From contig CAZGWE010000003.1 of the NCBI GenBank assembly GCA_964529405.1, positions 17,192 through 81,191 of the forward strand: a stretch of 64,000 nt of DNA. The letters are read 5' to 3'. Positions 1 to 64,000 of this stretch are shown here, piece after piece; position 1 is the stretch's first letter, and each line of letters starts with the position of its first letter. Source of the stretch: an uncultured Candidatus Saccharibacteria bacterium (lineage in GTDB: Bacteria > Patescibacteriota > UBA1384 > XYA2-FULL-43-10 > 1-14-0-10-43-13). The position numbers were made by a program, and so were the translations under genes. Under the pieces are notes generated by a model that made no database searches, had not been told where the DNA came from, and saw only the letters and a program-made list of their open reading frames with translations.

Positions 1-1395
1 AATTAAGTCCAGCTTATTGTTTTCTTCATCTTCTATCTTCGTTCGAGGCTCAATCGAGGAGAAGTAGAGATATCGGACACCTTGACTTTCCAGTGTCTGA
101 ATGCTGGGATATTCATACTCCTGCTTTATTTCCTTATAACTACCATAATTGACCCTTGCACCCTTTTCTATCAACCATCTGCCCCAAGCGCTGTTGCTGT
201 AAACCAGGGCATCTTTCGGCTCGATCAATCCGACCACGATATCCATCATCTGCCGGTCGTTTTTGGGCAAGGTGGAACCGGCGGCAAAATCCGTCAGCTG
301 CCATACCGTTAGTCTTTTGGTGATGCCCAGATTAACATTAACGATCATCAAAGCAATTGGGACAAAGATAATAATGGAATACTTTTCAAACGCCAATTTA
401 AGCATCTGGCTCAAGCCGAGAGCCGCCATAATTGCCACGGCGAATTCGAAGTAAAAATAGAAACGGCTGCCAAGAAAGATAATACCAAACCACTGCTTAA
501 AAGCTACCAATAAACTCAATACGGCAAATATTAGAAAAAGCCTTGATTTTTCGCTCTTTAGCCCCTGTTTCATTACAAAGACGGTACCGATGATTGCCAA
601 TAAATAAACTATTGACCGTCTCGGGTCAATGTCAAAGACATATCCTGGTAAAGATCTCTCCCCCTGCGACATTGAAGTCAATTTAAGTATGGTAAAAATT
701 CTCTGGAAAACGTCAGGGAAAAAACGCATCATGAGACCGAAGATAATTATTCCAAAAACACCCAAGCCCAGAGCGGCAATACGTTTTCTCCTGCTACCTG
801 TCGCCAACCAGTAAACCTCATAAATAGCAACCGTTAATCCCAGGATGCCGAACGGTATGGGATGGAAAAAAAGCAAAACTACGGCCAAAGGCAGCAGATA
901 GACCCACTTTTTTTTAATTAGAAGCAGATAGCAAAGTGAAAATATAACCCAACCAAAAGTTTCTGCCATAACGCCCATTCGCAAAGAATCATTAAGCCAC
1001 CGTGATGAAGCGGTCAGAAACATTGCCAGAATTGCTGCTCTATAATCTTTAAAAACCTCAAATGACAGGAGACCGGCTAATATAGCAACTAAAAACATAT
1101 TGAAACAGAGTGTAAATATAAATGTTCTCTCTAGCGAAAAATCAAACAAAAATTGCAGAACCCGATATTCAGCTACATAAGCGGCGGTAGAAAAGGGATA
1201 CAGGGAACTCTTAAAGTAATCGGCGAATCCATTTGTCATCAGACTTTTGGCCATCGAGGTATGGTTAACGACATCGTCTCCAATTGGAAAATCAGCCAAC
1301 CAGTAATATTGGAAAGCGGCATAAAATAAGTAAGCAACAAAAAAGATAAGGAGCAGTAAATAGATCTTCTTAGTCTGGCTAAAAGTGAACGGCAT
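1..1395 (-). CDS. polytopic integral membrane protein, 3' portion (gene runs off the left edge); possibly a GT-C-type glycosyltransferase
   Basis: Minus-strand ATG at 1393-1395 (MPFTFSQTKK...). I read every codon of this frame down to base 1 and found no stop (465 codons). It is absent from the ORF track only because it is truncated by the window edge. The translation is aromatic-rich hydrophobic helices throughout. Confidence 0.5.
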   Translation of the reverse strand, partial: MPFTFSQTKKIYLLLLIFFVAYLFYAAFQYYWLADFPIGDDVVNHTSMAKSLMTNGFADYFKSSLYPFSTAAYVAEYRVLQFLFDFSLERTFIFTLCFNMFLVAILAGLLSFEVFKDYRAAILAMFLTASSRWLNDSLRMGVMAETFGWVIFSLCYLLLIKKKWVYLLPLAVVLLFFHPIPFGILGLTVAIYEVYWLATGSRRKRIAALGLGVFGIIIFGLMMRFFPDVFQRIFTILKLTSMSQGERSLPGYVFDIDPRRSIVYLLAIIGTVFVMKQGLKSEKSRLFLIFAVLSLLVAFKQWFGIIFLGSRFYFYFEFAVAIMAALGLSQMLKLAFEKYSIIIFVPIALMIVNVNLGITKRLTVWQLTDFAAGSTLPKNDRQMMDIVVGLIEPKDALVYSNSAWGRWLIEKGARVNYGSYKEIKQEYEYPSIQTLESQGVRYLYFSSIEPRTKIEDEENNKLDLI

Positions 1396-1523
1396 ATTTC
1401 CCTCAAATAATAATAGTATTATAGCATTTCCTAAAGTTTATGAAAATCCCCGAACTCCAATAGGTTGACGACAGAAACACTTTTCTCTATATTTGGAAAA
1501 GACTAATCGATTGGGAGCACTCT

Positions 1524-2522
1524 ATGCTTAACGGTAAAACGATTTTAATCACCGGCGGTACCGGTTCTTTCGGTAAAAAATTTACCGAAAGAATCTTTGC
1601 CGAATATAAACCGAAAAAGATCATCATTTACTCCAGGGACGAGTATAAGCAGTACATAATGCGGCGCCAGTACGCCAAGTATGATGAGCGGTTGCGCTTT
1701 TTCATCGGCGATGTCCGGGACAAAGAAAGGCTTTGGCGGGCGCTCAACGGCGTTGACATTGTTATCCATGCCGCAGCGCTTAAACACGTGCCGGTGGCGG
1801 AGTATAATCCGCTCGAAGCAATTAAAACCAATATCCATGGCGCCGAGAATGTTATTGATGCCGCTCTGGATCGCAACGTCAAAAGGGTCGTTGCTCTCTC
1901 AACAGATAAGGCAGTTAATCCGATCAATCTTTATGGCGCCACCAAGCTGGTCTCCGATAAACTTTTTGTCTCGGCTAATGCTTACTCCGGCCGGAATGGC
2001 ACAGTCTTTTCAGTTGTCCGTTACGGCAATGTCGCCGGCAGCCGCGGTTCGGTTATTCCCTACTTTAAATCATTGATTGAGGCCGGCGAAAAAGTTATTC
2101 CCATTACCGATTTTAGGATGACCAGATTTTTAATTACTCTAAACCAGGGCGTTGATCTGGTTTTCCGGGCTTTAAGCGAAGCCAAGGGCGGCGAAATTTA
2201 TGTCGCTAAAATTCCCTCGATTAAAGTAGTAGATTTGGCCCGGGCCATGCATGAACAGGTCGAATTGAAAGAAATCGGTATCAGGGAAGGTGAAAAACTG
2301 CACGAAGTTATGATCACGGAAGAGGATTCCCGCTCCACCCACGACTATGGCGACCACTTTATTATCTACCCCAACCTGGATTGGTGGAAACCGGAAGCTC
2401 GCTGCAAGCCCGGCAGCCAAAAAGTTAAGGATGGTTTCCGCTACTCCTCCGATCTCAACGACCATTGGCTCGGCGTTGGTGGAATAGCCGAGTTCTTAAG
2501 AACCATTGAAATAGTCTATTGA
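1524..2522 (+). CDS. pseB: UDP-N-acetylglucosamine 4,6-dehydratase (inverting), PseB/FlaA1/CapD-like short-chain dehydratase
   Basis: N-terminal ILITGGTGSFGK Rossmann motif, ~330 aa, and the YGATK catalytic motif, typical of PseB/CapD-type polysaccharide biosynthesis dehydratases. The RBS-like GGGAGC lies upstream. Confidence 0.75.
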   Translation: MLNGKTILITGGTGSFGKKFTERIFAEYKPKKIIIYSRDEYKQYIMRRQYAKYDERLRFFIGDVRDKERLWRALNGVDIVIHAAALKHVPVAEYNPLEAIKTNIHGAENVIDAALDRNVKRVVALSTDKAVNPINLYGATKLVSDKLFVSANAYSGRNGTVFSVVRYGNVAGSRGSVIPYFKSLIEAGEKVIPITDFRMTRFLITLNQGVDLVFRALSEAKGGEIYVAKIPSIKVVDLARAMHEQVELKEIGIREGEKLHEVMITEEDSRSTHDYGDHFIIYPNLDWWKPEARCKPGSQKVKDGFRYSSDLNDHWLGVGGIAEFLRTIEIVY

Positions 2523-2531
2523 GGCATCGTT

Positions 2532-3692
2532 ATGTCTAATCTTATCCCTTATGGGAGACAGTGGATTGACCAGGACGATATTCAAGCCGTCACCACAGTT
2601 TTAAAAAGTGATTATCTGACCCAAGGTCCCAAAGTCGAAGAATTTGAAAAAGCTCTTTGCGACTACACGGGGGCAAAATTTTGCCTTGCTCTTTCTAACG
2701 GCACGGCCGCGCTGCATTTGGCTGTCGCTGCCATGAAGATCGAGAAAAGCATGGAGGGAATTACCTCGCCCATCACCTTCGCCGCCTCCGCCAACTGCCT
2801 GCTCTATAACGGTCTAAAACCGGTTTTTGCCGATATTGATCCTAAAACCTATACGATTAGCCCGGATGAAATTAAAAAGAAGATTACCGCAAAAACCAAG
2901 GTGATAATTCCGGTCGATTTTGCCGGCCAACCAGCCGAGATGGAACAGATCTCCAAGATTGCCAGAGAAAAGGATATCTGTGTCGTTGAAGATGCCGCCC
3001 ACGCCATTGGCTCGCGGTATAATGACGGAAATCATGTCGGTTCGTGTAAATATTCCGATATGACTATTTTTTCCTTCCATCCGGTTAAGACAATCACCAC
3101 CGGCGAGGGTGGAGCAATTACAACTAACAATAGAGAGCTATACAAACATTTGCTATTGTTACGTTCCCACGGTATTACTAAAGATCAGGCTAAACTTGAG
3201 CAAAATCCCGGCCCATGGTATTACGAAATGCAAACGCTCGGTTTTAACTATCGCCTAACCGACATCCAAGCCGCCCTGGGCATCAGCCAATTAAAAAGAC
3301 TTGATAAGTTTGTTGAAAAACGGCGGGAAATTATCCGAAAATACAACAAGGCTTTCAAAGACCTGCCCGATATGGTTGTCCCTTATGAAAAAGATGGCGT
3401 CTTCTCTGCTTTCCATCTCTATGTTTTGCAAATTGATTTTAAAAAAATCGGCACAAGCCGCGAAGAGATAATGGCCAAATTAAGAGAAAAAAATATCGGC
3501 ACGCAGGTTCACTATATCCCCGTTCACCTACAGCCATATTACAGAAACAACTTTGGCTACAAACCAGGCGATTATCCGATTGCTGAACAATATTATGAAA
3601 AAGCAATCAGCCTGCCGCTCTATCCAAAAATGTCTGACTCCGATGTCAAATACGTTATAGAAAATTTCAAACGCGTCTTAGGTGGAAAGTAA
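2532..3692 (+). CDS. pseC: DegT/DnrJ/EryC1-family PLP-dependent sugar aminotransferase (PseC-like)
   Basis: 386 aa. The N-terminus (IPYGRQWIDQDD...) and overall length fit UDP-4-keto-6-deoxy-sugar aminotransferases. It lies immediately downstream of the pseB-like gene with a 9-nt spacer. Confidence 0.75.
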   Translation: MSNLIPYGRQWIDQDDIQAVTTVLKSDYLTQGPKVEEFEKALCDYTGAKFCLALSNGTAALHLAVAAMKIEKSMEGITSPITFAASANCLLYNGLKPVFADIDPKTYTISPDEIKKKITAKTKVIIPVDFAGQPAEMEQISKIAREKDICVVEDAAHAIGSRYNDGNHVGSCKYSDMTIFSFHPVKTITTGEGGAITTNNRELYKHLLLLRSHGITKDQAKLEQNPGPWYYEMQTLGFNYRLTDIQAALGISQLKRLDKFVEKRREIIRKYNKAFKDLPDMVVPYEKDGVFSAFHLYVLQIDFKKIGTSREEIMAKLREKNIGTQVHYIPVHLQPYYRNNFGYKPGDYPIAEQYYEKAISLPLYPKMSDSDVKYVIENFKRVLGGK

Positions 3693-3717
3693 GGCATTAT
3701 CGCTTTAATAAAGGAAA

Positions 3718-4158
3718 GTGATGCCAACAATTTTTATCGGTGCCGACCATGGTGGCTATAAAATTAAAAAACAAGTCAAGCTGTGGCTAAACCAAAAGCT
3801 TATCCCGTTCAATGACCTCGGCGCTGATTCAGAAGATAGCTGCGACTATCCTATATTTGCCCAAAAGGTAGGGCGCGCGGTTGTTGAGAATCAGGGCAAG
3901 GGTATTTTGATCTGCCGAAGCGGCCAAGGCATGTCAATCGCCGCCAACAAGATTAAGGGAATTCGAGCATGCCTTGCTTGGAATCCGGAGGTCGCAATAA
4001 AATCCAGGGAGCACAATGATGCCAATGTTCTATGCTTGCCAGCCGACTATATTAGCAACGACGATAGCGTTAGTATTGTAAAGGCATGGCTTTCTACTCC
4101 ATTTTCTGATGAAATAAGACATATAAAGAGAATCCGGATGTTAGATGAAATAAATTAA
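3718..4158 (+). CDS. RpiB/LacA/LacB-family sugar-phosphate isomerase
   Basis: 146 aa; IGADHGGYKIK N-terminus and ICRSGQGMSIAANK motif characteristic of ribose-5-phosphate isomerase B family. Confidence 0.6.
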   Translation: MMPTIFIGADHGGYKIKKQVKLWLNQKLIPFNDLGADSEDSCDYPIFAQKVGRAVVENQGKGILICRSGQGMSIAANKIKGIRACLAWNPEVAIKSREHNDANVLCLPADYISNDDSVSIVKAWLSTPFSDEIRHIKRIRMLDEIN

Positions 4159-4203
4159 TTCAACTTTTTCTGACAAGCTCGTAAGCCCTGATCAAAAACA
4201 AAG

Positions 4204-5520
4204 ATGTTAAATTTAAAACAAAACGGCATTTTCTTTGCCCAAAAAAGCCATCAACGTTTTTTTGGACCGGCGATCGATCCGGAGATGAGATTGTTTTTGG
4301 TTAATCTTTTTTGGTCTTTTTTGGGCGGCGGCATTGCTTCAGCCGGCTTGCTTTTGGTTAATATTTTAGCCGGTCGCTACATGGGGCCGAGCGAATACGG
4401 TAAGTATAATCTGGTCTTCGTTTTAAGCCAGTTCTTTATCTTATTCGTTTTCTGGGGTTTGGATATTGCCAGTATTAAAGCGATCGCTGCGAGTAAAACC
4501 AGAGCCGAGAAGGGCAAAAATTTATCCAGTGCCTCTGTCTTTTTGGTCTTAACGCTTGGACTTCTTAGTTTGATCGCTTTTCTTGTTTATAAACCGGCGG
4601 CACAATACTTTGCCCTCGATCAGTCGCTTCTCTTCATTTTGCTCATTCTTTCAATCCCGTTGACTCTTAAAGCCATGTTCGATGGCTTTATTCGCGGCCT
4701 AAGACTATTCAAAGTCCAATTTGTCGCCAAAACTCTCGAGTGTTTTACCATCATCGCTCTCTTTGTTTTAATCTTTGTCGTTCTTGATAAAAGAACTTAC
4801 GAATTTTATATCTACGTGCTGATTGCCGGAGCTTTAGTCTCTGCTCTGATTAATTTCTCTAAAGTTAAAAAATACTTCGACGGCTTTGACAAAAAATGTT
4901 TGCAAGACCAGCTATCCCATGGTAAGTTTTACTTTATTGCTACCATTATCGGCACGCTCTTCACTTCACTTGATCGATTATTAGTTGCCAAATATTTAAG
5001 CTACTACGAGCTTGGCATCTATGGTGCCTATTATACTGCTTCTGTCACGCTCACCTACCAGCTAACCCAAATGTTTATCAATGTCTTCTTGCCCTCCATC
5101 GCTCATTTGGAAAACAAAACTTTTGTTAGAAAGATTGATAATATCTTTACTAGAGCCATAATCCCTATTTACTTGACTGTTTTAGTCCTTGTTTTTGTGG
5201 CGGTAAAACTGTTTGGCGCCAGGTTTGGCCTTATCTGGGGTTATGTGTTTGGTTTTAGCCTGCTCGCCACGCTTCAGCTAATACAGGGAATCTATAATAC
5301 AATTGTCCTAACACTGTCCAAAGATTTGTACAAACGATCATTGTTATTAGTAAACATCAGCAATGTCATAATTTTTTCTACTTATATTCCCCTTGTTTAC
5401 TTTAAGCTGATCTCCATCTCTTGGATTTTGGGCATTTTAATCTTAAGCATTACCTCCGCGATAACAATCCAGCGAACCTTTATTGGCATTTCAATCAACA
5501 GGTTTAACCAAAAAACCTGA
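4204..5520 (+). CDS. polysaccharide/oligosaccharide flippase (Wzx-like, MOP superfamily)
   Basis: 438 aa with ~12 predicted hydrophobic helices and no soluble domain; positioned inside a glycan biosynthesis cluster. Confidence 0.55.
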   Translation: MLNLKQNGIFFAQKSHQRFFGPAIDPEMRLFLVNLFWSFLGGGIASAGLLLVNILAGRYMGPSEYGKYNLVFVLSQFFILFVFWGLDIASIKAIAASKTRAEKGKNLSSASVFLVLTLGLLSLIAFLVYKPAAQYFALDQSLLFILLILSIPLTLKAMFDGFIRGLRLFKVQFVAKTLECFTIIALFVLIFVVLDKRTYEFYIYVLIAGALVSALINFSKVKKYFDGFDKKCLQDQLSHGKFYFIATIIGTLFTSLDRLLVAKYLSYYELGIYGAYYTASVTLTYQLTQMFINVFLPSIAHLENKTFVRKIDNIFTRAIIPIYLTVLVLVFVAVKLFGARFGLIWGYVFGFSLLATLQLIQGIYNTIVLTLSKDLYKRSLLLVNISNVIIFSTYIPLVYFKLISISWILGILILSITSAITIQRTFIGISINRFNQKT

Positions 5521-5549
5521 AACATTTGGACTTATCGTTCGCTCTCTAC

Positions 5550-6095
5550 TGAACCCACTCTATCGGCTGCAAGCCGATAGGTTCAGCACAGCGCTAAAGC
5601 ACCCTTGCTAATTGGCGTCGAGAATTGTAAAGGAATCACCGCGTTTGTCAGCATCTTCATCTTGATTCTCGATGTATTCCATGATCATTTCATCAGTAAT
5701 GTTTCCGGAGGATACGGCGCAGTAGCCTCTTCCCCACAGATGCTGTCCCCAAAACTGTTTGTTTAATTGAGGGAATTCCTGCAGTAGCTTTCTTGATGTT
5801 TTACCCTTGATATATTGTGAGATTTTGGAGATAGATATTTGCGGGGGATAAGAGATAAAGATGTGGATGTGATCCTTGCTTATATGACCGCGGATTATTT
5901 CAATGTTATGAGCGTCGCAGACTTCACGGATTAAATCCCTGACCCTGATGCCCACCTTATTGGTTAATATTGGTTTACGATATTTGGTCGCCCATATCAG
6001 ATGACACTTTATGTCAAATTGTGTATGAGAACCATTGCGATATATTTGCATAGCCAGAGTATACCATCTTGAAAGGATCGGCTAAAGCCGAGGGG
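5550..6095 (-). mobile_element. IS200-type (tnpA-only) insertion sequence with matching subterminal hairpins
   Basis: Imperfect palindrome TGAACC-CACT-CTATCGGCT-GCA-AGCCGATAG-GTTCA at 5550-5587 and a related hairpin GGATCGGCTAAAGCCGAGG at about 6074-6092 share the ATCGGCT/AGCCGA stem. They flank tnpA as expected for IS200/IS605 LE/RE. No tnpB is present. Confidence 0.6.
5608..6051 (-). CDS. tnpA: IS200/IS605-family transposase TnpA (Y1 HUH transposase)
   Basis: 147 aa; HIHIFISYPPQ HuH motif, KYRKPIL, and catalytic-Tyr-region SQYIKGKTSRKLL, typical of IS200 TnpA. Confidence 0.85.
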   Translation of the reverse strand: MQIYRNGSHTQFDIKCHLIWATKYRKPILTNKVGIRVRDLIREVCDAHNIEIIRGHISKDHIHIFISYPPQISISKISQYIKGKTSRKLLQEFPQLNKQFWGQHLWGRGYCAVSSGNITDEMIMEYIENQDEDADKRGDSFTILDAN

Positions 6096-6162
6096 TTTGT
6101 TCCCAAAGATTTGAAACCAACCATCACAGGTCGGTTCCAGCCCCTCTTTTATTTGGATTTTC

Positions 6163-7056
6163 TTGACAGCTAAAGGCCTTATCCGATTAAATGGTTCTAT
6201 GAACAAACTAGCCTTAGGCACGGTTCAATTTGGACTCGATTACGGCATCAACAACAAAGTCGGAAAAGTACCCGAGAGCGAGGTCTTTGCTATTTTGGAT
6301 TATGCCAAAAAAATTGGTATTAATACTTTGGATACTGCCTCGAGCTATGGCGAAAGCGAGAAAGTCCTTGGACAATACTTTGTCAAGAGAGGATCTGATA
6401 ATTTACAGATTGTCTCCAAATTCGCTGAAGCAGCGAATGTCTTATCTGACATTAAAACATCACTGCAAAACTTGAAGACAAACAGGCTTTACGCTTACCT
6501 GCTTCATCACTTTGAATCTCTGAAGCAACAACCCGACCTTTACAAAGAAATGGTTAAATTAAGAGAAGAAGGTTTAACGCAAAAGATTGGCTTCTCTCTC
6601 TATTATCCCCATGAACTACAATATTTACTGGATCGCTCCATCCCCTTTGATCTTGTTCAAGTGCCCTATAACATTTTCGATCAACGTTTCCTGCCCTACT
6701 TTGCCAAACTAAAAAAGGAAGGCAAAGAGATTCATGTCCGTTCAGCCTTTCTACAGGGATTAATTTTTAAAAATCCAAGCGATATACCCCCCTATCTGCA
6801 AGACATGAAGAAAAAACTTGAAAAACTACACCAACTTTCCTTGGAAAGTGAAATTCCTTTAGCAGCCATGGCTCTTAACTTCTGTACTAGCAACCCCTAT
6901 ATCGGCAAGGTAGTCATTGGCGTTGACAGCCTCAAGAATTTGCAGGATAATTTCTCTGATCTATCCCACCAGCAAGCCGTCGTCAACCTCATATCCGAAC
7001 TATTAGGACTTAGAGAAGATAATGAAGAACTAATTTTGCCAATCAACTGGAAATAG
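6163..7056 (+). CDS. aldo/keto reductase family oxidoreductase
   Basis: LALGTVQFGLDYG ... DTASSYGESE motifs of AKR superfamily; start uncertain (ATG 6163 or 6199). Confidence 0.7.
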   Translation: MTAKGLIRLNGSMNKLALGTVQFGLDYGINNKVGKVPESEVFAILDYAKKIGINTLDTASSYGESEKVLGQYFVKRGSDNLQIVSKFAEAANVLSDIKTSLQNLKTNRLYAYLLHHFESLKQQPDLYKEMVKLREEGLTQKIGFSLYYPHELQYLLDRSIPFDLVQVPYNIFDQRFLPYFAKLKKEGKEIHVRSAFLQGLIFKNPSDIPPYLQDMKKKLEKLHQLSLESEIPLAAMALNFCTSNPYIGKVVIGVDSLKNLQDNFSDLSHQQAVVNLISELLGLREDNEELILPINWK

Positions 7057-7072
7057 TCTTTGGATCTAAACT

Positions 7073-9157
7073 ATGGATATTATTGCAATTATTCAAGCCA
7101 GAGTCGGTTCGACCCGCTTACCTAATAAAGTTCTTTTACCATTGGGTGGCAAAACTGTACTCGAGCAGGTTGCGAGCCGAGTCGGCAGAAGCAAGCTTAT
7201 CAACAAGGTAATGGTCGCCACGACTACAAATAGTGACGATGACGCTATTGTTGAAATATTAGAAAAAGCTGGAATAGAGAGTTTCCGCGGCTCTGAAAAT
7301 GACCTTCTTGACCGCTATTACCAAGCAGCCAAACTTCATAAGCCAAAACATATAGTTAGAATCACGGCCGACTGTCCTCTAATTGATTCCGACGTCATTG
7401 ATGCAGTGATCAGTCTTCATCTTAAGGACAAAAATGATTATACTGCAAGCGCTTTCGTTGAAACCTTTCCGGATGGTCTTGATGTTGATGTAATGACCTT
7501 TAAGGCTCTTGAGGAAAGCTGGAAAAATGCCACCATTCCCTATCAAAGAGAGCACGTCACTCAATTCATCGCCAAAAATCCCCATCGGTTCAAAATAGGC
7601 AATCACTATCATACCGAGAACCTGTCTGATAAGCGATGGTGCATGGACGAACCCAATGATTATGCTTTCGTCGAGGCTGTTTACAGCGCGCTTGGGGCCG
7701 AGCGGGACTATTTCGGAATGGAAGATGTTTTGCGCTTCTTGTCGGCTAATCCAGATGTAGAAAAAATCAATCAAAACATCATCCGGAACGCCGGCATCTT
7801 AAAATCGACTGGCGCCGAGGCTGATTTGTTATTAGAAAGGAAAACGATGAGAACCGGACAAAATCTCTACAAGCGCGCCAAGGGCATTATTCCCGCCGGC
7901 ACGCAAATTCTTTCCAAGCGGCCGGAGCTGCACCTGCCAGGAGGCTGGCCCTCCTACTACAAGAAGGCCAAAGGCTGCGAAATCTGGGATATGGATGGCA
8001 AAAAATATGTTGATATGAGCTATATGGGTATTGGCGCCTGCGCTATCGGTTACGCCGACCCCGATATTGATAAAGCCGTTAAAAAAACTATCGACAACGG
8101 TATTGCCGCTACATTTAATTCACCAAAGGAACTCGAGCTGGCCGATATGCTTTTGGAGCTGCACCCATGGGCAGATATGGTTCGTTATGCTTGCGGCGGC
8201 GGCGAGATTATGGCTATTGCCATCAGAATTGCCCGGGCCAAATCCGGCAAGGACAAGGTGTTGTTTTGCGGCTATCACGGCTGGCACGATTGGTACTTAA
8301 GCTCCAACCTTGCTGACGATAAGGCGCTTGACGGCCACCTCTTACCCGGTCTGAAACCGCTCGGCGTACCACGCGCCTTAAAGGGTACGGCCATGCCATT
8401 TATGTACAACGATACCGAAGCTTTCTTGAAGTTAGCCAAGAAGCACAAAGGTGAAATCGGTGCTGTTGTCATTGAAGGTATGAGGAGTTATGAACCAGTA
8501 AAGGGTTTTTTGGAAACTATCAGAAAAGTAACCAAAGAGGAAAAAATTCCATTTATTATTGATGAAGTCTCATCAGGTTTTCGCTTGACCACCGGCGGCG
8601 CTCATATAAAGCTGGGCATTAAGCCAGATATGGCAGCCTTCGCTAAAGCTCTGGGTAACGGCTATCCAATTGCCGCCGTTATTGGCAAAAAAGAGGTCAT
8701 GGATGTGGTTGAGGACTGTTTTATTAGCTCAACCAACTGGTCAAATAATGTTGGCTTTGCTGCTGCTATCGCATCCTTGAAAAAGATGAAGGAGAAGCAC
8801 GTTGTCGACCATTTAATTAAGATGGGTAAAAAGGTGCAAGACGGCTGGGCAAAGATGGCTAAAAAAAACGGAGTTAATATTCACCTCTCCGGATTCTATG
8901 CCATTGGCCACTTTGATTTTGAATATGAAAATCCGCTAGTCTTAAAAACCCTCTTTACTCAAGAGATGTTAAAGCGAGGTTTCCTGGCAACCAACGCCTA
9001 CTACGCTTCGTATGCCCACAAAACCAAGCACATTAAAGCGTATTTAGAAAAGTGCGACGAGGTCTTTGCCATTGTTGCTGAAGCTATCAAATCAGGCAAG
9101 CCGGAAAGTTATTTAGAAGGGAATATCTGCCATGCCGGATTTAGAAGACTCACCTAG
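7073..9157 (+). CDS. bifunctional fusion: N-terminal acylneuraminate/CMP-sugar cytidylyltransferase-like (SpsF/PseF-like) domain + C-terminal class-III aminotransferase (glutamate-1-semialdehyde aminomutase-like)
   Basis: The N-terminus IIQARVGSTRLPNKVL ... ITADCPLID matches the CTP_transf_3 family. The C-terminal half (GWPSYYKKAKGCEIWDMDGKKYVDM ... GYHGWHDWY ... DEVSSGFR) matches HemL-like class-III PLP enzymes. Confidence 0.65.
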   Translation: MDIIAIIQARVGSTRLPNKVLLPLGGKTVLEQVASRVGRSKLINKVMVATTTNSDDDAIVEILEKAGIESFRGSENDLLDRYYQAAKLHKPKHIVRITADCPLIDSDVIDAVISLHLKDKNDYTASAFVETFPDGLDVDVMTFKALEESWKNATIPYQREHVTQFIAKNPHRFKIGNHYHTENLSDKRWCMDEPNDYAFVEAVYSALGAERDYFGMEDVLRFLSANPDVEKINQNIIRNAGILKSTGAEADLLLERKTMRTGQNLYKRAKGIIPAGTQILSKRPELHLPGGWPSYYKKAKGCEIWDMDGKKYVDMSYMGIGACAIGYADPDIDKAVKKTIDNGIAATFNSPKELELADMLLELHPWADMVRYACGGGEIMAIAIRIARAKSGKDKVLFCGYHGWHDWYLSSNLADDKALDGHLLPGLKPLGVPRALKGTAMPFMYNDTEAFLKLAKKHKGEIGAVVIEGMRSYEPVKGFLETIRKVTKEEKIPFIIDEVSSGFRLTTGGAHIKLGIKPDMAAFAKALGNGYPIAAVIGKKEVMDVVEDCFISSTNWSNNVGFAAAIASLKKMKEKHVVDHLIKMGKKVQDGWAKMAKKNGVNIHLSGFYAIGHFDFEYENPLVLKTLFTQEMLKRGFLATNAYYASYAHKTKHIKAYLEKCDEVFAIVAEAIKSGKPESYLEGNICHAGFRRLT

Positions 9158-9698
9158 CCAAATTAAAACCAAACTTAAGGCCGAATTTAAGACTGTTGGC
9201 ACTCGCCCAAAATCACCTCTCGAATCCTTTGACGGGATCGTTGTTCTGTCTGCCGAAGAGACAGATATCTCCGGCGAAAATAAGGAACGTCTTTTAGCCG
9301 GTCTTAACCTTATGGTCAAGATAAAAACGGGCGGCAATTTTATTTTCCTTGGCACCAAAATCCACAACGCCGGCGCAGAGAATTATATCTTGCAAAACCA
9401 CCCCGATATTGAGGCAAACTTTCCCGCTAAACGGAAAGAGGCCTCAACCAGAACGCAGATAAAGGACCTTTCAGCCTTTCTGCATAAAAAACCTCTCTCA
9501 AAGCTTTTGATAGTCTCGCAAGCCTATCACATACCGCGCATTGACCGTTACTGCCAAAGATATATGCCGGATCAATTATATGATGTCTCTCCGGTCGGCG
9601 ATATTAAATCATACGCCAAACAAGTTGAAGTCGAAATTAATAAGATCATCAAATACGCCGGCCAGGGGGACCTGGATCTTTTTCTAACGCACAATTAA
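9132..9698 (+). CDS. DUF218 (YdcF/SanA-like) domain protein
   Basis: 188 aa; IVVLSAEE ... SQAYHIPR resembles the DUF218 signature (xYHMxRA). Overlaps upstream gene by 26 nt. Confidence 0.35.
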   Translation: MPDLEDSPSQIKTKLKAEFKTVGTRPKSPLESFDGIVVLSAEETDISGENKERLLAGLNLMVKIKTGGNFIFLGTKIHNAGAENYILQNHPDIEANFPAKRKEASTRTQIKDLSAFLHKKPLSKLLIVSQAYHIPRIDRYCQRYMPDQLYDVSPVGDIKSYAKQVEVEINKIIKYAGQGDLDLFLTHN

Positions 9699-9713
9699 CT
9701 TGGAACGCAGCTT

Positions 9714-10628
9714 ATGGCAACAAAAAAACGCGGAACAAGGAGCGAACACAGAGGTCCGGTTATTGAAAATCATAAAGGGCATGAAATCATAGACTGCAAA
9801 GTGTGCAAATTCAAGCACGTCAATCCGATACCCACCGGCCAGGAGATCAATGATTTTTATGCCAGGTTCTACACCGACGAAAAGCCCAACTACTTCAAAG
9901 ATGCCGAGGAGGATCTGGAGTGGTGGCTGGCGGGATATAGGAACTATTACACTTTATTTGAAAAATATACCAAAGGTAGAAAGCTACTCGATATTGGTTC
10001 GGGGCCAGGCTACTTTCTAAAGTGCGGGGCTGATCGCGGCTGGGAGATTGTGGGCTTTGAACCTTCTAAACACGCTTACGATTATTCAACCAAGATGGGA
10101 CTCAAAGTCATCAATGATTATTTTAACATGGCTAAAGCCAAAGCGCTTGGTAAATTCGATGTTGTTTCATTAACCTTGGTTCTCGAACATCTGCCTAACC
10201 CTAAAAAATTGATCGAAGAAGCCAAGAGCATTTTAAACCCGGGGGGGTTACTTCTCATTCTATCGCCTAACGAATTTAACCCGCTTCAAAGGGCTGTAAT
10301 TAAGAGCAATAATTTAGAACCATGGTGGGTCTGCCCGCCGGAGCACATTAATTATTTTGATTTTCCATCTATCAAGAAATTAGTCAAATCCACCGGCCTT
10401 AAAATAGTAGATTCGCTGGCCACTTACCCCATGGAGCTCTTTCTGCTTAACGGCGAGATCTATATTAGCAACCGTGAGATAGGGCGAGGTTGCCATAAAA
10501 AACGAAAATCTTTTGAGATGAACCTCTACCAGCAAGACCCCGAGATCCTAAACAATCTCTACCGCAGCTTTGCCCGAAATAACATCGGCCGGGAATTTAT
10601 TATTATCGCCAAAAAAAATGAAAAATAA
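9714..10628 (+). CDS. class I SAM-dependent methyltransferase with N-terminal Cys-pair zinc-ribbon
   Basis: LLDIGSGPGYF (motif I), LEHLPNP, PGGLLLI motifs; CKVCKF Cys pair near N-terminus. Confidence 0.65.
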   Translation: MATKKRGTRSEHRGPVIENHKGHEIIDCKVCKFKHVNPIPTGQEINDFYARFYTDEKPNYFKDAEEDLEWWLAGYRNYYTLFEKYTKGRKLLDIGSGPGYFLKCGADRGWEIVGFEPSKHAYDYSTKMGLKVINDYFNMAKAKALGKFDVVSLTLVLEHLPNPKKLIEEAKSILNPGGLLLILSPNEFNPLQRAVIKSNNLEPWWVCPPEHINYFDFPSIKKLVKSTGLKIVDSLATYPMELFLLNGEIYISNREIGRGCHKKRKSFEMNLYQQDPEILNNLYRSFARNNIGREFIIIAKKNEK

Positions 10629-11820
10629 GAAGAACAAAATTCATGTCGCCGTGCAAACCAGCTCTATCAATTGGTCAGGTGGGAAGAATTTAGACGCGAA
10701 AATAATCAATGACCATCCGGTTGTATATTGGACAATTAAAAATATTATCGACCATATTCCAGATTCGTCGATCACTGTGGTTGCTCCAGAATTCGATAAA
10801 GACGGCTCCTTTAACACCCTGCCAACCGAGATCAACCACTCGATCTCCCTCTATTTCGGGTTTGACAATAGCCCGCTAGACAGGCTATTGTCAGCTTTTA
10901 ACCTTTTGGGGGACAATGACTATATCCTCCGTATCGACGGATTGAACTTTGGCTTTAATGGAAAAAAAGCTGTCGAGATGTATAAATACGCGCATGAACA
11001 TGAATTAGACTGCCTAAAATTTCCGGACGACTTCCCGATACACTTCACTTTAGATGTTTACCGGCTGGGAGCGCTAAGGCTTGTCAGGAAACTGCTTACA
11101 AAAAGTGATGACGTCTATAAGATCCATCCAAAGTATTATATGTTTATGCATCCGAATAAATTTAAAGTTGCGCATTATACAAATCTGCCGTCGTATCCAG
11201 ATATAAAATTACAAGAACTGCGACAGCTTTATCAATCGGTCTTTGAAATCCGGGAGGGAGATGTTGGCCGTCGAATCAAGACCGGAGATCAGCTTAACTT
11301 TCATTATGAATTAGCAAGTGAATATGTTGCTAAAAAGATGGATGTATTAGACATTGCCTGCGGAGAAGGTTATGGCACAGAAATATTGTCAAGGAGAGCA
11401 AAGCGCGTTATTGGCGCTGACTTAGATGATCCTGCCGTCAGGAAAGCCGCTAAGATACATCAGAATAAAAATCTGGAGTTCAGAATCGAAAATGCTCTCA
11501 GCACCTCATTTGATGACGAAAGCTTCGATATGATTACCAGTATGGAAACAATCGAACACATAAAAGAAGACATGAAGTACCTGAAAGAGATAAGGCGCAT
11601 CTTAAAGAAAGGCGGCTATTTCATCTTTAGCACTCCCCAAAACCGTCTCGGCCACGTTCCAATGAACAACGAGCACGTCCGCGAATACTCTTTGGAAAAA
11701 CTAAAAAAGATTGTCGGGCAGTATTTTACAATTGAAAAAATTATCGGCATCAAACAAGGACGGATTATTTTTTCCAATGACCCGCTTGGCACAAACACTA
11801 TTTTAGTCTGCCGAAAGTAA
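10618..11820 (+). CDS. bifunctional fusion: cytidylyltransferase-like (CMP-sugar synthetase-like) N-domain + class I SAM methyltransferase C-domain
   Basis: The N-terminus IHVAVQTSSINWSGGKNLDAKIINDHPVVYWTI fits the NeuA/CTP_transf_3 pattern. The C-terminus LDIACGEGYGTEIL ... METIEHI ... KKGGYFIFSTP is a Methyltransf_11-type domain. The start is taken at ATG 10618, 16 codons into the longer track ORF that begins at 10570. Confidence 0.55.
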   Translation: MKNKKNKIHVAVQTSSINWSGGKNLDAKIINDHPVVYWTIKNIIDHIPDSSITVVAPEFDKDGSFNTLPTEINHSISLYFGFDNSPLDRLLSAFNLLGDNDYILRIDGLNFGFNGKKAVEMYKYAHEHELDCLKFPDDFPIHFTLDVYRLGALRLVRKLLTKSDDVYKIHPKYYMFMHPNKFKVAHYTNLPSYPDIKLQELRQLYQSVFEIREGDVGRRIKTGDQLNFHYELASEYVAKKMDVLDIACGEGYGTEILSRRAKRVIGADLDDPAVRKAAKIHQNKNLEFRIENALSTSFDDESFDMITSMETIEHIKEDMKYLKEIRRILKKGGYFIFSTPQNRLGHVPMNNEHVREYSLEKLKKIVGQYFTIEKIIGIKQGRIIFSNDPLGTNTILVCRK

Positions 11821-11825
11821 AGTTA

Positions 11826-12953
11826 TTAATCCTCGAAATGACCGGTCGTTAATGGCTCTCGGGCTTTGATCGGTTTTCTAATCTTTCGACCTCGAAATAG
11901 ATGGAAGTTTTTTGGTTCGATTCCGCCCCAAGGACGCAAAGAGATAATTTTATCCTCTGTCACAATGTCGCCAGGCTTCATATCAGCAGCCGCATAAATA
12001 GAGCGTCTGGACCAACGGTCAAATATCTCATCACCTTTGTGCCCCGGCTTGGAAACCGGTTGTTTGATGCCGCCGCCGGAAAGCGCCGCTTCGGTGTTGC
12101 GAACCTCTTTAACAAAACGTTGAAATTCAGACACTTCCATTGAATTTGGGTCGTCATTACTACCACCCTCTCGCTCGTCGGTAATATGTTTTTCAATAAC
12201 GCATGCACCGAGCGCCACTGCCGCGATTGAAGCAGCGATATATGGGGGTTCGGAATGGTCAGAGTAGCCAACCGGTAATTTAAAAGCCTCTCTCAAAGTT
12301 GTGACGGCACGCAGGTTTAGATCAGAGAATTCCGGCGGATACATTGAAATGCAATGCATCAAAACGATCTGATTATTGCCAGCATCTCGGATAACTTTGA
12401 CAGCATGCGCCACCTCCTCCAAGTCAGCCATACCAGTAGAGAGAATAATCGGACGACCCTTCCCGGCAATATGAGTTAACAGAATATCATCAACGAGTTC
12501 ATAAGAACCAACTTTATAAGCACCGACATTAGCTTCGTCCAAGATATCAACCGCCTCTTTATCAAAGGGAGTCGAGAGGAAGATAATGCCAATCTTTTTG
12601 GCATAAACCGCAAGTTTATCTGTCCACTCGTACGGCATTTCAGCTGATTTAAAGAAACCGGAGAGCGTACCAACATTCTTGCCATTCCAATTATCAAAGA
12701 CTTCTACATCGGCGGCGATCTTATCGTGAGTTATGTGTTGAAATTTGACTACATCCGCACCTGCTTCTTTGGCTTTATCAATCAACTTGTAAGCATTGTT
12801 GATATCACCTCTATGGTTAGCGCCAACTTCCGCAATAATTAAAGTTGGCTGTCCATGACCGATAAGCCGGTCTCCAATTTTGATTGTCTCTAACGGTTCA
12901 AAATTCAGCTGTTTCGGTAAACTTTTATAAAATTTATCTCTTTCTTTGCCCAT
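11826..12953 (-). CDS. N-acetylneuraminate/pseudaminic acid synthase family (NeuB/PseI-like) with C-terminal SAF domain
   Basis: 375 aa; TLIIAEVGANHRGD, GADVVKFQ, ILSTGM, VGYSDHS motifs of NeuB TIM-barrel; C-terminal SAF-like tail. Confidence 0.8.
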   Translation of the reverse strand: MGKERDKFYKSLPKQLNFEPLETIKIGDRLIGHGQPTLIIAEVGANHRGDINNAYKLIDKAKEAGADVVKFQHITHDKIAADVEVFDNWNGKNVGTLSGFFKSAEMPYEWTDKLAVYAKKIGIIFLSTPFDKEAVDILDEANVGAYKVGSYELVDDILLTHIAGKGRPIILSTGMADLEEVAHAVKVIRDAGNNQIVLMHCISMYPPEFSDLNLRAVTTLREAFKLPVGYSDHSEPPYIAASIAAVALGACVIEKHITDEREGGSNDDPNSMEVSEFQRFVKEVRNTEAALSGGGIKQPVSKPGHKGDEIFDRWSRRSIYAAADMKPGDIVTEDKIISLRPWGGIEPKNFHLFRGRKIRKPIKAREPLTTGHFED

Positions 12954-13312
12954 ATTATCGAGCTCCCTTTTATCCGCTTATTCCCAATAATGATACTAAA
13001 TTTACTGATCATGGTCAATCTAATGTCAAATACCAATCGCGTACCGCGTAATGTGAAACTGCTCATACATTAGATAAACGTTTAACATTAATTGATACAA
13101 GCCGCGAGATATAGTTGTGCTGCGGCAATAAAAAAGGTATAGTTATCGCCAAGACTAGTACCGTAAGGAAGAGATCAATGGGTTCCGCCAACAGAAGAGT
13201 CGTAATCGAGTTGCAATGTTTGCAATTGTCCCGTTTTTGACTTAATATTAAGTACGTCCACCAGATTATTTATGGCACAAAGTTCTAACAAGTATCATTA
13301 GGCAATCTTATT

Positions 13313-14551
13313 ATGGGCAACACTAATAATAAAACCATACTTTTACTTGGCGCAGGAGCCGAACAACAGATCGCGATCGAGCTGGCAAAGGAGATGGGAT
13401 ATCGCGTGGTGGCTGCTGACGGCAATCCCAAAGCTCCCGGACTGGCTCTGGCCGATGTCGCCATTGCCGATGACATTAAAAATATTGAAAAGATGATTGA
13501 GGTCGGCAAAAAGCACAAAGTTGATGGGGTAATGACCCATGGGGTCGAAATCCCCCACATCATCTCTCGAATAGCCAAGGCCCTAAACTTACCGGGAATC
13601 GATCCGGAGATTGCCGACCGGACTACGTTTAAATCGGAGCGCATTAAGTATTTAAAAAGGGCCGGCATCAATGTCCCGGAATTTGTGGCTGTTAAGACCG
13701 TAAGCGAGGCTAAAAAGGCTGCTAAAAAGATCGGTTATCCGGTCGTAATCAAGCCGACGGATAACGCCGGTGCCAGGGGCGTAAAAGTTGTCAATAACGC
13801 CGCTGAACTCGAAAAGGCCTTTAACGAATCGCTTGGCTACTCCCATAACCGGGAGATTCTAATTGAACAACTGCTAAGCGGATTAGAGATCAGCACCGAG
13901 TCGTTGGTTTATAACGGCAAAATCTACACCACCGGCTTTGGGGATCGGAACTACTCAAGGAACATTGAATTTTATCCTTATTTTGTTGAGGATGGCCACA
14001 ATGTCCCCTCCGCCCTGCCGGCCGAAACCCAGAGAAAGATTATCTCCGAAGTCGAAAAGACAATCCGGGCCCTTGGTATTACCTGGGGCGTTGCTAAAGG
14101 CGATATCCTGGTAAACAAGAGCGATGACAAGGTTTATGTTCTTGAAATGGCCTCGCGGACCAGCGGAGGCTGGTTCTGCGCCGGCACCGTACCCCTGGCC
14201 ACCGGCGTCCACATTCTGAAACCCCTGATTAAAATGAGTGTTGGCGACCCTGTTGATGAAAACGACCTTAAACCAACCAAAGATCTGGCTGCCTGCCAAA
14301 GATATGTTATTCCAAGCCGTGACGGTACATTTATTAGAATTGAAGGTGTCAAAAAGGCCGGAAAGATGCCTGGAGTGGAGATGCTGGTGATATTCAAGCA
14401 ACCCAAGCGGGGCGAGTTAATCCACAAATCGACCAACCATTCGGAGAGGTTCGGCCAATTAATTGCTGTTGGCAAGGATGTGAAAGACGCCACCAAGAAG
14501 TGCGAAGAAGCCATCAGTTGTATCAGGGTGGTACTGGGTAAGGTTGAATAA
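13313..14551 (+). CDS. ATP-grasp domain enzyme (carboxylate-amine ligase-like)
   Basis: 412 aa; TILLLGAGAEQ pre-ATP-grasp, GYPVVIKPTDNAGARGV and LVLEMASR ATP-grasp motifs. Confidence 0.6.
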   Translation: MGNTNNKTILLLGAGAEQQIAIELAKEMGYRVVAADGNPKAPGLALADVAIADDIKNIEKMIEVGKKHKVDGVMTHGVEIPHIISRIAKALNLPGIDPEIADRTTFKSERIKYLKRAGINVPEFVAVKTVSEAKKAAKKIGYPVVIKPTDNAGARGVKVVNNAAELEKAFNESLGYSHNREILIEQLLSGLEISTESLVYNGKIYTTGFGDRNYSRNIEFYPYFVEDGHNVPSALPAETQRKIISEVEKTIRALGITWGVAKGDILVNKSDDKVYVLEMASRTSGGWFCAGTVPLATGVHILKPLIKMSVGDPVDENDLKPTKDLAACQRYVIPSRDGTFIRIEGVKKAGKMPGVEMLVIFKQPKRGELIHKSTNHSERFGQLIAVGKDVKDATKKCEEAISCIRVVLGKVE

Positions 14552-14573
14552 TATTACTTACAGGCTAGAATAA

Positions 14574-15458
14574 ATGGATTCAAGACAAAGAGAGAAGCTA
14601 AGAAAATATTTTGCCCAAGACCTTGGTTGGGGCTGGGCCAGAAATTATCAGGCGAAGAGAGTCTTTGATTTTCTGATTGAGGCTGCCGACTTCTGCCGAG
14701 GAGGAATTGTTCTCGATGCAGGCGCCGGACATCAACGTTACCGGCCATTTTTTGATCAATCACTCTATCTGTCCCAGGAACATGAAAGCGGTGTCAACTT
14801 TAAAGGCATGAACAATATCAACTACGACCTTATCAGTCCGGTTGATGTCAAAATACCACTTAAAGACAATTGTTTAGACGGAGTACTATCAACTTCTGTC
14901 ATTGAGCATATGGAGAATCCCCGAGAGTTCTGCAAGGAAGCTTATCGGGTGCTGAAACCGGGCGGCAAGCTGTTTATTAATGTGCCCTTCTCTATCATCG
15001 AGCACGAAAGACCATTCGATTTTACCCGGCCTACGCGCTACGCCTTGAAAAAATGGATGGAAGAGGCCGGTTTTAGTGATTTCCTGATTGAGCCATCGTC
15101 CTCCTGCACCGAAACAGTCTGCAATGTGCTGCCCATAACCGTTTACTGCGACTTTTTACAAACAGACCAGGGCTACAAAAAAAATTTGGCTGAAAATTTT
15201 GCCAGCTCTAAAAACATAATCGTAAAGCTATATTATACTTTCAGGGTTTTTGTGGCTGCTATCCTCTATCTAGCCACCAAAATACTAAGCTTTCTCTTAA
15301 AACTGTTAATTGACCGCGGACCATACGATAAGGCGCTGTTGCCGGTTGGCTGGATTGTTGTCGCCACTAAACAAGGCAAGATAACGCAAAATAGCAAAAC
15401 ACCGGATCGAAAAACTTTCTTGGCCAAGTTTGCCCTAGCCGATAAAAAGACAAGATGA
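14574..15458 (+). CDS. class I SAM-dependent methyltransferase with C-terminal membrane helix
   Basis: VLDAGAGHQ, IEHMENP, LKPGGKLFINVP motifs; hydrophobic C-terminal segment. Confidence 0.6.
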   Translation: MDSRQREKLRKYFAQDLGWGWARNYQAKRVFDFLIEAADFCRGGIVLDAGAGHQRYRPFFDQSLYLSQEHESGVNFKGMNNINYDLISPVDVKIPLKDNCLDGVLSTSVIEHMENPREFCKEAYRVLKPGGKLFINVPFSIIEHERPFDFTRPTRYALKKWMEEAGFSDFLIEPSSSCTETVCNVLPITVYCDFLQTDQGYKKNLAENFASSKNIIVKLYYTFRVFVAAILYLATKILSFLLKLLIDRGPYDKALLPVGWIVVATKQGKITQNSKTPDRKTFLAKFALADKKTR

Positions 15459-16438
15459 ATATTCAGAAACTCATCGAAAGCTATCTCGACATGGAGGCAT
15501 ATGGCAGCAATATTATTATCAAGGAATATTGCCGATTTCCCAAATGCCTTCCCTTGCCTTGCCATATGGAACATGGCTGGACTCCGATTCCCAATGCTCT
15601 GGTTACGGATTTAGTTATTGCCAGCAAGAAAAATATTATGCTGGTTTTCAGTGATCGGCGATTAAAATTTTGGCAAAAAGCCAGCAAGGTTCCGGTTTAT
15701 GTTATTGGCGCACCGTTCGTTCACTATCGCCGGATGGCCAACATTACCCCAAACCCAAAATCTCGAGGTACCATAGTTTTTCCAAGTCATTCAACGATCT
15801 TTTTGCAAAGCCAATACAATATCGATGAATACTGCAACAAACTGAAAAATCTACCCATGAAATTTCATCCAATTACTATCTGCTTACTCTACCCCGATAT
15901 CAAATTAGGTCGGGATAAGGAGTATCGAAAACGCGGCTTCAAGGTGGTCTCGGCTGGAAGAAAATTACGGGGCAGTAAAAAATTTCCGTTTAACTTTTAT
16001 AAAATTCTCGCCAACCACAAATATGCCACCTCAAACGAAATAGGCACATATACTTTTTATTCGATTGAGTTTGGCCTGCCATTCTTTCTGTCTGGCGATG
16101 AGCCAACAGTCGTTAACATTGGCGACAAAGATCCCAACAGCCATGGCAGTGGAAAAAATAGCGATTATGCCTTGGGCAAAAAGGTATTTGATTTATTCAA
16201 TGTTGGGACAAATGCCGTCATTACACCCGAGCAGCAGCAGCTAGTTAAAGACGAACTTGGCATAGAAAATCACATCGACCCCAAAAAGCTAAATAAGATA
16301 CTCTGGTCCAACACCAGAAATTTGCGTTATTGGCTAAAGTACGTACCAATGTACTGCCTGTTAACTTTTATTAAATTTGTCATCCCGCAAAATCTTGCTT
16401 ACTGGATTATTGAACGCAAGAACAAAAAGCCTGCTTGA
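15455..16438 (+). CDS. hypothetical protein (possible glycosyl/sialyl-transferase-like)
   Basis: 327-aa complete ORF with a 4-nt overlap with the upstream gene (operon-like). No motif I can name. Context only. Confidence 0.3.
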   Translation: MNIQKLIESYLDMEAYGSNIIIKEYCRFPKCLPLPCHMEHGWTPIPNALVTDLVIASKKNIMLVFSDRRLKFWQKASKVPVYVIGAPFVHYRRMANITPNPKSRGTIVFPSHSTIFLQSQYNIDEYCNKLKNLPMKFHPITICLLYPDIKLGRDKEYRKRGFKVVSAGRKLRGSKKFPFNFYKILANHKYATSNEIGTYTFYSIEFGLPFFLSGDEPTVVNIGDKDPNSHGSGKNSDYALGKKVFDLFNVGTNAVITPEQQQLVKDELGIENHIDPKKLNKILWSNTRNLRYWLKYVPMYCLLTFIKFVIPQNLAYWIIERKNKKPA

Positions 16439-16645
16439 CAGGAGTTAGCAAAAGCGCGATGTACTAAATCGGCTTGAACAATCTTATGGTTGTTGATTGC
16501 CGATTCGGCAATCAGTTCCCAACCCAAGCCGCCAGCAGATGCGCGATATTTGCATCACCGCTAATTAGATGGTATCTTGGGCAAAATAGATCAAAAAAAC
16601 AAAAACGTTTTATCAGCACATTAACCCAAGAGATAGAGATAAGAG

Positions 16646-19531
16646 ATGATGCCTTTCAGAGCGGAAAGTATCAAGCTGATATTTCGAGGAGGGGTTTTAG
16701 GATTATGGAGTTACTCTTCGTTTCTTTTTTTTTATGTTATTCTAAATCTTAATTACGTCCTGGCTGCCCTGTCCGGCCTGGTTGTTTATTGGCTCTTTGA
16801 CCTCCTGCTGTCGCAGCACGAACAACATTCTATCCAAAAGATTACATCTAAATTACTTTTAATACCGGCGGGTCTCTTTGTTGTCTGGGGGCTGGTCGGT
16901 CGTCTTAGCTTCTCCCCTGTTTTTGCCAACGCTCTGGTTGTCCTGCTGTTTTTAGCGGGCTATTTTGTCGGACCTGTTTATTACGAAGCCAGAAAAAAGG
17001 AAATCGACTTTCTGTTCTATCGTTACCGCTTTGTCTTAAACTACTGTCTGATTGGTTTTGGCTCAATTGTTTTAGAGTTAATAATCGCTACCACCCTAAA
17101 CCGATTTCTTAATCTCAACGTGATGCTTGGCAGCGTCATCGGCTTTATCTTTGGCGTTCTCTTCAGCTACATCCTTAATTCAAGGTTGAACTTTCAGGTA
17201 CCTAAGAAAAAGAGCGTCAAAACCTTTAAAATGTTTGCTCTCATCTCTCTTTTCAGTTATTCGCTTAGCATAATCCTGCTGCAATTGATCAGCAGCGTTA
17301 TGGACTTTGAATATTTCTATCTTCGCTTTTTAATTGCCGGTGTCCTCTTTGCCATCGGCTATACTTTACATCGCCGCTACACTTTTACCGACATTAAGTA
17401 TGTTGGCGTTGCCCTTTACCTCGACCCAAAAGAGAGCACCGACGATGTCTGGAACAAGATCCAGGATTACCCCGACTTCATCCACATCGACTTGGTTGAC
17501 CAGACCTATAACCCCAAATTCACGCCGGAGAACATTGATGTCAGCAAAGGTTACGACATCAAGTCTAAGTGGTTCGGCATCAAAACCATGACGCACGTTA
17601 TGTCCAAGTTCCCCTCCAAGTGGATCTCTGAAATTGCCGGCTTCTCCGACGTTATTATTGTCCACTATGAAATCGAAGAGAGTCTGAATGAGGTTATTGA
17701 AAGCATCAAAAAACTGAATAAGAAGGTTGGATTATCGATTCTCTACTCGACCGATATTGAATTAATCCGGCCATATCTCAAAGAAATGGACGTGGTTCAG
17801 GTCTTAGGTATTGCCCAACCGGGCATGTCCGGCCAGTTCTTGCAAAAAACCGCTCTGGAGCGATTGGTTAAACTCAATGCGATCAAGAAAGATTACAGTT
17901 TCGAGATTTGTTTTGACGGCGGTATCAAGCGCGAAAATATTGACAGCATCACCGCTAAATACGTCGTCTCGGCTTCCTCAATTTTGAACGCCAACGATCC
18001 GGTCAACGCCATCTTTGACTTAAAAACCAGCTCCCGCTACTTCTCGCAACGGGCATCGCTTAAAGATTTCCTCTCCAAGCGGATTTTAAACATAGGCGAG
18101 AACGAGCCTTCCATTGCCTCGATCAACATTGTCGGCTCATTTTCCGAAAAAGATGACCTCTCCGGCATCAGCGATATCGATATCGTTATCATTGCTGACG
18201 AACTCAACAAGGAAAAGTACGCCGATATCGTCAACCAGTTTAACCTGCTCAAGGAACAGATCGAGACCGACTACAGCTTGAGAGCCAAGATTAATGACAC
18301 CTTTGGCCCGCTCAAGTTTGACGACCGGTACGACGTCGTTCTGCACCTCATGATTTATGACACCAGGGGCCATCTTGACCACTGTGTCAAAAGCCCTTTC
18401 ACCGTCCTCGACTGGGAGAGAAGCCGGATGTATGCCAAGAAACCGATGAAAGAGATTATTGCCACCTTAAAACCCCAGCCCAACCAGCTGATGAGCTCGC
18501 GAAGAAGTCTTGACAGCTACTTGCGGGATCTGCGGCAGGGCAACATTACCTACCGCCAATATTCATTTAACGGATCAGAAAAAACACTGCAAGAGATTGC
18601 CAAGACCAAGAGAATGGCCGGCAAAGACAAGGTTGAATACGCCTTTCATATTATGAAGTTTATGATTTTGAATTTTATGAAGATCTACTCCGGCCAAAAT
18701 ATGCGCTTCTCCGAGGAGGTGATACAAAGTTTCTTCGGTCTGACCGATATGAACCGTAAATATCTGTCGCTTTTTAATGAATTGCACCGCAGAAAGTTGA
18801 ACAAAAGGACGGAGATCAGCGAGGAGGAGATCTGGCAATTACAGCTCTTCCTGCTGGAGTTTAAGATGGTTTTCGAAAAGGTCTTCCATCTGATGGGCAA
18901 AAGCGTCATTCTGATGCGCCACGCCCAAACCGAGTTAAACAAGAAAAAGGTCTTTCTGGGCCAACGGCATGATCCGGATATTATCACCGAGCCGATTAAG
19001 GACAAGATTGCCTCACTGTCCTCGTCTTTATCCGATATCGATATTGTTTACTCCTCTCCAATGCGGCGGGCACTGGAAACGGCCCGGCTGGTTAACAAAC
19101 CGCTCAAGCGCGAGATGGTGGTCAACTACGACATCAATGAGATAGACTATGGCGATATCGACGGCCAAGAGTTTGCTTATCTATTTAAAAATTATCCCGA
19201 TATTGTTAAAGCTTGGGAGAGGGGCGAGGATCCCAAGTTCCCCAACGGCGAAAATTACGCCGACCTTCTGGAGCGCCTGGACCGGTTCTGGCAATCGCTT
19301 CAAGAAAGAAATGACCGATGGTGCGGCAAGATCCTGGTTGTAACCCACAACGTCATCATGAGGGCAGTCGCCGGCCGGTCGCTGGGCATACCGCAGAAAT
19401 ATTGGCATAAAATCAACATTGACCATTTAGAAACCTTCGAACTTTTTATGGCCGGGAACGGTATTATACATTTGAATCTTGAGGGTGACCAGATCGCTAA
19501 AATATATTATAATATTTATACCAATGATTGA
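16646..19531 (+). CDS. four-part fusion: GtrA-like membrane N-domain + ribulose-phosphate-3-epimerase-like TIM barrel + Pol-beta-type nucleotidyltransferase + histidine phosphatase (PGM-family)
   Basis: N-terminal polytopic region; the RPE-like segment has IHIDLVDQTYNPKFT, QPGMSGQF and CFDGGIK; the NTase segment has GSFSEKDDLSGISDIDIVII; the histidine-phosphatase segment has ILMRHAQTELN (RHG motif) plus a conserved C-terminal His region. The exact start is uncertain. Confidence 0.5.
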   Translation: MMPFRAESIKLIFRGGVLGLWSYSSFLFFYVILNLNYVLAALSGLVVYWLFDLLLSQHEQHSIQKITSKLLLIPAGLFVVWGLVGRLSFSPVFANALVVLLFLAGYFVGPVYYEARKKEIDFLFYRYRFVLNYCLIGFGSIVLELIIATTLNRFLNLNVMLGSVIGFIFGVLFSYILNSRLNFQVPKKKSVKTFKMFALISLFSYSLSIILLQLISSVMDFEYFYLRFLIAGVLFAIGYTLHRRYTFTDIKYVGVALYLDPKESTDDVWNKIQDYPDFIHIDLVDQTYNPKFTPENIDVSKGYDIKSKWFGIKTMTHVMSKFPSKWISEIAGFSDVIIVHYEIEESLNEVIESIKKLNKKVGLSILYSTDIELIRPYLKEMDVVQVLGIAQPGMSGQFLQKTALERLVKLNAIKKDYSFEICFDGGIKRENIDSITAKYVVSASSILNANDPVNAIFDLKTSSRYFSQRASLKDFLSKRILNIGENEPSIASINIVGSFSEKDDLSGISDIDIVIIADELNKEKYADIVNQFNLLKEQIETDYSLRAKINDTFGPLKFDDRYDVVLHLMIYDTRGHLDHCVKSPFTVLDWERSRMYAKKPMKEIIATLKPQPNQLMSSRRSLDSYLRDLRQGNITYRQYSFNGSEKTLQEIAKTKRMAGKDKVEYAFHIMKFMILNFMKIYSGQNMRFSEEVIQSFFGLTDMNRKYLSLFNELHRRKLNKRTEISEEEIWQLQLFLLEFKMVFEKVFHLMGKSVILMRHAQTELNKKKVFLGQRHDPDIITEPIKDKIASLSSSLSDIDIVYSSPMRRALETARLVNKPLKREMVVNYDINEIDYGDIDGQEFAYLFKNYPDIVKAWERGEDPKFPNGENYADLLERLDRFWQSLQERNDRWCGKILVVTHNVIMRAVAGRSLGIPQKYWHKINIDHLETFELFMAGNGIIHLNLEGDQIAKIYYNIYTND

Positions 19532-20135
19532 GTATTTTATCGCCCTGACTCCCGAGCAACAGCTCTACAAAAAGATTGAATCGGTTAAGTCTTATGTTTT
19601 CGAGAACTTTGGCGACCAAGCTTATTTGCTTGACCCGCCCCACTCCACCCTCTGTGTCGGCACGACCGGTAATATCAAAGAAACTAACCGAGAGCTAGAA
19701 AAATTCACCGAGACAAACAAAAGGGTCGGTTTTGGAATAATCGATTGGCTCATCTTCGCCAATGACAAAGTGACAAAATCGTCATCACTGGTTTTGAGGT
19801 TTGATGAAAATTGCATCAAATCCCTTAGGCAGGTTCAAGCCGGAGTTCTGGATGCCGTCGCACCGTCGAGAAGCAAGGCGTGCGCAAAGAGGTATAAGAG
19901 CGTTAAATTTTCGCCAGTCGAGAAGCAAAATTTAATAAGCTTCGGCTTTCCCTATGCCGGCGAGATCTGGATCCCTCACATCGGCATCTGCGCTATGTCC
20001 GATGAACACATCGCCGATGTCAAGACAAAATTTGATATCAAAGACTTTAGCCAGCCAAGCTGTTTCGACCGGATTTCTTTATATAAACTTGAGAGCGAAA
20101 AACCAATATTAATTAATTCGTTTGATCTACTATGA
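19524..20135 (+). CDS. hypothetical protein, weak 2H-phosphoesterase-like features
   Basis: PHSTL and PHIGI resemble degenerate HxT/S motifs. The longer track ORF overlaps the upstream gene, so the start is taken at the internal MIEYF. Confidence 0.25.
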   Translation: MIEYFIALTPEQQLYKKIESVKSYVFENFGDQAYLLDPPHSTLCVGTTGNIKETNRELEKFTETNKRVGFGIIDWLIFANDKVTKSSSLVLRFDENCIKSLRQVQAGVLDAVAPSRSKACAKRYKSVKFSPVEKQNLISFGFPYAGEIWIPHIGICAMSDEHIADVKTKFDIKDFSQPSCFDRISLYKLESEKPILINSFDLL

Positions 20136-20836
20136 AACATCAATTGTTAAAAAAAATGGTCTGGCAAGCTAATCGGGCGCTATCTGGTTCCGGTTTGATT
20201 ATTTTAACCTGGGGCAATGCCAGCGCTTACGATCGTGAAGCGGGCGTAATTGCTATCAAACCAAGCGGTGTTTCTTACGCCGAGATGAAAGTTGACGATA
20301 TCGTCGTACTTGATATCGAGGGTAAAATTATTGATGGTAATAAAAAACCGAGCGTCGATACGCCAACGCATTTAGAAATTTACCGCAGCTTTCCAGCTAT
20401 TAACGGTATCGTCCACACCCACTCACTCCACGCCACCGCCTTCGCCCAGGCCGGCACACCGATTGAATGCCTCGGCACAACACACGCCGACCACTTTTAC
20501 GGCCGTATTCCGGTGGCCAGAAAGTTATTGAAAAGAGAAATGGACGCCTATGAAAAAAACACCGGCAAGGTCATCGTTGAATTATTCCGCCAAGAGCAAC
20601 TCGATCCGCTTCATGTTCCGGGCTGTCTGGTGGCCGGCCACGGCGTCTTTACCTGGGGCAAGAGTGCTGATGACGCAGTCAATAATGGGATTGTTGCCGA
20701 GTTTCTGGCTAAGGCGAATCTGGCAACTTGCACTATTAACAACAAGACAGTGAAACTGCCTAAGCACATTCTGGAAACCCATTTTTTAAGAAAACATGGT
20801 AAAAATAGCTATTATGGACAAGGAGAAAAGAAATGA
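20132..20836 (+). CDS. class II aldolase/adducin-family protein, L-ribulose-5-phosphate 4-epimerase (AraD)-like
   Basis: 234 aa; IKPSGV, VHTHS, GHGVFTWG motifs of AraD/FucA family; 4-nt overlaps on both sides (operon). Confidence 0.7.
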   Translation: MKHQLLKKMVWQANRALSGSGLIILTWGNASAYDREAGVIAIKPSGVSYAEMKVDDIVVLDIEGKIIDGNKKPSVDTPTHLEIYRSFPAINGIVHTHSLHATAFAQAGTPIECLGTTHADHFYGRIPVARKLLKREMDAYEKNTGKVIVELFRQEQLDPLHVPGCLVAGHGVFTWGKSADDAVNNGIVAEFLAKANLATCTINNKTVKLPKHILETHFLRKHGKNSYYGQGEKK

Positions 20837-21594
20837 TTAATTTGATTCCAATGGCCGGACTTGGCAACCGCTTTGCCGCCGCCGGCTATACCACCCCAAA
20901 AGCCTTAATTCCGATTTCCGGCAAACCGATGATTTTACGCGTAACTGAAATGATGCCCAAAGCCGATAAGTGGGTCTTTGTTTTGCGAAAGGAGCATGTC
21001 GACAAGTACCAAGTTGACGAGGCGATCAAGAAAGAGGTGCCCAACAGTGAATTTATTATTATCGATTACAACACCGAGGGCCAGCTTTCAACCTGCTTGT
21101 TAGCCGAAAAGTATATCAACAACGATGAGGAGCTGTTTATCGGCGCCTGCGACCACGGCTTTCTCTGGTCGGAGAAAAAGTTTAATTCGCTGCGCAAAAA
21201 ATATGACGTGGTACCCTGGGTTTTTACCAAACAGAAAACCCTCTCCGATAACCCGACCGCCTGGGGCTGGGTCAAAACCGATAAAGCGGACAACGTCTTA
21301 GGTGTCTCGGTCAAAACGCCTATCAGCGATACTCCCTTTGACGATTACGCTATCACCGCCGCTTTTTATTATCGCACCGGCAAGATTTTCCTTGATATCG
21401 CCAATAAAGTTATAGCCGATGATACCAGAATTAAAGGTGAATTTTATGCTGACACAACTATTGATTACGCCCCAAAGATGAATTACAAGACCAAAGCCTT
21501 TGTGGTTGATAAATATTTGAGTTGGGGCACCCCACGAGACTACGAAGAGTTCCTCTTCTGGCAAGAAGTATTTGGAAAAGTAAAGTTCATGTAA
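20833..21594 (+). CDS. sugar-phosphate nucleotidyltransferase (MobA/LicC-like NTP_transferase)
   Basis: The N-terminus LIPMAGLGNRFAAAGYTTPKALIPISGKPMI is a G-rich nucleotide-binding loop typical of sugar nucleotidyltransferases. Confidence 0.6.
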   Translation: MINLIPMAGLGNRFAAAGYTTPKALIPISGKPMILRVTEMMPKADKWVFVLRKEHVDKYQVDEAIKKEVPNSEFIIIDYNTEGQLSTCLLAEKYINNDEELFIGACDHGFLWSEKKFNSLRKKYDVVPWVFTKQKTLSDNPTAWGWVKTDKADNVLGVSVKTPISDTPFDDYAITAAFYYRTGKIFLDIANKVIADDTRIKGEFYADTTIDYAPKMNYKTKAFVVDKYLSWGTPRDYEEFLFWQEVFGKVKFM

Positions 21595-21648
21595 TCTTAT
21601 CTATCCCTCCCCTAGATTAGGGGAGGCTAGGTGAGGTAGAAGAGCCCT

Positions 21649-22059
21649 ATGAAACAGCTTTTTGTTAAGTATCGCCACTTTATCGTCTTCTCCCTGATCG
21701 GGGCATTTTGCGTTGTGATTGATTTTGTCTTTTACCTTCTCTTCCTAAAAATTTTTGACATCGTTGTTCTCTCTAAAATCTGCTCCTCAATCATCAGCGT
21801 CAGCGTAAACTACCTTTTAAACTCCCGCTTCAACTTTGACAATAAGCAAAAAGTCAGCACCAAATTCTATACTCAGTATTTAATTGTTTATGCTTTCCTG
21901 ATCGGCCTCAATGCCCTCTTTAATTCGGTTTTTCTTCAAACTACCGGCAGCATTAACCTCTCCTTCTGGCTAGCCGCCATAATCGCCGCTTTCACCAATT
22001 ACGCCGCCATCAAGATCTTCTTCAAGGTCATCAATAGATCATATCGCTTGCCAATCTGA
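21649..22059 (+). CDS. GtrA-family membrane protein
   Basis: 136 aa, 4 hydrophobic helices, YLLNSRFNF motif. Confidence 0.6.
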   Translation: MKQLFVKYRHFIVFSLIGAFCVVIDFVFYLLFLKIFDIVVLSKICSSIISVSVNYLLNSRFNFDNKQKVSTKFYTQYLIVYAFLIGLNALFNSVFLQTTGSINLSFWLAAIIAAFTNYAAIKIFFKVINRSYRLPI

Positions 22060-22243
22060 ATATATTTAGTCATTTGAGCAAAGTTCTAACCCGTTCGACA
22101 GACTCGGGACAACCTCCGCAAAGAATCCCTCGGCAAACTCAGGATAAGTTCTGTAGAGGGATTTTTTAGTAACCCAACAAAAAAGACGGCAACCCTAGCG
22201 GTCACCGCCCAACACACCCTCCCACTCTGGCTACTGAGGAACC

Positions 22244-23263
22244 TCAGTAGCTGATCGACAACAGGTCGCCGATCTCTGCGCGGAAGCGCAAAGCCGCGCC
22301 GACGAGCTTGCTCTCAATCTCACGGCTAGCCGTAAACACGGTGCCAGCTCGATGCCACATCTCTTTGGGCGAAACCGCGGCCGCGTTAGCCGTGAGCTGC
22401 TCGCCGAAGATATCAACCTCGAGTCGCACATTGCCGCCGGTCTGATCGAGCGCCCGGGCAATGGCTTGTGTGGGAGCAGTGTCCCACACCTTCCAGTCCG
22501 GTTGGCAGTTGAACGAGATATTCATCGGCTCAAGCGCCGTGAATGCCTCTAGCTTACCAACCGGCTCCACGAGAGAACGGAAGACTTGCAGCGCCTGCAA
22601 GCCCGCTCCACCTGTCGGTACCTGTACAGCGTCGATACCAAGCTCATACAGGAGTTCGGTGAAACGCTCATCGAAAAGGGACTGCGGGTAGTAGATCCGT
22701 CGGTTATACCGGATCTGTCCTTTCTGGCGGTCCCTGATCGGCCGCACACCCATGATGCGGACGCTACCTTCCTCTTCGGTGGCAAAGCACACCTGCCGCC
22801 CCTCGCTGATGAGAGCGAACTGGCCCAGCACGTGATATATCATACCCGCCACCGGAAGGAACGGCTCGTTAGGCGATTCCCGGCAAAGCTTGGTGATGAG
22901 AACGGTCGGCGATATGACCTGATCCGTTCTCACCGACTTCGCCAGGTCGCCACTCCCGTCGAGCGGATCGACCATGTAGATCTCCGTCGCCATCCGGCGA
23001 TCGGGCGAGTCCTGCTCCTCGGTGAAAGAGCCGGGGTAGCGCCCCGCGAGGCCTTCCACACCCGGAATGCCGCCATAGAGGAGGGCATGACTTGCGCTTA
23101 CGTCCACCTCTGTAACGACTTCGCCGAAGTTGGCTCCGGCAGTAACGAGCTTGATGCCCGTCTTCTTGCGCATCGCGGGCAGGATCACCGCCGCTACGAC
23201 GCGCGCGACCTGGGGGAACACCCATCTCTGCATCTCGTCAGTGTGAGATATACCTGCTAGCAT
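22244..23263 (-). CDS. inositol-monophosphatase/FBPase/CysQ-family (FIG superfamily) phosphatase
   Basis: MVDPLDGSGD (DPxDG metal site) and WDTAPTQAIA (WDxA) motifs; gene lies in a ~65% GC segment. Confidence 0.65.
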   Translation of the reverse strand: MLAGISHTDEMQRWVFPQVARVVAAVILPAMRKKTGIKLVTAGANFGEVVTEVDVSASHALLYGGIPGVEGLAGRYPGSFTEEQDSPDRRMATEIYMVDPLDGSGDLAKSVRTDQVISPTVLITKLCRESPNEPFLPVAGMIYHVLGQFALISEGRQVCFATEEEGSVRIMGVRPIRDRQKGQIRYNRRIYYPQSLFDERFTELLYELGIDAVQVPTGGAGLQALQVFRSLVEPVGKLEAFTALEPMNISFNCQPDWKVWDTAPTQAIARALDQTGGNVRLEVDIFGEQLTANAAAVSPKEMWHRAGTVFTASREIESKLVGAALRFRAEIGDLLSISY

Positions 23264-23420
23264 CTACTTTCCCTTCCACCGGCACGTTTGCCAGTCCTGC
23301 GTATTATACATTTATAGAATAATATGTCAACATCCCTTTCTTGATATACACAGTTAATTATGGTATGGTGGTGAGCTTAGCTAGACTATCAGACAGATAA
23401 GCTAAGCAGAGGGGGACAAC

Positions 23421-23921
23421 ATGCCGAAAACAATACAAATCCAGGACGTCACCGAGGAGAAGTTGAGATCCGGCAAACTGAGAAGACTGCTGCCGGAGAT
23501 CTACGATCTCAAGCGCGTAGTCGAGAACAACGTCTGGCATAAGAACCAGACGGTCTTCGACCACACCGTCGGAGTCTTCCAGGGCATGAGGGAGGTCTTG
23601 GACTTTCGCCTCAACGAAACTTTAAAGGCGCGGCTAGCCAGTACCCAGGTCGGCACGTTGTCTCGGTCTGAAGCCCTGCTTGCCGCCGCCCTGCTCCACG
23701 ACATTGCCAAACCGGTGACCTGGAAACGCGATGTCACCGGCATCACTTCGTGTCCCTGGCACGAGGAAATCGGTAGTACCATGGTACCCGCTTTCGCCGA
23801 TCGGCTCTGTCTCGATCTGATGGATGTGCAACACATCCAAAGCCTAATCAAGGGCCATGGCTTCGCCTATGGTACCTTCACCCTTATCTCCGACTTGCTT
23901 GACCTTTTAAAGGATTTTTGA
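23421..23921 (+). CDS. HD-domain phosphohydrolase
   Basis: H..H ... LLHDIAKP motif; ~55% GC. Confidence 0.55.
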   Translation: MPKTIQIQDVTEEKLRSGKLRRLLPEIYDLKRVVENNVWHKNQTVFDHTVGVFQGMREVLDFRLNETLKARLASTQVGTLSRSEALLAAALLHDIAKPVTWKRDVTGITSCPWHEEIGSTMVPAFADRLCLDLMDVQHIQSLIKGHGFAYGTFTLISDLLDLLKDF

Positions 23922-23933
23922 GAGAGTACCACT

Positions 23934-24920
23934 ATGATGTGGTTTAGCTTCATCGCACTCCTACTAATTGCTTCGTTTGCCTACTCTGCCATAGGCAAGA
24001 TTTTGGTCATTAAAAAAATCTTTACCTCAATAATGGTTGGCTTGAGCTTTTCGGGCTTGCTGGTCGGCACGCTGGCCAATTTTAACGCCGGCATCATCAG
24101 GCCGGTGGCTGTTACCGTCATTACTATCGGGCTAATTCTGGCTATAAGAAACATCAGAAAATCAGACAGCGCCAAAATTGATCCCTCTCTCTACGCTTTT
24201 CTGGCTGCGGTCGGCCTGACATTATTTATTCTCAATTATCCAACAAGAGTTTTTTTAGATAACAACACTTTGCTTTACAATATTCATTACTCCTACTTCT
24301 CCAATCTCTCCTCGGAAATGTTGACCGCTAACTATTTTAGCCGGTTAAGAGTGTCTGAGTTCGTACCTTACGAGTGGAGCATCTACCACTTTTTCAACTC
24401 CGGTGTGCAGGCATCAATCTCCGGCCTCATTCCCCGCCCCGGCCTCTTTTCTTATTTTTTCGCCCAGCTCTTCGTCGTTATTTTTATAATTTTAGCCCTG
24501 TTAGAAAACCTCTTCGATCTATTTGGTTTTAACGCAAGAACAGCGGCCGCCTCGGTCATCTGGTTAGCTTTTGGCTTTACCTTTTTTTCGAACGCCTTCG
24601 CCTGGAACCTGGCCACTACCGGCCCCCTCTCAGTCTTTGCGATGATCTTGCTCCTTATCTCGATTTACAAAAACAATACAAAAGAGTTCATTCTGTTTTC
24701 CTTAATACTGGGTGCCAGCGCCTTCCGCCTGCTGCCGCTAGCCATTGTTGCGTTTATCCTACTCTTTCTCTCCACTCTCCTGCCTGATTACAAGAAACCA
24801 AAAACAATATCGGCCACCTTTAAAAAACTTTTGCCCGATTACCCGACGCTGCTCTTCTATCTGCTCTTTCTAGCCTACAATGTCTCAACCATTATTTTTG
24901 GCTCTCTGCCGGCAAGGTAA
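23934..24920 (+). CDS. polytopic membrane protein, unknown function
   Basis: 328 aa, ~9 hydrophobic helices. Confidence 0.35.
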   Translation: MMWFSFIALLLIASFAYSAIGKILVIKKIFTSIMVGLSFSGLLVGTLANFNAGIIRPVAVTVITIGLILAIRNIRKSDSAKIDPSLYAFLAAVGLTLFILNYPTRVFLDNNTLLYNIHYSYFSNLSSEMLTANYFSRLRVSEFVPYEWSIYHFFNSGVQASISGLIPRPGLFSYFFAQLFVVIFIILALLENLFDLFGFNARTAAASVIWLAFGFTFFSNAFAWNLATTGPLSVFAMILLLISIYKNNTKEFILFSLILGASAFRLLPLAIVAFILLFLSTLLPDYKKPKTISATFKKLLPDYPTLLFYLLFLAYNVSTIIFGSLPAR

Positions 24921-24943
24921 GCTACCAAAAGGAACAAGACGCT

Positions 24944-25846
24944 ATGATCGACTTCCAATACAGCTTTCAAGATGATTGGTCATCGGGATTGGCCTTTTAC
25001 CGGACCATTGGTATCTTTATTCAGCGCTTTCTCCATCGGGGCGTCTTTTTGGAGGCCAACTTTAACAACTCAATGCATAAACCGATTGAAAATATACTCT
25101 CTAGCTGGTTTTTATTTATCTCGGCCATCTTTGCCTTCATCTTTCTTATCGATTGCCTGATCTGCTACTATAATAAAGCCGGACTAAAAAAAACCATCAA
25201 CATGGCTTCCCTCTTTCTGGTTGGCTTGTTAGGCTCTGCCGGCCTGGCCCGGATATTTCCCAAGATCGCAGTAGCCAAGCTGGTCCTGGTCACCGCACCC
25301 TATCTGCTCTTGAGCCTCGGCCTGCTTTATTTGGTCCAAAATCAGATAGCACCGAAATTTTTTTCCAATAAAGATGGCGCCGCCCGCCCATTGGTTAATC
25401 CCTTTATCTTCCTGATTCTGATGGTTTTGACAGGTTTTGCCATGCAGTTTCTAAGGTTGGGTCCGGCCGTTAAAATACCGGCGCTTTTTATACCCTACGA
25501 CATTCTGCTTTGGGGCATACTCGGTCTTTTTCTCTTTGTTCACTCGCACATTAAGATCAAACTTTTATACCAAACCCTCTTTGTTGTCATGCTGGTCTTT
25601 GTTTATGAAGTTCCTCTAAATTCGCTTTTAACGATCAAATCGCCGGCCCCGATTGATATTTCCCCGCTCCTAGCGTCTAACCTTAATCGTTCCGACTACC
25701 TTGACAGCCGGAGCGGCCTGTGCAAATTTGATTACGACGATCAGACTAAAACCGTTGTTTATGCGGCCGTTCTGGGTTGCGACCTCAAATACTCGGCGGC
25801 CAGGAAAGAATCTTTAAGCATTAACTTTTTGGCAAAAGACAAGTGA
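24944..25846 (+). CDS. polytopic membrane protein, unknown function
   Basis: 300 aa; hydrophobic helices; begins 23 nt after previous membrane ORF. Confidence 0.35.
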   Translation: MIDFQYSFQDDWSSGLAFYRTIGIFIQRFLHRGVFLEANFNNSMHKPIENILSSWFLFISAIFAFIFLIDCLICYYNKAGLKKTINMASLFLVGLLGSAGLARIFPKIAVAKLVLVTAPYLLLSLGLLYLVQNQIAPKFFSNKDGAARPLVNPFIFLILMVLTGFAMQFLRLGPAVKIPALFIPYDILLWGILGLFLFVHSHIKIKLLYQTLFVVMLVFVYEVPLNSLLTIKSPAPIDISPLLASNLNRSDYLDSRSGLCKFDYDDQTKTVVYAAVLGCDLKYSAARKESLSINFLAKDK

Positions 25847-26580
25847 ATATGAAAAAATACTCCATCATCGTTCCCTGTTACAATGAAGCCAAAAACATTC
25901 CCCTGATTTTAAAACGTTTCCAAACAGCTATCGGCAAACGCTCGGATACCGAACTTATTCTGGTCAACAATGGTTCTGTTGACGATTCAGACAAGGTCAT
26001 CTCTGCCAACCTGCCGCGCTTCACCTTTGCCAAATCGATCAAGGTGACCAAAAATATCGGCTACGGCCACGGTGTCCTGACCGGGCTCAAAGAGGCCAAT
26101 GGGCAGTTCCTTGGCTGGACCCATGCCGATATGCAAACCGACCCGGTTGATGTTTTGAAAGCGTTTGCAATTTTAGAGGGAGCCGACAAACCAGATAATA
26201 TTTTTATTAAAGGCAGAAGGGTCGGACGTCCGGTATTTGACCGCTTGTTTAGCCTTGGAATGGGTGTATACGCTTCATTAAAACTTAGAGTCAGATTTTA
26301 TGAGATCAACGCCCAACCGACCATCTTCTCAAAAAGATTTTTTAACTCCTGGCGCAACCCGCCCTCCGACTTTTCTCTCGACCTCTTTGCCTATTGGCAA
26401 GCCCAAAAAAACAATTTGCGAATTATCCGCTTTCCCGTCCTCTTTCCGGAAAGAAAGTTTGGCCAGTCGTCCTGGAACACCTCCTGGAAAAAACGAATAG
26501 CAATGATAAAAAGGTCAGCGGATTTTATCAAAAAGTTAAAAGAAAGGACAAAAAGTGAACTACATCGCCCACCGCGTTAA
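25843..26580 (+). CDS. GT2-family glycosyltransferase (polyprenyl-phosphate sugar synthase, DPM1/ArnC-like)
   Basis: YSIIVPCYNEAKNI, LVNNGSVDDS, GYGHGVLTG motifs. Confidence 0.7.
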   Translation: MNMKKYSIIVPCYNEAKNIPLILKRFQTAIGKRSDTELILVNNGSVDDSDKVISANLPRFTFAKSIKVTKNIGYGHGVLTGLKEANGQFLGWTHADMQTDPVDVLKAFAILEGADKPDNIFIKGRRVGRPVFDRLFSLGMGVYASLKLRVRFYEINAQPTIFSKRFFNSWRNPPSDFSLDLFAYWQAQKNNLRIIRFPVLFPERKFGQSSWNTSWKKRIAMIKRSADFIKKLKERTKSELHRPPR

Positions 26581-27148
26581 CACGATTGAAGAGTTAAAGA
26601 AAGTGCCCGGAGAGTATGGAGTCGAGATTGACCTGCGCGACCGCGACGACGGTAAAATCATTATGGTCCATGACCCCTTCACTCCGGGAGAGGATTTCGA
26701 GGAGTATCTTAAGCACTATCACCACGGTACCATGATTTTGAACATCAAGAGCGAGCGGATCGAGCACAAGGTTTTAGAACTTATCAAGAAAGCCGATGTT
26801 AAAGACTATTTCTTTTTGGACTCTTCATTTCCAATGATCTACCTCCTCTCCAACCAGGGTGAAAAAAATTTAGCCGTACGTTTTTCAGAATACGAAGGCT
26901 TGGATACTATATTAGCAGTCAAAGATCGAGTTAAGTGGATTTGGGTTGATTGCTTTACCAAACTACCCCTTGATGATAAAACGGTCAAAGCGCTCAAGGG
27001 AACCGGTCTGAAACTCTGCCTGGTCTCTCCGGAACTCCAGGGACGACCGGAAGATATCGAACCATACAAAAAGCAACTGAAAGACCTTGGCATCGCCTTT
27101 GACGCCATTTGCACTAAGATCTATAACATCGAAAAGTGGCAAGCCTGA
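26555..27148 (+). CDS. glycerophosphodiester phosphodiesterase-like (GDPD family) protein
   Basis: IAHRVN ... VEIDLRDRDDGKIIMVHD matches GDPD N-terminal signature. Confidence 0.5.
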   Translation: MNYIAHRVNTIEELKKVPGEYGVEIDLRDRDDGKIIMVHDPFTPGEDFEEYLKHYHHGTMILNIKSERIEHKVLELIKKADVKDYFFLDSSFPMIYLLSNQGEKNLAVRFSEYEGLDTILAVKDRVKWIWVDCFTKLPLDDKTVKALKGTGLKLCLVSPELQGRPEDIEPYKKQLKDLGIAFDAICTKIYNIEKWQA

Positions 27149-27162
27149 ACGAATATTTATTC

Positions 27163-28896
27163 TCACTTAACAGAAGCAATACTGTCTAAAGATAAATTTA
27201 ACGTGTCCGCTAACCGTTCTGTTGGAACTTGGCAAACTCCAATCATTTTGCTTCTTAGTTTTTCAGTAACGGACAGGTTGTTGCCAGGGCAAGATAATTG
27301 GCTCGGATTATAAGCAATATAAACATAGCCGAACTGGGTCACCTTTGACATGCTAAACTCTTTCTTGTGCGACATTAACGTCAACCCCTCTTCCGGTGAA
27401 TAAAGTAAAATGGGCCGCAAAAGATTAGCCGAGGCAAAGGGAAAGCTGATAGGAATTTTGTTCTCTTCCGGACTAATAAAAATAATCGGGGCTCGATCGC
27501 GAGGTAAAACAGAGTCCAATTCCGAATAAATTGCGGACGGCATTGTTTTTGATTCATTTAGATAGCCGTATTTATATTCAGCGAACAACTTCATGTTCTC
27601 ATTCGTTAATCCGTAAGTTGCAAGAATAATGATTAATCCGATTTTCCATTTTGCCAACTCGAATGGTTTTTGGCTGCAAATAACAGTTAGGGATAGAAGG
27701 AAAAAACCAAAGACTAGAGATAAATATACCGCCCAAGTGGCAGAAAACCAGTAGTGAATATAGACGAGATTCCTAAAAACGAAATGATATATAAAAGAAG
27801 GAACAAAAGCCAGCCAGATGGCCGCCATAACCGGACCAGATTTGTCATTGGTTGGCACTCTCCGATTTAATATGATCGCTAAAAAGAACAAGACCGCAGC
27901 AATGGCGCTTGCCGACACAGTAGCATATAAAATAGGCATAGACCAGCCTGCCAGAAATTGCCTTGCGGTGACAACTAAAAACGTGTCGGCAAGCGGTACC
28001 GAAGTTCTATCCTTACCCCTTAATAAAAAAATTTCCAGAAAGTAAGAATATCCTCGTAGGTTTGAGTACAAAGCAAACATAGCCAACACGGCCAGAACAC
28101 AACCAGCGATTAAAGATATAATATGTTTAAGTAGATATTTTGCAATAAGTATTTTTTCACGAAAATATGTACCCAGAACAACAGACAATAATACAATCGA
28201 AGCTATGCCAACACCTATTACGCTTAAATATTCAGAGAAACCGGCCAGAAAACCGATGACGGCAGTAATTACAAAACTTCCTTTACCGGCGAGGTAATTT
28301 GTTGCGCCACTCTTCTCTTTCAAGGCCATGGATATAACATATAGCCGGTTTAGACACCAGGCGGTAAGCACCAGAAAAACAACAAGAGACAGGGTTGGAG
28401 GAAAATAGCCGTCAATATTCCAAATCAATACCGGTTTGCTTGTCATAAAAAATAGGAGAACCAGATGAGTGATCCAAAATCCAAAAACAGGAAGCATCAT
28501 AAACGCCGATACTAACACAGCCAGCAAAATCACAACGTGGCCAATCACCTTTCCTAAAACAATCGGGTGCACCGATGATCCAAAGACGCGCTCTGCGCCA
28601 TAATGAAGCAAAAAAGCAAGCGGAGGCATAGAGAAATAATCCTGGTCTGATGCACTCCATTCCGGGACTTCCTGATCAATTGATCTGGATGGCACAACCG
28701 ATCTCGTAATAATACCTTCTCTTTGCCAATTCTCACTCGATATTACAACTTGCCCAAGCTGGTACTCAAAATGAGTAAATATTGGAGCTTTTGTAATTGG
28801 CAACCGTTGATATGTCAAAAAAGCAAACTCTACTGTCAACAACACTGCCAGGACAAGGTATCGGTTAAGCACAATCAATGATTTTAGTCGTTTCAT
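27163..28896 (-). CDS. large polytopic membrane protein, possible GT-C-type glycosyltransferase
   Basis: 577 aa, >12 hydrophobic helices, adjacent to a polyprenyl-P-sugar synthase-type GT2. Confidence 0.35.
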   Translation of the reverse strand: MKRLKSLIVLNRYLVLAVLLTVEFAFLTYQRLPITKAPIFTHFEYQLGQVVISSENWQREGIITRSVVPSRSIDQEVPEWSASDQDYFSMPPLAFLLHYGAERVFGSSVHPIVLGKVIGHVVILLAVLVSAFMMLPVFGFWITHLVLLFFMTSKPVLIWNIDGYFPPTLSLVVFLVLTAWCLNRLYVISMALKEKSGATNYLAGKGSFVITAVIGFLAGFSEYLSVIGVGIASIVLLSVVLGTYFREKILIAKYLLKHIISLIAGCVLAVLAMFALYSNLRGYSYFLEIFLLRGKDRTSVPLADTFLVVTARQFLAGWSMPILYATVSASAIAAVLFFLAIILNRRVPTNDKSGPVMAAIWLAFVPSFIYHFVFRNLVYIHYWFSATWAVYLSLVFGFFLLSLTVICSQKPFELAKWKIGLIIILATYGLTNENMKLFAEYKYGYLNESKTMPSAIYSELDSVLPRDRAPIIFISPEENKIPISFPFASANLLRPILLYSPEEGLTLMSHKKEFSMSKVTQFGYVYIAYNPSQLSCPGNNLSVTEKLRSKMIGVCQVPTERLADTLNLSLDSIASVK

Positions 28897-29069
28897 GCTT
28901 TAAGTTCCATGATTAATAGCTCATCTCATCGGTCAACGATAGCTTATCGGTATTATTACCGTTGTGCAAGGTTTGCCAGAGCTCAAAAATATAGCCAAAA
29001 TTGCTAATTATATTCGTAACGCCAAAACGGACACCACCTCCCGCCAATGCCCTTCGGTTGAAATCAACT

Positions 29070-31232
29070 TTACTTTATCTTGATAAGAATACTGTACGGA
29101 TCTTTATAAACCACGCCGCCGCCGCTATACTGCTTCATTAGGCCTAGATTTTGATAATCGTTATTATTAACCCACCAATCCCGCCTGGCTAAAACACCGC
29201 TAAACTTGGCGTAAGAGTACAAAAAGTACGCGGGTCTCTGAGCAACCTCATTGGCGCTATCTATCTCATCCTGAATTGACTGGTAAAGAATCGGATCATA
29301 TTTTTTTACCAGAACCATCTTTTCTTCCGGCTCCTTGATTACCTTTTTTTCCAAATTAAACACGGAAACCTTTGTCCCGCGAGTAATTACTAAATTTTTG
29401 TCTTCATCAATTTTTAACGTAGAAAGAATATTGTCCTCAACCTGCGACGGGTAATCGTTCACGATTTTACTAATCTCCTTCGAAAACTCTGCCTGGTTGT
29501 TAAATTTTGTCTTCTTATATATCGGGATAAAAGTTTTGTTTCCGCCATAGATGTAAGAGATATTGTGGTTGACCTGAGTTGAAAAGATAATACTGTCAGA
29601 TGGAAGTTCCTTTATTTTCTTGATCACGCCTTTTTCGGCCGGGACAACCTGGCCGCCCATAAAGACCGTTCCGATCATAGTCCCGGTGATACCGACCAGG
29701 AGCCCCAGCCAGAGGAGAGCAATAAATATTTTTGAATTAACGATAGACTTACCCCGCTCCTCCGTCTTGGCCAACAATACAATTATTATGAATATCATCG
29801 CCAGCATAATATGCGGCCAGGTCCGGTTTGGAAAGAGGTTTATCCCTATTCGCGGAAATATTTCGGCAATAAAGAGATAAACAAACAGGAAAACAGATGT
29901 TGGCAGCAGCAGCAAGAAAATACTTTTTTCGCCGTTCGGATTAGCCAAGAAACGCCTTTTACTGCAATAGAATAATCCCAAAACAATTATTAAGGCCGCT
30001 ATCATGTTAAGACCGTTATAGAGATAGTAGAGGACAGCGCTCAAGCCCGGCCACCGGATCACACCGTCATCGATATTTGTAAAACTATCCAGAAACCACC
30101 ATTTCCAATAAGGTCCCGCGATAAAATCCAGTATTTTAGCGTAAGACAGCTGAAAGATCTGCGCCGAAACAGCCGACCGTAATGCGTCTAAAAATTGGTT
30201 CATTAGCAATAGATAGGGTAAAATGATGACAAAAGACAGCTTTAGATTTGACCGGACAAACTTAATTGCCTCCCCCTTCCGGCTGATAATCCCCAAAATA
30301 AAAGCCACCAGTGAAGCAAGAAATAAGAATATGCCGAATTCATGAAATCTAAACGAAACGTACGAATAGATTAGGGCGATTGCGGTCAGAAGTATGCTTG
30401 ATTGTTTCACCGAAAGGTAGAGCAAATAAAATACCGGGAGACTGAAAAAGATAACAAATGTTTCCGGTCTGACGTTCTCGCTCATAATTACCAATATAGG
30501 CGAAGCAATAATCAGGTTATATGTTAAAAATGCCAGATGCCTGTTTTTAATTGTTTTGATCAAATCGAAAAGCACAATAGCAGTAAAATAATAAAGCAGC
30601 GGTATTAAGAATTTAGTGAAACCGACGTAATCAATCCCGGCAATGAACTTTGAGTAAACCATAAAGAGGGCAAATCCATTTCGCTGTCCAACTAGCCAGC
30701 TGCTGTCAAAACCTTTGTCTATTATATGACGATAGATATTATAGTACTGGAAGGCATCGATCTCATAAATATATGGATTGAATAACAACCTAATGCCAAA
30801 CAAAACAATCGGAACCAGTGCGAACAAGACCAACCTTTTGTTTTCAGAAGTTAATTTGAATGGCAAAAATTGTTCATTTTGACGGTTCTTTAAGGATGTC
30901 AGGAAGTTCAAACAGAACAATCCCAAGTTTAGACCAATCATAAATATATGGCTTTTGTACTCAGAATAATTTACAACCCCCCGAAAAGCCGTGTAGAAAA
31001 TATAAACTGTGGCAATAGAACTTGTTATATCCAGTGCAAATTTCGTACTCCAGCTAATTTGCTTTGCGCTCTTTCTTAGCAAAACGTCATTTAAGTTATT
31101 TCCCGGCAAGTAGTAGAGTAGCAACACTCCCGGAATGAATTTTAGAAACTCTATACCCGGGTAACGGCCAATAAAGATGACAATTATAAAGACCCCTAAG
31201 ACCAATAAATTTATTACTGTTTTTAGTTTCAC
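29070..31232 (-). CDS. large polytopic membrane protein with C-terminal soluble domain, possible GT-C-type glycosyltransferase
   Basis: 720 aa; N-terminal ~500 aa hydrophobic, C-terminal ~200 aa hydrophilic. Confidence 0.35.
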   Translation of the reverse strand: MKLKTVINLLVLGVFIIVIFIGRYPGIEFLKFIPGVLLLYYLPGNNLNDVLLRKSAKQISWSTKFALDITSSIATVYIFYTAFRGVVNYSEYKSHIFMIGLNLGLFCLNFLTSLKNRQNEQFLPFKLTSENKRLVLFALVPIVLFGIRLLFNPYIYEIDAFQYYNIYRHIIDKGFDSSWLVGQRNGFALFMVYSKFIAGIDYVGFTKFLIPLLYYFTAIVLFDLIKTIKNRHLAFLTYNLIIASPILVIMSENVRPETFVIFFSLPVFYLLYLSVKQSSILLTAIALIYSYVSFRFHEFGIFLFLASLVAFILGIISRKGEAIKFVRSNLKLSFVIILPYLLLMNQFLDALRSAVSAQIFQLSYAKILDFIAGPYWKWWFLDSFTNIDDGVIRWPGLSAVLYYLYNGLNMIAALIIVLGLFYCSKRRFLANPNGEKSIFLLLLPTSVFLFVYLFIAEIFPRIGINLFPNRTWPHIMLAMIFIIIVLLAKTEERGKSIVNSKIFIALLWLGLLVGITGTMIGTVFMGGQVVPAEKGVIKKIKELPSDSIIFSTQVNHNISYIYGGNKTFIPIYKKTKFNNQAEFSKEISKIVNDYPSQVEDNILSTLKIDEDKNLVITRGTKVSVFNLEKKVIKEPEEKMVLVKKYDPILYQSIQDEIDSANEVAQRPAYFLYSYAKFSGVLARRDWWVNNNDYQNLGLMKQYSGGGVVYKDPYSILIKIK

Positions 31233-31237
31233 AACTT

Positions 31238-32260
31238 TTAGAGAACCTTTCTAATTACTTGCCAATACAAATTGTTTATAGCATTAAACCAGTTTAGGGC
31301 TGGAATATCCATTTCTGAGAATTTTAAAGCAGTTGACCCGTATCGATCCATTAAAACCCGATCGGTAACTTTACGCCCCTTTTGGATTCTCCTCCGGCAA
31401 GCAACAAGGTGGGGCAGCAACTTAAGATAACCGAAGTAACTGCTAAGCTTCTTGGAGAACCACCCCTCTTTTAAAGAATATGCAATCATCGCCAATTCGG
31501 TAATAAGCCCAAGGGGTAGCAATAGTAAAAGCGTTCTACATTGAAAGTTTTTTGTCATAAAGGCCAAACGATTACGCTCAGCTAAGTACATTTTTTTCAT
31601 ATTGCGGGAAAAGCTGTATTTGTGCCAAACCAATGCGGCCGGTTCCAGTTTGATGTCATATCCAGCCATCCTGGCCCGCCAGAACAGGTCAACGTCTTCG
31701 TGATACATGAAGAATTCGCTGTCGAACAATCCGATCCGGTCGAGAATTGGCATCGGAATAAAAGCAGCTGCGCCGCTAGCCAATGCGATCGGTTTTTCTT
31801 TTGACAAGTTTGCCTGATAACCCTGGCGGTAACTACCGCAATAACTAAATCCCAGAATATGAACAACATTGCCGGCAGTGTTAATTAAATTGGTTTTCTG
31901 CCCATCGTGCAACAGAACTAAAGGCTGCAATATCTCCTTATCGTTTACTTTCTCCGACAATATCCGCAAGCACTTTAAGTCAATAACGGTGTCGGGATTT
32001 AAGAGCATTATATATTTAGCCCCAATCTTTTTTGCCTGCCTAATTCCAATATTATTCGCTTCAGCAAAACCGTAATTGCCCTTATTTTTAATCGCCAGTA
32101 CTTCCGGAAAATTTGATTCGATATATTCCAGCGAATCGTCAGTTGAGCAGTTATCCACAAATATCACCTTAAATTTCCCGCATTCAGACCTAAAAATGCT
32201 CCCTAAGCAGTCCGGGAGAAAGTTCCGACTATTAAAACCAACGATAATAATTGCGGTCAT
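31238..32260 (-). CDS. GT2-family glycosyltransferase (rhamnosyltransferase/WbbL-like)
   Basis: IIVGFNSRNFL, VDNCSTDDS, GNYGFAEANN, DxD-like HEDVD motifs. Confidence 0.7.
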   Translation of the reverse strand: MTAIIIVGFNSRNFLPDCLGSIFRSECGKFKVIFVDNCSTDDSLEYIESNFPEVLAIKNKGNYGFAEANNIGIRQAKKIGAKYIMLLNPDTVIDLKCLRILSEKVNDKEILQPLVLLHDGQKTNLINTAGNVVHILGFSYCGSYRQGYQANLSKEKPIALASGAAAFIPMPILDRIGLFDSEFFMYHEDVDLFWRARMAGYDIKLEPAALVWHKYSFSRNMKKMYLAERNRLAFMTKNFQCRTLLLLLPLGLITELAMIAYSLKEGWFSKKLSSYFGYLKLLPHLVACRRRIQKGRKVTDRVLMDRYGSTALKFSEMDIPALNWFNAINNLYWQVIRKVL

Positions 32261-32279
32261 AGTCGTTAGGCGTTAAGGG

Positions 32280-32621
32280 CTAGCTCTTTTCTTTTTTGTT
32301 GTGAAGAAGCTTGGAAATATTAACGGATAAATCTGTCAGCTCTTTATCAACGCTGTCAATTTTAACGTAAAGCCGAAAAGTAAGATAAAAAATTAAAATT
32401 AAGGCCAGAAAAAAAATGGTATCAATACCGCGCGATAAGCCCAAGAAACCGGCAATCTTGTCCGAGATTTTCGGATTGAGGACAAGAATAAGGGTTGCTG
32501 CCCATATTAACAACCAAAAAACAGCGGAGCTAGAGCTAATAGTTCTTTCCCTAAATCTAAGCATCGCCCGTGAAGATGCGAAAGCAATGAAAATTATCGT
32601 TAAAACTTTAATTACCGTCAC
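32280..32621 (-). CDS. small membrane protein (DUF2304-like)
   Basis: 113 aa, 3 helices, 4-nt overlap with upstream GT2; such proteins typically accompany GT2 genes. Confidence 0.35.
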   Translation of the reverse strand: MTVIKVLTIIFIAFASSRAMLRFRERTISSSSAVFWLLIWAATLILVLNPKISDKIAGFLGLSRGIDTIFFLALILIFYLTFRLYVKIDSVDKELTDLSVNISKLLHNKKEKS

Positions 32622-33310
32622 GACGCCAATTTCCTGATTAAGACTTTAAGACCGATCTTCCAGAAGTTCGAACTGCGCTGTCCCTTTTTCAACGAATATT
32701 CGGAGTAGATTAATTTCACTGCCACTTCCTGATAACAAAGATTATGCCGCTGAATTTCATCTATTATCTCCGAAGCATGCTCCATACCTCTTTGGCGAAT
32801 ATTTATCTTGTCCAGTGCTTTCAGGCCAATTGCACGCAAACCGTTATGAGTATCAGTTAGGGAGGTTTTGGAAACAATATTTGTAAACAGAACGCCTGCC
32901 TTTAATATCGCTTTCCTGAAAGCAGGCAGGGCTGTTTCGTTGGTTAAGAACCGCGACCCCAGGGCAATATCGCACTTTTCCTCAAGAACCGGTTCCATCA
33001 ACATTACCAGGTCTTTGGCTTGATGCTGCCCGTCTGCATCGAAAGTCGCCACGACTTGCGGCCGCACATTTTCCCTTAAATATTCAATTCCCGTCCTTAA
33101 AGCAGCCCCCTGTCCACGGTTTATGACATGGTTTATCACTTCAGCGCCAGCTCTGGCCGCAACTGCGGCCGTTTTGTCGGAACTACCATCATTTACAACC
33201 AGGATGTCGTTATAGCCCTCCGCTTGCAAAGATCTTATAACTCGGCCAATATGTTTTTCTTCATTGAAAGCCGGTATTAAGATGTAAATTTTTTTCCCTC
33301 GATGTTTCAT
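32618..33310 (-). CDS. GT2-family glycosyltransferase (dolichyl/polyprenyl-phosphate mannose synthase-like)
   Basis: IYILIPAFNEEKHI, VVNDGSSDKT, FDADGQH motifs. Confidence 0.75.
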   Translation of the reverse strand: MKHRGKKIYILIPAFNEEKHIGRVIRSLQAEGYNDILVVNDGSSDKTAAVAARAGAEVINHVINRGQGAALRTGIEYLRENVRPQVVATFDADGQHQAKDLVMLMEPVLEEKCDIALGSRFLTNETALPAFRKAILKAGVLFTNIVSKTSLTDTHNGLRAIGLKALDKINIRQRGMEHASEIIDEIQRHNLCYQEVAVKLIYSEYSLKKGQRSSNFWKIGLKVLIRKLAS

Positions 33311-33493
33311 ATAATCGTAAAGATCAACTGCCCTTAGGTAAGGATTAACATATACTATTGCAAAACCTCAATCGAACTAGTGTTAGCATTATTATAACCA
33401 GCAAAGTTTAATTTTGCAAAGAGCCGGTCGTTTAGCGTGTAACTCGTAATAATTAATACCTCTAACACACGCTTAAAATCAGGCGCTAAATAT

Positions 33494-34435
33494 TTAACGA
33501 TTGTCCAGGTATTCGCCCAGCATCTTCTGCCAAGATCTGACTTTAATAGCCAAGGCTTGTTCAATTTTTGATTTGTCTAAATATGAATAAGCCGGGCGCT
33601 TGGCTTTTTGGGGATACTGATTACTGGTAATCGGCTTGACTTCGATTTTGATATTAGATTGCTTAAATATTTCAACTGCAAAGTCATACCAGGAACAGGC
33701 ACCCGTGCCGGAGAAATGGTAAGTGCCGTAGGGTAACGTCGGACGTTGATCGGTTGCGAGGCCCGTTTCGGTTTTCGGTAACGTTAGACGTGGCCTCTCG
33801 ATGATACGGGCATCGTTACCGTAACCGCTAGACGCAATCCGATCTATCACTTCAACTAAATCCCCCGTGTAAGTTGGCGATCCGATTTGGTCATTGACAA
33901 CCGATAATTCATTACGCTCTTTGGCCAGGCGCAACATTGTCTCAACAAAATTTGTTCCCGGGTGGCCTTCCGGCAGTTCGCCAAACAACCAGGCAATGCG
34001 CAGAATGTAATATTTATCGCAGATTTTAGCCACGGCTTTTTCACCCTCATACTTTGTCATACCATAGACCGAGAGAGGGTTAGGCGTTTGGCGTTCGGAG
34101 TAGGGCGTATTTTGTTTGCCATCAAAAACATAATCGGTTGAGATGTAGATTAATGTTGCATCATTCGCCTTGGCTGCTTTGGCCACATTCTCCGTCCCGT
34201 AAACATTTATTCTGCGGCATAGCTCCTCGTTTTCTTCCGCCGCGTCAACTTTTGTATAAGCCGCACCATGGATGATAAATTTAGGTTCTTCTCGGCCAAT
34301 AACTTCATTGACAATCCCTGGATTAGTAATATCCATATCGTCGGAATCGGTCAGAATTAGTTTGCAGTTGGCGGATAGCAGTTGGCGGATTTTATAACCA
34401 AGCTGGCCCTTGGCACCAGTCACCAATATTTTCAT
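33494..34435 (-). CDS. rmlD: dTDP-4-dehydrorhamnose reductase (RmlD) carrying an in-frame ~30-aa insertion derived from a repeat element
   Basis: MKILVTGAKGQLG ... YISTDYVF ... YGMTKYEGE motifs of RmlD. There is an extra segment GNDARIIERPRLTLPKTETGLATDQRPTLPY immediately before the conserved GTYHFSG block. The start is taken at ATG 34435; the track ORF extends to a TTG at 34507. Confidence 0.75.
   Translation of the reverse strand: MKILVTGAKGQLGYKIRQLLSANCKLILTDSDDMDITNPGIVNEVIGREEPKFIIHGAAYTKVDAAEENEELCRRINVYGTENVAKAAKANDATLIYISTDYVFDGKQNTPYSERQTPNPLSVYGMTKYEGEKAVAKICDKYYILRIAWLFGELPEGHPGTNFVETMLRLAKERNELSVVNDQIGSPTYTGDLVEVIDRIASSGYGNDARIIERPRLTLPKTETGLATDQRPTLPYGTYHFSGTGACSWYDFAVEIFKQSNIKIEVKPITSNQYPQKAKRPAYSYLDKSKIEQALAIKVRSWQKMLGEYLDNR
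33752..33826. repeat. MITE-like repeat, copy A (inside rmlD coding sequence, in frame)
   Basis: GGTTGCGAGGCCCGTTTCG ... GATACGGGCATCGTTACCGTAACC; shares both ends with copies B and C. Confidence 0.7.
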
Positions 34436-34462
34436 AAAATTCCTCTTCGTCTTATGTTTAAG

Positions 34463-34553
34463 GGTTGCGAAGCCCGTTTCGTTTAGCGTTATTCGGCTAC
34501 GGTTCAAGATGAACGACGTAACCGCCTAACGATACGGGCATTGTTACCGTAGC
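34463..34553. repeat. MITE-like repeat, copy B (rmlD-rmlB intergenic)
   Basis: GGTTGCGAAGCCCGTTTCG ... GATACGGGCATTGTTACCGTAGCC. Confidence 0.7.
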
Positions 34554-34562
34554 CCATTGATA

Positions 34563-35609
34563 TTAGATCCCTATTTTTGCTTTGGAATCTTGGCTTTTGG
34601 CTTTATTAGCTGCTGCCCTTTGGCTGTCTAAATACTCTTTTGAAATAATTCGTTCCCACCATTCTCGATTGTCTTGATACCATTCGATTGTCTTCTTGAT
34701 CCCCTCATCAAAGGTCACAGAGGGCTGCCAGCCGAGCTCACGGCTTATTTTTGAGTGATCCATAGCATAACGCATATCGTGACCCTTGCGATCCTCAACA
34801 AAGGTTTTTAAGGAATCCGGTTTGTTTAATGCCTCGAGAATGGCGTCAGCCATATCAATGCCGTTTTTCTCTGCGTCTCCTCCAATACAGTAAGTTTCAC
34901 CGTCTTTGCCCTCATGTAATATCGCATCGATTGCGCCGGTATGGTCTGTTACAAACAAATAATCGCGAACGGCTTTTCCGGAGCCATAGATCGGCAGCGG
35001 TTTGTCTTGCATGGCGTTTGTAATAAACAGCGGGACCACCTTCTCGGGAAAATGATACGGACCATAGTTGTTGGTGCAGTTTGAGATTGTGACAGGCAAA
35101 GCATAAGTCTCGCTATAGGCCCTTACCAGATGGTCTGAGCTTGCTTTTGAGGCTGAATACGGAGACCTGGGTGAATAAGGAGTATTTTCGGTAAACTTTT
35201 CTTCCGGCTTGTCTAGTCTTAATGCGCCAAATACCTCATCGGTCGAGACATGATGAAACCGCTTAATGTTTTTGGCTCTTGCGGCATCTAGCAACACCTG
35301 CGTCCCGATTACATTGGTCTCGACAAAGATGGCTGGAGCGCTGATTGATCGGTCAACGTGCGACTCGGCCGCAAAGTGGACTACCCAATCGCAGCCCTCC
35401 ATAGCCTTTTCAACGATATCGCGGTCGCAAATATCGCCTTGAATAAAAGAGTAATTCGGATTGTCCTCGACGGATTTTAGATTCTCAAGATTCCCAGCGT
35501 ATGTTAGCTTGTCCAAATTAACAATCTTATAATCCGGATACTTCTCCATCATATAAAGTATGAAGTTCGAGCCGATAAAGCCGGCCCCGCCGGTGACTAA
35601 TAGTTTCAT
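34563..35609 (-). CDS. rmlB: dTDP-glucose 4,6-dehydratase
   Basis: MKLLVTGGAGFIGSNF, full-length match to RfbB/RmlB pattern (YSASKASSD, NNYGPYHFPEK). Confidence 0.9.
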   Translation of the reverse strand: MKLLVTGGAGFIGSNFILYMMEKYPDYKIVNLDKLTYAGNLENLKSVEDNPNYSFIQGDICDRDIVEKAMEGCDWVVHFAAESHVDRSISAPAIFVETNVIGTQVLLDAARAKNIKRFHHVSTDEVFGALRLDKPEEKFTENTPYSPRSPYSASKASSDHLVRAYSETYALPVTISNCTNNYGPYHFPEKVVPLFITNAMQDKPLPIYGSGKAVRDYLFVTDHTGAIDAILHEGKDGETYCIGGDAEKNGIDMADAILEALNKPDSLKTFVEDRKGHDMRYAMDHSKISRELGWQPSVTFDEGIKKTIEWYQDNREWWERIISKEYLDSQRAAANKAKSQDSKAKIGI

Positions 35610-35624
35610 ATGACCACCAGATTT

Positions 35625-36176
35625 TTAATATTCAAAATTTACATCACTGTCTTTAAGCAGCGGGGCGTTTCTGTCTTTATCCGATAGTATTGGTTCGGAA
35701 ACGCCCCAGTCAACACCGATCTCCGAATCATCAAAGCGAATGCCGCGGTCATGCTCGGCTGAATAATATTCGTCAACTTTGTATTGGAATTCAGTATCTG
35801 GCTCAAGCGTTAAGAAACCATGAGCAAAACCTTTGGGAATAAAGAATTGTTTTTTATTCTCTGCCGACAACTCAACAGATACCCATTTCTTGTATGTCGG
35901 AGAGTTCTTGCGCAGATCGACAGCCACATCCAGAACCGCGCCCTTGGTACAGCGAATCAATTTGGCTTGAGCCTTTGGCGCAAGCTGAAAGTGCAAACCT
36001 CGCAAGATTCCTCTGGCCGCGCTCATCGAGTGGTTGTCCTGGACGAAGTCAACCTCAATGCCAAGTTCGGCCAACTTCTTCTTGCTATAAGACTCAAAAA
36101 ACCAACCCCGCTCATCGCCAAAAACATCCGGTTCGATAATTTTAACGTCTTCAATTTTGGTTGAAACAATCTTCAT
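35625..36176 (-). CDS. rmlC: dTDP-4-dehydrorhamnose 3,5-epimerase
   Basis: 183 aa; FGDERGWFFE, RGLHFQ, HGF cupin motifs of RmlC. Confidence 0.85.
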   Translation of the reverse strand: MKIVSTKIEDVKIIEPDVFGDERGWFFESYSKKKLAELGIEVDFVQDNHSMSAARGILRGLHFQLAPKAQAKLIRCTKGAVLDVAVDLRKNSPTYKKWVSVELSAENKKQFFIPKGFAHGFLTLEPDTEFQYKVDEYYSAEHDRGIRFDDSEIGVDWGVSEPILSDKDRNAPLLKDSDVNFEY

Positions 36177-36198
36177 AACTCCCCTGACGAAATTATCA

Positions 36199-36282
36199 CC
36201 CCCTCACTAAATTACGAATTAGCAGTCCGAGTTTGATTCGTACTTTCGCGTTTTCGTGCAAATTCGCAATTTAGTGAGGGGG
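36199..36282. repeat. long imperfect palindrome (stem-loop) in rmlA-rmlC spacer
   Basis: CCCCCTCACTAAATT (36199-36213) is the reverse complement of AATTTAGTGAGGGGG (36268-36282); inner TACGAATT / AATTCGCA arms. Confidence 0.8.
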
Positions 36283-36291
36283 GCGAAGTTA

Positions 36292-37017
36292 TTATACTTG
36301 CGCCCTGGCTTTCTCTGCCATAATCTGGTTGGCCCGCAGCAGACTATCGAACGTGCCGGCATCTTCCCAAACACCCTCGATAATATTAACCTTCAGCTCT
36401 CGTTTTTTGAGATAAACATTATTTAGGTCGGTAATCTCGATCTCGCCCCTGGCAGAGGGCTTCAAATTTTTAGCGTATTCAATAACCCGATTGTCATAAG
36501 TATAAATGCCGACTACGGCATAATCGCTTTTTGGTGTGGACGGTTTCTCCTCGATTGATAAAACTTTCATGTTTTTGTCGAATTCGGCCACACCAAACCG
36601 TTCCGGATCATGGACTTTTTTAGCAAAAACCATGGCGCCTTTTTCGAAAGATTTGACATCGCGCGAAAAATCATGGTCAAAGATATTGTCGCCGAGAATC
36701 ATAGTAACACTATCTTTGCCGATAAAATCCTCCCCGACGATAAAAGCGTCAGCTAAACCGCGCGGCTCTTCCTGGATGACATAGCTGAATCTAGCCCCAA
36801 ACTCCTTGCCGGTTCCCAGCAAATTCAAGAAGTGGCCGGAGTAATCGGGGGCAATGATGATCAAAATATCTTTGATGCCGGCGTTAATCAATGTCTCGAT
36901 CGGATAATAGATCATCGGTTTATTGTAAACCGGCAACAACTGTTTAGAAGTGATCTTAGTCAAAGGCCTAAGCCTTGTCGCACGCCCCCCCGCCAGAACG
37001 ATACCTTTCATCTTCAT
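36292..37017 (-). CDS. rmlA: glucose-1-phosphate thymidylyltransferase (short form)
   Basis: GIVLAGGRATRLRPLT, EEPRGLADA motifs; 241 aa short-type RmlA. Confidence 0.85.
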   Translation of the reverse strand: MKMKGIVLAGGRATRLRPLTKITSKQLLPVYNKPMIYYPIETLINAGIKDILIIIAPDYSGHFLNLLGTGKEFGARFSYVIQEEPRGLADAFIVGEDFIGKDSVTMILGDNIFDHDFSRDVKSFEKGAMVFAKKVHDPERFGVAEFDKNMKVLSIEEKPSTPKSDYAVVGIYTYDNRVIEYAKNLKPSARGEIEITDLNNVYLKKRELKVNIIEGVWEDAGTFDSLLRANQIMAEKARAQV

Positions 37018-37080
37018 AACAACTCCTGTTATTACGATGCTAATCTACGAACAACATCCGAATGCCGCAAATGGGATCGA

Positions 37081-37122
37081 GCAATCAATATTCGCAGCAT
37101 TCGCATGTTAATTCGCAGCATT
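37081..37122. repeat. 21-bp direct tandem repeat x2 (ATTCGCAGCATTCGCATGTTA / ATTCGCAGCATTCGCATCGCT) between gtrA-like and rmlA
   Basis: Read directly; 19/21 identical; each unit contains ATTCGCA twice; same heptamer also in the 36199-36282 hairpin. Confidence 0.8.
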
Positions 37123-37566
37123 CGCATCGCTTGCGTTCGTTTTAAATGTCCACAATTTATTGGCGCCAAAATTCCAAAAGAAAACCAAAAACACGGCAAT
37201 CAGTTTGCCCACATTATAAGCAGATATCTCCCTTCCGGCAAGAGCCAGGCTCCGGTCTATCGCAGCAACATAAAAGTTAACGATTAACTCCGTTAACAAT
37301 AAACCGATGACGGAGACTATCGCGAATTGGCTGAATTTCTTGGCCTCCTGGCCCTCCGTATCATAACTGAAAGTCCAGCGCGAGTTCATATAGTAGCCGT
37401 TAACAGTCCCACCGATAAAACCGACCGCCACGGCTATCCACAATAGCCAACCCAACCACGTTTTAAGGATGTTTAGTAAGACCATATCAATCGCCGTACT
37501 GACGGCACCGACAACCCCGTATTTAACAATTTGGTTAATGATTGGCTGCTCTTGCTTCTTTACCAT
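37108..37566 (-). CDS. GtrA-family membrane protein
   Basis: VKYGVVGAVSTAIDM ... NSRWTF ... NKLWTFK GtrA pattern; 4 helices. Confidence 0.6.
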   Translation of the reverse strand: MVKKQEQPIINQIVKYGVVGAVSTAIDMVLLNILKTWLGWLLWIAVAVGFIGGTVNGYYMNSRWTFSYDTEGQEAKKFSQFAIVSVIGLLLTELIVNFYVAAIDRSLALAGREISAYNVGKLIAVFLVFFWNFGANKLWTFKTNASDANAAN

Positions 37567-37716
37567 AGAACCTCGCTCGGTTAAAAATATATTGTCTTGA
37601 TTATACAATAAAAATCACTTTTTTTATATCCGTGTTGACGATGTGCCAAGTCATCTTGTAGAATGAGTGGGAAATTAGGATTTAGACATTCCCCGTCTTA
37701 CGGGGCAGGAGGCATC

Positions 37717-38364
37717 ATGCTGAACGTAGATATCGAAAAGATTTTACCCGTGACGGAGGCAAGAGATTCGCTCAACAAGATTGTTGAAGAGGTCAGCAGT
37801 AGCGACGAAATGTATGTTCTAACCGTCAACGGCAAACCGAATGCCGTTGTGGTAGGCGTACAACACTTGGAAAAGCTGACTGGCAACTCCCGTGATGATC
37901 TTATGGCTAAAGCCGGCATCGCCGCCGCAACCGGTAGCCAGACCGATGATGCAACTAACGCCAAAATAGGAAACACATCCGCAGATGATACCGCTAACAA
38001 TCTCAACACTAAGCCGGTTGAATCCTTGCCGACCGATTCAACGCCAAGCCAACCTCTGGTTGGCCAAGACGCAAGCGGCACCGAATCCCCTCTGCCGACT
38101 ATGCCGGCGGGCGAAAATGCCGCTCCGACCGATACGGCCCAAACAACCCAACCGGGACAGCAGCAAGACCCCGAGGCGGCAGTGCCTCTGAACGGTGAAC
38201 CGGCGGACGCCTCTCCGATGACAACCGGCCAAAGCATTACTCCGGAGACAGATCCGTTTGCCACTCCCGGCCCCAACGATATTTTTGAACAAACCAATTC
38301 CCAAAGTCAAAATCCGCCTCAAAGTAACGGAAACCAGCCAACCAGCAATCCCCCGGCTGTCTAA
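37717..38364 (+). CDS. Phd/YefM-type antitoxin-like domain fused to a long low-complexity P/T/Q/S-rich tail
   Basis: The N-terminus ILPVTEARDSLNKIVEEVSSSDEMYVLTVNGKPNAVVVGVQHLEKL fits the Phd/YefM fold signature. About 150 further residues are compositionally biased (55% GC DNA). Confidence 0.45.
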   Translation: MLNVDIEKILPVTEARDSLNKIVEEVSSSDEMYVLTVNGKPNAVVVGVQHLEKLTGNSRDDLMAKAGIAAATGSQTDDATNAKIGNTSADDTANNLNTKPVESLPTDSTPSQPLVGQDASGTESPLPTMPAGENAAPTDTAQTTQPGQQQDPEAAVPLNGEPADASPMTTGQSITPETDPFATPGPNDIFEQTNSQSQNPPQSNGNQPTSNPPAV

Positions 38365-38382
38365 TTATGGAGTAAGTGGAAC

Positions 38383-38652
38383 ATGCTAAATATGACCAGC
38401 AGAGAAAGCGAAGAGACAACCAAAAAAGATAACGCCCGATGGCTGGTCAAGGTTGACCAGGAGTTGTGCGCCGGATGCGGAACTTGCACTTATTATGCCA
38501 AAAAAATCTTCGGCCTCAGCGACGACGGAGTAGCGACAGTTAAAAAAAACACCCAGGCAAACGACTTGCAAGCAGTCATTAAAGCAGCCGAGAACTGTCC
38601 CAACGGCGCTATCATCATCGAGGATACCCAAACCGGTAAGAGCTATTCATAA
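38383..38652 (+). CDS. small single-cluster [Fe-S] ferredoxin
   Basis: CAGCGTC ... CP motif; 89 aa. Confidence 0.6.
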   Translation: MLNMTSRESEETTKKDNARWLVKVDQELCAGCGTCTYYAKKIFGLSDDGVATVKKNTQANDLQAVIKAAENCPNGAIIIEDTQTGKSYS

Positions 38653-38680
38653 AGCATAAAGCAAAAGATAGCTACCAAAC

Positions 38681-38722
38681 AAAAGAATAGCCCTGCCAAA
38701 CGGCGGGCTATTCTTTTTTAAT
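38681..38722. terminator. bidirectional rho-independent terminator between convergent ferredoxin and sod genes
   Basis: GAATAGCCCTGCC-AAAC-GGCGGGCTATTC stem-loop followed by TTTTTT on + strand and A-run on the other side. Confidence 0.6.
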
Positions 38723-38740
38723 TTTTGTTTTGTTGAAGAG

Positions 38741-39388
38741 TTACTCCTCGTACAGTTTTTCAACCTGTGGCCAGTTGACCACATTCCAGAAATTCTTGAT
38801 ATATTCGGCTCTGCGGTTTTGATATTTTAGGTAGTAGGCGTGCTCCCAAACGTCAATCAATAGTAACGGCGTGTCTCCTTGCGAAAGCGGACTATCCTGG
38901 TTGGGCAGAGAGTAAACTTTGAGTTTTCCATTTCTATCCTTAACAAACCAGGCCCAACCGCTACCAAAGTGATCGACGGCTTTTTGGCTCATCTCTTCCT
39001 TAAACTGGTCAAACCCGCCAAATGTTTCGCGGATCGCTTCTAAAAGTTTTCCGCCCGGTTCTCCCCCGCCGGTGCTTCCTTTTACTGTTGTCATGATCGG
39101 CCAAAACACGGAGTGGTTTAGATGTCCTCCGCCCTGGTTCTTTACAGAATCACGGATATCTTCCGGAACCTGCCGAAGGTCCTTCAACAGTTCCTCGACC
39201 GGTTTTTTATAAAGCTCAGGATATTTTTCCAAGGCGGCATTCAGTTTATCAACGTAAGCCTTGTGATGCTTATCATGGTGAACCCTCATCGTTTCTTCGT
39301 CGATATAGGGTAATAGTGCATCATAAGGATAGGGCAAATCTGGTAGCTTGTGTTCGTTCCGCTTTGCAGCGGAGTCGATTTGATTCAT
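38741..39388 (-). CDS. sod: Fe/Mn superoxide dismutase
   Basis: LPYPYDAL, HHDKHH, DVWEHAYYL motifs. Confidence 0.9.
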   Translation of the reverse strand: MNQIDSAAKRNEHKLPDLPYPYDALLPYIDEETMRVHHDKHHKAYVDKLNAALEKYPELYKKPVEELLKDLRQVPEDIRDSVKNQGGGHLNHSVFWPIMTTVKGSTGGGEPGGKLLEAIRETFGGFDQFKEEMSQKAVDHFGSGWAWFVKDRNGKLKVYSLPNQDSPLSQGDTPLLLIDVWEHAYYLKYQNRRAEYIKNFWNVVNWPQVEKLYEE

Positions 39389-39524
39389 ACATCCTCCTCT
39401 CCTCCTTGGTTAATTTAAGGTTTGCGCCTTAGATATCCTGCAGCTTAACAAAGGCAATCGGTTGCCAATCATGCAGTTTTCGACTTAGCATTTATCAGTG
39501 ATCGAGATTCAATCACTGATAGAG

Positions 39525-40136
39525 CTAGATTTTCCCGACCAAATCCATTCCCGTCTTCAAAGCGTCCTCTCCCGGATGCCAGTTGGCCGGACAGGCTTCC
39601 GCGCCGCCGTGCTCCCGCACAAATTTGGCCGCTTGGAGCTTGCGCAATAATTCTGAGGTATTCCGGCCAATGTTGTTGTCATTGACTTCATAAGACCGGA
39701 TAATGCCCTCCGGGTCAACAATAAAGCTACCACGCAAATCAATGCCCTCACCATCAAGATAAACGCCCAATTTTCTGGATAACGCGGCAGCAGGATCGGC
39801 AACCATGGGAAATTCAATTTTTTTAATTGCCGGAGAAGCGTCATGCCAGGCTTTATGAACATAAACCGTATCGGTACTGATGCTCAAAATCTCTGCTCCC
39901 TCTTTTTTAAATTTGTCGTAGTGCGCGGCTGCGTCTGTAAGTTCCGTTGGGCAAACAAAAGTGAAATCGGCGGGATAAAAAACTAAAACCAGCCATTTGC
40001 CCTTATAACTGGAAAGTTTGATCCTTCGTTGCTTCCCGGCCTGATAGGCCTCCAATTCGATGTCGGGAATTTTTTTACCGACCAGCGGAACCGGCTGTTC
40101 GTTAAATTCCTCAAAGCCGTAATCCTCTTCTGCCAT
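39525..40136 (-). CDS. peroxiredoxin (AhpC/TSA family)
   Basis: FYPADFTFVCPTE peroxidatic Cys motif; start taken at MAEEDY. Confidence 0.85.
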   Translation of the reverse strand: MAEEDYGFEEFNEQPVPLVGKKIPDIELEAYQAGKQRRIKLSSYKGKWLVLVFYPADFTFVCPTELTDAAAHYDKFKKEGAEILSISTDTVYVHKAWHDASPAIKKIEFPMVADPAAALSRKLGVYLDGEGIDLRGSFIVDPEGIIRSYEVNDNNIGRNTSELLRKLQAAKFVREHGGAEACPANWHPGEDALKTGMDLVGKI

Positions 40137-40236
40137 CGTGACCTCCCGTTTCATTTTAGAAAGAAATGTTTCAAGCGTACTTATTTATTTCACCTACAAA
40201 TTAACACTTTTAATATTAATAAACATTGTGATTTTT

Positions 40237-40455
40237 TTAATGGGCAAAAACCATCTCTGCGTCTGCAAAGCCGCTTAAAAGTTCAAACTCGGCCCGATCG
40301 GTGCCGCACACGGGACACGACCAGCCTTTATGAATTCCGTCAAAGGGAGTACCGGGAAAAACAAAGTTTTTAGGGTCCCCGTCCCTTGGATCATAAATAT
40401 AACCGCAAGGCCCGCAAATATACTCGGGAAAACCCGCTCGCTTTAAAACTTCCAT
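40237..40455 (-). CDS. rubredoxin
   Basis: CGPCGYIYDP ... WSCPVCG two CxxCG knuckles. Confidence 0.8.
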   Translation of the reverse strand: MEVLKRAGFPEYICGPCGYIYDPRDGDPKNFVFPGTPFDGIHKGWSCPVCGTDRAEFELLSGFADAEMVFAH

Positions 40456-40582
40456 AATCTCCTTTCTTGGGACCTGCACCCCCCGCACACATAAATTCCC
40501 GAATTTGGGCTGTGCTCCAGAAAGGCATCCAGCACCACGATTCCCCGCCCGGGGAATTTACGGCGCTTTTTCCGCAATCCTG

Positions 40583-41041
40583 TCATTGGGATTTAACGGT
40601 ACTGCCAGCTTGGGTCTTTTTGCTAATCTTTTTTTTCTTATTCTCTACGCACTTCTGGCACAAACCATAAACATTGCATTCGATCTGGTCAATCTGTCCC
40701 AGATAACCAAGCTGTTCGGCAATCGCTCCGCCAACTTGCCAGATGTCATGGACAAAAGAACAATGACGGCAAATAAAGTGGTAGTGGCATTTATTATTTC
40801 CATCAAAACGACACTTGCCTTCACCCATATTCAATTGGATAATAAAACCGTTGGCAACCAAATACTTAAGATTGCGATAGACCGTGCCCAAACTGATAGT
40901 CGGCAGGCTTTTTTTGATTTTGTCGTAAACCTCTTCTGCCGTAGGGTGGTGGTCCGCGCCGCGCAAATGTTCAAGTATTAACAAGCGCTGGCTGGTCAAA
41001 CGGTCACCTTGTGCTTTGATCTTTGCTTTTATTTTGTCCAT
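40583..41041 (-). CDS. Fur-family metalloregulator (PerR-like by context)
   Basis: LTSQRLLILEHL, HPTAEEVY, HYHFICRHC ... CQKC motifs. Confidence 0.75.
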   Translation of the reverse strand: MDKIKAKIKAQGDRLTSQRLLILEHLRGADHHPTAEEVYDKIKKSLPTISLGTVYRNLKYLVANGFIIQLNMGEGKCRFDGNNKCHYHFICRHCSFVHDIWQVGGAIAEQLGYLGQIDQIECNVYGLCQKCVENKKKKISKKTQAGSTVKSQ

Positions 41042-41158
41042 CTCGATTAACCAAATTAATGTTACCTCTCCGAACTATTAACTCCCGTCCTAATATTTAG
41101 CGCCTAACAATAACCGATGCGTAATAATAATGAATGGGTATTGATAGTCAGAAACTAA

Positions 41159-41181
41159 TGATAAGATAGCGCTATCAATAA
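41159..41181. promoter_or_regulatory. candidate Fur/PerR-type operator upstream of the first fur-family gene
   Basis: TGATAAGATAGCGCTATCAATAA has a perfect 12-nt palindromic core GATAGCGCTATC (41165-41176) with flanking TGATA/AATAA arms. It lies ~120 nt upstream of the minus-strand start at 41041. Confidence 0.3.
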
Positions 41182-41263
41182 CAACTGTCAATAACCCGCT
41201 GTGGATAAGTCATTTTTTTGGAAGAAATGGCAATATCGGGACATTCCTCGCAATCTGTCAGGC

Positions 41264-41303
41264 AACAAAAAAACGGGGAAACCGGTATATGCCGTGCCCG
41301 TTT
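41264..41303 (-). terminator. rho-independent terminator downstream of second rubredoxin
   Basis: Minus-strand AAACGGG-loop-CCCGTTT stem followed by TTTTTGTT. Confidence 0.5.
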
Positions 41304-41345
41304 ATGGCTATCGAATGTAGTTATTAGACAGGCTCTAAGAGAATG

Positions 41346-41579
41346 CTATCCTTCCACTTTTGATCCCTCTAAACCGGTAGTGTTTTGATAGTACTCGTTT
41401 TCAGGCTCAAATTCTGCTTTTGTCACGCCGCACAACGGACACAACCAGTCGTCTGGAATATCCTCGAATGCTGTGCCAGCTGGAATGCCGCCCTCCGGGT
41501 CCCCCTCGGCCGGATCATAAACATAACCGCAGGGCGGACATAAATAACGCTTTGAAGTTTTGTCCTTAGATATAATCAT
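41346..41579 (-). CDS. rubredoxin (with C-terminal extension)
   Basis: [10 protein letters not shown] ... WLCPLCG motifs. Confidence 0.8.
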
Positions 41580-41773
41580 TCTCTCTAAAAAGTTAAGCTG
41601 ATTAATTACAGTTTAAAATCCTAATTGCTAATTTCTAAATCTCTTCGAGAGCCTGAGGACTCCTCAGAGCCTCGAACGGCCTAAACAGATTCTAATGTTC
41701 AAATGTCAAAACGTTTTGAGATTATTTTTTGCATTTTGATATTCTTTAGGATTTAGGATTTCGTGCTTAGGAT

Positions 41774-41813
41774 TTATTGGTATTTGCAACACATGTGTTG
41801 CAAATACCAATAA
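41774..41813. repeat. perfect 40-bp palindrome TTATTGGTATTTGCAACACATGTGTTGCAAATACCAATAA
   Basis: Read directly; centre between 41793/41794. It extends to 42 bp with one flanking pair and overlaps the stop codon and last 13 codons of the Fur paralogue. Confidence 0.9.
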
Positions 41814-42223
41814 ACATAGTACTCAACCTGCTTGATTTTGCCCATACTTTTCAGATCTTTGGCAATGCGGCGGCTGGCCTGCCAGATGTCGTAAATCTTA
41901 ACGCACTCAGTGCAGATGAAGTGCCCGTGATACTGAGTGTTGGCATCATATCGGCTCTTGCCGTCATTTGCCACCACTTGGATAATAAAGCCATTATCAA
42001 CCGAATATTTTAAATTGCGATAGACGGTTGAAATATTGATTTTAGGTAAATCCTTTTTAACTGCCTCGAATATGTCCTCTGCCGTCGGATGGTTGCTAAC
42101 ACTCCGCAGATATTGAAGTATCAAGGTACGCTGTTTGGTCAAACGATTTCCGGTATTGTTGACGATCTCTTTGATATCCAAGACATCGTCTGCACACATT
42201 TCTTCCACCATATTTACCCTCAC
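41774..42223 (-). CDS. Fur-family metalloregulator paralogue (PerR/Fur-like), atypical C-terminus
   Basis: LTKQRTLILQYL, HPTAEDIF, HGHFICTEC motifs. The last 13 codons are encoded by a perfect palindrome, and the second CxxC pair is replaced by MCC. Confidence 0.7.
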   Translation of the reverse strand: MRVNMVEEMCADDVLDIKEIVNNTGNRLTKQRTLILQYLRSVSNHPTAEDIFEAVKKDLPKINISTVYRNLKYSVDNGFIIQVVANDGKSRYDANTQYHGHFICTECVKIYDIWQASRRIAKDLKSMGKIKQVEYYVYWYLQHMCCKYQ

Positions 42224-42615
42224 TATTGCTATTAAGTTGCATTAACAATGCACCGCTTATTGCAAATTAGTGTCAATAATTAATCAGTGGATAACTTACT
42301 TACCAGACAGAACGTAAACCTGGACAGTATTTTTTTCAAAATAATGGTTAGTATGGAAAAGTTGTCTCTTGGCTGGAGCTTGCGCTGTCCTCGCCCCCGT
42401 TCTGATTAGCTATGGCAAAGTAGTAAATTAAAGCATAAATCAACCCGCCGATGATTACATAAAGCAGAATCCACTGCCAAAGCGGACGCTTCCCATAGCC
42501 TCGATTTTTATTGTCTTCTTCTTGATAATTTTCAGATATTTGTACTCCTTTTGCCTTTTATAGCTCAAATGCAAATACAATCAAATGCCGCTAATCAATG
42601 ATTAACAGCAATTCT

Positions 42616-42705
42616 TGGCGGAGAGGGTGGGATTTGAACCCACGAGGAGCTTGCACCCCTGGCTGTTTTCAAGACAGCTGCACTAGACCGCTATGCGACC
42701 TCTCC
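42616..42705 (-). tRNA. tRNA-Ser (anticodon UGA)
   Basis: On the minus strand this folds as a cloverleaf. The acceptor stem is GGAGAGG/CCUCUCC, the D-stem has 3 bp, and the anticodon stem GCUGU/ACAGC carries the loop CUUGAAA. There is a long variable arm, a T-arm GUGGG-UUCAAAU-CCCAC, and the 3' CCA is encoded. Confidence 0.85.
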
Positions 42706-43112
42706 AGATCTATCAAATTCTAACATTTTTGAGCTCATTTTACAACCTTGAAGCGCATAGTAAAACATAATATGATGGAGAAGAAAATGAAGTTAACCAG
42801 CTAACAACTTGATCGATTGTCAGATATTTTAAGTAACCTTAGTTTGATTTTCTTTGCTTCGTTAGTTGTACCACTTCTCATTGATTCTGGTGATAAAATT
42901 TCGATTATTAAATTTTTGTTTGGACTACTAATTAGTATCTACTTCTGGACAATAAGCCTGATCTTTGTCAAAAGGAGTAAAAATGGATAATTTAATTCTT
43001 TTCTATTTAACCGGCGCCATCCTTTTGCTGATAACAATATTATTATTTTGGCCATATATTCACGGCCGAAGCGAAGATTCAAAAAAAAACAGATAAAAAG
43101 AAAAAGAGATAG

Positions 43113-43862
43113 ATGCCCATTCCACAGTTCAATGAAAAATTTAATTCAGAGAACTCGATAAAAGCCTTGGAGATGTTACTCAATAACAACAAAGTCTCCG
43201 ATATTTCTGAACTGCCAAAAGCACCAACAAACTGTATTTTTAGTCCTCTAACCAAGATTAGGCCAGCTATCGAAGAAAAAGTTGGGCTTAAAAGAGGTCC
43301 GGGCATTATCGAACCAATTCTAATTTCGGATAATATCGCTACCTACTGCAACTTTGTCGGTTTTGGGGCGCCAATGTGGTCTTGGATCTTTGAGCAACTA
43401 ATCGCTTATGGCATCAAAAATTTTATCTATGTTGGCGTCTTCGGCAAAGTTAATTCAAAATACGACAATGAATCGATTTACGTTGTAGAAAAAGCCTTGA
43501 GAGACGAGGGTGTCTCTTATCACTATTTGAAAGATGATGATAAGTGGTCGTACCCAAATAATGAACTAACCCAAAAACTGATCAATAATGGAGCCAAGCC
43601 AATTTCAATATGGACCACTGACTGCATGTTTAGGCAGACCTTTGCTGAAATTGATTATGCTTGCCAAAATGATATTGCCGGCTTTGAGATGGAGTGCTCC
43701 GCCCTCTTCGCTGTCGCCAAGGAAAAAGGCGTCAAAATCGCTTCTCTGCAAGTTGTCAGCGATTACTATTTGGATGACAAACACACTTCGATTTTTAACA
43801 CAGAACCATGCATTAACAATCTCAACAAAGCAATCGAATTAGCTCTCAAAGTATTGCGATAG
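43113..43862 (+). CDS. PNP/UDP-family (phosphorylase family 1) nucleoside phosphorylase/nucleosidase-like protein with atypical N-terminus
   Basis: The C-terminal GFEMECSALFAVAKEKGVKIASLQVVSDYY block matches the EME...SD motif region of the PNP/UDP/MTAN family. The N-terminal ~100 aa do not show the usual phosphate-binding start. Confidence 0.5.
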   Translation: MPIPQFNEKFNSENSIKALEMLLNNNKVSDISELPKAPTNCIFSPLTKIRPAIEEKVGLKRGPGIIEPILISDNIATYCNFVGFGAPMWSWIFEQLIAYGIKNFIYVGVFGKVNSKYDNESIYVVEKALRDEGVSYHYLKDDDKWSYPNNELTQKLINNGAKPISIWTTDCMFRQTFAEIDYACQNDIAGFEMECSALFAVAKEKGVKIASLQVVSDYYLDDKHTSIFNTEPCINNLNKAIELALKVLR

Positions 43863-44012
43863 TTTGGTCTCTAACTTTCGGAAGAATGTGTCGATCGACG
43901 TAAATCTCCGAAACAAAAAATATTTTTTGTCAGATTCTTTGTTTAATTTAAGATTTATAGGCTTGCCATCGCCAACATTGACAGCCAGTAACCGTAGCAG
44001 TACCATTGAATC

Positions 44013-44462
44013 ATGAAGAAAGAAATAACAAACAATGACATAATTGCGGCAATAGAAAAAATCGATCACAAGGTTGATCAAGTTAAGGGCGAGCTAAAAA
44101 GTGACATAATTGCGGCAACAAAAAAGACGGATGACAAAGTCGATCAGGTTAGAGGTGAGCTCAAACAGGACATCACTGATATCAAAGCGTCGCTAGCGAG
44201 TTCAACCGATACTCTCAAGTTGGACATTACCGATATTAAAAAGGGATTTACAGATCTGGCTCAAACTGCCATCAACAGTTTTACTCACATTGAAAGACGG
44301 CTTGAAAAAGTAGAAACCAACACGACATGGATGCGAAATATCTTAGAGCAAAACACCGGAACATTACTGCGCTTGGACCAAGAGCGTCTTTTTACCATCA
44401 ACCATGTCAATCGGTTGGAAAACGAAATTAAACAAATCAAAGCCCAATTAAAGATCTCTTAG
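44013..44462 (+). CDS. coiled-coil protein with internal tandem 22-23-aa repeats
   Basis: DIIAAIEKIDHKVDQVKGELKSD / DIIAATKKTDDKVDQVRGELKQD / DITDIKASL... heptad-like repeats; corresponding ~66-bp DNA tandem repeat at 44037-44171. Confidence 0.4.
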   Translation: MKKEITNNDIIAAIEKIDHKVDQVKGELKSDIIAATKKTDDKVDQVRGELKQDITDIKASLASSTDTLKLDITDIKKGFTDLAQTAINSFTHIERRLEKVETNTTWMRNILEQNTGTLLRLDQERLFTINHVNRLENEIKQIKAQLKIS

Positions 44463-44464
44463 AG

Positions 44465-44935
44465 ATGAAACGTTTTGAAATCTATGGCTTTGCTTTTCAG
44501 AAAAGCAATATTAGTTCAATTACTCTCTATCAATTAAAGAACATTGATTGTTGCTATCTGGTTTGGGGCACGAGTTCGATCGAGACTTATCTCGATTTTT
44601 TGTTGCAGCATCAACCTGCGCATATCTTAGGGCTCGGAGCTTATACCGGCAAAGATCAAGACAAAATTCGCATCGAGCAAACTTGCACCAATAAGTTTCG
44701 TAATGGTTTTATCGAGGGTAATTCACTCGAGACCATTCAAATTAATCCCTATCTTAAATCCAATCCGACATCAAAGTTTGCCAAAGGCATCGGCAACTCT
44801 TACTGCAACTATATATCTTATCGAATCACAAAATTGATCGAGACCGGTGAACTAAAATCTCGATACACTTTCTTGCACCTGCCAAAATCTTTCAACCTGT
44901 ATCTAGCAGTTCAAAGCATTGATCAAATGATCTAG
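44465..44935 (+). CDS. pyrrolidone-carboxylate peptidase-like (peptidase C15-like) protein
   Basis: GIGNSYCNYISY resembles the catalytic-Cys block (G.S.xAGxYxCN) of Pcp; 156 aa is short for the family. Confidence 0.4.
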   Translation: MKRFEIYGFAFQKSNISSITLYQLKNIDCCYLVWGTSSIETYLDFLLQHQPAHILGLGAYTGKDQDKIRIEQTCTNKFRNGFIEGNSLETIQINPYLKSNPTSKFAKGIGNSYCNYISYRITKLIETGELKSRYTFLHLPKSFNLYLAVQSIDQMI

Positions 44936-44968
44936 AATTTCGTCGATCGACGAGAATCGGTGAATAAA

Positions 44969-45682
44969 TTATCCCCTAGCTACCACCACTCCCCAAACCT
45001 TCTTAGCACCCGCTTCTTTTAACACCTTGGCGCACTCGTTTAGAGTCGAAAGAGTTGTAGCCACGTCGTCAACCAATAAAATCGTTTTGCCTTCAATAGA
45101 TTCAGCATCGGCAATTCTAAAAGCATCAGTGATGTTGGTCCGGCGTTTGGTACCAGAGAGCTTGGCCTGTGGATCAGTATATCTGGTTCTCTCCAGCGCC
45201 AGACTGCCATGAAGCTCCAGTTCATTCGAAAGATAGCGAGCCAGTAATTCAGCTTGGTTAAAGCCTCTCTCCTTCTCCTTTCGGGGATGCAGCGGCACCG
45301 GCACAACCCACAACAGATCGCCCCGGGGTAGTTTGTATCTTAATCTCTGACAAATTAATTCACCCAGCATCGGCGCCAGTTCCGCTAATCCGCCATACTT
45401 GAGTTCGTGAATCATCTCCTTGGTCGGACCCTGATCATAACGGGCTGAGACGATTAATCCGTCGAGCGATAAATTAAGGCGGCGCTTGCAATTTTGGCAA
45501 AATTCACCATAGCGGTTTATTCGTCCGCACTCCGGACAGGTTGGTGTTTGGATCCTTTCGATCCGGCCGGCGCAATCAAAACAGAGATAAACTCCCTCCA
45601 AGCCGCAACCGACACAGACTTTAGGAAAAAAGATGTCGAGAAAAAGATCCTTGGTTTGTGTTAATAAAGTCTTGGATTGCAT
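44969..45682 (-). CDS. comF: ComF-family protein (phosphoribosyltransferase domain with N-terminal Cys4 zinc finger)
   Basis: CVGCG ... CFDC ... CPECG Cys clusters plus C-terminal ILLVDDVATTLSTL PRTase motif. Confidence 0.75.
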   Translation of the reverse strand: MQSKTLLTQTKDLFLDIFFPKVCVGCGLEGVYLCFDCAGRIERIQTPTCPECGRINRYGEFCQNCKRRLNLSLDGLIVSARYDQGPTKEMIHELKYGGLAELAPMLGELICQRLRYKLPRGDLLWVVPVPLHPRKEKERGFNQAELLARYLSNELELHGSLALERTRYTDPQAKLSGTKRRTNITDAFRIADAESIEGKTILLVDDVATTLSTLNECAKVLKEAGAKKVWGVVVARG

Positions 45683-45708
45683 AATAATCTATTCGTTCAT
45701 CGTTTAAT

Positions 45709-45802
45709 GGTTACGAAGCCAGTATCGTCAAAAGTCTGTCGGTCACGGCCTAAGAAACCAAAAGACATAACCGCTCAACGATACCGGCTTCGTTACCGTA
45801 AC
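45709..45802. repeat. MITE-like repeat, copy C (comF-hsp20 intergenic)
   Basis: GGTTACGAAGCC ... GATACCGGCTTCGTTACCGTAACC. The 3' end is an inverted copy of the 5' end (TIR GGTTACGAAGCC / GGCTTCG-TTACC-GTAACC). Confidence 0.65.
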
Positions 45803-45878
45803 CGTTTTACATTGTACTTCCAATTCTTTATTGACTATTATCCAGTAATTTAACTATAATGGATATAGTACACAAAGC

Positions 45879-46346
45879 ATGAAGCGCAGAACAACGCGAC
45901 AGGTATCCGAATGTTTCATGTTCCATGAATATAAAGGAGGGACGGTGCAAGAGGGAAATTTGCACGACGACTGGCTCTCTGAGACATCAGAGGGTGAACT
46001 TGCTATAGATGTTTGCCATGATGCGCACAACATCTATATTCTTGCACCTGTCGCTGGTGTCAAGGCTTCTGATGTTGACGTTTCCATTACCGACGAAGTT
46101 GTTACTATTCGCGGCCAACGCAAACCAAACCATGACGTCCCGGAGGAAAAGCACTTCACTCAAGAGTGCTACTGGGGACTTTTTTCTCGCTCCTATGTTT
46201 TGCCCATGGCCGTTAACTCCGAGGAAGCTAAGGCAACCCTTAAGGATGGCCTATTAAAAATTGTCATTCCAAAAGATGCCAAGGTTAAAACAAAAGTTCT
46301 AGAGATCATGGAAGAAGAACCAACATCCCTAATCAAAGAAAAATAA
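45879..46346 (+). CDS. Hsp20/alpha-crystallin family small heat-shock protein
   Basis: AIDVCHDAHNIYILAPVAGV ... VSITDEVVTIRGQRK ... LKDGLLKIVIPK alpha-crystallin domain; start may be internal Met at 45921. Confidence 0.7.
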   Translation: MKRRTTRQVSECFMFHEYKGGTVQEGNLHDDWLSETSEGELAIDVCHDAHNIYILAPVAGVKASDVDVSITDEVVTIRGQRKPNHDVPEEKHFTQECYWGLFSRSYVLPMAVNSEEAKATLKDGLLKIVIPKDAKVKTKVLEIMEEEPTSLIKEK

Positions 46347-46364
46347 TTGTTATGGAATTTTGCA

Positions 46365-47246
46365 ATGAAAAAAATACGTAAAGCCGTCGTTCCTGCTGCG
46401 GGGTACGGAACAAGATTTTTGCCCGCTTCAAAAGCTATGCCGAAAGAAATGCTGCCAATTGTTGACAAACCGGTTATCCAATATGTCGTCGAGGAGCTGG
46501 CTGAGGCTGGGATAGAGCAGATTATCATTGTTACCGGTTGGCACAAGAGAGCGATTGAAGACCATTTTGACCGCCATCTGGAGCTTGAGCACAAACTCGA
46601 GACAGCCGGAAAAGAAGCGCAGTTAAAAACGATCCGCGACTTATCGAACCTGGCAGAATTTGTTTATGTCAGGCAGAAAGAAGCGCGCGGCAACGGCGAC
46701 GCGATTTTAACGGCCAAGAATATCATCGGCAACGAGCCTTTTGTTGTGCTTTGGGGCGATGACTTTATTGTGGCTGAACCGTCCCGCACCAGACAGCTGA
46801 TCGAGGCTTACAACAAATACGGCACGACCATCGCCGCCGGCATCCGGACCAGCAAACCCGAAGATTATAAACGTTACGGCTACGTCAAGGGCGAAGAGAT
46901 CGAACCCGGCATCATCAAAATCTCCGAATTGGTCGAAAAACCGGGACCGAAAAATCCCCCCTCCAATCTGGCCGTCGTCTCCGGTTTTGTTTTCCCGCCG
47001 GAGATCTTTAATGCCCTGGAATACTATGAAACCGAAATCGGCCAGGAACTGGTCTGGGTTGACGGCGTCAATGTGCTTCGAGATCAGGGCCAGGATGCTT
47101 ATGCCACTGAAATCAAGAGCGGCAAATATTATGACTGCGGCAACATTACAGAGTATTTGAAAACCAATGTTGAGATGGCTTTGCGCCGCGACGATATTAA
47201 TGGCGAATTCAAAAAATTCATCAAAGAAACAGCACGGGGATTGTAA
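46365..47246 (+). CDS. galU: UTP--glucose-1-phosphate uridylyltransferase
   Basis: KAVVPAAGYGTRFLPASKAMPKEMLPIVDKPVIQY and VVLWGDD motifs. Confidence 0.85.
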   Translation: MKKIRKAVVPAAGYGTRFLPASKAMPKEMLPIVDKPVIQYVVEELAEAGIEQIIIVTGWHKRAIEDHFDRHLELEHKLETAGKEAQLKTIRDLSNLAEFVYVRQKEARGNGDAILTAKNIIGNEPFVVLWGDDFIVAEPSRTRQLIEAYNKYGTTIAAGIRTSKPEDYKRYGYVKGEEIEPGIIKISELVEKPGPKNPPSNLAVVSGFVFPPEIFNALEYYETEIGQELVWVDGVNVLRDQGQDAYATEIKSGKYYDCGNITEYLKTNVEMALRRDDINGEFKKFIKETARGL

Positions 47247-47339
47247 GTTTATAAAGTTATTAAAGTTTGTAAGGTTTATAAAGTTCGTAAAGTAAAACAG
47301 TAATTACCATTGAACTTTATAAACTTAAGGCGGAGGGAC

Positions 47340-48722
47340 ATGTCCTCTTTTAAACAGGTTTGGAAAATCAGTAAATATATCGCCTGCGCGATTATTTTTT
47401 CGATTGCCCTCTCCGGTTGCACCCTGACGGGCAAAAAGCAGACAACCGATGCCGATGCCAAAAAAATCGTCGTCTGGAGTTTTGAAGAGGAGGACGTCTG
47501 GAAGCAGGTTATTAAAGATTTTCAGAACCAGGCCAAAGATTACGCCATCACCTATGAAAAGCAAACTTTTGATGCCAATTATGAAAACCGGGTTTTGAAT
47601 TCTATGCTGGCCGGCCAGGGTCCCGATGTCTGGGCTATGCCGAATGACTGGGTTTATCGCCACAAAGAAAAGCTCTATCCGATGCCAGACTCCCTAGCCA
47701 AAACGGTCAATTTGGACAACCAATACGTGCCCTCGGTCAAACAATCAGTTTTATTTGATAACAAAATTTATGCCCTAACTCCCTCGGTTGAACCACTGAT
47801 GGTTTTTTACAATTATAAAATGTTTGATTCCCGGCTGGCCGAACTGAAAAAATCAACCAAAGACAAGACGGAAACCGACAAATACAATTCGCTGCTTAAA
47901 GAAGTACCAAAAACCTGGACCGATTTTGCCGAAGCGGCTAATTTCCTGACGATTAAAAACGGCGAGAACATAACCACTTCGGGGGTCGTCCTGGGCACGG
48001 CCAATATTGCCAACGCCAGCGACATTCTCTATTTTCTGATGGCACAGAACGAAACCGACATCCTGACCGCGGATTATTCTCTGGCCACCTTTAACCTGCC
48101 CAAAAACACCGCCACCGGAGAAAACGATACTCCCGGACAAAGGGCGCTGGAGTTTTACGCCTCCTTTGCCGATCCTAATTCCCAAAATTACACCTGGAGC
48201 GATTCGCTCGGCAACGATCTGGAAGCGTTTGGCGCCGGCAAGGCTGCTATGATCCTGGGTTACTCCAGCCTTCAAAATTACCTGGCGCAAAAGTATCCGA
48301 ATTTGCAATACAAAAAAGCCTTTATGCCCCAGGTTGACCAGGATTCGGAAAAAATTACCGATTTTGCCCGTTTCACCGCTTTCGGCGTTAACCGGCTGTC
48401 CAAAAATCCGGGGGCGGCATGGACATTAGTCAATACGCTCGGCACAAAAAGCTCCAACGCTTTCAGTTCTGCCACCAAAACATATACCTCCAAAAAACAG
48501 CAGGGTATCAACACGTCCATCACCAAAAGAACTGGCAACAGTCCGGAGAAGACGGCCGTGGCCATTGCCAAAACGCTAGTCAAAGGCCGTTATCCGATCG
48601 AATTCGACCGTTACATCAGAGCAGCCGCCGAAAATGTTAACGATGGCAACCAAGACCCGAAGTCGGCTCTCGACCTTGCCGCCAGCACCATTACTGAATT
48701 ACTAAGAAAGAAGGACTGGTAA
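47340..48722 (+). CDS. extracellular solute-binding lipoprotein (ABC-type SBP family 1-like) without adjacent permease genes
   Basis: Signal peptide with lipobox IALSGC and a ~440-aa periplasmic-binding-protein-like body (WSFEEEDVWKQVIKDF...). The RBS GGAGGGA lies upstream. Confidence 0.6.
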   Translation: MSSFKQVWKISKYIACAIIFSIALSGCTLTGKKQTTDADAKKIVVWSFEEEDVWKQVIKDFQNQAKDYAITYEKQTFDANYENRVLNSMLAGQGPDVWAMPNDWVYRHKEKLYPMPDSLAKTVNLDNQYVPSVKQSVLFDNKIYALTPSVEPLMVFYNYKMFDSRLAELKKSTKDKTETDKYNSLLKEVPKTWTDFAEAANFLTIKNGENITTSGVVLGTANIANASDILYFLMAQNETDILTADYSLATFNLPKNTATGENDTPGQRALEFYASFADPNSQNYTWSDSLGNDLEAFGAGKAAMILGYSSLQNYLAQKYPNLQYKKAFMPQVDQDSEKITDFARFTAFGVNRLSKNPGAAWTLVNTLGTKSSNAFSSATKTYTSKKQQGINTSITKRTGNSPEKTAVAIAKTLVKGRYPIEFDRYIRAAAENVNDGNQDPKSALDLAASTITELLRKKDW

Positions 48723-48742
48723 AGTTAGCCAAAGATATTTTT

Positions 48743-49096
48743 ATGCTCAATAATCAACGCTACGCAATAATATTTCCAAAAGCCCTGGCTGCCGACGACA
48801 AGCTTAAGGTCGGCGTGCCGGTCAAAAACGGCCAGGAAACTTACACCGGTTCCAAGAGCAACCCCATTTATCAGCAATATATGTCCGACCTCTACTCCTT
48901 TGCCATTATTCTCGGCGCCTCTTTAGCCACCCTAATGATTGTTTACGCCGGATATAAATATATGACCTCGCAGGGTAATCAAACCGCTCTCAATGATGCC
49001 AAAGAGGTCCTGACCGGAGCACTGCTCGGTTTAGCCATACTTCTGCTGATTCGAGTCATTTTAAATTTTCTAGCCATGCCCGATGTGACGAGTTAA
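48743..49096 (+). CDS. small two-helix membrane protein, VirB2/TrbC-like (T4SS-pilin-like) candidate
   Basis: 117 aa with the pattern helix1 (AIILGASLATLMIVYAGYKYMT), short polar loop (SQGNQTALNDAKEV), helix2 (LTGALLGLAILLLIRVIL). It has the same architecture as three other modules in this locus. Confidence 0.4.
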   Translation: MLNNQRYAIIFPKALAADDKLKVGVPVKNGQETYTGSKSNPIYQQYMSDLYSFAIILGASLATLMIVYAGYKYMTSQGNQTALNDAKEVLTGALLGLAILLLIRVILNFLAMPDVTS

Positions 49097-49100
49097 TACT

Positions 49101-52100
49101 ATGTTCCACCTAAAGAACCTTCGGAAATTTACCCGCCTCTCCGTCTTTGCCGGAGCATCTTTGCTGCTGTTTTTTATTGTTGCCTTCAGTTATAATAATT
49201 TTTTTGCCGGCGCCGATACGGAAATTTCAGTCTATTGCCGCAACAACACCGTCATTAACCCCAATTGCGACGAAGACCACTTCGTTGTTTTTAATATTCA
49301 AAAATATTTGACCGACCCCGAGGCAATCAAAAAAGTCGCGGCCTTGGACGGATACCTTTTAGACAACGGCAGAGACGCCAAAATGCCGGTCGGGCTAGAA
49401 CCCGATGAAATTGACGACATTTACGATCAGAACGGCAAACAGGTCGGCGACGGCTACAAGGCCTGGTCGGCTGTCAAAAGGCTCTACCAGACAGTTGCTT
49501 CAGCCGCTGCCCGGGACAAAAACTCGGTCAACCAGGGTTTGGCCAACCGTTCCATCCAGGAGATAGACCGCCGGATAAGCACGAGCTTGGCCAGCTACCA
49601 GCAAAGCGGTGACAAATTTGTCGTTTACAATGTCTCTAAACACATTAGAAAAAAGGCTGACCGGGAAGCTTTGGCCGCTTTTCTGAAGGCAAACGACATT
49701 GGTTTTATCAGCTATGACACAAACGCCGATATTGCCAATCTCTATCCGACTATCAGCGATTCCATTATTGGTGATATTAAGCTCGACAGCCTCAATCTGG
49801 CTGTTTGGAAAAATATTGCCACCCTTTACAAAGCGGTTAACGCCAGCGCCAAAACGCGGCCCGCTGAAGCCGAAAACGATATCGGCCAATCCCGCATGTC
49901 TTACGACGCAATCAACGCCAAAACCGCCGGGTACAAGCCTTCGACCAGCGGCTACGAACGCGTCACCGAAAACGGCCAAGAATATTTCCTCATCGGCAAC
50001 TATTCAAAGTGGCTCTCAAAAGATGATTTGAAACAAATCCAGGAAAATGATGCTCTCTTTGCCGGCAAAACGATCCGCAACGCCTTTACCGGCCAATTTA
50101 TCAAGCTGCCCGTTAGTATCAACCCCGAAAGCGACATTTCATCCGGGCATACGCCACTGACAAATTCTATCGCCGGAAAGGTCGTTTCAATTTACCAGGT
50201 CGTCTTCAATGCCGGCGAAGCCACCGATAAGGATGTTGACGACTCGAAGGCCTCTATCGAGAGTTTGGGCCGGTTTATCAGCGATTACTATGCGCAGAGG
50301 GGATGCGATAACGCCAACTACTCTTTCGGCCTTAGCGGCAGCAATGTTATGATTTGCGACTTTTCCAAGAAACTTAGCAAGAGCTCTTACATGGCAATCA
50401 ACCAGCTGGTTGTCCATATCAAACAGGTTGCAGGCAAAGAACTGCCGATTGTCGCCGTCAACGATAATTCAATCAAATCCGATTCTGTCACCATCCCCAG
50501 GGTCTATGGCGCCGGCAACGTCGTCATTTACGACAACAACGACAAGAAGGGTTGGCAAGCGGTCGTTGAACTTTACCGCTATATTTTCAACAATGCCCGC
50601 GACGATCAGGCAGAATTGAAAAGCGATGTCGCTGCCTCCATTAACACTATTGAAGATAGTGCAAAAAACCCGCCGGTTTATGTTCTTCTCGGCACCGGCA
50701 AAGGCAATAAATGCGAACAGGGAGACAGCCACTGCCAGCTCCAGGTTTTTAAGAGTTTCGCTTCATGCAAAAATTTAAAACAGGGCGATGACCAAAATAT
50801 AACGGTTGATGATATGTCATGTATCATTAGTAATCCTGGCGACAACAATGGCGAGTATTTTGAACCGAAAGAAAATTCCAAAGCCCGCAACCTACTCAAA
50901 GCCGTTCTGGCAGCAACCACAAATGCCGATGATAAAGTAATAATCCAAGCGTTTCTTGACGATTATGAGTCGCAGTTTCTTGGCGAGAGTAGCGACGGCA
51001 ATGTTAGACTCGCTGCACCGAAGCTATTGAAACAAACTAGCCCTGACGGGCTGAGCGGATTCCAGAATTACGGCGCTAATGTACCGCTCAAATATAATAT
51101 CGATATAAATGAATCTCTCACTAGAAAATTGGCTGCGTCTGGGAATGATTATAAACTCGGAATATCTGCCTATGTCAGCAATGGCTCAAATGCTGACGGC
51201 AGGCTCATTGGAGTATCAGAAGCAAAAAACAGTGGAGAAATTATTTGGAATGCAAACGCCTCGAGTGACCCTGATCTTAAATCTTACGTTGAAATTGGCA
51301 AGCATAAATTTACAACAGTACTTTTTGCTTATGATCAGACGGTAGGACTACCGTCTTCCGGCGATCAAGCCGTAGAACCCGACAATGTATATAGTAAGCT
51401 CGGGTATGACTTCGAAATTGTCGGTCCCAATGGTGAACGCGACCCCTCGCAGGTACTCAGCGACAATCCAGATTCATGTACCGGCGGGAAGATTTCTATC
51501 GTTGCTCCCAGTATTGTCAAGCCGGCAAACACCGCCAACATTACCGCAAATGTAACGCCGCCAAAAGTCAGCCGATCAGACGGAGCTACAGACATCTTTG
51601 AAATCTCTATCTCTATTAACAAGTCTCCTCTCGGCACAAAACCGGAAGATTTGCCAAAACCGGAGACAGTTACTAACTGGTCTCTAAAAACCAGGGGCGA
51701 TTTCAGCAATAGTACACAAACTCCTCAAAAAGTCTCAATAGACGACGCTCACGCCTGGCCCAATCCAACGTCTGATGAGGGTATCCATTACATTAAAGTT
51801 CAAACATTTACGGTTATAGACGGAGCAAAATATTGTACTGGCGTCGCCTACAAAGCAATCACCTTAGACAAAGCAGCTCCAGAAGATAAGTGTAGATTAG
51901 TTGGCGGCAAAAAGGTCTGCGATGGCGATGAAGAAGCCGGGGCGCCCTCCCGACCGGCTTTGCCGGCTGGCGAGGGTTCATCCATTGGAACGCTCCCTGA
52001 TTTAGTTAACCGGATTATCGATATTTTCTTCTCTGTCATCGGAGCCCTGGCCGTGCTTGGTAATGTCATTGGTGGTATTATGTACCTGACAGCCGGAGGA

Positions 52101-52235
52101 GATAGCGGCAAGGCCGAGAAGGCCAAAAAAGCGGTTCTTTACTCCTCCATCGCAGTCATTATCGCCGTTACGGCCTACGTCATCTTGCATGCGTCCGTCG
52201 GAACCATTAATCAGATTATTACCGGGAGAAAATGA
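49101..52235 (+). CDS. large secreted/surface protein (1044 aa) with N-terminal signal-anchor and C-terminal VirB2/TrbC-like pilin-like two-helix module
   Basis: The N-terminus LSVFAGASLLLFFIVAF is hydrophobic. About 930 aa are hydrophilic with several Cys pairs. The C-terminus IIDIFFSVIGALAVLGNVIGGIMYLTAGGDSGKAEKAKKAVLYSSIAVIIAVTAYVIL aligns by eye with the flanking small proteins (shared YLTAAG / G-D/N-x-x-K-A-E/A-K-K core). Confidence 0.55.
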   Translation: MFHLKNLRKFTRLSVFAGASLLLFFIVAFSYNNFFAGADTEISVYCRNNTVINPNCDEDHFVVFNIQKYLTDPEAIKKVAALDGYLLDNGRDAKMPVGLEPDEIDDIYDQNGKQVGDGYKAWSAVKRLYQTVASAAARDKNSVNQGLANRSIQEIDRRISTSLASYQQSGDKFVVYNVSKHIRKKADREALAAFLKANDIGFISYDTNADIANLYPTISDSIIGDIKLDSLNLAVWKNIATLYKAVNASAKTRPAEAENDIGQSRMSYDAINAKTAGYKPSTSGYERVTENGQEYFLIGNYSKWLSKDDLKQIQENDALFAGKTIRNAFTGQFIKLPVSINPESDISSGHTPLTNSIAGKVVSIYQVVFNAGEATDKDVDDSKASIESLGRFISDYYAQRGCDNANYSFGLSGSNVMICDFSKKLSKSSYMAINQLVVHIKQVAGKELPIVAVNDNSIKSDSVTIPRVYGAGNVVIYDNNDKKGWQAVVELYRYIFNNARDDQAELKSDVAASINTIEDSAKNPPVYVLLGTGKGNKCEQGDSHCQLQVFKSFASCKNLKQGDDQNITVDDMSCIISNPGDNNGEYFEPKENSKARNLLKAVLAATTNADDKVIIQAFLDDYESQFLGESSDGNVRLAAPKLLKQTSPDGLSGFQNYGANVPLKYNIDINESLTRKLAASGNDYKLGISAYVSNGSNADGRLIGVSEAKNSGEIIWNANASSDPDLKSYVEIGKHKFTTVLFAYDQTVGLPSSGDQAVEPDNVYSKLGYDFEIVGPNGERDPSQVLSDNPDSCTGGKISIVAPSIVKPANTANITANVTPPKVSRSDGATDIFEISISINKSPLGTKPEDLPKPETVTNWSLKTRGDFSNSTQTPQKVSIDDAHAWPNPTSDEGIHYIKVQTFTVIDGAKYCTGVAYKAITLDKAAPEDKCRLVGGKKVCDGDEEAGAPSRPALPAGEGSSIGTLPDLVNRIIDIFFSVIGALAVLGNVIGGIMYLTAGGDSGKAEKAKKAVLYSSIAVIIAVTAYVILHASVGTINQIITGRK

Positions 52236-52558
52236 GCAGCCGTTTAATCGAAAAAATATTTGCAGCCAAAACACCGACAACAATCTGGAATGGTGGTTCC
52301 TTTAACGGTGCCGATCCCAACAAAGGCTTGGGCGATATCAAGAACTTTATTGACGACACTGTAACAGTTGCGTTAAATGCTGCCATTGTGGTAGCATTGT
52401 TAATGATATTATATGCATCATTTCAATATGCGATGTCCTACGGGGACGAGAACAAGGCAGAGACTGCTAAAAAAACTCTCATCTGGTCGATCGTAGGATT
52501 AGCTGTCGTTGCCGTAGCTCGAACTGCAGTTAGCCTGCTTAAAAAAGAATTGAGCTAG
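52232..52558 (+). CDS. small two-helix membrane protein, VirB2/TrbC-like (T4SS-pilin-like) candidate
   Basis: 108 aa; VALNAAIVVALLMILYASFQYAMSYGDENKAETAKKTLIWSIVGLAVVAVA; 4-nt overlap with upstream large gene. Confidence 0.4.
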   Translation: MSSRLIEKIFAAKTPTTIWNGGSFNGADPNKGLGDIKNFIDDTVTVALNAAIVVALLMILYASFQYAMSYGDENKAETAKKTLIWSIVGLAVVAVARTAVSLLKKELS

Positions 52559-52641
52559 AGCTGGGGCAATCTTCGAACGAAGCGAGAACTTCGCGGGTTT
52601 TTCACTATCGTTCGAAGAAACAACTTAAAAGAGGAGGAGAA

Positions 52642-52968
52642 ATGAACTTAGTAGAAAGAGCGTTCGCAGAATTGTCCGGCAGCGGTACTAGTATTTCAAT
52701 AAACCCTGATACTGACACTGCCCCAACAAGCATTCAAGATTTCATTTTCAGTGCGATAAGTAATGTTATCATTCCAATCGCAGGCGCAATTGCCGTCCTT
52801 TATTTAATCTACTCAGGCATTCTTTATCTTACTGCCGCTGGTAATCCGGACGCAGCTAAGAAGGGACAGCAGGGTGTTGTTAATGCTATTATCGGTATAA
52901 TAATTATTGCTCTATCTTATGTAATCATTAAAGCAGTTTCTGGCACAGTCGGCGGAACAACAATTTAA
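52642..52968 (+). CDS. small two-helix membrane protein, VirB2/TrbC-like (T4SS-pilin-like) candidate
   Basis: 108 aa; IPIAGAIAVLYLIYSGILYLTAAGNPDAAKKGQQGVVNAIIGIIIIALSYVII; RBS AAGAGGAGGAG upstream. Confidence 0.4.
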   Translation: MNLVERAFAELSGSGTSISINPDTDTAPTSIQDFIFSAISNVIIPIAGAIAVLYLIYSGILYLTAAGNPDAAKKGQQGVVNAIIGIIIIALSYVIIKAVSGTVGGTTI

Positions 52969-52978
52969 ATATAAATCA

Positions 52979-53025
52979 AAGCCGCCTTATTTCTAGAAAT
53001 AGATTTAGGAGCGGCTTTTTTTGTT
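52979..53025. terminator. rho-independent terminator (likely bidirectional) between pilin-like operon and pilB
   Basis: AAAGCCGCC ... GGAGCGGCTTTTTTTGTTTG; stem GCCGC/GCGGC with T-run. Confidence 0.5.
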
Positions 53026-53035
53026 TGACATGACT

Positions 53036-54700
53036 TTAGCTCTTCGTTACTCGCCAGACCTCTTCAACCGTCGTTTCGCCCTTGAGGGCCTTAATCAGGC
53101 CGTCCTGCTCCATCGTCACTATACCCTGGGCTACGGCCGCTCTTTCAAATTCCGTAATAGAGGCTGTTTTGGCCAGCAAACCCTCGATCGAGCTGTCGGG
53201 CACCAAAACTTCGATCACCACCTCGCGGCCGGAGTAGCCGGACTTGGTGCACTTGTCGCAACCCTTGCCGCGGTGCAAAAGAGGAGCGGCGCTATCAAGC
53301 AATTTAATAACATCCGGGCTAAGCCTCTTCTTGATCGGTTCCATTAACCGCTTTACCTCCTGCCAGATCTCCGGCCTCGGCGCGTATTGCTCTCTGCAGT
53401 TGGCGCAAACTTTTCTAACCAGGCGCTGGGCCATAACCAGATTAATCGAACCGGAAAGAAGATAAGGTTTGACGCCCATCTCCAGCAAACGGGCAAAGAC
53501 AGCCGGGGCCGAGTTGGCGTGGATGGTCGAAACAAGCAGGTGGCCCGTCAGAGCCGCCTGTACCGCTATTTCGGCCGTCTCGACATCGCGTATCTCGCCA
53601 ACCATTAAAACATCGGGGTCTTGGCGCAGGGAGGCTCTAAGGCCATCGGCAAACTTGTACCCGGCGGCGTTATCCACTTGGCTCTGTTCAATACCCTCAA
53701 TCCGGTATTCAACCGGGTCTTCTAAAGTGATGATTTTAATGCCCGGCTTATTTAGCGCCATTAAAATAGCATAAAGAGTCGATGATTTGCCGCTGCCGGT
53801 CGGACCGGAAGTCAAAATCATACCGTGGGGCTTGGAGATTGCTTCTCTGATCGCTGCCAAGGCTTCGTCCCGGAAGCCCAATTTATCGAGGGCCAAAATT
53901 GATTTAGCCTGGCCCAAAATCCGAATGACGATTGACTCGCCGAAAGAAGACGGCATAATCGATATGCGCAAATCAATCGTTTCATTATCAAGCTCTTTAA
54001 CTGAAAAGCGGCCGTCCTGGGGCTGGCTGGCGATATCCATACGCAGCTTTGCCAAGTATTTAATTCTGGAAATCAGCTGCTTATATCGGGGTAGAGGCAG
54101 CTTGACCACATCCTGTAAAACGCCGTCAACCCGGTATCGAACCAAAAACTCCTTCTCCTCCGGTTCCAGGTGGATATCGGAGGCTTTTGTCTTAAGAGCG
54201 CCGATAATTATGACGTCCAAAAGCTGGGTGACGCTCACTTTTTTGGCCGCGATACCGACCGAACCCAAATCGCTGATATTAATATCAAAATCTTCCTCTT
54301 TCGGCGCCACATCGCTGTTATCCTGCATTTTGGCCGCTTCCCTTTTTAACGTCTCGTAAAAAGTGATGCCGTAGAGAAAACTTGTCTGGGAAATAACGGA
54401 GATAACAAACTCCACACCCACGGTCTGGCTGTGGCGCTTCAAAAAGTCCATCGTGGCCGGGTCGGCGGGATGGACCACTCCCACCCGGACCGAGCGGCCA
54501 AGTTTGAGGTAAGGAATAACCCGGAATTGGATCGCCAAATTTTCCGGAATAGCGTCAATCACTTCTTTGGTTATGGGATAAGAGGTCAGATTGATATAGG
54601 GTAGGTTGAGCTTGTTTGCCAGCTCCCGGGTGTGATGCTCCTCCTGCTCCCGATTCAAGTGGTAAATTGTTTTTGTGATATCGGTCATAATAATTAGCAC
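53036..54700 (-). CDS. pilB: type II secretion/type IV pilus assembly ATPase (GspE/PilB family)
   Basis: Walker A LTSGPTGSGKSSTLYA, Asp box, Walker B LMVGEIRD, His box, tetracysteine CANC ... CDKC; two N-terminal T2SSE_N-like domains; 554 aa. Confidence 0.85.
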   Translation of the reverse strand: MLIIMTDITKTIYHLNREQEEHHTRELANKLNLPYINLTSYPITKEVIDAIPENLAIQFRVIPYLKLGRSVRVGVVHPADPATMDFLKRHSQTVGVEFVISVISQTSFLYGITFYETLKREAAKMQDNSDVAPKEEDFDINISDLGSVGIAAKKVSVTQLLDVIIIGALKTKASDIHLEPEEKEFLVRYRVDGVLQDVVKLPLPRYKQLISRIKYLAKLRMDIASQPQDGRFSVKELDNETIDLRISIMPSSFGESIVIRILGQAKSILALDKLGFRDEALAAIREAISKPHGMILTSGPTGSGKSSTLYAILMALNKPGIKIITLEDPVEYRIEGIEQSQVDNAAGYKFADGLRASLRQDPDVLMVGEIRDVETAEIAVQAALTGHLLVSTIHANSAPAVFARLLEMGVKPYLLSGSINLVMAQRLVRKVCANCREQYAPRPEIWQEVKRLMEPIKKRLSPDVIKLLDSAAPLLHRGKGCDKCTKSGYSGREVVIEVLVPDSSIEGLLAKTASITEFERAAVAQGIVTMEQDGLIKALKGETTVEEVWRVTKS

Positions 54701-54709
54701 TTAATTGAT

Positions 54710-54799
54710 TGGCGGAAGCGAGAGGATTCGAACCTCTGAGCCGATTGCTCGACTAACGGTTTTCGAGACCGCCACATTCGACCGCTCTGTCACGCTTCC
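54710..54799 (-). tRNA. tRNA-Ser (anticodon CGA)
   Basis: Minus-strand cloverleaf with acceptor stem GGAAGCG/CGCUUCC, anticodon stem GCGGU/ACCGU and loop CUCGAAA. It has a long variable arm, a T-arm AGAGG-UUCGAAU-CCUCU, and an encoded CCA. Confidence 0.75.
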
Positions 54800-54828
54800 C
54801 CTATTCTATCACATTCGTCCCGACCGCA

Positions 54829-55704
54829 TTAACCACCTTTTTTTCTGATGGTAATGTTTACCCCGCTTTTCTTCTCCTGTTTTTTTAGGCGCCTGTCCAT
54901 AATACGGGAGACAAAATCTTTCTTTCCAGGTTTTTCCGCCTCAACTTCATGGACAATTTCTTCGACATCAACTTTGGCCACTTCTTTTGATTCCTCTTTG
55001 CGAATTTTAATATTTTTATTGACATACCATTGCTGGGAGATAATAAACAAATTGGTCACAATCCAGTAGAGAGCAAGCGCCGCCGGCACGGTCCGGCCGA
55101 TAAAAAGCGTCATAACCGGAAAGATATAAGTCATCTGTTTCATCATCATAGCAGTCATGTCCTGCTCGCCTGCTTTGCCAGTGTTAATCTGGGGCGGCAT
55201 CATCAATAGGGAAAGAACCAGCTGGGTCAGACCGGCGATAATCGGCAAAACCCACAAATCCGGCTTGGAGAGGTCGATACCCCATAAAAAGGTATTAACG
55301 CTCTCCGGATGGGGCACGAAAGAGTAAAGCAAAGAAAAACGCGAAGTATCCAGGCCGTTACGAAAGACCTGGTATAAAACAAGAATGATCGGCAGCTGGA
55401 TCAATTGGGGCAGGCAGGAACCGAAGGGCGAGACGCCTTCCTCTTTGTACAGGTTCATTAGAGCTTTGGCCTGCTCCTGCTGGTCTTTGATTTCGGCCCG
55501 GAGTTTATTGATTTTCGGCTGCAATAATTGAAGACGCATTTGAGCCCTGGCCGCTTTGAGCGAGCTGGGCAAAAGAATAATTCTGATTAAGACGGTTAGA
55601 AGAATTATCGCCCAGCCAATCGAGTGGCCCGGCACCAGCCAAGCCAAAAAAATCAATAGGTTATAGAGAGGCTGATATAAAAGCACTTTTAAAAGGTTCT
55701 TCAT
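54829..55704 (-). CDS. yidC: membrane protein insertase YidC (short form)
   Basis: 291 aa; VLIRIILLPSSLK, PFGSCLPQLIQLPI YidC/Oxa1 motifs. Confidence 0.85.
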   Translation of the reverse strand: MKNLLKVLLYQPLYNLLIFLAWLVPGHSIGWAIILLTVLIRIILLPSSLKAARAQMRLQLLQPKINKLRAEIKDQQEQAKALMNLYKEEGVSPFGSCLPQLIQLPIILVLYQVFRNGLDTSRFSLLYSFVPHPESVNTFLWGIDLSKPDLWVLPIIAGLTQLVLSLLMMPPQINTGKAGEQDMTAMMMKQMTYIFPVMTLFIGRTVPAALALYWIVTNLFIISQQWYVNKNIKIRKEESKEVAKVDVEEIVHEVEAEKPGKKDFVSRIMDRRLKKQEKKSGVNITIRKKGG

Positions 55705-55747
55705 AGGATATCCAGATTAATTTTTTATGTTTTGTCCGCAACAAATG

Positions 55748-55842
55748 TCAGATAACGCAATTGATAATAGACAGTGGAAGATAGAAGCCGGATATTGAAA
55801 TTGGAAGATTTAATTATTTGAAATTTGGATTTGAGATTTATT
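55748..55842. repeat. origin-proximal repeat family, copy 1 (yidC-yidD spacer)
   Basis: TCAGATAACGCAATTGATAATAGACAGTGGAAGATAGAAGCCGGATATTGAAATTGGAAG ... ATTTGGATTTGAGATTTAT; ~93% identical to copy 2. Confidence 0.8.
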
Positions 55843-56065
55843 TAACAGGATCCATTCCCCCTTTTGAAAAAGGGTTGCACCGCAAGACTCGCCAAAACGC
55901 TAACCAGCCTCCATAAATCAGACCGTGCTTTATAATGGCTTGCCGGCCATACTCGGAGCAGTGGGGTTGATACCTGCAATAGCCACCCCGACGTTCGAAC
56001 CAACCCGAGTCCAAAGACAACGTCCGCTGATAAATTTCTATTAGTTTAATGACCAACTGTTTCAT
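55838..56065 (-). CDS. yidD: membrane protein insertion efficiency factor YidD
   Basis: 75 aa; CRYQPHCSEYGRQAIIKHG ... LRCNPFS. Confidence 0.8.
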   Translation of the reverse strand: MKQLVIKLIEIYQRTLSLDSGWFERRGGYCRYQPHCSEYGRQAIIKHGLIYGGWLAFWRVLRCNPFSKGGMDPVK

Positions 56066-56074
56066 TATTTATTT

Positions 56075-56185
56075 TTGATGATAGACAGTAGAAGATGGAA
56101 GATAGAATTTGAGGTTGGATGATGGAAATTGGAGTCTAGCTTCTAATCTCCAGTTTCTATTGTCTATCATCAATTATCTGAAGGC
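56075..56185. repeat. origin-proximal repeat family, rearranged hairpin-forming copy 3 (yidD-rnpA spacer)
   Basis: TGATGATAGACAGTAGAAGATGGAAGATAGAA ... GGAAATTGGAG resembles the core. The right end CTATTGTCTATCATCAATTATCTGAA is the inverted start of the element, so the two ends form a 16-bp stem. Confidence 0.6.
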
Positions 56186-56524
56186 CTTGGCTCTTGTAAG
56201 TGCTTCTCGAAGCTGTTCTTTGATCTCATCAAGTTGATATGGATATTTGAAATTACTCTTTACAATAACAACAATATCCAAGCCCGGTTTGACTAATGGC
56301 AGTATTTCCCGCGTTACCACTCTCAATCTCCTCTTAAGCGCATTTCTGCGGGTTGAGCGTTTATCAACCTTGTTGCTGATGACAAAACCAAACCGGGCCG
56401 GTGAAAGTGCCCCGGGTTTTTGGCTTACCCGCACGGACAAATTATTAACAAAAACGGGACGGGAGTTCTTGAAGACTTTCTGAAAATCCCGGCCTTTCTG
56501 CAATCTGTTTTCTCTCCTAAGCAT
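56174..56524 (-). CDS. rnpA: ribonuclease P protein component
   Basis: RLQKGRDFQKVF ... FGFVISNKVDKRSTRRNALKRRLR motifs; start taken at ATG 56522-56524 (track ORF extends to 56605). Confidence 0.8.
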   Translation of the reverse strand: MLRRENRLQKGRDFQKVFKNSRPVFVNNLSVRVSQKPGALSPARFGFVISNKVDKRSTRRNALKRRLRVVTREILPLVKPGLDIVVIVKSNFKYPYQLDEIKEQLREALTRAKAFR

Positions 56525-56647
56525 ATCGTCTCTCCCTACGTTCAATAGTAACACATGGTCTCTTCGATTACTATCCAACTTAAGCTGCTTAAGCCATAAT
56601 AACAAAAAAGAGCCGGGTAGCTCAGATTTTATTTAAACCAAGCAAAA

Positions 56648-56782
56648 TCAGGCCGCGATGACTTTTCGTCCCTTGGTCCGGCGCCGTCTTAAAACATTTC
56701 GGCCATCCAAGGTCAGCATTCTCTTTAGAAAACCGTGGATTCTTTGCCGTCTTCGCTTGTTAGGTTGAAAAGTTCTCTTCAT
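56648..56782 (-). CDS. rpmH: 50S ribosomal protein L34
   Basis: 44 aa [44 protein letters not shown], found by hand-translating the minus strand; it is below the ORF-track size cutoff. Confidence 0.9.
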
Positions 56783-56888
56783 TTCTAAGCTAGAATACAC
56801 TAATTTCGCGCTTGCGTCAAGCTGCTGATTTAAGTGATTTAGGTTATCTCATAGCGAATGCCCCGTCCAACGCCCCATTGACGTACCC

Positions 56889-56897
56889 TGTGGATAA
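56889..56897. promoter_or_regulatory. consensus DnaA box TGTGGATAA in dnaA promoter region
   Basis: Exact 9-mer match ~45 nt upstream of dnaA start. Confidence 0.5.
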
Positions 56898-56942
56898 CTT
56901 GGTATATTTTTGGTACAACTATTGCAGGGAGAACAAACGCCA

Positions 56943-58343
56943 ATGGATAAAAACGAAATATGGAAAAACGTCTTAGGCGAGCTGGAGGTCAGCATCTCTA
57001 AGCCGAACTTCGAAACCTGGTTTAGAAACACATTTCTGATTGATTACAAGAAAGGCTATTTTACAATCGGAGTGCCAACAATATTTATAGAAGACTGGCT
57101 TAGAAAGAAGCATTTGCGCGAGATACTACAAGCCTTACAGAAACAGGTTGACGACCAGGTACTGGGCATTAAATTCAAAATAGCTTCGCCTTCTCCCGAA
57201 CAAAGAATCTCTCTTGATAAAACTAAAGTTATCCACAAGCCTGTGGATAAACCCGCCGGACAAACAGCCTCAACCGGTGTCCAATTATTGCCTAAAAACA
57301 TCACCTTGAATGACGATTATAAATTTACCAATTTTATCGTCGGCCAATCAAACCAACTGGCCCATGCGGCTTCCCTGGCTGTTGCCAGCAAACCCGGCAC
57401 TATGTATAATCCGCTTTATATCTACGGCAACTCCGGATTGGGTAAAACCCATCTGATGCAAGCCATCGGCCACTCATACCTCGAAAATTATCCGGGCAAA
57501 AATGTTCTTTACGTGACGTCTGAAACATTCATTAACGAATTTATCAACGCTGTCGAAGCTGGACACGGCAAGGCCAAGAATTTCAAAGACCATTACCGCA
57601 ATGTTGATATCCTATTAATAGACGACATCCAGTTTCTCTCCAATAAAGAATCAACGCAGGAAGAATTCTTCCACACTTTTAACCATCTTCATCAAAATAA
57701 GAAGCAAGTAGTGCTTACCTCCGACCGGCCGCCCAAAGACATTAAGGGCTTGGAAGTCAGGCTAAAAACCCGTTTTGAAGGCGGCATGGTAGCCGATGTT
57801 ACCACACCGGATTTTGAAACAAGGGTGGCTATACTCAAACAAAAAGCCAAAAAGCTGAATATTGTTTTTAAAGAAGAAAAAATTGACGAAGTCCTGCATT
57901 TGATCGCCGAAAATATCCAATCTTCAATCAGGGAACTTGAGGGAACATTTACCAAAATTATTGCCACTTGCAACCTTGAGGGGAGTACGATCAACAAAGA
58001 CCGGGTTGCCTCCATTCTAAGCGGTATAATCCAAAAGAAAAAACAGGTTGTCACTCCGGAGTTAATTCTGCGGGAAGTCCATAAATTTTATCAGATTCCG
58101 CTCGAAGACATCCTGGGCAAAAAACGTACCAAGGAGATAGTTCTGCCGAGACAAATCACGATGTACCTGCTGCGCCATGAAGCTAATATGTCCTATCCGG
58201 AGATCGGCAAAAAAATCGGCGGCAAGGACCATTCAACCATTATCCACGGCTGCGAAAAGATTGAAGCCGATATTTCGGACAACCAGAGGATAAAAGAAGA
58301 CCTGGCTGTTTTGAAAGAAAAGATATACGCCATGGTACGATAA
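56943..58343 (+). CDS. dnaA: chromosomal replication initiator protein DnaA
   Basis: EIWKNVLGELEVSISKPNFETWF N-domain, GNSGLGKTHL Walker A, LLIDDIQF Walker B, C-terminal DNA-binding helix-turn-helix; start at ATG 56943. Confidence 0.95.
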   Translation: MDKNEIWKNVLGELEVSISKPNFETWFRNTFLIDYKKGYFTIGVPTIFIEDWLRKKHLREILQALQKQVDDQVLGIKFKIASPSPEQRISLDKTKVIHKPVDKPAGQTASTGVQLLPKNITLNDDYKFTNFIVGQSNQLAHAASLAVASKPGTMYNPLYIYGNSGLGKTHLMQAIGHSYLENYPGKNVLYVTSETFINEFINAVEAGHGKAKNFKDHYRNVDILLIDDIQFLSNKESTQEEFFHTFNHLHQNKKQVVLTSDRPPKDIKGLEVRLKTRFEGGMVADVTTPDFETRVAILKQKAKKLNIVFKEEKIDEVLHLIAENIQSSIRELEGTFTKIIATCNLEGSTINKDRVASILSGIIQKKKQVVTPELILREVHKFYQIPLEDILGKKRTKEIVLPRQITMYLLRHEANMSYPEIGKKIGGKDHSTIIHGCEKIEADISDNQRIKEDLAVLKEKIYAMVR

Positions 58344-58973
58344 ATCATAAAGCGTGAGATACTATTCATAGGCCGTTAGATATTTCACCTTAAAAATTAT
58401 ATGGCTTACTTATCCCCAACTTTTCAAGGCTAAATCGGGAATTAAACAAGTTAATATATTTAGTAATACTAATAGTAAGCGCTGTGGATTATGGGGAAAA
58501 GTTAAATTAAGTAATTTGAAACTTGAAATTTGAAACTTTTATTTGGGGATAAGATGGTGGATGAAGCGGTGATAAGGTGTGGATGAAACGGGGATAAGTT
58601 AAAAAATGCCAAAATCCGAATGCCAAATATCAGATAACGCAATTGATAATAGACAGTGGAAGATAGAAGCCGGATCTTGAAATTGGAAGTTTGAATTATT
58701 TGCCATTTGGATTTGGGATTTATAAATAATTTATCCACAACCAAAACGGCCTAAACGCCTTTTTTCCCCGGCTAAAATATCGCAAATAAAAATTATAATC
58801 CCAAATACAACAATTTAGCTAAATTTTTTCCCCGTTATCCACAGGTAACAAAAAAGATGGGGATAAATATTGTTTAATTGCTAAATTGTTTGCATAGCTA
58901 AAGATAAGCTTTGTTTCAAGAATGCTATTATCTTAAGATAACAATTTAACAATTGGTCGACGAAAGGAGACTC
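58344..58973. promoter_or_regulatory. candidate chromosomal replication origin (oriC) with DnaA-box cluster
   Basis: Two perfect TTATCCACA boxes (58731-58739, 58826-58834). Near-consensus boxes: TGTGGATTA 58483, GGGGATAAG x3, GTGGATGAA x2, GTGATAAGG. Position is dnaA-dnaN. AT-rich tracts present. Confidence 0.6.
58630..58723. repeat. origin-proximal repeat family, copy 2 (inside dnaA-dnaN oriC region)
   Basis: Near-identical to copy 1; ends 8 nt before a perfect DnaA box. Confidence 0.8.
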
Positions 58974-60080
58974 GTGAAAGTAACAATCCTACAATCGAAT
59001 TTTGCCAAAGGCTTAAACCAGGTTTCGCGCGTTGTTGGAAACAGGACAACCCTGCCGGTTCTGTCCAATATTTTAATTTCAGCCAAAAAAGGCCATATCA
59101 CGCTCTCCGCCACCGATCTGGAAATCGGAGTAACGACAAAAATACCTGGCAAGGTTGACAAGGAGGGCGACCTGACCGTCCCCGCCCGTCTTCTTTCGGA
59201 CTTTGTCTTAAATAACAGCGATGAAACAATCGAAGTTACGGCCGAAGAAACCAAGATGAAACTCAAATCGGAGAGGTTTGAGGCCAATATCGGCGGCATC
59301 TCGGCCGAGGAGTTTCCAACTATACCGAACACAAATCAGGAGTCGTTTTGTTCAATCAAGAAGGAAGACTTTATTGAAGCGCTTAAAAAGGTGGCAATCG
59401 CCCCGGCTCACGACGAGACAAGGCCGGTCTTGGCCGGTATTTATTTTCAGTTTGAGGCTAAAAATCTGGTTTTAGCCGCGACTGATTCGTATCGCCTGGC
59501 TGAAAATAGGCTGGAGTTGGAAAAGGAGGCCGGCGAAAAGAAGATGATCGTTCCCACCAAGACCGTGACCGAAGTTTTGCGTCTGGCCGGCGGGGCGGAG
59601 GGTTTATCCGAAATTAAGCTGTCTTCGACTGAAAATCAGGTCTCGTTCATCATCGGCGAAACAGAAGTAGTCTCGCGCGTCATTGAAGGCGCTTTTCCCA
59701 ATTATAGCCAAATTATTCCCGCTTCATCCAAAATTACAGCTGTCGCCAGCCGGGCCGAACTTGTCTCGGCAGTTAAAATGGCCTCCCTTTTTGCTAAAGA
59801 CGCCGCCAATAATATTAAGATTACGGTGGCGCCAAAAGAGCTTTTAATCAGTTCGGCCATGGCCCAGGCCGGCGGCGCTTCGGCCAAAGTCAAAGCTTCG
59901 GTTAAAGGCGAGGAAGTCTCTATCTCATTTAACGCCCGCTACATCCTCGAGATGCTGCAGGTTGTTTCTTCCGATGAAATCACTTTAAAATTTAACGACA
60001 GCGCCTCCTCCGGCTTGATCGAATCGGCCAAGGACAAAGGCTTTATCTACCTGGTTATGCCGTTGAGGATGGAGAATTAA
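58974..60080 (+). CDS. dnaN: DNA polymerase III beta sliding clamp
   Basis: Three-domain clamp pattern. GTG start at 58974 is preceded by RBS AAAGGAG; the track uses TTG at 58953. Confidence 0.9.
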   Translation: MKVTILQSNFAKGLNQVSRVVGNRTTLPVLSNILISAKKGHITLSATDLEIGVTTKIPGKVDKEGDLTVPARLLSDFVLNNSDETIEVTAEETKMKLKSERFEANIGGISAEEFPTIPNTNQESFCSIKKEDFIEALKKVAIAPAHDETRPVLAGIYFQFEAKNLVLAATDSYRLAENRLELEKEAGEKKMIVPTKTVTEVLRLAGGAEGLSEIKLSSTENQVSFIIGETEVVSRVIEGAFPNYSQIIPASSKITAVASRAELVSAVKMASLFAKDAANNIKITVAPKELLISSAMAQAGGASAKVKASVKGEEVSISFNARYILEMLQVVSSDEITLKFNDSASSGLIESAKDKGFIYLVMPLRMEN

Positions 60081-60108
60081 GTAGCTTAGGTTACCCGGGT
60101 CGCTTAGA

Positions 60109-61143
60109 ATGCTTAAAAATCTGTCACTTGAAAACTTTCGCAGCCACCAACATTTTGAACTTGAATTGGAACCAAACACGGTTCTAGTAGGCAGGAATGG
60201 CGCCGGCAAAAGCAATATCTTAGAATCAATTGTCCTCTTGTCGCACTGCCGGTCTTACCGCGAAGACCGCAAGGCCAACCTGATTAACAACGGTTCCGAA
60301 TTTGCCCGGGTAACCGGAGACGACCTTGAGCTTTTCCTGTCCAAAAATCCCCAATTCTATATGAAAGCGAGAAAGGGCGGCGTCTTTAAACGCTTGACGG
60401 AATTCGTGGGCATTTTGCCGTCGGTTGTCTTCTCGCCGGAAACTCTGGCCATTATCACCGGTTCGCCCAAAGAGAGAAGGAGGCTTCTTGATATTCTGAT
60501 CAGTCAAACCAGCCGGGAATATCTTAGGGCGCTGGTGGAATACGAAAAAATCAGGCGCCAGCGCAACAGCTTGCTTAAAGCAATCAGGGAGAAGCGCGGC
60601 GCTGTTACGGAGCTTGGTTACTGGAACGGCCAGCTTGTGGAATCAGGCGGCAAAATCATCATGGAGCGGGAAAAAGCCGTTGCTTTTATTAATAATTCCC
60701 TGCCTGAATTTTATCAAAAAATTGCCGGGGACGAATCCAGCCGGTTGAAGCTGGTTTATTTAAAGAGCAGCGATAATCTGGAAAAAGATCTGGAAAGAAT
60801 CGTTACCAGGGAGATCTGCGAAGAGAGGACGCTGATCGGTCCGCACAAAGACGATTTGCGTTTTGATTTGAATGGCTTTAATATGCAAAACTTTGCTTCC
60901 CGGGGTGAAATCAAGTCGGCTGTCCTGGCCCTTAAACTTTCGGAGGTTGGTTATCTCGAAGTGGCCGGAGCTGGCGTCAAACCTATCCTCTTAGTTGACG
61001 ATGTCTTTTCCGAGTTTGATCCTGTTCGCCGCGGACATCTGGGCGATTTGATCTTAAATTATCAGACTTTAATCACCACCGCAGAGAAGGAGCAGCTGTC
61101 AAAGGAGCTGCTCAAAAAGGCGAAGGTGGTGGAACTTAAATAA
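60109..61143 (+). CDS. recF: DNA replication and repair protein RecF
   Basis: LENFRSHQ ... GRNGAGKSNILESI Walker A, LLVDDVFSEFD Walker B/signature. Confidence 0.9.
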   Translation: MLKNLSLENFRSHQHFELELEPNTVLVGRNGAGKSNILESIVLLSHCRSYREDRKANLINNGSEFARVTGDDLELFLSKNPQFYMKARKGGVFKRLTEFVGILPSVVFSPETLAIITGSPKERRRLLDILISQTSREYLRALVEYEKIRRQRNSLLKAIREKRGAVTELGYWNGQLVESGGKIIMEREKAVAFINNSLPEFYQKIAGDESSRLKLVYLKSSDNLEKDLERIVTREICEERTLIGPHKDDLRFDLNGFNMQNFASRGEIKSAVLALKLSEVGYLEVAGAGVKPILLVDDVFSEFDPVRRGHLGDLILNYQTLITTAEKEQLSKELLKKAKVVELK

Positions 61144-61174
61144 CTTGGGCTGCTTACGTTGCTCGGAGGTCATT

Positions 61175-61444
61175 ATGAAACAATTAAACGAATTTTTATG
61201 GTCAAGCCTTGGCAAGAAGGGCCTCCGCAAGGAAGCAGAAGCCTCTTACGTTTGCTTTGTAGCAGCCGAGTGGGGCAAGGGCCGTTTTGGCGCCACATCT
61301 TTTTCCAGAGGGATTTTGAAGCTTTCCGTCGGCTCCTCTGCCGCCGCCCAGGAGGTGCAGATGGAGACGGAAAAACTGACCGATTTTGTCAACTCGAAAA
61401 TCGGCAAAAAAATAGTCAAAAGAGTACGGATACTTGTCGGTTAA
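61175..61444 (+). CDS. DUF721-like small protein (possible DciA-type helicase-loader homologue)
   Basis: ~90 aa, basic, immediately after recF where DUF721 genes characteristically sit. No strong motif was read, so the call rests on context and size. Confidence 0.3.
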   Translation: MKQLNEFLWSSLGKKGLRKEAEASYVCFVAAEWGKGRFGATSFSRGILKLSVGSSAAAQEVQMETEKLTDFVNSKIGKKIVKRVRILVG

Positions 61445-63996
61445 AATCCGATGTGCGTGAATGATACGGTTTGGGGATTGTCCCACAATCCGGCCCGAGT
61501 GCCGGCCGGGTTATCCGGCGATCCGGAAGCGCAGATGCCGTTGGCGGCAAAGTATCCCTCCCCCATTTTCTTACAAACGTTATCGTCAACCAGCTGGTTC
61601 CAGTAGGCCACATCTTCGGCCCGGCCGGTCATAATTTGGTTGGGGATGACATCGCGGTAGAGCGGGTTGTACTGCATTTGTAATAAGTCGCCGATAAGCT
61701 GGCGGGCACGGGTTTGGGCCGCCAAAATTGTATTTTGTTGATGGGTAACAATGTTCAGGCCGTCCCAGGTCGGGATGCCGGTCGAATTGACAGCATCCCT
61801 GGCCTTTTGGTCATCGGAGGCGTTATTACCGGTCGAGTAAAAACCGTCGGCCGTGCATCTGACGTCAGTCCGGTAAACCCCAAACAGATTCATATAGAGA
61901 ATCATGCCCAATTGGACATAAATCATCCAGGGCTGGATACCCGTTTTGGCGATCATGCCGAGGGCTTTCATTGCCATGGGCACGCCGACGCTGATGGCAA
62001 TACCGGCCATCATTTGGGTTGTGCCCGGTGCCAGATTGAGGGAGTCGTCAACGGAAGCAAATGATTTACTGAAAAGCTTGTCGATAATGGTCGTGACGGC
62101 AAAGGTAACGACGGCGACTTTAGCCGTGTCAAGATTGCTTTCAAGTTTCTGCTGCTGGTCAGATGCTTGCTGCAGGCCCAATCCGTTGGCATCGATTGAT
62201 TTACCGGTCTCAATATTTTTAAACGTGCCGTCGGCTTGTTTGATATAAGTGCCGGTACTGACGGTCACCTTTCCGCCGGTTTTGACGACGCCGTTTAGGT
62301 TTTGGACATTATCCCAGGCAGCCCGAATGGCGCCGGCATTAAATGCGTCTCGGGCGGCTTGGGCTTTCCGCATTTGGTCGTATAAACTGTAAGCCTGATA
62401 AATGGTACCGGCCGGAATGTGAAGTTGTTTGTCGGCCCAATTAAAGACAAGACGTTTTAATTCGTTGGTGGCTGCTCTTTGGAGTGTCGGCGCATGAAGT
62501 TTGCCCTTGGCACCGGCGTAGTAGCCATCGGTGATATTATTTCCACTCATACCCCAGTTGCCCGTGCTAACACCGACAAGTATAGCGTCGATCGTGCCCT
62601 CCGGCAATTTGAAGTCGATGGCGTTGGATACAAATTCGCTAAATTTAGTCTTAAAGAAAGCAAACGATTTGTCGCGATTGGAGAGAAAATCATCCAGCTC
62701 GCCCGGCCGGTTAAGATTGACAATGTGGTCGATTGCCAATGCCCACTCGGCGGCATCGCTGATTTTGTGAATATCGGTGCCAAAGAGTTTGCCGTTTTCG
62801 GCGCCGTTTAAGAGATATGTGCCAAGCGCCTTTAGTTTAGTCTCGCCATTACCCTTGATCAGATCCCAGGCAAAGCCCGGGTAAACATTTTTATCCATTT
62901 TCCAGAGGGTGGCATCCATCAGGCGGTATTCGAGCGCTTCGCGAAAATTGGCCCGGGTTTCCTTTTTGCCCTGTTCCTCCGCCTGGCGCATGGCTTTTAA
63001 TTGCGCCTGGTCGTAAACGGCCTGCTCACAGGCGGTTTGCTCGGCCGTCGGGGTTGCTGTTGTTTCAGCTGCCGGATCATAACTCTGACAAGCCCGGCTG
63101 GCAATAATGCCCCTGTTGGTTGCTTCTTTTGACTCTAACTGCACCCTTTGAGCTTGGACTTTGGCAACCATTTCGGCATCGGAAACCTGGATGCCCGTGT
63201 TATGTCTCATCGCATAGCGCTCTCCGGCAGCGATATTATCCGGGGTGCGGGCGGCGCCGGTACCGGCGTTGTGATTGCGGACAATTTGCTGTATCGGATC
63301 ATCGCTGCCGGCAACCGGCCCATGAATTGTACTGCCAAAAGGCCGGGCCTGTTCGCCGGGGACAGTCACGGCGGCATCGGTGACGAGAGGATATTGGGCC
63401 GCAACCGCGCCGTAACTTTCCGAATCGGCGTCACCGACAATGGCGAACTTAATGTCGGCATAAGAAACCTGCAATCCGGACGGCAGCTGATCCTCCTGTC
63501 CTGTCTCATTAATGAAGCGGTTCATCGCATAGGAGAGTCCGGCGATTTCGAGATAACGCAAATCGCCGTTAAAGACAAGCTCGTTGATATCGCCGGCCGG
63601 CATAATGAGCGTCCCGTGCGTCGCCGTACTAATAGCCGAACCGATACGGTTTGAAATGATTGTTTTAACCGAGCCAAGCTGGCTTAGGGCTTGTTTGATC
63701 TTGGACTCATTGCTGCCGCCGTCGTTACGGCGATTGCTTTCGCAATTTTCTATTGCCCGGCTTATATTTTGGTCCATGTTGGCACTTTGGCCGTTCATAA
63801 AAGGTTGATAATTGTCAGGATCGGCGCAAAAGAGCTTGCGTTCCTCGACTTTTTGGTCGATGCAATTGTTGATCGCTCTTTCTCTGAGCATCGATCTTAA
63901 AGTCTCGTTTTTGGATTGGTTGTACTGCAATTTGTCTTTGTCGCTCATAGAATCAAGAAAGTTAGCCGAGCAGCCGGCTCTAAAATCTGCCCGCAT
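61441..63996 (-). CDS. large (>850 aa) unknown protein with C-proximal transmembrane helix pair; may start beyond right edge
   Basis: Complete ORF in the track with its first ATG at 63994-63996, and the frame is still open at the window edge. It is mostly hydrophilic, Ala/Gly/Asn/Gln-rich. Hydrophobic segments VAVVTFAVTTII and MMAGIAISVGVPMAMKALGMI ... WMIYVQLGMILYMNLFGVY lie about 250 aa before the C-terminus. Confidence 0.45.
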   Translation of the reverse strand: MRADFRAGCSANFLDSMSDKDKLQYNQSKNETLRSMLRERAINNCIDQKVEERKLFCADPDNYQPFMNGQSANMDQNISRAIENCESNRRNDGGSNESKIKQALSQLGSVKTIISNRIGSAISTATHGTLIMPAGDINELVFNGDLRYLEIAGLSYAMNRFINETGQEDQLPSGLQVSYADIKFAIVGDADSESYGAVAAQYPLVTDAAVTVPGEQARPFGSTIHGPVAGSDDPIQQIVRNHNAGTGAARTPDNIAAGERYAMRHNTGIQVSDAEMVAKVQAQRVQLESKEATNRGIIASRACQSYDPAAETTATPTAEQTACEQAVYDQAQLKAMRQAEEQGKKETRANFREALEYRLMDATLWKMDKNVYPGFAWDLIKGNGETKLKALGTYLLNGAENGKLFGTDIHKISDAAEWALAIDHIVNLNRPGELDDFLSNRDKSFAFFKTKFSEFVSNAIDFKLPEGTIDAILVGVSTGNWGMSGNNITDGYYAGAKGKLHAPTLQRAATNELKRLVFNWADKQLHIPAGTIYQAYSLYDQMRKAQAARDAFNAGAIRAAWDNVQNLNGVVKTGGKVTVSTGTYIKQADGTFKNIETGKSIDANGLGLQQASDQQQKLESNLDTAKVAVVTFAVTTIIDKLFSKSFASVDDSLNLAPGTTQMMAGIAISVGVPMAMKALGMIAKTGIQPWMIYVQLGMILYMNLFGVYRTDVRCTADGFYSTGNNASDDQKARDAVNSTGIPTWDGLNIVTHQQNTILAAQTRARQLIGDLLQMQYNPLYRDVIPNQIMTGRAEDVAYWNQLVDDNVCKKMGEGYFAANGICASGSPDNPAGTRAGLWDNPQTVSFTHIGF

Positions 63997-64000
63997 AGCA

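Follow-up and report, generated by a model that had tools for sequence, protein, structure and literature searches.

In nucleotide-heptose biosynthesis a kinase is followed by a bisphosphate phosphatase (GmhB) and then by a nucleotidylyltransferase, and in both GtrA/GtrB/GtrC loci and the mycobacterial decaprenyl-phospho-arabinose route a pentose-phosphate intermediate is dephosphorylated. The glycan cluster considered here lies on a 64-kb stretch of DNA from an uncultured Candidatus Saccharibacteria bacterium (the window). It is like the GmhB step in that, in most other clusters of its type, a phosphatase gene stands immediately before a sugar-phosphate nucleotidylyltransferase gene, and it is like GtrA/GtrB/GtrC-type loci in its GtrA protein, its GT2 DPM1-like transferase and its large polytopic membrane proteins, which surround the island described below. 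The phosphatases themselves differ, as GmhB is a HAD-family protein and the mycobacterial enzyme is not of the FIG (FBPase/IMPase/CysQ) type, whereas the window phosphatase is a FIG-superfamily member, from a clade that is both rare and divergent. It also stands apart from the described FIG enzymes (IMPase, CysQ/Hal2/SAL1, inositol polyphosphate 1-phosphatase, FBPase and SBPase): it falls below threshold in Pfam, it is longer than an IMPase (339 aa, against about 250-270 aa), and it sits in a glycan cluster, whereas those enzymes have inositol, sulfur and gluconeogenic roles.

The phosphatase gene forms the core of a small segment of unusual composition. A sequence-only reading had described a high-GC island inside a lower-GC locus, and GC, GC3, codon usage and tetranucleotides all confirm it; the bounds proposed there, 22080-23930, turn out to be slightly too wide, as maximum-likelihood change points place the left edge at 22187 (2-log-unit support 22172-22200) and the right edge at 23884 (support 23764-23915). 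The island is therefore ~1.70 kb long. Its features and those of its borders, in window coordinates, are these:

20833-21594, plus strand: native sugar-phosphate nucleotidylyltransferase (Pfam NTP_transf_3; GC3 0.563, native-like)
21649-22059, plus strand: native GtrA-family membrane protein, the last gene before the island (GtrA_DPMS_TM, E = 3.6e-12; 40.6% GC)
22060-22186, no strand: left junction zone, where GC content is mixed (35-55%)
22184-22210, minus strand: intrinsic-terminator-like hairpin followed by TTTTTTGTTGG, 3' of the phosphatase gene (terminator scan)
22230-22251, minus strand: perfect inverted repeat with 10-bp arms, GCTACTGAGG-AA-CCTCAGTAGC, which overlaps the stop codon of the phosphatase gene
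22244-23263, minus strand: 339-aa phosphatase, the island core (60.4% GC, GC3 0.726)
23264-23420, no strand: AT-rich divergent promoter region at about 40% GC, part of the island (composition; change points 23302 and 23441)
23303-23330, minus strand: perfect sigma-70 consensus TTGACA-16 nt-TATAAT, facing the phosphatase gene (12/12 match)
23341-23369, plus strand: promoter-like TTGATA-17 nt-TATGGT with a TG extension (9/12 consensus match only)
23421-23921, plus strand: orphan 166-aa HD-domain ORF of the CCA-adding-enzyme/GlnD type (GC3 0.70)
23884-23933, no strand: right junction zone (change point 23884; 40-nt windows)
23934-24920, plus strand: native 328-aa polytopic membrane protein, the first gene after the island (ORF list; 45% GC)

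Between 22187 and 23884 the GC content is 57-61%, against ~44% in the remainder of the window, where no other 1-kb bin exceeds 52.7%. In 200-nt windows it reaches 55-64% from ~22150 to 23300 and 53-60% from 23450 to 23850, with flanks at 36-47%; the intergenic region at 23264-23420, where it dips to 42-45%, separates the two stretches. The phosphatase gene (60.4%) and the HD ORF (54.3%) both lie well above the ~44% of their surroundings, and their GC3 values of 0.726 (z = 4.1) and 0.701 (z = 3.6) compare with 0.506 +/- 0.054 for the 47 other window ORFs; within the phosphatase gene GC3 is evenly high throughout. The island is equally aberrant in its tetranucleotides (distance z = 7.5 against 234 non-overlapping 1.85-kb windows), and in synonymous codon usage the phosphatase gene is the poorest native fit of the 49 ORFs (z = -2.9), the HD ORF being only mildly atypical (z = -0.8). 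At the protein level, F/Y/M/I/N/K residues are scarce in both products (z = -2.5 and -2.3), and G/A/R/P residues are enriched in the phosphatase (z = 2.3) and not in the HD protein (z = -0.3). The overlapping spurious ORFs that the earlier reading had pointed out are present at 22586-23260 (plus strand) and at 22869-23225 and 23501-23851 (minus strand). On the left, the junction zone at 22060-22186 contains no ORF (stops occur in all six frames), no repeat and no Rfam match; on the right, GC drops to 35-38% inside the final 13 codons of the HD ORF.

The island carries its own expression signals. The TTGACA/TATAAT pair facing the phosphatase gene matches the consensus at 12/12 positions and is unique in the 64 kb, where 0.07 such matches are expected, and the weaker site at 23341-23369 faces the HD ORF and the native genes downstream of it. 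At the other end of the phosphatase gene, the terminator-like hairpin (11 pairs, 6 of them G-C) coincides with the left edge of the island, and an RNA fold of 22150-22270 on the minus strand contains both this hairpin and the one at the stop codon (MFE -45.5 kcal/mol, z = -2.1). The latter, reported before at 22228-22249, is a real and perfect 10-bp inverted repeat which lies 2 nt to the right of that position (arms 22230-22239 and 22242-22251, stop codon 22244-22246), and it may act as a second 3'-end stem. An intergenic RNA element was also considered and is ruled out, the intergenic regions having no Rfam match at E <= 1.

The two island genes are divergent and bear the motifs that had been read from them, DPLDGSGD (residues 99-106) and WDTAP (260-264) in the phosphatase and LLHDIAKP (91-98) in the HD protein. 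The earlier assignment of the phosphatase to the IMPase family holds at the level of the superfamily but not at that of the Pfam family: the match to Inositol_P (PF00459) covers residues 18-104 only and reaches 15.3 of the 27 bits required, a threshold that is passed by more distant relatives (P0040 to P0063), and no NCBIfam model matches. Likewise, the protein matches neither the full IMPase signature nor the full FBPase signature in the PROSITE-style patterns that we take to be those of IMPase (1 and 2) and FBPase, and among the 29 family members IMP_1 is matched by 1, IMP_2 by 0 and FBPase by 0. The metal-binding features of the superfamily are nonetheless all kept. The protein has an E-E pair, a DPxDG[ST] loop (DPLDGS core at residue 99) and a WD motif (WDTA core at residue 260), and D54, E82, E83, D99, D102, D106, W260 and D261 are invariant in 29/29 family sequences. 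A structure model built from these 29 sequences (pLDDT 92.9) shows the two-domain alpha/beta sandwich of the sugar-phosphatase superfamily; it supersedes an earlier and poor 5-sequence model (pLDDT 57), whose Foldseek matches already pointed to the FIG fold. Solved structures are 11-19% identical to the protein, its nearest fold neighbours being enzymes for bisphosphorylated substrates, and sequence-only searches of the PDB give weak FIG matches (E = 0.005 to 0.09). With all metal-binding residues in place on the FIG superfamily fold, the protein is predicted, very probably correctly, to be an active Mg2+-dependent phosphomonoesterase. The family is small, with 63 representatives among 1.84 billion proteins; the window phosphatase aligns with its homologues from end to end, and the closest is only 47-49% identical.

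How the family is placed elsewhere is informative. In 13 other loci (from one MAG each of Parcubacteria and Nanoarchaeota and from metagenome contigs), a homologue of the window NTP_transf_3 protein is encoded no more than 6 kb from the phosphatase family gene in 13/13 cases, and this proximity supports the proposal, made when the locus was first read, that the phosphatase could act in the nucleotide-sugar pathways encoded beside it. In 9/13 loci the phosphatase gene is directly upstream of the NTP_transf_3 gene on the same strand, the order being Aldolase_II-phosphatase-NTP_transf_3 in one locus (L018) and LigT-phosphatase-NTP_transf_3 in another (L015). The window has nothing in that slot: the Aldolase_II gene (20132-20836) and the NTP_transf_3 gene overlap there, stop on start, and the only copy of the phosphatase gene is the GC-rich one, inverted and 650 bp downstream of NTP_transf_3. 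Six-frame translation of the window reveals neither a second copy nor a remnant.

The composition of the family varies from locus to locus. Family genes at 62% GC occur in three (L009, L012 and L021), and the window phosphatase falls into one group with P0002 to P0005, of which three have DNA sequence, at 48-62.5% GC. In 8/10 loci tested the GC3 of the family gene is at most 2 sd above that of its neighbours or below it; a second, independent GC island of the same family is found in L014 (GC3 0.64 against 0.36, z = 10), L019 being identical to it in sequence. We could thus rule out that the family always forms a GC island, as GC3 outliers are confined to the window and L014/L019 among 10 loci. 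Family genes are 0.7 to 9 GC points above their flanks even where their GC3 fits the host. Some of the GC excess comes with the phosphatase family itself.

It seems likely that the island is real chromosomal DNA that was acquired laterally from a higher-GC organism with the same type of glycan cluster, and that the foreign copy displaced the native one. The alternative that an assembler stitched a GC-rich segment of another organism in the sample into this contig, raised together with transfer in the earlier reading, owes what appeal it has to the metagenomic origin of the contig and to the abruptness of the jump in composition, but it is very unlikely, and of the readings weighed here the least probable. 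In contigs assembled separately by Logan for two runs (SRR4343428 and SRR4343430), and reached through the HD ORF and the GtrA neighbour, the left junction is crossed by L007 and L008 (window 19832/20945-22487) and the right junction by L002 and L003 (window 23059/23065-26404), all with 0-1 mismatches, so that both junctions are unbroken in unitig-based contigs from both runs. An exact look-up of the 339-aa protein, by contrast, gave no contig. It is true that in both runs the contigs end within the phosphatase gene (22487 on one side, 23059/23065 on the other), which leaves the central 571 nt (22488-23058), and thus the middle of the gene, to the original assembly. Coincident contig ends occur at 26404 too, however, in native DNA, which rules out an island-specific graph branch as their meaning, and the uniformly high GC3, the end-to-end alignment with homologues and the pLDDT 93 fold speak against a chimera. 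Such an artefact would moreover take two erroneous joins at a distance of 1.7 kb, with the same native cluster resuming on either flank, and the inserted gene would have to be, as it is, of exactly the family expected in such clusters. A sharp GC island in a metagenome-assembled genome need not mean contamination.

Somewhat less remote, and still improbable, is the possibility that the two genes are native and vertically inherited, with a high GC content that arises from protein composition or local selection. The GC surplus of family genes over their flanks is in its favour, as is the fact that GC1 and GC2 of the phosphatase gene are the highest in the window; the excess is nevertheless greatest at synonymous third positions (0.73 against 0.51), and high GC3 does not characterise the family, because in 8/10 loci it stays within 2 sd or below. 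Rather than one high-GC segment recurring in all relatives, the family is at host composition except in L014. The unrelated HD ORF is also high in GC3, and the phosphatase gene is both displaced and inverted relative to its canonical position. Acquisition from a high-GC donor, as first suggested from the sequence, is by contrast supported by composition, by sharp edges, by a promoter and terminator of its own and by broken synteny.

Under lateral acquisition with displacement, the incoming fragment, ~22187-23884, is a self-contained expression unit: it would have brought the divergent AT-rich promoter region, the phosphatase gene with its terminator and the 5' part of the HD gene, whose 3' end would have been cut at the right junction. 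The edges are discrete, and the phosphatase-then-NTP_transf_3 tandem conserved in 9/13 loci is broken in the window. An empty native slot and a sole copy that is foreign and inverted together therefore point to displacement by a foreign homologue, in which a foreign copy would have been gained and the native copy lost, and the event looks like the replacement of a cluster-native gene and not the arrival of a new function. Transcription of the second half of the split operon may now start from the HD-ORF promoter; a terminator scan found no terminator between the HD ORF and the 328-aa gene. In its deviant GC, GC3, codon usage and oligonucleotides, its sharp edges, its own signals and the broken gene order, the island is like atypical genomic islands and cases of homologue displacement, but it is unlike typical genomic islands in being very small (1.7 kb) and in lacking an integrase, a tRNA target, direct repeats and mobile-element genes. 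No integrase or transposase, flanking direct repeats, or plasmid or phage match marks it as mobile; no tRNA lies closer than those at 42616 and 54710, and the repeats are short only, an 11-nt pair at 22159/23912 being at chance level. A mobile-element or defence reading was considered and is ruled out, with no notable plasmid, phage, PHROG or PADLOC match and no tRNA nearby. No donor was identified, the best homologue being the one at 47-49% identity, but the family genes at 62% GC show that plausible donors exist. A search for close relatives of the host, in which an empty site might be seen, found none: the 328-aa neighbour had no relative in a JGI metagenome scan, and the genes adjoining the island are singletons in the protein collection. 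The 328-aa and 300-aa window proteins have no Pfam match; DnaA and PilB show only that this is a bacterial chromosome.

The second gene of the island, the HD ORF, scores 26.2 bits against Pfam HD (PF01966; cut-off 22) over profile positions 2-85 of 116, aligns with the Aquifex A-adding enzyme 3WFP over residues 224-362 of the latter (E = 4e-4), and has partial matches to GlnD and to an actinobacterial CCA model (positions 234-342 of 466). As in class II CCA-adding enzymes/poly(A) polymerases and GlnD, with whose HD regions it aligns, the H...HD...H...H pattern is present (H48, H93-D94, H114 and H146), but the 166-aa ORF differs from class II CCA enzymes in having no nucleotidyltransferase head and no tRNA_NucTran2_2 tail. 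The Pol-beta head is absent from the ORF, and upstream there is only the 157-nt intergenic region. Just 20 residues follow H146, the change point at 23884 falls inside them, and the C-terminal end of the domain is unrecognisable; the stop codon (23919-23921) is 12 nt ahead of the native membrane-protein gene. As the right compositional boundary falls within the last 40 nt of the ORF, the HD gene is probably a co-transferred passenger and possibly a truncated one, to judge from the partial Pfam match and from a change point whose support interval is wide (23764-23915).

It might instead be that the island is an intact two-gene module, in which the HD protein is a whole small phosphohydrolase that works with the phosphatase. 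This we regard as unlikely, although it deserves appreciably more weight than either a chimera or vertical inheritance, since a strong ribosome-binding site (GAGGGGGA) lies 6 nt ahead of the ATG of the ORF, and since the ORF has a promoter-like site and coding-type GC periodicity, retains all of the motif residues listed above, and starts at what is a domain boundary in CCA-type enzymes, and since phosphoesterases (His_Phos_1 and LigT-like proteins) are abundant in the cluster. Set against this, an HD homologue stands beside the phosphatase family in 0 of the other loci recovered, the ORF has no relative at E <= 0.001 among 5.8 billion proteins, and its weak relatives run on into a tRNA_NucTran2_2 domain, which this ORF lacks. 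The match to Pfam HD goes no further than position 85 of the profile, and the GC change point sits in the final 40 nt of the ORF.

The transfer event itself is routine, and its value lies in what the island points to, namely an unstudied family of about 60 representatives which curated models miss and whose catalytic site is intact, in tight partnership with a nucleotidylyltransferase in the glycan clusters of ultra-small bacteria and archaea, organisms whose surface chemistry is almost unknown. A literature search on the cluster found nothing. The conserved pairing of phosphatase and transferase lets one propose a testable route to an activated pentose, and the two independent GC-island copies suggest a step that is indispensable and yet complementable across lineages. 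From fold neighbours and gene context, the likely role of the phosphatase would be to hydrolyse the surplus phosphate off a pentose intermediate that bears two of them, for example ribose- or ribulose-1,5-bisphosphate; the resulting sugar-1-phosphate would be activated by the NTP_transf_3 transferase, the GT2 enzyme would pass the product to polyprenyl phosphate, and GtrA would flip it. The Ribul_P_3_epim and Aldolase_II neighbours indicate that the sugar is probably a pentose or pentulose. It is tempting to go further, in what is a tentative proposal and perhaps too bold a one, and to see in the family an undescribed sugar-bisphosphate phosphatase that would feed a dedicated nucleotidylyltransferase in an uncharacterised pentose-nucleotide pathway for GtrA-type surface glycosylation, common to CPR bacteria (Parcubacteria, for one) and DPANN archaea (Nanoarchaeota, for one), its gene being swapped repeatedly across lineages that differ in GC, with the window and L014 as fresh events. 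The action of the nearest fold neighbours on bisphosphorylated substrates is again reminiscent of GmhB, and the kinase of that route has a possible counterpart in the PRK-type kinase domains of two variant clusters (L001 and L013); in the former, the PRK domain is on one protein with a weak MptA_B-like match.

The GC-rich island that the sequence-only reading had described within the glycan gene cluster is borne out by windowed GC, likelihood change points, GC3 and tetranucleotide composition. In 200-nt windows, GC climbs from 36–45% at 21700-22100 to 55–64% over 22150-23300, dips to 42–45% in the intergenic stretch 23264-23420, returns to 53–60% over 23450-23850 and falls to 40–47% beyond 23900; the highest value in any other 1-kb bin of the window is 52.7%. 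Change points place the left edge at 22187 (support 22172-22200) and the right edge at 23884 (support 23764-23915), and the AT-rich promoter region of the island is bounded by two more, 23302 and 23441. GC3 is 0.726 for the 339-aa phosphatase ORF (22244-23263, minus strand) and 0.701 for the 166-aa HD ORF (23421-23921, plus strand), against a mean of 0.506 ± 0.054 for the window's other 47 ORFs, and the tetranucleotide profile of the segment lies 7.5 sd off the distribution of 234 non-overlapping windows. The rise in GC is real and far past chance. Measured against native synonymous codon usage, the phosphatase gene is the poorest fit among all genes (z = -2.9) and the HD ORF deviates mildly (z = -0.8). 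The phosphatase protein also has a surplus of Gly, Ala, Arg and Pro (z = 2.3) and a deficit of Phe, Tyr, Met, Ile, Asn and Lys (z = -2.5), a skew which suggests a prolonged stay in a GC-rich genome. The motifs and spurious overlapping ORFs noted earlier are present in the sequence, as is the hairpin at the phosphatase stop codon, which lies at 22230-22251 rather than at the position first reported.

The same reading had left room for an assembly chimera, but this is very unlikely, as both junctions are reproduced in Logan contigs, which come from unitig-based assemblies made one per run and independently of the deposited assembly. Contigs L007 (SRR4343428; window 19832-22487) and L008 (SRR4343430; 20945-22487) span the left junction, and L002 (23059-26404) and L003 (23065-26404) the right, with 0–1 mismatches each to the window. 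The stretch 22488-23058, inside the phosphatase gene, was not found among Logan contigs, and those of both runs stop at shared or nearly shared coordinates (22487, 23059/23065 and 26404); because the last of these lies in native DNA, the shared ends within the gene are not specific to the island, and their coincidence hints at branch points common to both assembly graphs, for instance from strain variants among the community members, over random loss of coverage. False de Bruijn joins run through a branching node, where contigs usually stop, whereas here contigs pass both junctions unbroken, and a chimera would require two false joins 1.7 kb apart, both leading back into the same operon.

The other question of alternatives concerns the HD ORF. 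It scores 26.2 bits against Pfam HD (cut-off 22) and partly matches GlnD (E = 9e-11) and an actinobacterial CCA enzyme, each over its HD region; in the Aquifex A-adding enzyme (3WFP), it aligns with residues 224-362. GC at the three codon positions follows a coding-like pattern (GC1 0.56, GC2 0.37, GC3 0.70), and by its sequence it is a genuine coding sequence, or was one lately. Nevertheless, we think it unlikely to be an intact minimal HD enzyme, and somewhat favor a passenger that was co-transferred with the phosphatase gene and cut at the right junction: there is no nucleotidyltransferase head, the Pfam match ends at profile position 85 of 116, the weak relatives P0070 and P0071 run on into a tRNA_NucTran2_2 domain that is missing here, and the GC change point falls 37 nt ahead of the stop codon. 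No relative was found at E ≤ 0.001 among 5.8 billion proteins, and in none of the other loci is an HD gene paired with the phosphatase family.

The genes on either side of the island are as follows.

16646-19531, 961-aa fusion of GtrA, ribulose-phosphate 3-epimerase, Pol-beta-type nucleotidyltransferase and histidine phosphatase
19479-20135, 218-aa protein, itself with only a weak match to DUF1045 (E = 0.08)
20132-20836, class II aldolase/epimerase (Aldolase_II)
20833-21594, NTP_transf_3 nucleotidylyltransferase
21649-22059, GtrA, followed by the island
23934-25846, two polytopic membrane proteins
25843-26580, GT2 transferase
26555-27148, conserved 197-aa protein

Thirteen other distinct loci with the phosphatase family were compared, among them one from a Candidatus Parcubacteria MAG (L004) and one from a Nanoarchaeota MAG (L005); the cluster type is thus shared by a bacterium of the candidate phyla radiation and an archaeon of the DPANN group. 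Every one of the 13 has a homologue of the window's NTP_transf_3 gene, in support of the earlier proposal that the phosphatase serves the neighboring nucleotide-sugar pathway, and in nine the phosphatase gene lies directly upstream of it on the same strand. The GT2 and 197-aa proteins are recurrent. The 961-aa fusion, whose architecture we do not know to have been described, recurs in L005 (37% identity, split there over two ORFs), L015 and L018, and the LigT-like 218-aa protein in L005 and L015. The L005 homologue of the latter (7470-8102, 30% identity) and the equivalent gene of L001 (4806-5432) encode LigT/2H-phosphoesterases that match LigT_PEase and/or 2_5_RNA_ligase2 and, weakly, DUF1045, a domain tied to phosphonate operons. 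Among the most window-like clusters, the order is 961-aa fusion, Aldolase_II, phosphatase, NTP_transf_3 in L018 and 961-aa fusion, LigT, phosphatase, NTP_transf_3 in L015. Those of L001 and L013 hold an Aldolase_II protein, a PRK-domain protein and a canonical IMPase, and L004 has homologues of the first two as found in L001.

In the window, the Aldolase_II stop overlaps the NTP_transf_3 start, and therefore the canonical phosphatase slot is vacant. The sole phosphatase copy is GC-rich, inverted and 650 bp downstream of NTP_transf_3, past GtrA, and tblastn found no second copy or remnant in the window. The simplest reading of this arrangement is displacement by a foreign homologue, in which a piece of DNA from an organism of higher GC and like cluster type would have integrated between the GtrA and membrane-protein genes and the native copy would have been lost, so that the gene would be a replacement for a component native to the cluster. 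Acquisition from a high-GC donor, as suggested earlier, is thus supported by GC3, codon usage, tetranucleotides and the vacant slot; the transfer itself is an ordinary event, and the sole basis for calling it recent is a GC3 not yet drifted to the host value. No mobility gene or repeat was found at the island, and neither a donor nor an empty site in some close relative was identified. Donor-grade composition exists within the family (L009, 62.5% GC and GC3 0.84; L012 and L021, 62% GC), and a neighbor-joining tree groups the window protein with homologues P0002-P0005, of which the three with DNA in hand are 48–62.5% GC. High GC3 is no property of the family, the phosphatase GC3 being at or below that of its neighbors or within 2 sd in 8 of 10 loci tested. 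A second single-gene GC island of the same family occurs in L014 at 8001-8993 (ENA ERZ27293400 k141_759127; identical to L019, JGI Ga0066639_10002203, from a different archive), where a phosphatase gene of 58% GC and GC3 0.64–0.65 sits among neighbors of GC3 0.29–0.41 on a contig of 35–43% GC, with sharp edges and an abrupt onset at the start codon. It too lies outside the canonical tandem, divergent from two NTP_transf_3 genes, and as its protein is 38% identical to that of the window, it represents a separate event.

The island brings its own expression signals. The only perfect TTGACA-N16-TATAAT of the 64-kb window (23330->23303; 0.07 expected by chance) faces the phosphatase gene, which has an AAGGGA-type ribosome-binding site and, on its 3' side, two hairpins, the second a terminator-like stem with a T-run (22210->22184) exactly on the compositional edge. 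The island interrupts a row of genes that share one strand; a promoter-like site at 23341-23369 (plus) faces the HD ORF. Between the end of this ORF and the native gene that follows it are 12 nt, in which no terminator occurs, and we infer that this second site may now direct expression of the cluster's downstream half.

Assignment of the phosphatase to the IMPase family holds at the level of the FIG superfamily, but the protein scores 15.3 bits against Pfam Inositol_P (cut-off 27) and matches neither full IMPase signature nor that of FBPase; IMP_1 is matched by 1 of 29 family members. It has no match among NCBIfam models, and PDB sequences searched with the protein alone gave nothing meaningful. 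Four relatives, at 43–47% identity, came from a word-indexed search of 5.8 billion proteins. When 1.84 billion cluster representatives were searched exhaustively with a profile, 63 matched at E ≤ 0.001, 31 of them at E ≤ 1e-30, and the weak tail consisted of proteins matching Pfam Inositol_P; by these searches the family is very small. The AlphaFold model (pLDDT 92.9, pTM 0.93, from a 29-sequence alignment) settles superfamily membership. Invariant alignment columns (D54, F80, E82, E83, D99, D102, D106, R189, A220, K258, W260 and D261) include a Glu-Glu pair, a DPxDG loop and a WD motif, which in IMPases bind the catalytic metals. The window protein therefore represents a clade of its own, probably active, within a known superfamily, and is itself very likely an active metal-dependent phosphatase.

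The modeled protein has the FIG fold with an intact metal site, and its gene is tightly linked to that of a sugar-phosphate nucleotidylyltransferase. The FIG clade to which it belongs is rare and unannotated, and its partner enzyme is clear and open to testing. Its closest fold neighbors act on doubly phosphorylated substrates, taking off one phosphate; pentulose-phosphate handling is encoded next door (3-epimerase, class II aldolase-family epimerase), variant clusters contain a phosphoribulokinase-family kinase domain, and a 2H phosphoesterase, of a type that typically opens cyclic phosphates, often adjoins the family. It is from these that we propose, tentatively, that the phosphatase would take a pentose or pentulose 1,5-bisphosphate to its 1-phosphate, which NTP_transf_3 would activate, with GT2, GtrA and the membrane proteins exporting the sugar to a surface acceptor. 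The LigT-like/DUF1045 matches hint at a cyclic-phosphate pentose intermediate. Such a route would formally resemble the kinase-GmhB-transferase sequence of nucleotide-heptose synthesis.

Elsewhere in the window, of 10 large ORFs searched against NCBIfam, 6 gave no match at E ≤ 1e-5. The second-largest tetranucleotide deviation is at 61000-64000 (50–53% GC), where an 851-aa ORF (61441-63996, minus) is without an NCBIfam match. DnaA (56910-58343) and a PilB/GspE-type ATPase (53036-54700) are encoded, and the window is therefore bacterial chromosomal DNA near a replication origin. In L004 (JBDKJD010000010), a 238-aa ORF at 6372-7088 (53% GC, GC3 0.70, on a contig of ~33–36% GC), with no Pfam or PHROG match, lies ~1.2 kb upstream of the phosphatase-family gene with one NTP_transf_3 gene intervening, and may be a further foreign insert in a homologous cluster. 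In L005 (JAUYDD010000067), only the C-terminal 135–148 phosphatase-family residues are encoded at 9989-10435, directly upstream of NTP_transf_3 and just behind a B12-binding radical SAM gene (8303-9730), and this partial gene may be a decayed copy.

Follow-up and report, generated by a model that had tools for sequence, protein, structure and literature searches.

Introduction

The gene for dTDP-4-dehydrorhamnose reductase (rmlD) analysed here contains a copy of a dispersed palindromic repeat within its coding sequence, which raises the questions of what kind of element this is, whether the insert is translated and whether the gene has survived. The earlier note on the window (the term is used here for the whole 64-kb stretch of DNA that was analysed) described the repeat as MITE-like and offered two readings: an in-frame insertion tolerated in a surface loop of RmlD or a gene on its way to pseudogenisation. 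In-frame palindromic repeats in conserved genes are best documented in Rickettsia, and REP-type repeats also lie within ORFs of some other bacteria; both these and the Rickettsia palindromic elements (RPEs) have been reviewed (PMC3733652). Within rRNA genes, cassettes with a PF05635 (S23p) gene have been reported as the 23S rRNA intervening sequences (IVSs) of Leptospira, Coxiella, Xanthomonas and Brucella, the stems of which are substrates of RNase III and the excision of which leaves the 23S rRNA as two fragments (PMC4990558). For the present locus, it is probable that a short shell of a PF05635 inverted-repeat cassette was inserted in frame in rmlD, that it is read through and that the gene survives.

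Copies of the repeat in the window

Three copies of the same imperfect-palindrome repeat are present in the window, at 33752-33826 (copy A), 34463-34554 (copy B) and 45709-45803 (copy C), all on the plus strand; the positions agree with those given previously, with the 3′ ends within 1 base. Three exact matches to the 24-base 3′ end, GATACSGGCWTYGTTACCGTARCC, are present in the window, where 0.00 are expected by chance. For the 5′ end (19 bases), the expectation is 0.10, whereas three direct matches and a further three, formed by the 3′ arms in reverse complement, were found; the ends of the copies are therefore inverted repeats of each other. All three copies fold as long imperfect hairpins (−26 to −45 kcal/mol; z scores of −1.9 to −5.9 against shuffled sequences). 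A covariance model of the element, built from 31 copies, recovered copies A, B and C at 81-91 bits and gave no further match in the window.

Copies A and B lie less than 730 bases apart in one dTDP-rhamnose operon, which is encoded on the minus strand and comprises rmlD (33494..34435) and, upstream of it, rmlB (34563..35609), rmlC (35625..36176) and rmlA (36292..37017). The core of copy A, from the 5′ arm to the 3′ arm (33752..33826; 81 bits), is antisense to rmlD. Its hairpin energy is −32 kcal/mol for the plus strand and −26 kcal/mol for that of the mRNA, and its arms are close to the family consensus, the 5′ arm differing at one position and the 3′ arm at none. Copy B (89 bits; z −3.2 to −3.5) occupies 92 of the 127 bases between the stop of rmlB (34563) and the start of rmlD (34435), and the ribosome-binding site of rmlD (GAGG) is located downstream of it; in relatives, this spacer has 1-50 bases or contains an inserted small gene. 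Copy C (91 bits) lies in the divergent spacer between a 237-residue ORF (44969..45682, minus strand) and a 155-residue ORF (45879..46346, plus strand). It forms the best-paired hairpin of the three (−45.5 kcal/mol, z −5.9), in line with the earlier observation that the inverted ends are clearest in this copy, and the description of both sibling copies as intergenic was likewise correct. The spacer between rmlA and rmlC is filled by an 84-nt hairpin that is unrelated to copies A-C.

The host gene and its insert

The rmlD gene call is identical to protein P0001, which has the precomputed domain PF04321, and its product matches RmlD structures in the PDB with a best E value of 4e-69. The N-terminal GxxGxxG motif (GAKGQLG) and the catalytic T...YxxxK residues, in STDY (residues 99-102) and YGMTK (residues 124-128), are present, and the AlphaFold model (mean pLDDT 91.7) superposes on 1vl0 with a TM score of 0.95 and an rmsd of 1.3 Å. 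Copy A had been correctly placed in the frame of rmlD, whereas the ORF of 337 codons that had been given for the gene begins at a TTG farther upstream and extends across copy B; the true coding sequence has 313 codons.

RmlD residues 204-228, GYGNDARIIERPRLTLPKTETGLAT, correspond to the core of copy A. The full insertion, to which the element's weak outer inverted repeat also belongs, extends over approximately 33743..33829 on the minus strand (87 nt or 29 codons; ~residues 203-231). These boundaries are uncertain by a few bases, the nearest orthologue being 67% identical and no empty-site allele of this lineage being among the sequences compared. Residues 201-234 align to only ~4 residues in solved RmlD structures. 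Furthermore, the loop has 42 residues versus 13 in 67 uninserted homologues, and this difference of 29 residues, or 87 nt, matches the insertion of about 30 residues that an alignment to orthologues had been expected to reveal. The model also places the insert as had been supposed: the region of ~residues 201-234 is coil of low confidence (pLDDT 49-63) between helix 190-203 and strand 237-241. Translation across the junctions of the insert would give, for example, ...IASSGYGNDAR and ...ATDQRPTLPYGTYHFSGTGACSWYDFAVEIFK. The earlier reading of copy A, as a non-coding inverted-repeat element placed within a surface loop of RmlD without loss of the frame, is supported.

All 71 columns that are invariant among 43 homologues are retained in the RmlD of the window, including TDY...YxxxK, and the frame is open across all 313 codons, with an insert that is free of stops. 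The remaining operon is intact as judged from the ORF translations, and the same rml gene order is found in relatives according to Pfam calls. A separate Logan assembly (SRR4343430) encodes an identical RmlD protein, which argues against a chimeric assembly.

Insertions in the same loop and in leucyl-tRNA synthetase

Among the 116 nearest homologues with recognizable flanks, 34 (29%) have 21-55 residues in this loop versus the usual 13-18. With repeat-derived inserts this frequent at one position, the opinion that in-frame insertions are rare does not hold for this clade. The named orthologues are Patescibacteria, and the window itself is assigned to this group from its RmlD relatives, a T4SS-pilin-type protein and the gene context. 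The inserts of these relatives, which are unrelated in sequence to that of the window, are genome-specific palindromes of heptanucleotide repeats. Proteins P0003 and P0007 are ~94% identical except for a 20-residue loop insert, and at locus L156 one 66-nt repeat occurs in frame at two separate sites of a single rmlD. On these sequences, the RmlD loop is evidently permissive to insertion and dynamic, and it may be regarded as a natural insertion-tolerant site.

A second in-frame case was found in Curtissbacteria (L011), where a leucyl-tRNA synthetase (LeuRS) of 919 residues contains GYGNEARIVKGKAVNVKDAKRQTLNETSLVT, with the element oriented and read as in the rmlD of the window; its residues 696-730 align opposite residues 712-720 of T. 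thermophilus LeuRS. The two clear intragenic copies, in rmlD and in this LeuRS, are a multiple of three in length, are free of stops and share a common frame, as found with a screen that required an open frame through the element and in which out-of-frame or gene-splitting copies would count as intergenic. Such constraints on length and frame would be needed only if the copies were translated, and they disfavour the removal of the element from the mRNA, either by excision and religation or by ribosomal bypass, which would leave the insert absent from the protein. Removal might be imagined because the element forms a strong hairpin and its parent type, the IVS, is excised from rRNA by RNase III; however, that excision leaves the 23S rRNA fragmented in two (PMC4990558), and there is neither a take-off and landing codon pair nor a stop codon as in phage T4 gene 60. 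We consider removal very improbable.

Another reading is that of a young pseudogene, in which RmlD would have been inactivated, either by its extra loop or because the hairpin in its mRNA is cleaved, and the frame is open only for lack of time. The near-consensus arms of copy A would fit such a recent event, and stems of the IVS type are cut by RNase III in rRNA (PMC4990558). However, the open frame of 313 codons with its 71 invariant columns, an insert of exactly 29 codons with a disordered junction in a model of canonical core, the intact other genes of the operon, the tolerance of inserts at the same loop in 29% of the nearest homologues and the in-frame presence of the element in the essential LeuRS gene all count against inactivation. 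A pseudogene is thus unlikely, and nothing points to the pseudogenisation that the earlier note had kept as an alternative; a shell that is read through in a surviving gene is preferred.

Distribution of the element family

The exact 24-mer of the 3′ end was found at 51 loci in ~30 MAGs, the records of which are labelled Omnitrophota, Planctomycetota, Nitrospirota, delta-/Desulfobacteria, Bacteroidetes, Margulisiibacteriota and Curtissbacteria (at least seven phyla by these labels), and at 100 further loci in metagenomes. In the Planctomycetota, ~15 contigs of a single MAG carry it. Elements of the family are ~90-125 nt in size with GGTTAC-type ends. In other genomes the copies lie mostly outside genes, and with the covariance model most 8-kb loci had a single copy, which lay between housekeeping genes and could have either orientation. 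Orientation relative to the neighbouring genes was unbiased, with 31 copies in the same and 37 in the opposite direction in tandem spacers, in addition to 14 in convergent and 11 in divergent spacers, and the core length modulo 3 was distributed as 34/25/43. The lack of an orientation bias and of a preference modulo 3 implies a family without coding constraint and without a strand-specific RNA role; a terminator, for example, was rejected from the unbiased orientation together with the types of spacer.

Two of the three window copies lie within 730 bases in one operon that also has the unrelated hairpin between rmlA and rmlC, and the conservation of the arm sequence across phyla, including its mismatches, suggests recognition by a protein. 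These observations would fit hairpins that are kept for a cis-acting role in the operon, such as processing by RNase III or RNase E, stabilization of the rmlBD transcript or a protein-binding site. This role is nevertheless improbable: the ~150 copies show no orientation bias and no preference for the 3′ ends of genes, they occupy tandem, convergent and divergent spacers alike and their neighbours are unrelated housekeeping genes. Moreover, Rfam contains no family that matches the element, and only tRNAs were obtained (at gathering thresholds for the window and eight loci with full-length or ORF-carrying copies, and at E ≤ 1 for seven element loci). The stem showed no compensatory changes, a result that is uninformative either way given its nearly invariant sequence.

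Flank conservation among 84 non-identical copies was confined to ~20 nt 5′ and 7 nt 3′ of the element, and no flanking direct repeats were evident by inspection, the exact ends being uncertain without empty sites. All-against-all clustering of the 1,309 ORFs of the 51 genome loci gave no recurrent transposase or recombinase near the copies, the clusters being limited to one common family of ATPase-like proteins and to ORF pairs of syntenic loci; the ORFs between paired copies were ordinary, with no transposase features. Viral contigs and plasmids, considered as vectors, had no element matches, and the arm sequences searched as text gave no relevant literature match. A peptide-profile search for other in-frame copies in a collection of 5.8 billion proteins gave only ten candidates, from which even the RmlD of the window was absent, and it is not informative on how frequent such copies are.

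A PF05635 cassette as the parent form

In at least seven two-armed metagenome loci (~10 including one-armed loci), the arms of the element enclose a PF05635 gene of 131-145 residues. The arms of the two-armed loci (L075, L078, L108, L091, L098, L116 and L142) are 446-474 nt apart and flank a single ORF; at L062, L081, L127 and L131, the PF05635 gene lies beside a 3′ arm. The cassette ORF exceeds the curated cut-offs of both PF05635 (E values of 5e-16 to 8e-17) and TIGR02436 (1e-13 to 2e-14); the family is described as "23S rRNA intervening-sequence protein", a four-helix bundle. The full-length cassette has 470-500 nt, and its near-symmetrical arms, GGTTACGAnGCCCGTwTCG ... CGATACGGGCwTCGTTACCGTAACC, pair as a long imperfect stem. 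The sub-terminal sequences of the short and long forms match, and the short form retains ~40 nt of each end. No PF05635 gene is present in the 64-kb window, and no rRNA genes were found in the window or in the eight searched loci with full-length or ORF-carrying copies. Copies A, B and C of the window are gene-less deletion derivatives of the PF05635 cassette.

The size of 75-125 nt and the imperfect-palindrome form would also fit integron attC recombination sites, and some copies have outer boxes resembling RYYYAAC ... GTTRRRY (e.g. GTCTAAC ... GTTAGAC). This identification is scarcely credible and was rejected because of how the copies are arranged and oriented and where the cargo gene lies: the copies are mostly single, in both orientations and between housekeeping genes, with no co-oriented cassette arrays, and the cargo gene lies within the hairpin loop, not beside a single site. 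Furthermore, no integrase recurs nearby in the ORF clustering, the window copies have no core boxes and the inner arms of the element are conserved in sequence across phyla, whereas those of attC sites are not.

It might also be proposed that the extra segment is ancestral RmlD sequence of the clade, with the intergenic look-alikes as secondary copies, since the loop of many orthologues is also extended at this point. The earlier note would have abandoned the insertion if repeat-free orthologues had the same segment, but the segments of the orthologues are heptanucleotide repeats unrelated in sequence. In addition, 67 homologues have the minimal loop of 13 residues, and near-identical proteins differ in the presence of an insert. 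The DNA of the insert matches a family of distant phyla, in which it is intergenic or encloses a PF05635 gene, and the overwhelmingly extragenic location of the family in other genomes argues that the insert is not ancestral protein sequence. An ancestral origin has practically no likelihood, and the insert is taken below as a shell of the cassette.

Comparison with known elements

The full-length relatives (470-500 nt) resemble the 23S rRNA IVSs in their terminal inverted repeats, in a long stem with few mismatches and in the single PF05635 ORF in the loop, and heptamer repeats accompany PF05635 genes in relatives of the window as they do in the IVS of Coxiella (PMC4990558). A stem around a PF05635 ORF occurs only in these full-length relatives; the window copies, unlike the 23S IVSs, have lost the ORF and retain only the stem. 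The IVSs lie in rRNA genes (helix 25 or 45), whereas this element lies in intergenic spacers and protein-coding genes.

Bacterial MITEs such as Correia/NEMIS, ERIC/RU-1 and Nezha (PMC10969869, PMC2759123) are likewise short, non-coding, multi-copy sequences with terminal inverted repeats, arose by deletion from a longer element whose ends they share and are sometimes intragenic with an open frame. The present element corresponds to them in having a core of 75-95 nt and three copies in the 64 kb of the window. However, MITEs have two short terminal inverted repeats, whereas this element is one whole hairpin; the only ORF of its longer form encodes the PF05635 protein, with no recognizable transposase, and no target-site duplication was evident by inspection of copies with uncertain exact ends. 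The MITE label is thus appropriate in the loose sense of deletion derivatives that share the ends of their parent, but not in the strict sense. REP elements with RAYT transposases (PMC3733652) are also imperfect palindromes with conserved mismatches and are mostly extragenic; however, they have 20-40 nt with a GTAG head, whereas this element has ~90-125 nt without one, and no Y1-transposase gene recurs among its flanking ORFs.

The closest likeness in behaviour is to the RPEs, which are short dispersed palindromes of a small genome, a minority of which lie in frame in conserved, presumably functional genes, where a short peptide is gained at a surface position that tolerates it, and for which no dedicated transposase is known. 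The present palindrome is correspondingly in frame in conserved ORFs at positions compatible with the fold (the RmlD loop and the L011 LeuRS). The likeness concerns behaviour only, as the hosts of RPEs are Rickettsia, whereas this element occurs in Patescibacteria and other environmental phyla. In contrast to RPEs, it has an identifiable longer parent with a PF05635 gene, and the cross-phylum conservation of its arms differs from the lineage-specific nature of RPE and REP families. With its IVS-type parent, the repeat constitutes a new family of elements that is RPE-like in behaviour, the RPEs being compared in this respect only.

Insertion and its consequences

In the proposed course of events, one short copy would have landed in, or been copied into, rmlD at a helix-to-strand junction of the C-terminal domain, possibly by trans-mobilization, by recombination between copies or by an RNA- or PF05635-dependent route. 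With 87 nt, a multiple of three, and a stop-free frame, the ribosome would read through the insert, and translation would add ~29 disordered surface residues and leave the catalytic core intact. Because the insert is in frame and the core is intact, the gene would survive, and we infer that RmlD with the insert is made and active. The insertion is presumably recent, since its arms are almost at the consensus.

A broader reading, which is speculative and rather unlikely, is that PF05635 cassettes form one cross-phylum class of mobile hairpins, the gene-less shells of which colonize intergenic spacers and also, when the hosts are small-genome Patescibacteria, surface loops in housekeeping enzymes. 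If this were true, tolerance alone would not account for the repeated occupation of the RmlD loop (in 29% of the nearest orthologues and by different repeat families), which would result from targeted insertion or copying. A possible RNA route would involve a hairpin RNA excised by RNase III, an Avd-like four-helix-bundle protein and a reverse transcriptase, and the spread of rRNA intervening sequences, a 30-year-old question, would become testable.

The copies in rmlD and in LeuRS make Patescibacteria a second clade with in-frame selfish repeats, including one in an essential aminoacyl-tRNA synthetase. The origin from a PF05635 cassette joins the literature on MITEs and RPEs with that on rRNA IVSs, and the old idea of IVSs as mobile elements is supported by the recurrence of these arms, with or without the enclosed gene, in MAGs whose labels cover at least seven phyla. 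Shells of this kind inflate protein lengths and cause false N-terminal extensions in the annotation of MAGs, as copy B did in the ORF of 337 codons, and they could be masked using a simple covariance model. Within the rmlD mRNA, the shell would form an imperfect stem of ~25 bp that could be a target of RNase III, as IVS stems are, in which case it would be costly and not neutral.

Copies of the element in the window

The three copies of the repeat are all present where the earlier note had placed them, namely copy A (33752-33826) within rmlD, copy B (34463-34554) in the rmlB-rmlD spacer and copy C (45709-45803) in an intergenic region. Within the window, a degenerate 24-mer of the 3' end of the element gave exactly three matches (0.00 expected), while a 19-mer of its 5' end gave three direct matches and three opposite-strand matches at the 3' arms (0.10 expected); owing to the latter, the ends can be recognized as inverted repeats of each other, as had been claimed. 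Folding yielded one long imperfect hairpin per copy, the strongest being that of copy C (-45.5 kcal/mol, z = -5.9), and a covariance model trained on 31 family members matched only copies A, B and C in the 64 kb.

The insert in RmlD

The operon has the order rmlA-C-B-D on the minus strand, with rmlD last. The 337-codon rmlD ORF described previously does have an open frame, but its start is an upstream TTG from which it runs through copy B; the true CDS (33494..34435, minus strand) encodes 313 amino acids. The 24 upstream codons gained by the mechanical ORF (34436-34507; MNRSRITLNETGFATLKHKTKRNF) arise because copy B stays open in that frame. Comparable repeat-derived N-terminal 'extensions' occur in several database RmlD homologues (for example MNSPLSPNLNPKSQALSPK...), and such extensions, including that in the window, are probably annotation artefacts.

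Residues 204-228 of RmlD are encoded by the core of copy A, and residues 201-234 align opposite only about four residues in solved RmlD structures. Loop length was measured between SPTYTxDLx and GxYHxSG, flanks that are recognizable in 116 of the 120 nearest homologues. The loop comprises 13 amino acids in 67 of these 116 and 42 in the window protein, so that the anticipated insertion of about 30 amino acids is found as an excess of 29 (87 nt) over the 13-residue homologues. An AlphaFold model built with 43 homologues (overall pLDDT 91.7, pTM 0.89) agrees with 1vl0 at a target-normalized TM-score of 0.95 and an r.m.s.d. of 1.3 Å. The low-confidence exception is approximately residues 201-234 (pLDDT 49-63), modelled as coil between helix 190-203 and strand 237-241. 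All 71 of 71 invariant alignment columns are kept, the GxxGxxG motif and the T...YxxxK residues among them, and an identical protein is encoded in an independent Logan assembly. Of the two readings offered earlier, tolerance of an in-frame insertion in a surface loop is favoured by the open frame, the intact invariant columns and the modelled coil; a young pseudogene, damaged by the insert, is an unlikely alternative to it.

Distribution and parentage of the element

In a set of species-representative genomes, the 24-mer was found in 51 loci, from MAGs labelled Omnitrophota, Planctomycetota (about 15 contigs from one MAG), Nitrospirota, delta-/Desulfobacteria, Bacteroidetes, Margulisiibacteriota and Curtissbacteria; it was also found in 100 metagenome loci, and a search of viral contigs and plasmids gave no match. 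Aligned copies share the 5' arm GGTTACGAnGCCCGTwTCG and the 3' arm CGATACGGGCwTCGTTACCGTAACC around a variable centre of 40-70 nt, with conserved mismatch positions and weaker outer repeats built of GGTTAC/GGTAAC-like modules. No family for the element was found in Rfam. The copies are mostly single and flanked by ordinary housekeeping-type ORFs, and it is hardly conceivable that they are attC sites. Furthermore, no bias in orientation or spacer type, no restriction of length to multiples of three and no recurrent neighbouring gene family were found among the copies; exaptation as a cis-element is considered improbable. In a few genomes the copies are tandem or nested: in locus L004 (996-1255) a repeated 26-nt spacer stands between the element units, in L044 (5702-5952) two 24-mers lie 131 nt apart and in L048 (3800-3961) there is an additional 3'-arm-like copy within the element.

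Several 3' arms seemed to have no 5' arm nearby; many of them do have one, 446-474 nt upstream, and a single ORF of 131-145 amino acids, in either orientation, fills the interval. This ORF matches PF05635 ('23S rRNA-intervening sequence protein') and TIGR02436 ('four helix bundle protein') above curated cut-offs, and the same gene adjoins the 3' arm in four further loci. The long and short forms match over about 40 sub-terminal bases at each end, and the short form is therefore an internal-deletion derivative of the PF05635 cassette. No PF05635 gene lies within the window.

The cassette, a terminal inverted-repeat stem with the ORF in its loop (about 430-500 nt in total), has the same architecture as the 23S rRNA intervening sequences (IVS) of Coxiella and Leptospira, which are excised by RNase III and for which mobility has only been hypothesized (PMC4990558). 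The parentage is thus alike, whereas the location differs, a search for rRNA at eight loci with full-length or ORF-carrying copies having found none. The label MITE, used in the earlier note, suits an inverted-repeat, multi-copy insert, but the transposase-bearing parent of a strict MITE was not found, and on inspection no target duplication is evident beside the copies. For these reasons, the element is filed as a new variant belonging to neither family. The best reading of copy A is that a PF05635-cassette shell lacking the gene was inserted in frame at a permissive, disordered junction of RmlD, where the ribosome would read through it and the insert would be tolerated; this behaviour matches that of Rickettsia palindromic elements (PMC3733652). 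Removal of the insert at the RNA level, as for IVS, is very improbable.

Clear intragenic in-frame cases are rare among the approximately 150 copies. The best second case is locus L011, from a Curtissbacteria MAG, in which GYGNEARIVKGKAVNVKDAKRQTLNETSLVT is found within a 919-residue leucyl-tRNA synthetase; orientation and frame are those of the rmlD copy, and residues 696-730 align opposite residues 712-720 of leucyl-tRNA synthetase from T. thermophilus. Since this synthetase is essential, the enzyme must be able to work with the copy in place. Both in-frame host genomes appear to be Patescibacteria, L011 going by the label of its record and the window's organism by its RmlD relatives, a T4SS-pilin-type protein and gene context. 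The L011 enzyme (210-2969) has two more low-complexity inserts, SGIRNQVLGTNRNPKPETRNQ and AHRAGPAGSSSHPTSS...ALDGTPS, both at positions gapped or unaligned against T. thermophilus.

Inserts in the rml operons of relatives

The same RmlD loop carries 21-55 amino acids in 34 of the 116 nearest homologues, those with source names being Patescibacteria or Berkelbacteria. Had relatives shared the same extra segment, it could have been ancestral protein sequence; their inserts are unrelated in sequence to the window element, and an ancestral segment is exceedingly unlikely. They consist of two heptanucleotide-repeat blocks forming weak or imperfect hairpins, and similar arrays occur in intergenic spacers of the same operons. 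Apart from a 20-residue insert, the homologues P0003 and P0007 share about 94% identity and so form a filled/empty pair, and a single rmlD in locus L156 carries one 66-nt repeat in frame at two different sites (91% identity).

PF05635/bAvd genes lie in rml spacers or just past the end of rmlD in locus L054 (7755-8147 and 11538-11897) and in the contig of the homologue P0072, which likewise has a PDDEXK_3 gene there (PF05635/bAvd and PDDEXK_3 at 8101-8481 and 9585-10001). The PF05635 genes of L054 are bracketed by heptamer arrays, and in the Coxiella IVS, too, the S23p ORF is preceded by heptamer repeats (PMC4990558). Together, these observations suggest that the relatives' loop inserts may also be shells of PF05635-type cassettes. 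Insertions recur at the rmlB-rmlD junction, which in the window holds copy B.

In Patescibacteria relatives, heptanucleotide tandem arrays (units including TAGGGCT, AGGACTC, GTCAGCA and AACCGCA) occupy nearly every rml spacer and several in-frame rmlD sites, as in L054 (7128-11929), L053 (8314-8394 and 10607-10688) and L156 (7466-7492, 9049-9073, 10360-10425 and 10717-10782). A GIY-YIG gene lies elsewhere than the rml spacers in L055 (20007-20303).

Other repeats in the window

Most of the spacer between rmlA and rmlC is taken up by an unrelated 84-nt hairpin (36199-36282), which occurs once in the window and has 26-nt arms, CCCCCTCACTAAATTACGAATTAGCA and its complement, with 92% complementarity. 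With this one, the hairpin insertions in the rml operon number three and are of two kinds. The dnaA gene (56910..58343) is bracketed by two 100-nt direct repeats (55742-55841 and 58624-58723; 93% identical), and upstream there are an inverted repeat of 33 nt and a related motif of 27 nt (56074-56173 is listed with these repeats); they are possibly repeats of the origin region or clusters of DnaA boxes. In addition, the window contains a tandem repeat of a 66-nt unit (44029-44173; 2.2 copies), six copies of a 9-nt unit (TTGTAAAGT; 47241-47293) in the spacer after an ORF ending at 47246 and a perfect 42-nt palindrome (41773-41814).

Follow-up and report, generated by a model that had tools for sequence, protein, structure and literature searches.

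PerR of B. subtilis (PDB 2FE3, 2RGV, 3F8N) is a metal-catalysed peroxide sensor of the Fur family. In strict anaerobes (e.g., the rbr1-perR-rbo operon of C. difficile, the PerR regulon of C. acetobutylicum), perR is found beside genes for rubredoxin-type carriers and ROS-detoxifying enzymes in small autoregulated operons, with a rubredoxin-domain gene located downstream in the C. difficile operon. The perR-rbr-rdl genes of D. vulgaris presumably form a further anaerobe perR operon with a rubredoxin-type carrier. The enzymes of anaerobe perR operons are rubrerythrin, superoxide reductase (SOR) or flavodiiron proteins (FDP), which are also the usual clients of rubredoxin. Spontaneous loss of perR function derepresses the C. 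difficile operon and raises air tolerance (PMC11841134). Leptospira interrogans possesses two PerR-type paralogues in one genome, PerRA and PerRB, which function without the C-terminal CxxC structural site (PMC8638967). PerR owes its H2O2 sensitivity to Asp104, a position taken by Glu in Fur, Zur, Mur and Nur; furthermore, one position of helix 4 is Arg in Fur and Asn in PerR (PMC8638967). At quasi-palindrome hotspots of E. coli and yeast, a template switch can introduce a single-base change that perfects an imperfect inverted repeat and results in a frameshift (PMC7202029, PMC3820800).

The locus compared here with these systems lies in a window of 64 kb (the whole stretch of DNA analysed) and contains the following features:

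38383 to 38652, plus strand: ferredoxin, single-cluster 4Fe-4S, 89 aa (Pfam Fer4_15, E 5e-13; Fer4_13)
about 38681 to 38717, both strands: strong intrinsic terminator, bidirectional, in the ferredoxin-sod gap (A-run, GC stem, U-run; scan match 38692-38707)
38741 to 39388, minus strand: Fe/Mn-family superoxide dismutase (SOD), 215 aa (Sod_Fe_N 3.9e-29, Sod_Fe_C 1.2e-42)
39525 to 40154, minus strand: typical 2-Cys peroxiredoxin, AhpC/Prx1 type (AhpC-TSA 5.9e-38, 1-cysPrx_C)
40237 to 40455 (ORF to 40488), minus strand: rubredoxin 1 (Rd1), divergent copy, 72 aa (PF00301 1.1e-15)
40583 to 41041, minus strand: regulator 1 (Reg1), PerR-type, Fur family, 152 aa (PF01475 3.3e-25)
41160 to 41210, minus strand: Reg1 promoter (-35 TTGACA 41191-41186, -10 TATCTT 41168-41163, spacing 17 nt)
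41267 to 41303, minus strand: probable intrinsic terminator after Rd2, AAACGGG...CCCCGUUU, then U7 (stem in MFE and centroid folds)
41346 to 41579, minus strand: rubredoxin 2 (Rd2), canonical orthologue-like copy, 77 aa (PF00301 3.3e-23)
41767 to 42223 (ORF as read 41774-42223), minus strand: regulator 2 (Reg2), PerR-type, frameshifted, likely start ATG 42211
41773 to 41814, unstranded: perfect zero-spacer 42-bp palindrome, TTTATTGGTATTTGCAACACA followed directly by TGTGTTGCAAATACCAATAAA (21-nt arms, 100% complementary, repeat search)
42260 to 42276, minus strand: degenerate Fur-box-like Reg2 operator TTGACACTAATTTGCAA over the -35 (positional alignment with relatives' operators)
42616 to 42705, minus strand: tRNA-Ser(UGA), syntenic anchor (ARAGORN, Rfam)

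The order and coordinates of the seven genes given in the initial annotation were borne out by the ORF listing and the Pfam/NCBIfam scans, and the terminator that it placed between ferredoxin and SOD proved real in the terminator scan and on RNA folding (-30.8 kcal/mol, z -5.35; 0/200 shuffles as good). The region is a predicted peroxide and superoxide defence locus of an uncultured bacterium, probably one of the Patescibacteria (CPR), and otherwise an ordinary peroxide-sensor-controlled antioxidant cluster with an extra regulator-rubredoxin module. The peroxiredoxin has its peroxidatic Cys in FTFVCPTEL and its resolving Cys in ACPANW, and scores 245.7 bits with TIGR03137 AhpC (cut-off 272) and 218.8 bits with PrxU (NCBIfam); its alternative start, ATG 40136, results in a product of 203 aa, which is the one called on Logan contigs. 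SOD scores are under the NCBIfam equivalog cut-offs of both SodA and SodB. The ferredoxin gene is convergent with the operon, and its adjacency to sod is not kept in the relative L004, which has a large ORF (938 aa, RNR by reading) 3' of sod, where the window has ferredoxin.

The terminator after Rd2, which a simple terminator scan did not flag owing to its long loop, probably splits the locus into two transcription units. The first would comprise Reg2-Rd2 and end at this terminator, and the second would comprise Reg1-Rd1-prx-sod and end at the bidirectional terminator common to the convergent ferredoxin gene. The Reg1 promoter scored 10/12 in the promoter scan and carries a perfect DnaA-box-like 9-mer at 41200-41208; the -10 of the Reg2 promoter is poor (GTGCAT, 17-nt spacing).

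B. subtilis PerR is the best match of both regulators in the structural database (2FE3 for Reg1, 1e-21, residue-by-residue alignment), and its ligands H37, D85, H91, H93 and D104 in 2FE3 are all matched, by H32, D80, H86, H88 and D99 in Reg1 and by H41, D89, H95, H97 and D108 in Reg2 (numbered from ATG 42211). Position 104 is Asp, not Glu, in both. The initial annotation had proposed that these proteins are PerR-type sensors, and the metal-site alignment agrees with this, giving a complete PerR site, Asp104 included, rather than one of the Zur or Fur type. The Zn(Cys)4 motifs of B. subtilis PerR are also shared: both CxxC pairs are present in Reg1 (C91/C94, C128/C131), and Reg2 has C100/C103, with the second pair (C137/C140) appearing in the repaired frame only. 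Further likenesses are the predicted autoregulation and the linkage to peroxide-detoxifying genes. However, identity to B. subtilis PerR is about 35-40%, and Arg (R56 in Reg1, R65 in Reg2) occupies the position of Asn61 in the DNA-reading helix, the PerR-typical helix-4 Asn being absent from both. The best NCBIfam match of Reg1 is clostridial PerR with 110 bits, and Reg2 reaches 89 bits with PerR, both under the equivalog cut-off of 180. The PerRA structure (5NL9) was also among the PDB matches of the regulators.

As in the anaerobe perR operons, PerR-type genes lie beside rubredoxin and ROS-detoxifying enzymes; however, the enzymes of the window are 2-Cys peroxiredoxin and SOD, and the regulator-rubredoxin module is present twice. 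No gene for rubrerythrin, SOR, FDP or NROR was found among the 50 window ORFs scanned, i.e. neither a rubredoxin reductase nor a classical client, and the rubrerythrin or rubredoxin-oxidoreductase partners that the initial annotation had envisaged were not met with among them. The two rubredoxins are 47% identical. Rd2 exceeds the RubredRD cut-off of 90 bits (95.9 bits, NCBIfam) and is 60-67% identical to the L004 and L003 rubredoxins, whereas Rd1 (likely true start ATG 40455, as called on a Logan contig) scores 66 bits and is 48-49% identical to them. All four Cys are kept in Rd1, its acidic DIPDDW patch is changed to GIHKGW, and its net charge is -5 vs -9 for Rd2. A homologue search by shared words returned only Rd1 itself, and its best non-self identity among 1.84e9 representatives was 58%. 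At the sequence level, clear divergence among the module parts is confined to rubredoxin 1.

As read, Reg2 ends with ...VYWYLQHMCCKYQ and a stop, and was initially described as having lost its second CxxC (MCC instead). This is true for the ORF as read; however, the cause is no evolved change but a 1-nt frameshift within the perfect palindrome, and the second CxxC is still encoded in the other frame. With one T skipped at 41809/41810, the protein ends with ...VYGICNTCVANTNKS and the stop at 41769-41767; the +1 frame reads GICNTCVANTNKS up to its stop and restores VYGICNTC, the intact CNTC being encoded right after the extra T. The repaired Reg2 aligns to B. subtilis PerR through the C-terminal CxxC (E 6e-22, PDB search), and this second CxxC is kept in the other 34/34 aligned family members (Reg1, B. 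subtilis PerR and 32 homologues from databases and loci). In the Leptospira PerRs, in contrast, CxxC was lost by evolution and the helix-4 Asn is kept, their genes are neither in tandem nor paired with rubredoxin; Reg2 keeps the first CxxC, and the second is removed by the frameshift while still readable.

The 42-bp palindrome takes in the last 13 codons of Reg2 together with its stop. It is unique and the longest in the 64 kb window, where the next has 13-nt arms (shuffle maximum 7-11), its RNA hairpin has a z of -4.45, and it is missing from the corresponding position in Reg1, L003 and L004. The extra T grows its perfect core from 30-32 bp to 42 bp. A perfect core of 30 bp within a coding region is already improbable in itself. 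In its sequence context, the extra T bears the signature of a quasi-palindrome template-switch mutation: as at the E. coli and yeast hotspots, one base makes the arms perfectly complementary and shifts the frame, although here the event is deduced from one assembled sequence and not observed as a mutation. Reg2 is otherwise without decay, with all key residues kept and a branch shorter than that of Reg1, and therefore the frameshift must be very recent, or an error.

The latter reading, which puts the extra T down to a sequencing, consensus or minor-variant error and takes Reg2 to be intact in the cells (147 aa, both CxxC), appears rather unlikely, but is the strongest competitor. The organism would then have two working PerR paralogues and a separate rubredoxin for each, as in the initial view of a sensor-effector pair that was duplicated and sub-functionalised; Leptospira PerRA/PerRB provide a precedent for two PerRs per genome (PMC8638967). 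Reg2 is well conserved save for this one base, including every ligand and the short branch, and Rd1 and Rd2 differ in surface patch and charge. The extra T is seen in one assembly only, namely the NCBI contig behind the annotated protein P0001, which is the same frameshifted product; two Logan assemblies end at 41808, just before it, and a third begins at the tRNA. Assemblers struggle with palindromes, and both Logan assemblies break exactly at this one. However, a de Bruijn assembler can output the junction ...CTATGTTTATTGGTATTTGC... only if it is present in the reads, and we infer therefore that k-mers with the extra T must exist in the data. Moreover, that the inserted base exactly perfects the palindrome is predicted by template-switch mutagenesis and not by random error, the Reg2 promoter has a poor -10 and a weaker operator, and the same sensor residues and recognition helix in both regulators give no sign of diverged specificity. 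The most likely source of the extra T is a genuine template-switch mutation at the quasi-palindrome, which has left Reg2 disabled or weakened. The full account (PerR-type defence locus, extra perR-rd module, template-switch frameshift disabling or weakening Reg2, two transcription units) we regard as fairly probable.

A single perR-rd-prx-sod operon is present in two independent relatives, L003/L016 and L004 (a Patescibacteria MAG), and as this order recurs, the clustering is beyond chance. In L004, tRNA-Ser(tga) (2415-2504) lies upstream of perR (at 3622). More distant Patescibacteria-type loci (L005, L017, L018, L020, L022) have perR-prx(-sod) without rd. The ancestral layout would be tRNA-Ser(UGA) followed by an autoregulated operon perR-rubredoxin-peroxiredoxin-SOD. 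Since the relatives have a single module, the window carries an extra promoter-perR-rd module. In the regulator tree, a five-member clade has 99.5% bootstrap support, and 81% of bootstraps place Reg2 with the single-copy orthologues. Reg1 and Reg2 were sisters in 0% of bootstraps, ruling out a recent in-lineage duplication of the two copies. By position and phylogeny, Reg2-Rd2 is the orthologue-like pair in the ancestral position, and Reg1-Rd1 the divergent pair. The duplicated sensor-effector unit of the initial annotation therefore stands as two paralogous promoter-regulator-rubredoxin modules (regulators 50% and rubredoxins 47% identical, promoters aligning), whereas its diverged specificity does not, as Reg1 and Reg2 have identical sensor ligands and an identical DNA-reading helix (TVYRNLKY).

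The branching of Reg1 outside Reg2 and the single-copy orthologues (81%), never as sister to Reg2, and an Rd1 without close relative anywhere searched would also be expected if the Reg1-Rd1 module had come by horizontal transfer from a lineage not yet sampled, with insertion between rd and prx, rather than arising by tandem duplication. We consider this improbable: Reg1 is still within the same tight five-member clade (99.5%), its promoter is homologous to that of Reg2 (with TTATCCAC...TTATTGACA in common), neither module departs from the window in GC or GC3, no flanking mobile-element genes or repeats were found around the module, and the tree is accounted for just as well by one duplicate having evolved faster.

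Four promoters (Reg1, Reg2, L003, L004) align around TTATTGACA, and in those of the relatives the -35 is overlaid by a Fur-box-type operator (TTGAYAAT-N-ATTATCAA). This Fur-box-like sequence (TGATAAT-N-ATTATCA vs TTATAAT-N-ATTATAA for the B. subtilis PerR box) matches the Arg at the Asn61 position. The Reg1 promoter retains degenerate Fur-box-like remnants over its -35 (PWM 9.2 bits vs 18-25 for the relatives' sites); the Reg2 operator scores 9.7-10.0 bits and has 4 mismatches to TTGATAATNATTATCAA, so that a search allowing up to 3 missed it. Against the operator of the relatives, both window promoters fall short of a significant match (9-10 bits, with the shuffle maximum averaging 12.9), and repression at both is therefore deduced from position only. 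That both proteins are instead Fur- or Zur-like metal-uptake regulators beside antioxidant genes, e.g. coupling SOD/rubredoxin expression to iron supply, is very improbable, for although the relatives' operator is the classical Fur-box consensus, helix 4 has the Fur-type Arg, NCBIfam PerR cut-offs are unreached with Fur models matching too (more weakly), and rubredoxin, SOD and ferredoxin are iron proteins, the top NCBIfam and PDB matches of both are PerR rather than Fur/Zur, position 104 is the H2O2-sensitivity residue Asp (PMC8638967), the conserved partner in L005, L017, L018, L020 and L022 is peroxiredoxin and not a metal transporter, and no metal-uptake genes were found among the 50 window ORFs scanned.

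For PerR-type control, family knowledge suggests that a metal-loaded dimer would repress both promoters; oxidation of the Fe-site His ligands (H37/H91 equivalents) by H2O2 would release the repressor from the DNA and allow synthesis of rubredoxin, peroxiredoxin and SOD. As a precedent, in C. difficile 630-delta-erm a spontaneous perR-inactivating mutation leads to constitutive derepression and air tolerance (PMC11841134). If Reg2 is indeed disabled or weakened, Reg1 would be the working regulator.

Scans against Pfam and NCBIfam and the list of open reading frames confirmed exactly the gene inventory of the initial annotation. The locus carries the following features (window positions):

38383-38652, plus strand: ferredoxin with a single 4Fe-4S cluster (Fer4_15)
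38741-39388, minus strand: Fe/Mn superoxide dismutase (SOD; Sod_Fe_N, Sod_Fe_C)
39525-40154, minus strand: AhpC/Prx1-type 2-Cys peroxiredoxin (Prx; motifs FTFVCPTEL, ACPANW)
40237-40488, minus strand: rubredoxin 1 (Rd1); true start probably ATG 40455 (72 aa)
40583-41041, minus strand: Fur-family regulator 1 (Reg1; PF01475)
41346-41579, minus strand: rubredoxin 2 (Rd2; PF00301)
41774-42223, minus strand: Fur-family regulator 2 (Reg2); start probably ATG 42211, with a GAGGG Shine-Dalgarno sequence ahead
42616-42705: tRNA-Ser(UGA), just upstream of Reg2

A textbook bidirectional hairpin separates ferredoxin and sod (~38681-38717, fold z -5.35), a probable second terminator lies 3' of Rd2 (~41267-41303), and Reg1 is preceded by a good sigma-70-type promoter (TTGACA, 17 nt, TATCTT; 41191-41163). 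This layout suggests two transcription units, Reg2-Rd2 and Reg1-Rd1-prx-sod. The prx-sod spacer (39389-39524) is unusually long (136 bp vs 19 bp in L004, the locus of a relative) and includes an inverted repeat with perfect 9-bp arms, ATCAGTGAT-N9-ATCACTGAT, as well as a terminator-like hairpin, though a weak one, which suggests that sod may be served by a control element of its own at this locus.

Both regulators possess the Fur-family domain (winged helix and dimerisation region; PF01475 3.3e-25 for Reg1 and 2.4e-24 for Reg2, over the gathering score). For both, the best NCBIfam model was clostridial PerR (NF052545; 110.1 and 88.9 bits, below the cut-off of 180) and the best solved structure was Bacillus subtilis PerR (BsPerR, PDB 2FE3; E 1e-21 and 6e-22). 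The sensor-site alignments to 2FE3 are gap-free, and H37, D85, H91, H93 and D104 are all kept, as H32, D80, H86, H88 and D99 in Reg1 and as H41, D89, H95, H97 and D108 in Reg2. The residue equivalent to position 104 is thus Asp, not Glu; a passage in PMC8638967, citing Parent et al. 2013, assigns Asp at this position to PerR and Irr, and Glu to Fur, Zur, Mur and Nur. Together with the full ligand set, this Asp argues against both proteins being Zur- or Fur-type, the finding that the initial annotation had named as fatal to their role as peroxide sensors. The annotation had also proposed diverged specificity of the two regulators. As their sensor ligands and recognition helices are identical, they give no sign of it, and this proposal is unsupported. 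Note that Reg1 alone carries two extra Cys residues flanking sensor ligands, C77 and C85 (GKCRFD and NKCHYH; window ~40787-40813), one of them immediately preceding the H91-equivalent His; in orthologues these positions are occupied by Ser, Ala or Tyr.

One PerR marker fails. BsPerR Asn61 in helix 4 is replaced by Arg in Reg1, Reg2 and their orthologues (TVYRNL), and this position is described in PMC8638967, in a passage citing Caux-Thang et al. 2015, as shifting recognition by PerR to the Fur box in place of the PerR box. Whereas BsPerR combines Asn61 with the PerR box TTATAAT-N-ATTATAA, the Arg of Reg1 and Reg2 goes together with relatives' operators of Fur-box type: an inverted repeat, TTGAYAAT-N-ATTATCAA, corresponding to the Fur-box consensus, is found upstream of perR in four related loci (L003, L004, L005, L017) and overlaps the perR -35 element in L003 and L004. 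The PerR sensor site, the Arg and these operators suggest that Reg1 and Reg2 are PerR-type sensors reading a Fur-type box. We call them PerR-like, their membership in the canonical family being incomplete, and they would be expected to act as PerR does. The position of the operator over the -35 element of the perR promoter in the relatives points to autoregulation of perR along with peroxide-detoxifying genes; perR is located directly 5' of prx in L003, L004, L005, L017, L018, L020 and L022.

The Reg1 and Reg2 promoters are homologous to each other (...TTATCCAC...TTATTGACA...). With up to three mismatches, the relatives' operator consensus matched neither of them and had a single chance match in the window, at 29151. 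A position weight matrix built from five relatives' sites gave 9-10 bits over the two -35 hexamers vs 18-25 bits at the relatives' sites, with shuffle maxima averaging 12.9; the Reg2 promoter site ranked 7th and the Reg1 promoter site 12th in the window, below the shuffle maxima. The low scores, taken with the promoter alignment, suggest that these sites are positional homologues of the relatives' operators, but degenerate; both promoters would presumably be repressed through them. Besides its degenerate operator, the Reg2 promoter has a poor -10 element (GTGCAT). The sequence ATTTGCAA, considered as a new operator half-site common to the Reg2 promoter and to the palindrome at the end of Reg2, was discarded (5 copies in the window vs 6.3 expected, insignificant). 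A perfect DnaA-box 9-mer, TTATCCACA, is found immediately 5' of the Reg1 promoter -35 element (41200-41208); the Reg2 promoter has an 8/9 copy in the corresponding position (42286-42294), and there is another perfect copy 5' of perR in the Parcubacteria locus L005/L019. These 9-mers may be due to chance or may represent a conserved upstream promoter element.

The two PerR-type regulator-rubredoxin modules were borne out: Reg1 and Reg2 are 50% identical and Rd1 and Rd2 47% identical, besides the homology of their promoters. The closest genome locus belongs to a "Patescibacteria group bacterium" metagenome-assembled genome (MAG; L004) and the next one to a Parcubacteria MAG (L005). In L004, tRNA-Ser(UGA) is followed by perR-rd-prx-sod, and L003/L016 have the same perR-rd-prx-sod order; more distant loci contain perR-prx(-sod) and no rd. 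As this order is shared among relatives, the "island" of the initial annotation is a conserved, vertically inherited operon and not a recent acquisition. What is special to this locus is the second promoter-perR-rd module.

The origin of this module was addressed with a neighbour-joining tree of 35 family members (127 alignment columns; 200 bootstraps on a 13-sequence subset), in which five close sequences formed a clade in 99.5% of replicates. Recent tandem duplication, which would make the copies each other's closest relatives, is rejected, Reg1 and Reg2 being sisters in 0 of 200 bootstraps. Reg2 grouped with the single-copy orthologues to the exclusion of Reg1 in 81% of bootstraps, and Rd2 shares 60-67% identity with the orthologous rubredoxins, as compared with 48-49% for Rd1. 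Reg2-Rd2 accordingly looks like the orthologue-like module in the ancestral position beside the tRNA, and Reg1-Rd1 like the divergent one. The latter may derive from an old duplication or from transfer from a close lineage. Neither module shows a compositional sign of horizontal transfer (GC and GC3 are typical of the window), and paralogy at the level of the module, including the promoter, is clear despite the non-sister regulators. The homologous promoters lead us to favour duplication of the whole module, after which one copy probably changed faster. Inverted repeats I2 and I6 had hinted at a MITE-like insertion within the long spacer between Reg2 and Rd2; this was dismissed, since no other copies were found in the window or the related loci and the fold was not significant (z -1.76).

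Reg1 has both CxxC pairs of the Zn(Cys)4 site (C91/C94 and C128/C131). In Reg2 as read, only the first pair is present, and the initial annotation had concluded that the second was lost. The second pair is indeed absent from the open reading frame, but there was no evolutionary loss at the protein level: the motif, CNTC, can be read unbroken in the +1 frame past an extra T at 41809/41810. The coding strand reads ...GTT TAT TGG TAT TTG CAA CAC ATG TGT TGC AAA TAC CAA TAA; if one T of the TT at 41810/41809 is skipped, it becomes GTT TAT GGT ATT TGC AAC ACA TGT GTT GCA AAT ACC AAT AAA TCC TAA, with the tail translated to VYGICNTCVANTNKS*. Over 41,800-41,820 the two alternative readings, which differ in the extra T, are GTTTATTGGT vs GTTTATGGT. 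The repaired reading matches VYGLCQKC of Reg1 and VYGVCQSC or VYGVCREC of the orthologues and aligns with BsPerR through C136 and C139, and the second CxxC is kept in all other 34 aligned family members. The motif was therefore displaced by a frameshift rather than lost by protein evolution. Programmed +1 frameshifting can be rejected, as no homologue needs it and the site is a plain TAT-TGG without known shifty context.

The frameshift sits within a perfect 42-bp palindrome without spacer (41773-41814), by far the longest of the 64-kb window (arms of 13 nt in the second longest, and of 7-11 in shuffles). It folds into a 20-bp hairpin (z -4.45) and is absent from the equivalent site of Reg1, L003 and L004. 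Without the extra T, a perfect core of 30-32 bp is followed by a 1-nt bulge, and the conserved VYG[LIV]CxxC is restored; with it, six further positions pair on each side to give the perfect 42 bp. The defining mark of quasi-palindrome template-switch mutagenesis is a base change by which an imperfect inverted repeat becomes perfect (PMC7202029, PMC3820800). The extra T raises arm complementarity in just this way in a pre-existing imperfect repeat, whose ancestral state is deduced from the homologues.

An error in the assembly is the alternative. No other assembly covers this base, and an exact-protein look-up of Reg2 gave no match. The records of Reg1, Rd2 and SOD belong to an 86,797-bp NCBI contig. 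Two Logan contigs (assemblies from SRR4343428 and SRR4343430) match window positions 36181-41808 at 100% identity, and both start at GGTATTTGC (41808), one base past the extra T; a third one begins at 42616, the edge of the tRNA. We attribute the break at 41808 to a self-complementary 30-mer meeting a k = 31 graph; it is no evidence of polymorphism. The extra T is more likely to be real than an error, because it perfects the palindrome as template-switch mutagenesis does and because the k-mers of the junction should not arise in an assembly whose reads are devoid of them. If real, it would leave Reg2 without two of the four structural-zinc ligands and probably impaired; if not, cells would make the intact form with both CxxC pairs. 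As Reg2 is undecayed apart from the frameshift, the event would be recent.

All four Cys of the CxxCG...CPxCG iron site are present in both rubredoxins, as read directly, and both contain the rubredoxin domain (PF00301; 1.1e-15 for Rd1, 3.3e-23 for Rd2). Rd2 passes the NCBIfam RubredRD cut-off of 90 (95.9), whereas Rd1 fails it (66). The surface of Rd1 is changed (DIPDDW to GIHKGW), with a net charge of -5 vs -9 in Rd2. A word-index search for relatives of Rd1 returned Rd1 itself only, and an exhaustive search of 1.84 billion representatives returned ordinary rubredoxins of at most 58% identity. Prx is a typical 2-Cys (AhpC/Prx1) enzyme (PF00578 5.9e-38, and PF10417), with the peroxidatic Cys in FTFVCPTEL (xVCP motif) and the C-terminal resolving Cys in ACPANW, although it stays narrowly under the AhpC equivalog cut-off (245.7 vs 272). 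SOD has both domains (Sod_Fe_N 3.9e-29, Sod_Fe_C 1.2e-42) and is assigned to the Fe/Mn class, below the NCBIfam SodA and SodB cut-offs. The initial annotation had advised looking elsewhere for a rubrerythrin or rubredoxin-oxidoreductase (NROR) partner; none was found among the 50 of 66 window ORFs scanned with Pfam, nor was superoxide reductase, flavodiiron protein or thioredoxin reductase. The translations of the other 16, including membrane proteins, DnaA, DnaN, RecF and the PilB-like ATPase, were read by eye.

The position of rd between perR and prx is conserved in three lineages, and the scanned window ORFs yielded no classical client of rubredoxin (rubrerythrin, superoxide reductase or flavodiiron protein); this leaves room for a link between rubredoxin and Prx, unlikely as it is. 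If true, a PerR-controlled Rd-Prx peroxidase pathway would replace the usual thioredoxin or AhpF route, and the charge-altered Rd1 of the second module would have a different partner from Rd2. Independently of this idea, Reg2 might be turned on and off recurrently by template switching at its terminal perfect palindrome. We consider it very improbable that all of this holds jointly, with rubredoxin as the dedicated electron donor of 2-Cys Prx in reduced Patescibacteria-type genomes, the Rd1 module serving another partner and the palindrome acting as a recurrent switch.

The remaining window is devoted to cell-envelope sugar metabolism, T4SS-pilin-like genes and a replication-origin region. DnaA boxes (5 perfect TTATCCACA, several 8/9) cluster at 56889-58866, around dnaA (56910-58343) and the dnaA-dnaN spacer, in the classic gene order rnpA-yidC / dnaA-dnaN-recF (rnpA 56174-56605, yidC 54829-55704, dnaN 58953-60080, recF 60109-61143); together they make this the probable chromosomal replication origin. 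Between tRNA-Ser and Reg2, an open frame of ~70 codons (42350-42560, minus strand) encodes a small membrane-anchored peptide (...GKRPLWQWILLYVIIGGLIYALIYYFAIANQNGG...) and has a good AAAGGAG ribosome-binding site and no ATG, GTG or TTG start; the expected start position is taken by ATA, which may be an unusual start codon or the product of a start-codon mutation. On the other side, a gene at 37663-38364 (plus strand) encodes a Phd/YefM antitoxin domain (residues 25-80) fused to a low-complexity tail of 150 residues, enriched in Pro, Thr, Gln and Asn; it is followed by ferredoxin and by no toxin gene, and the same gene is present on Logan contig L001. The only GC-rich stretch of the window (0.55 vs ~0.44), which may be foreign DNA, holds a 339-aa ORF without Pfam match (22244-23263, minus strand), and an IS200-like Y1 transposase (PF01797, E 5e-42; 5608-6051, minus strand) lies amid polysaccharide-biosynthesis genes. 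Three genes for small T4SS-pilin-family proteins (PF18895, plus strand; 48743-49096, 52232-52558, 52642-52968) flank a 1044-aa ORF (49101-52235) for a very large secreted or anchored protein, and a PilB/GspE-like ATPase, recognised by reading only, adjoins (53036-54700); this group of genes looks like a surface-appendage locus.

Judged from its sequence, the locus appears to be an autoregulated perR antioxidant operon, a known system in an under-studied lineage, with two curiosities: the mixed PerR-sensor/Fur-box reading and the palindrome-perfecting frameshift. The tempting misreading of Reg2 as an atypical regulator without the second CxxC is corrected to a one-base frameshift, with no new regulator variant, and its annotation should read as frameshifted. 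Should the extra T be real, the palindrome would offer a clean case from nature of a gene inactivated by quasi-palindrome "correction". Losing one perR copy would then agree with the selective advantage that perR mutations are known to bring on exposure to oxygen; in Clostridium difficile 630-delta-erm, spontaneous loss of perR function derepressed the operon and increased air tolerance (PMC11841134). The locus follows familiar PerR logic, but joins a PerR-type sensor site to a Fur-type DNA-reading residue and operator, a reminder that the markers Asn/Arg and Asp/Glu do not always agree. The locus shows that in some members of this uncultured lineage with reduced genomes the defence against peroxide and superoxide is compact and regulated.
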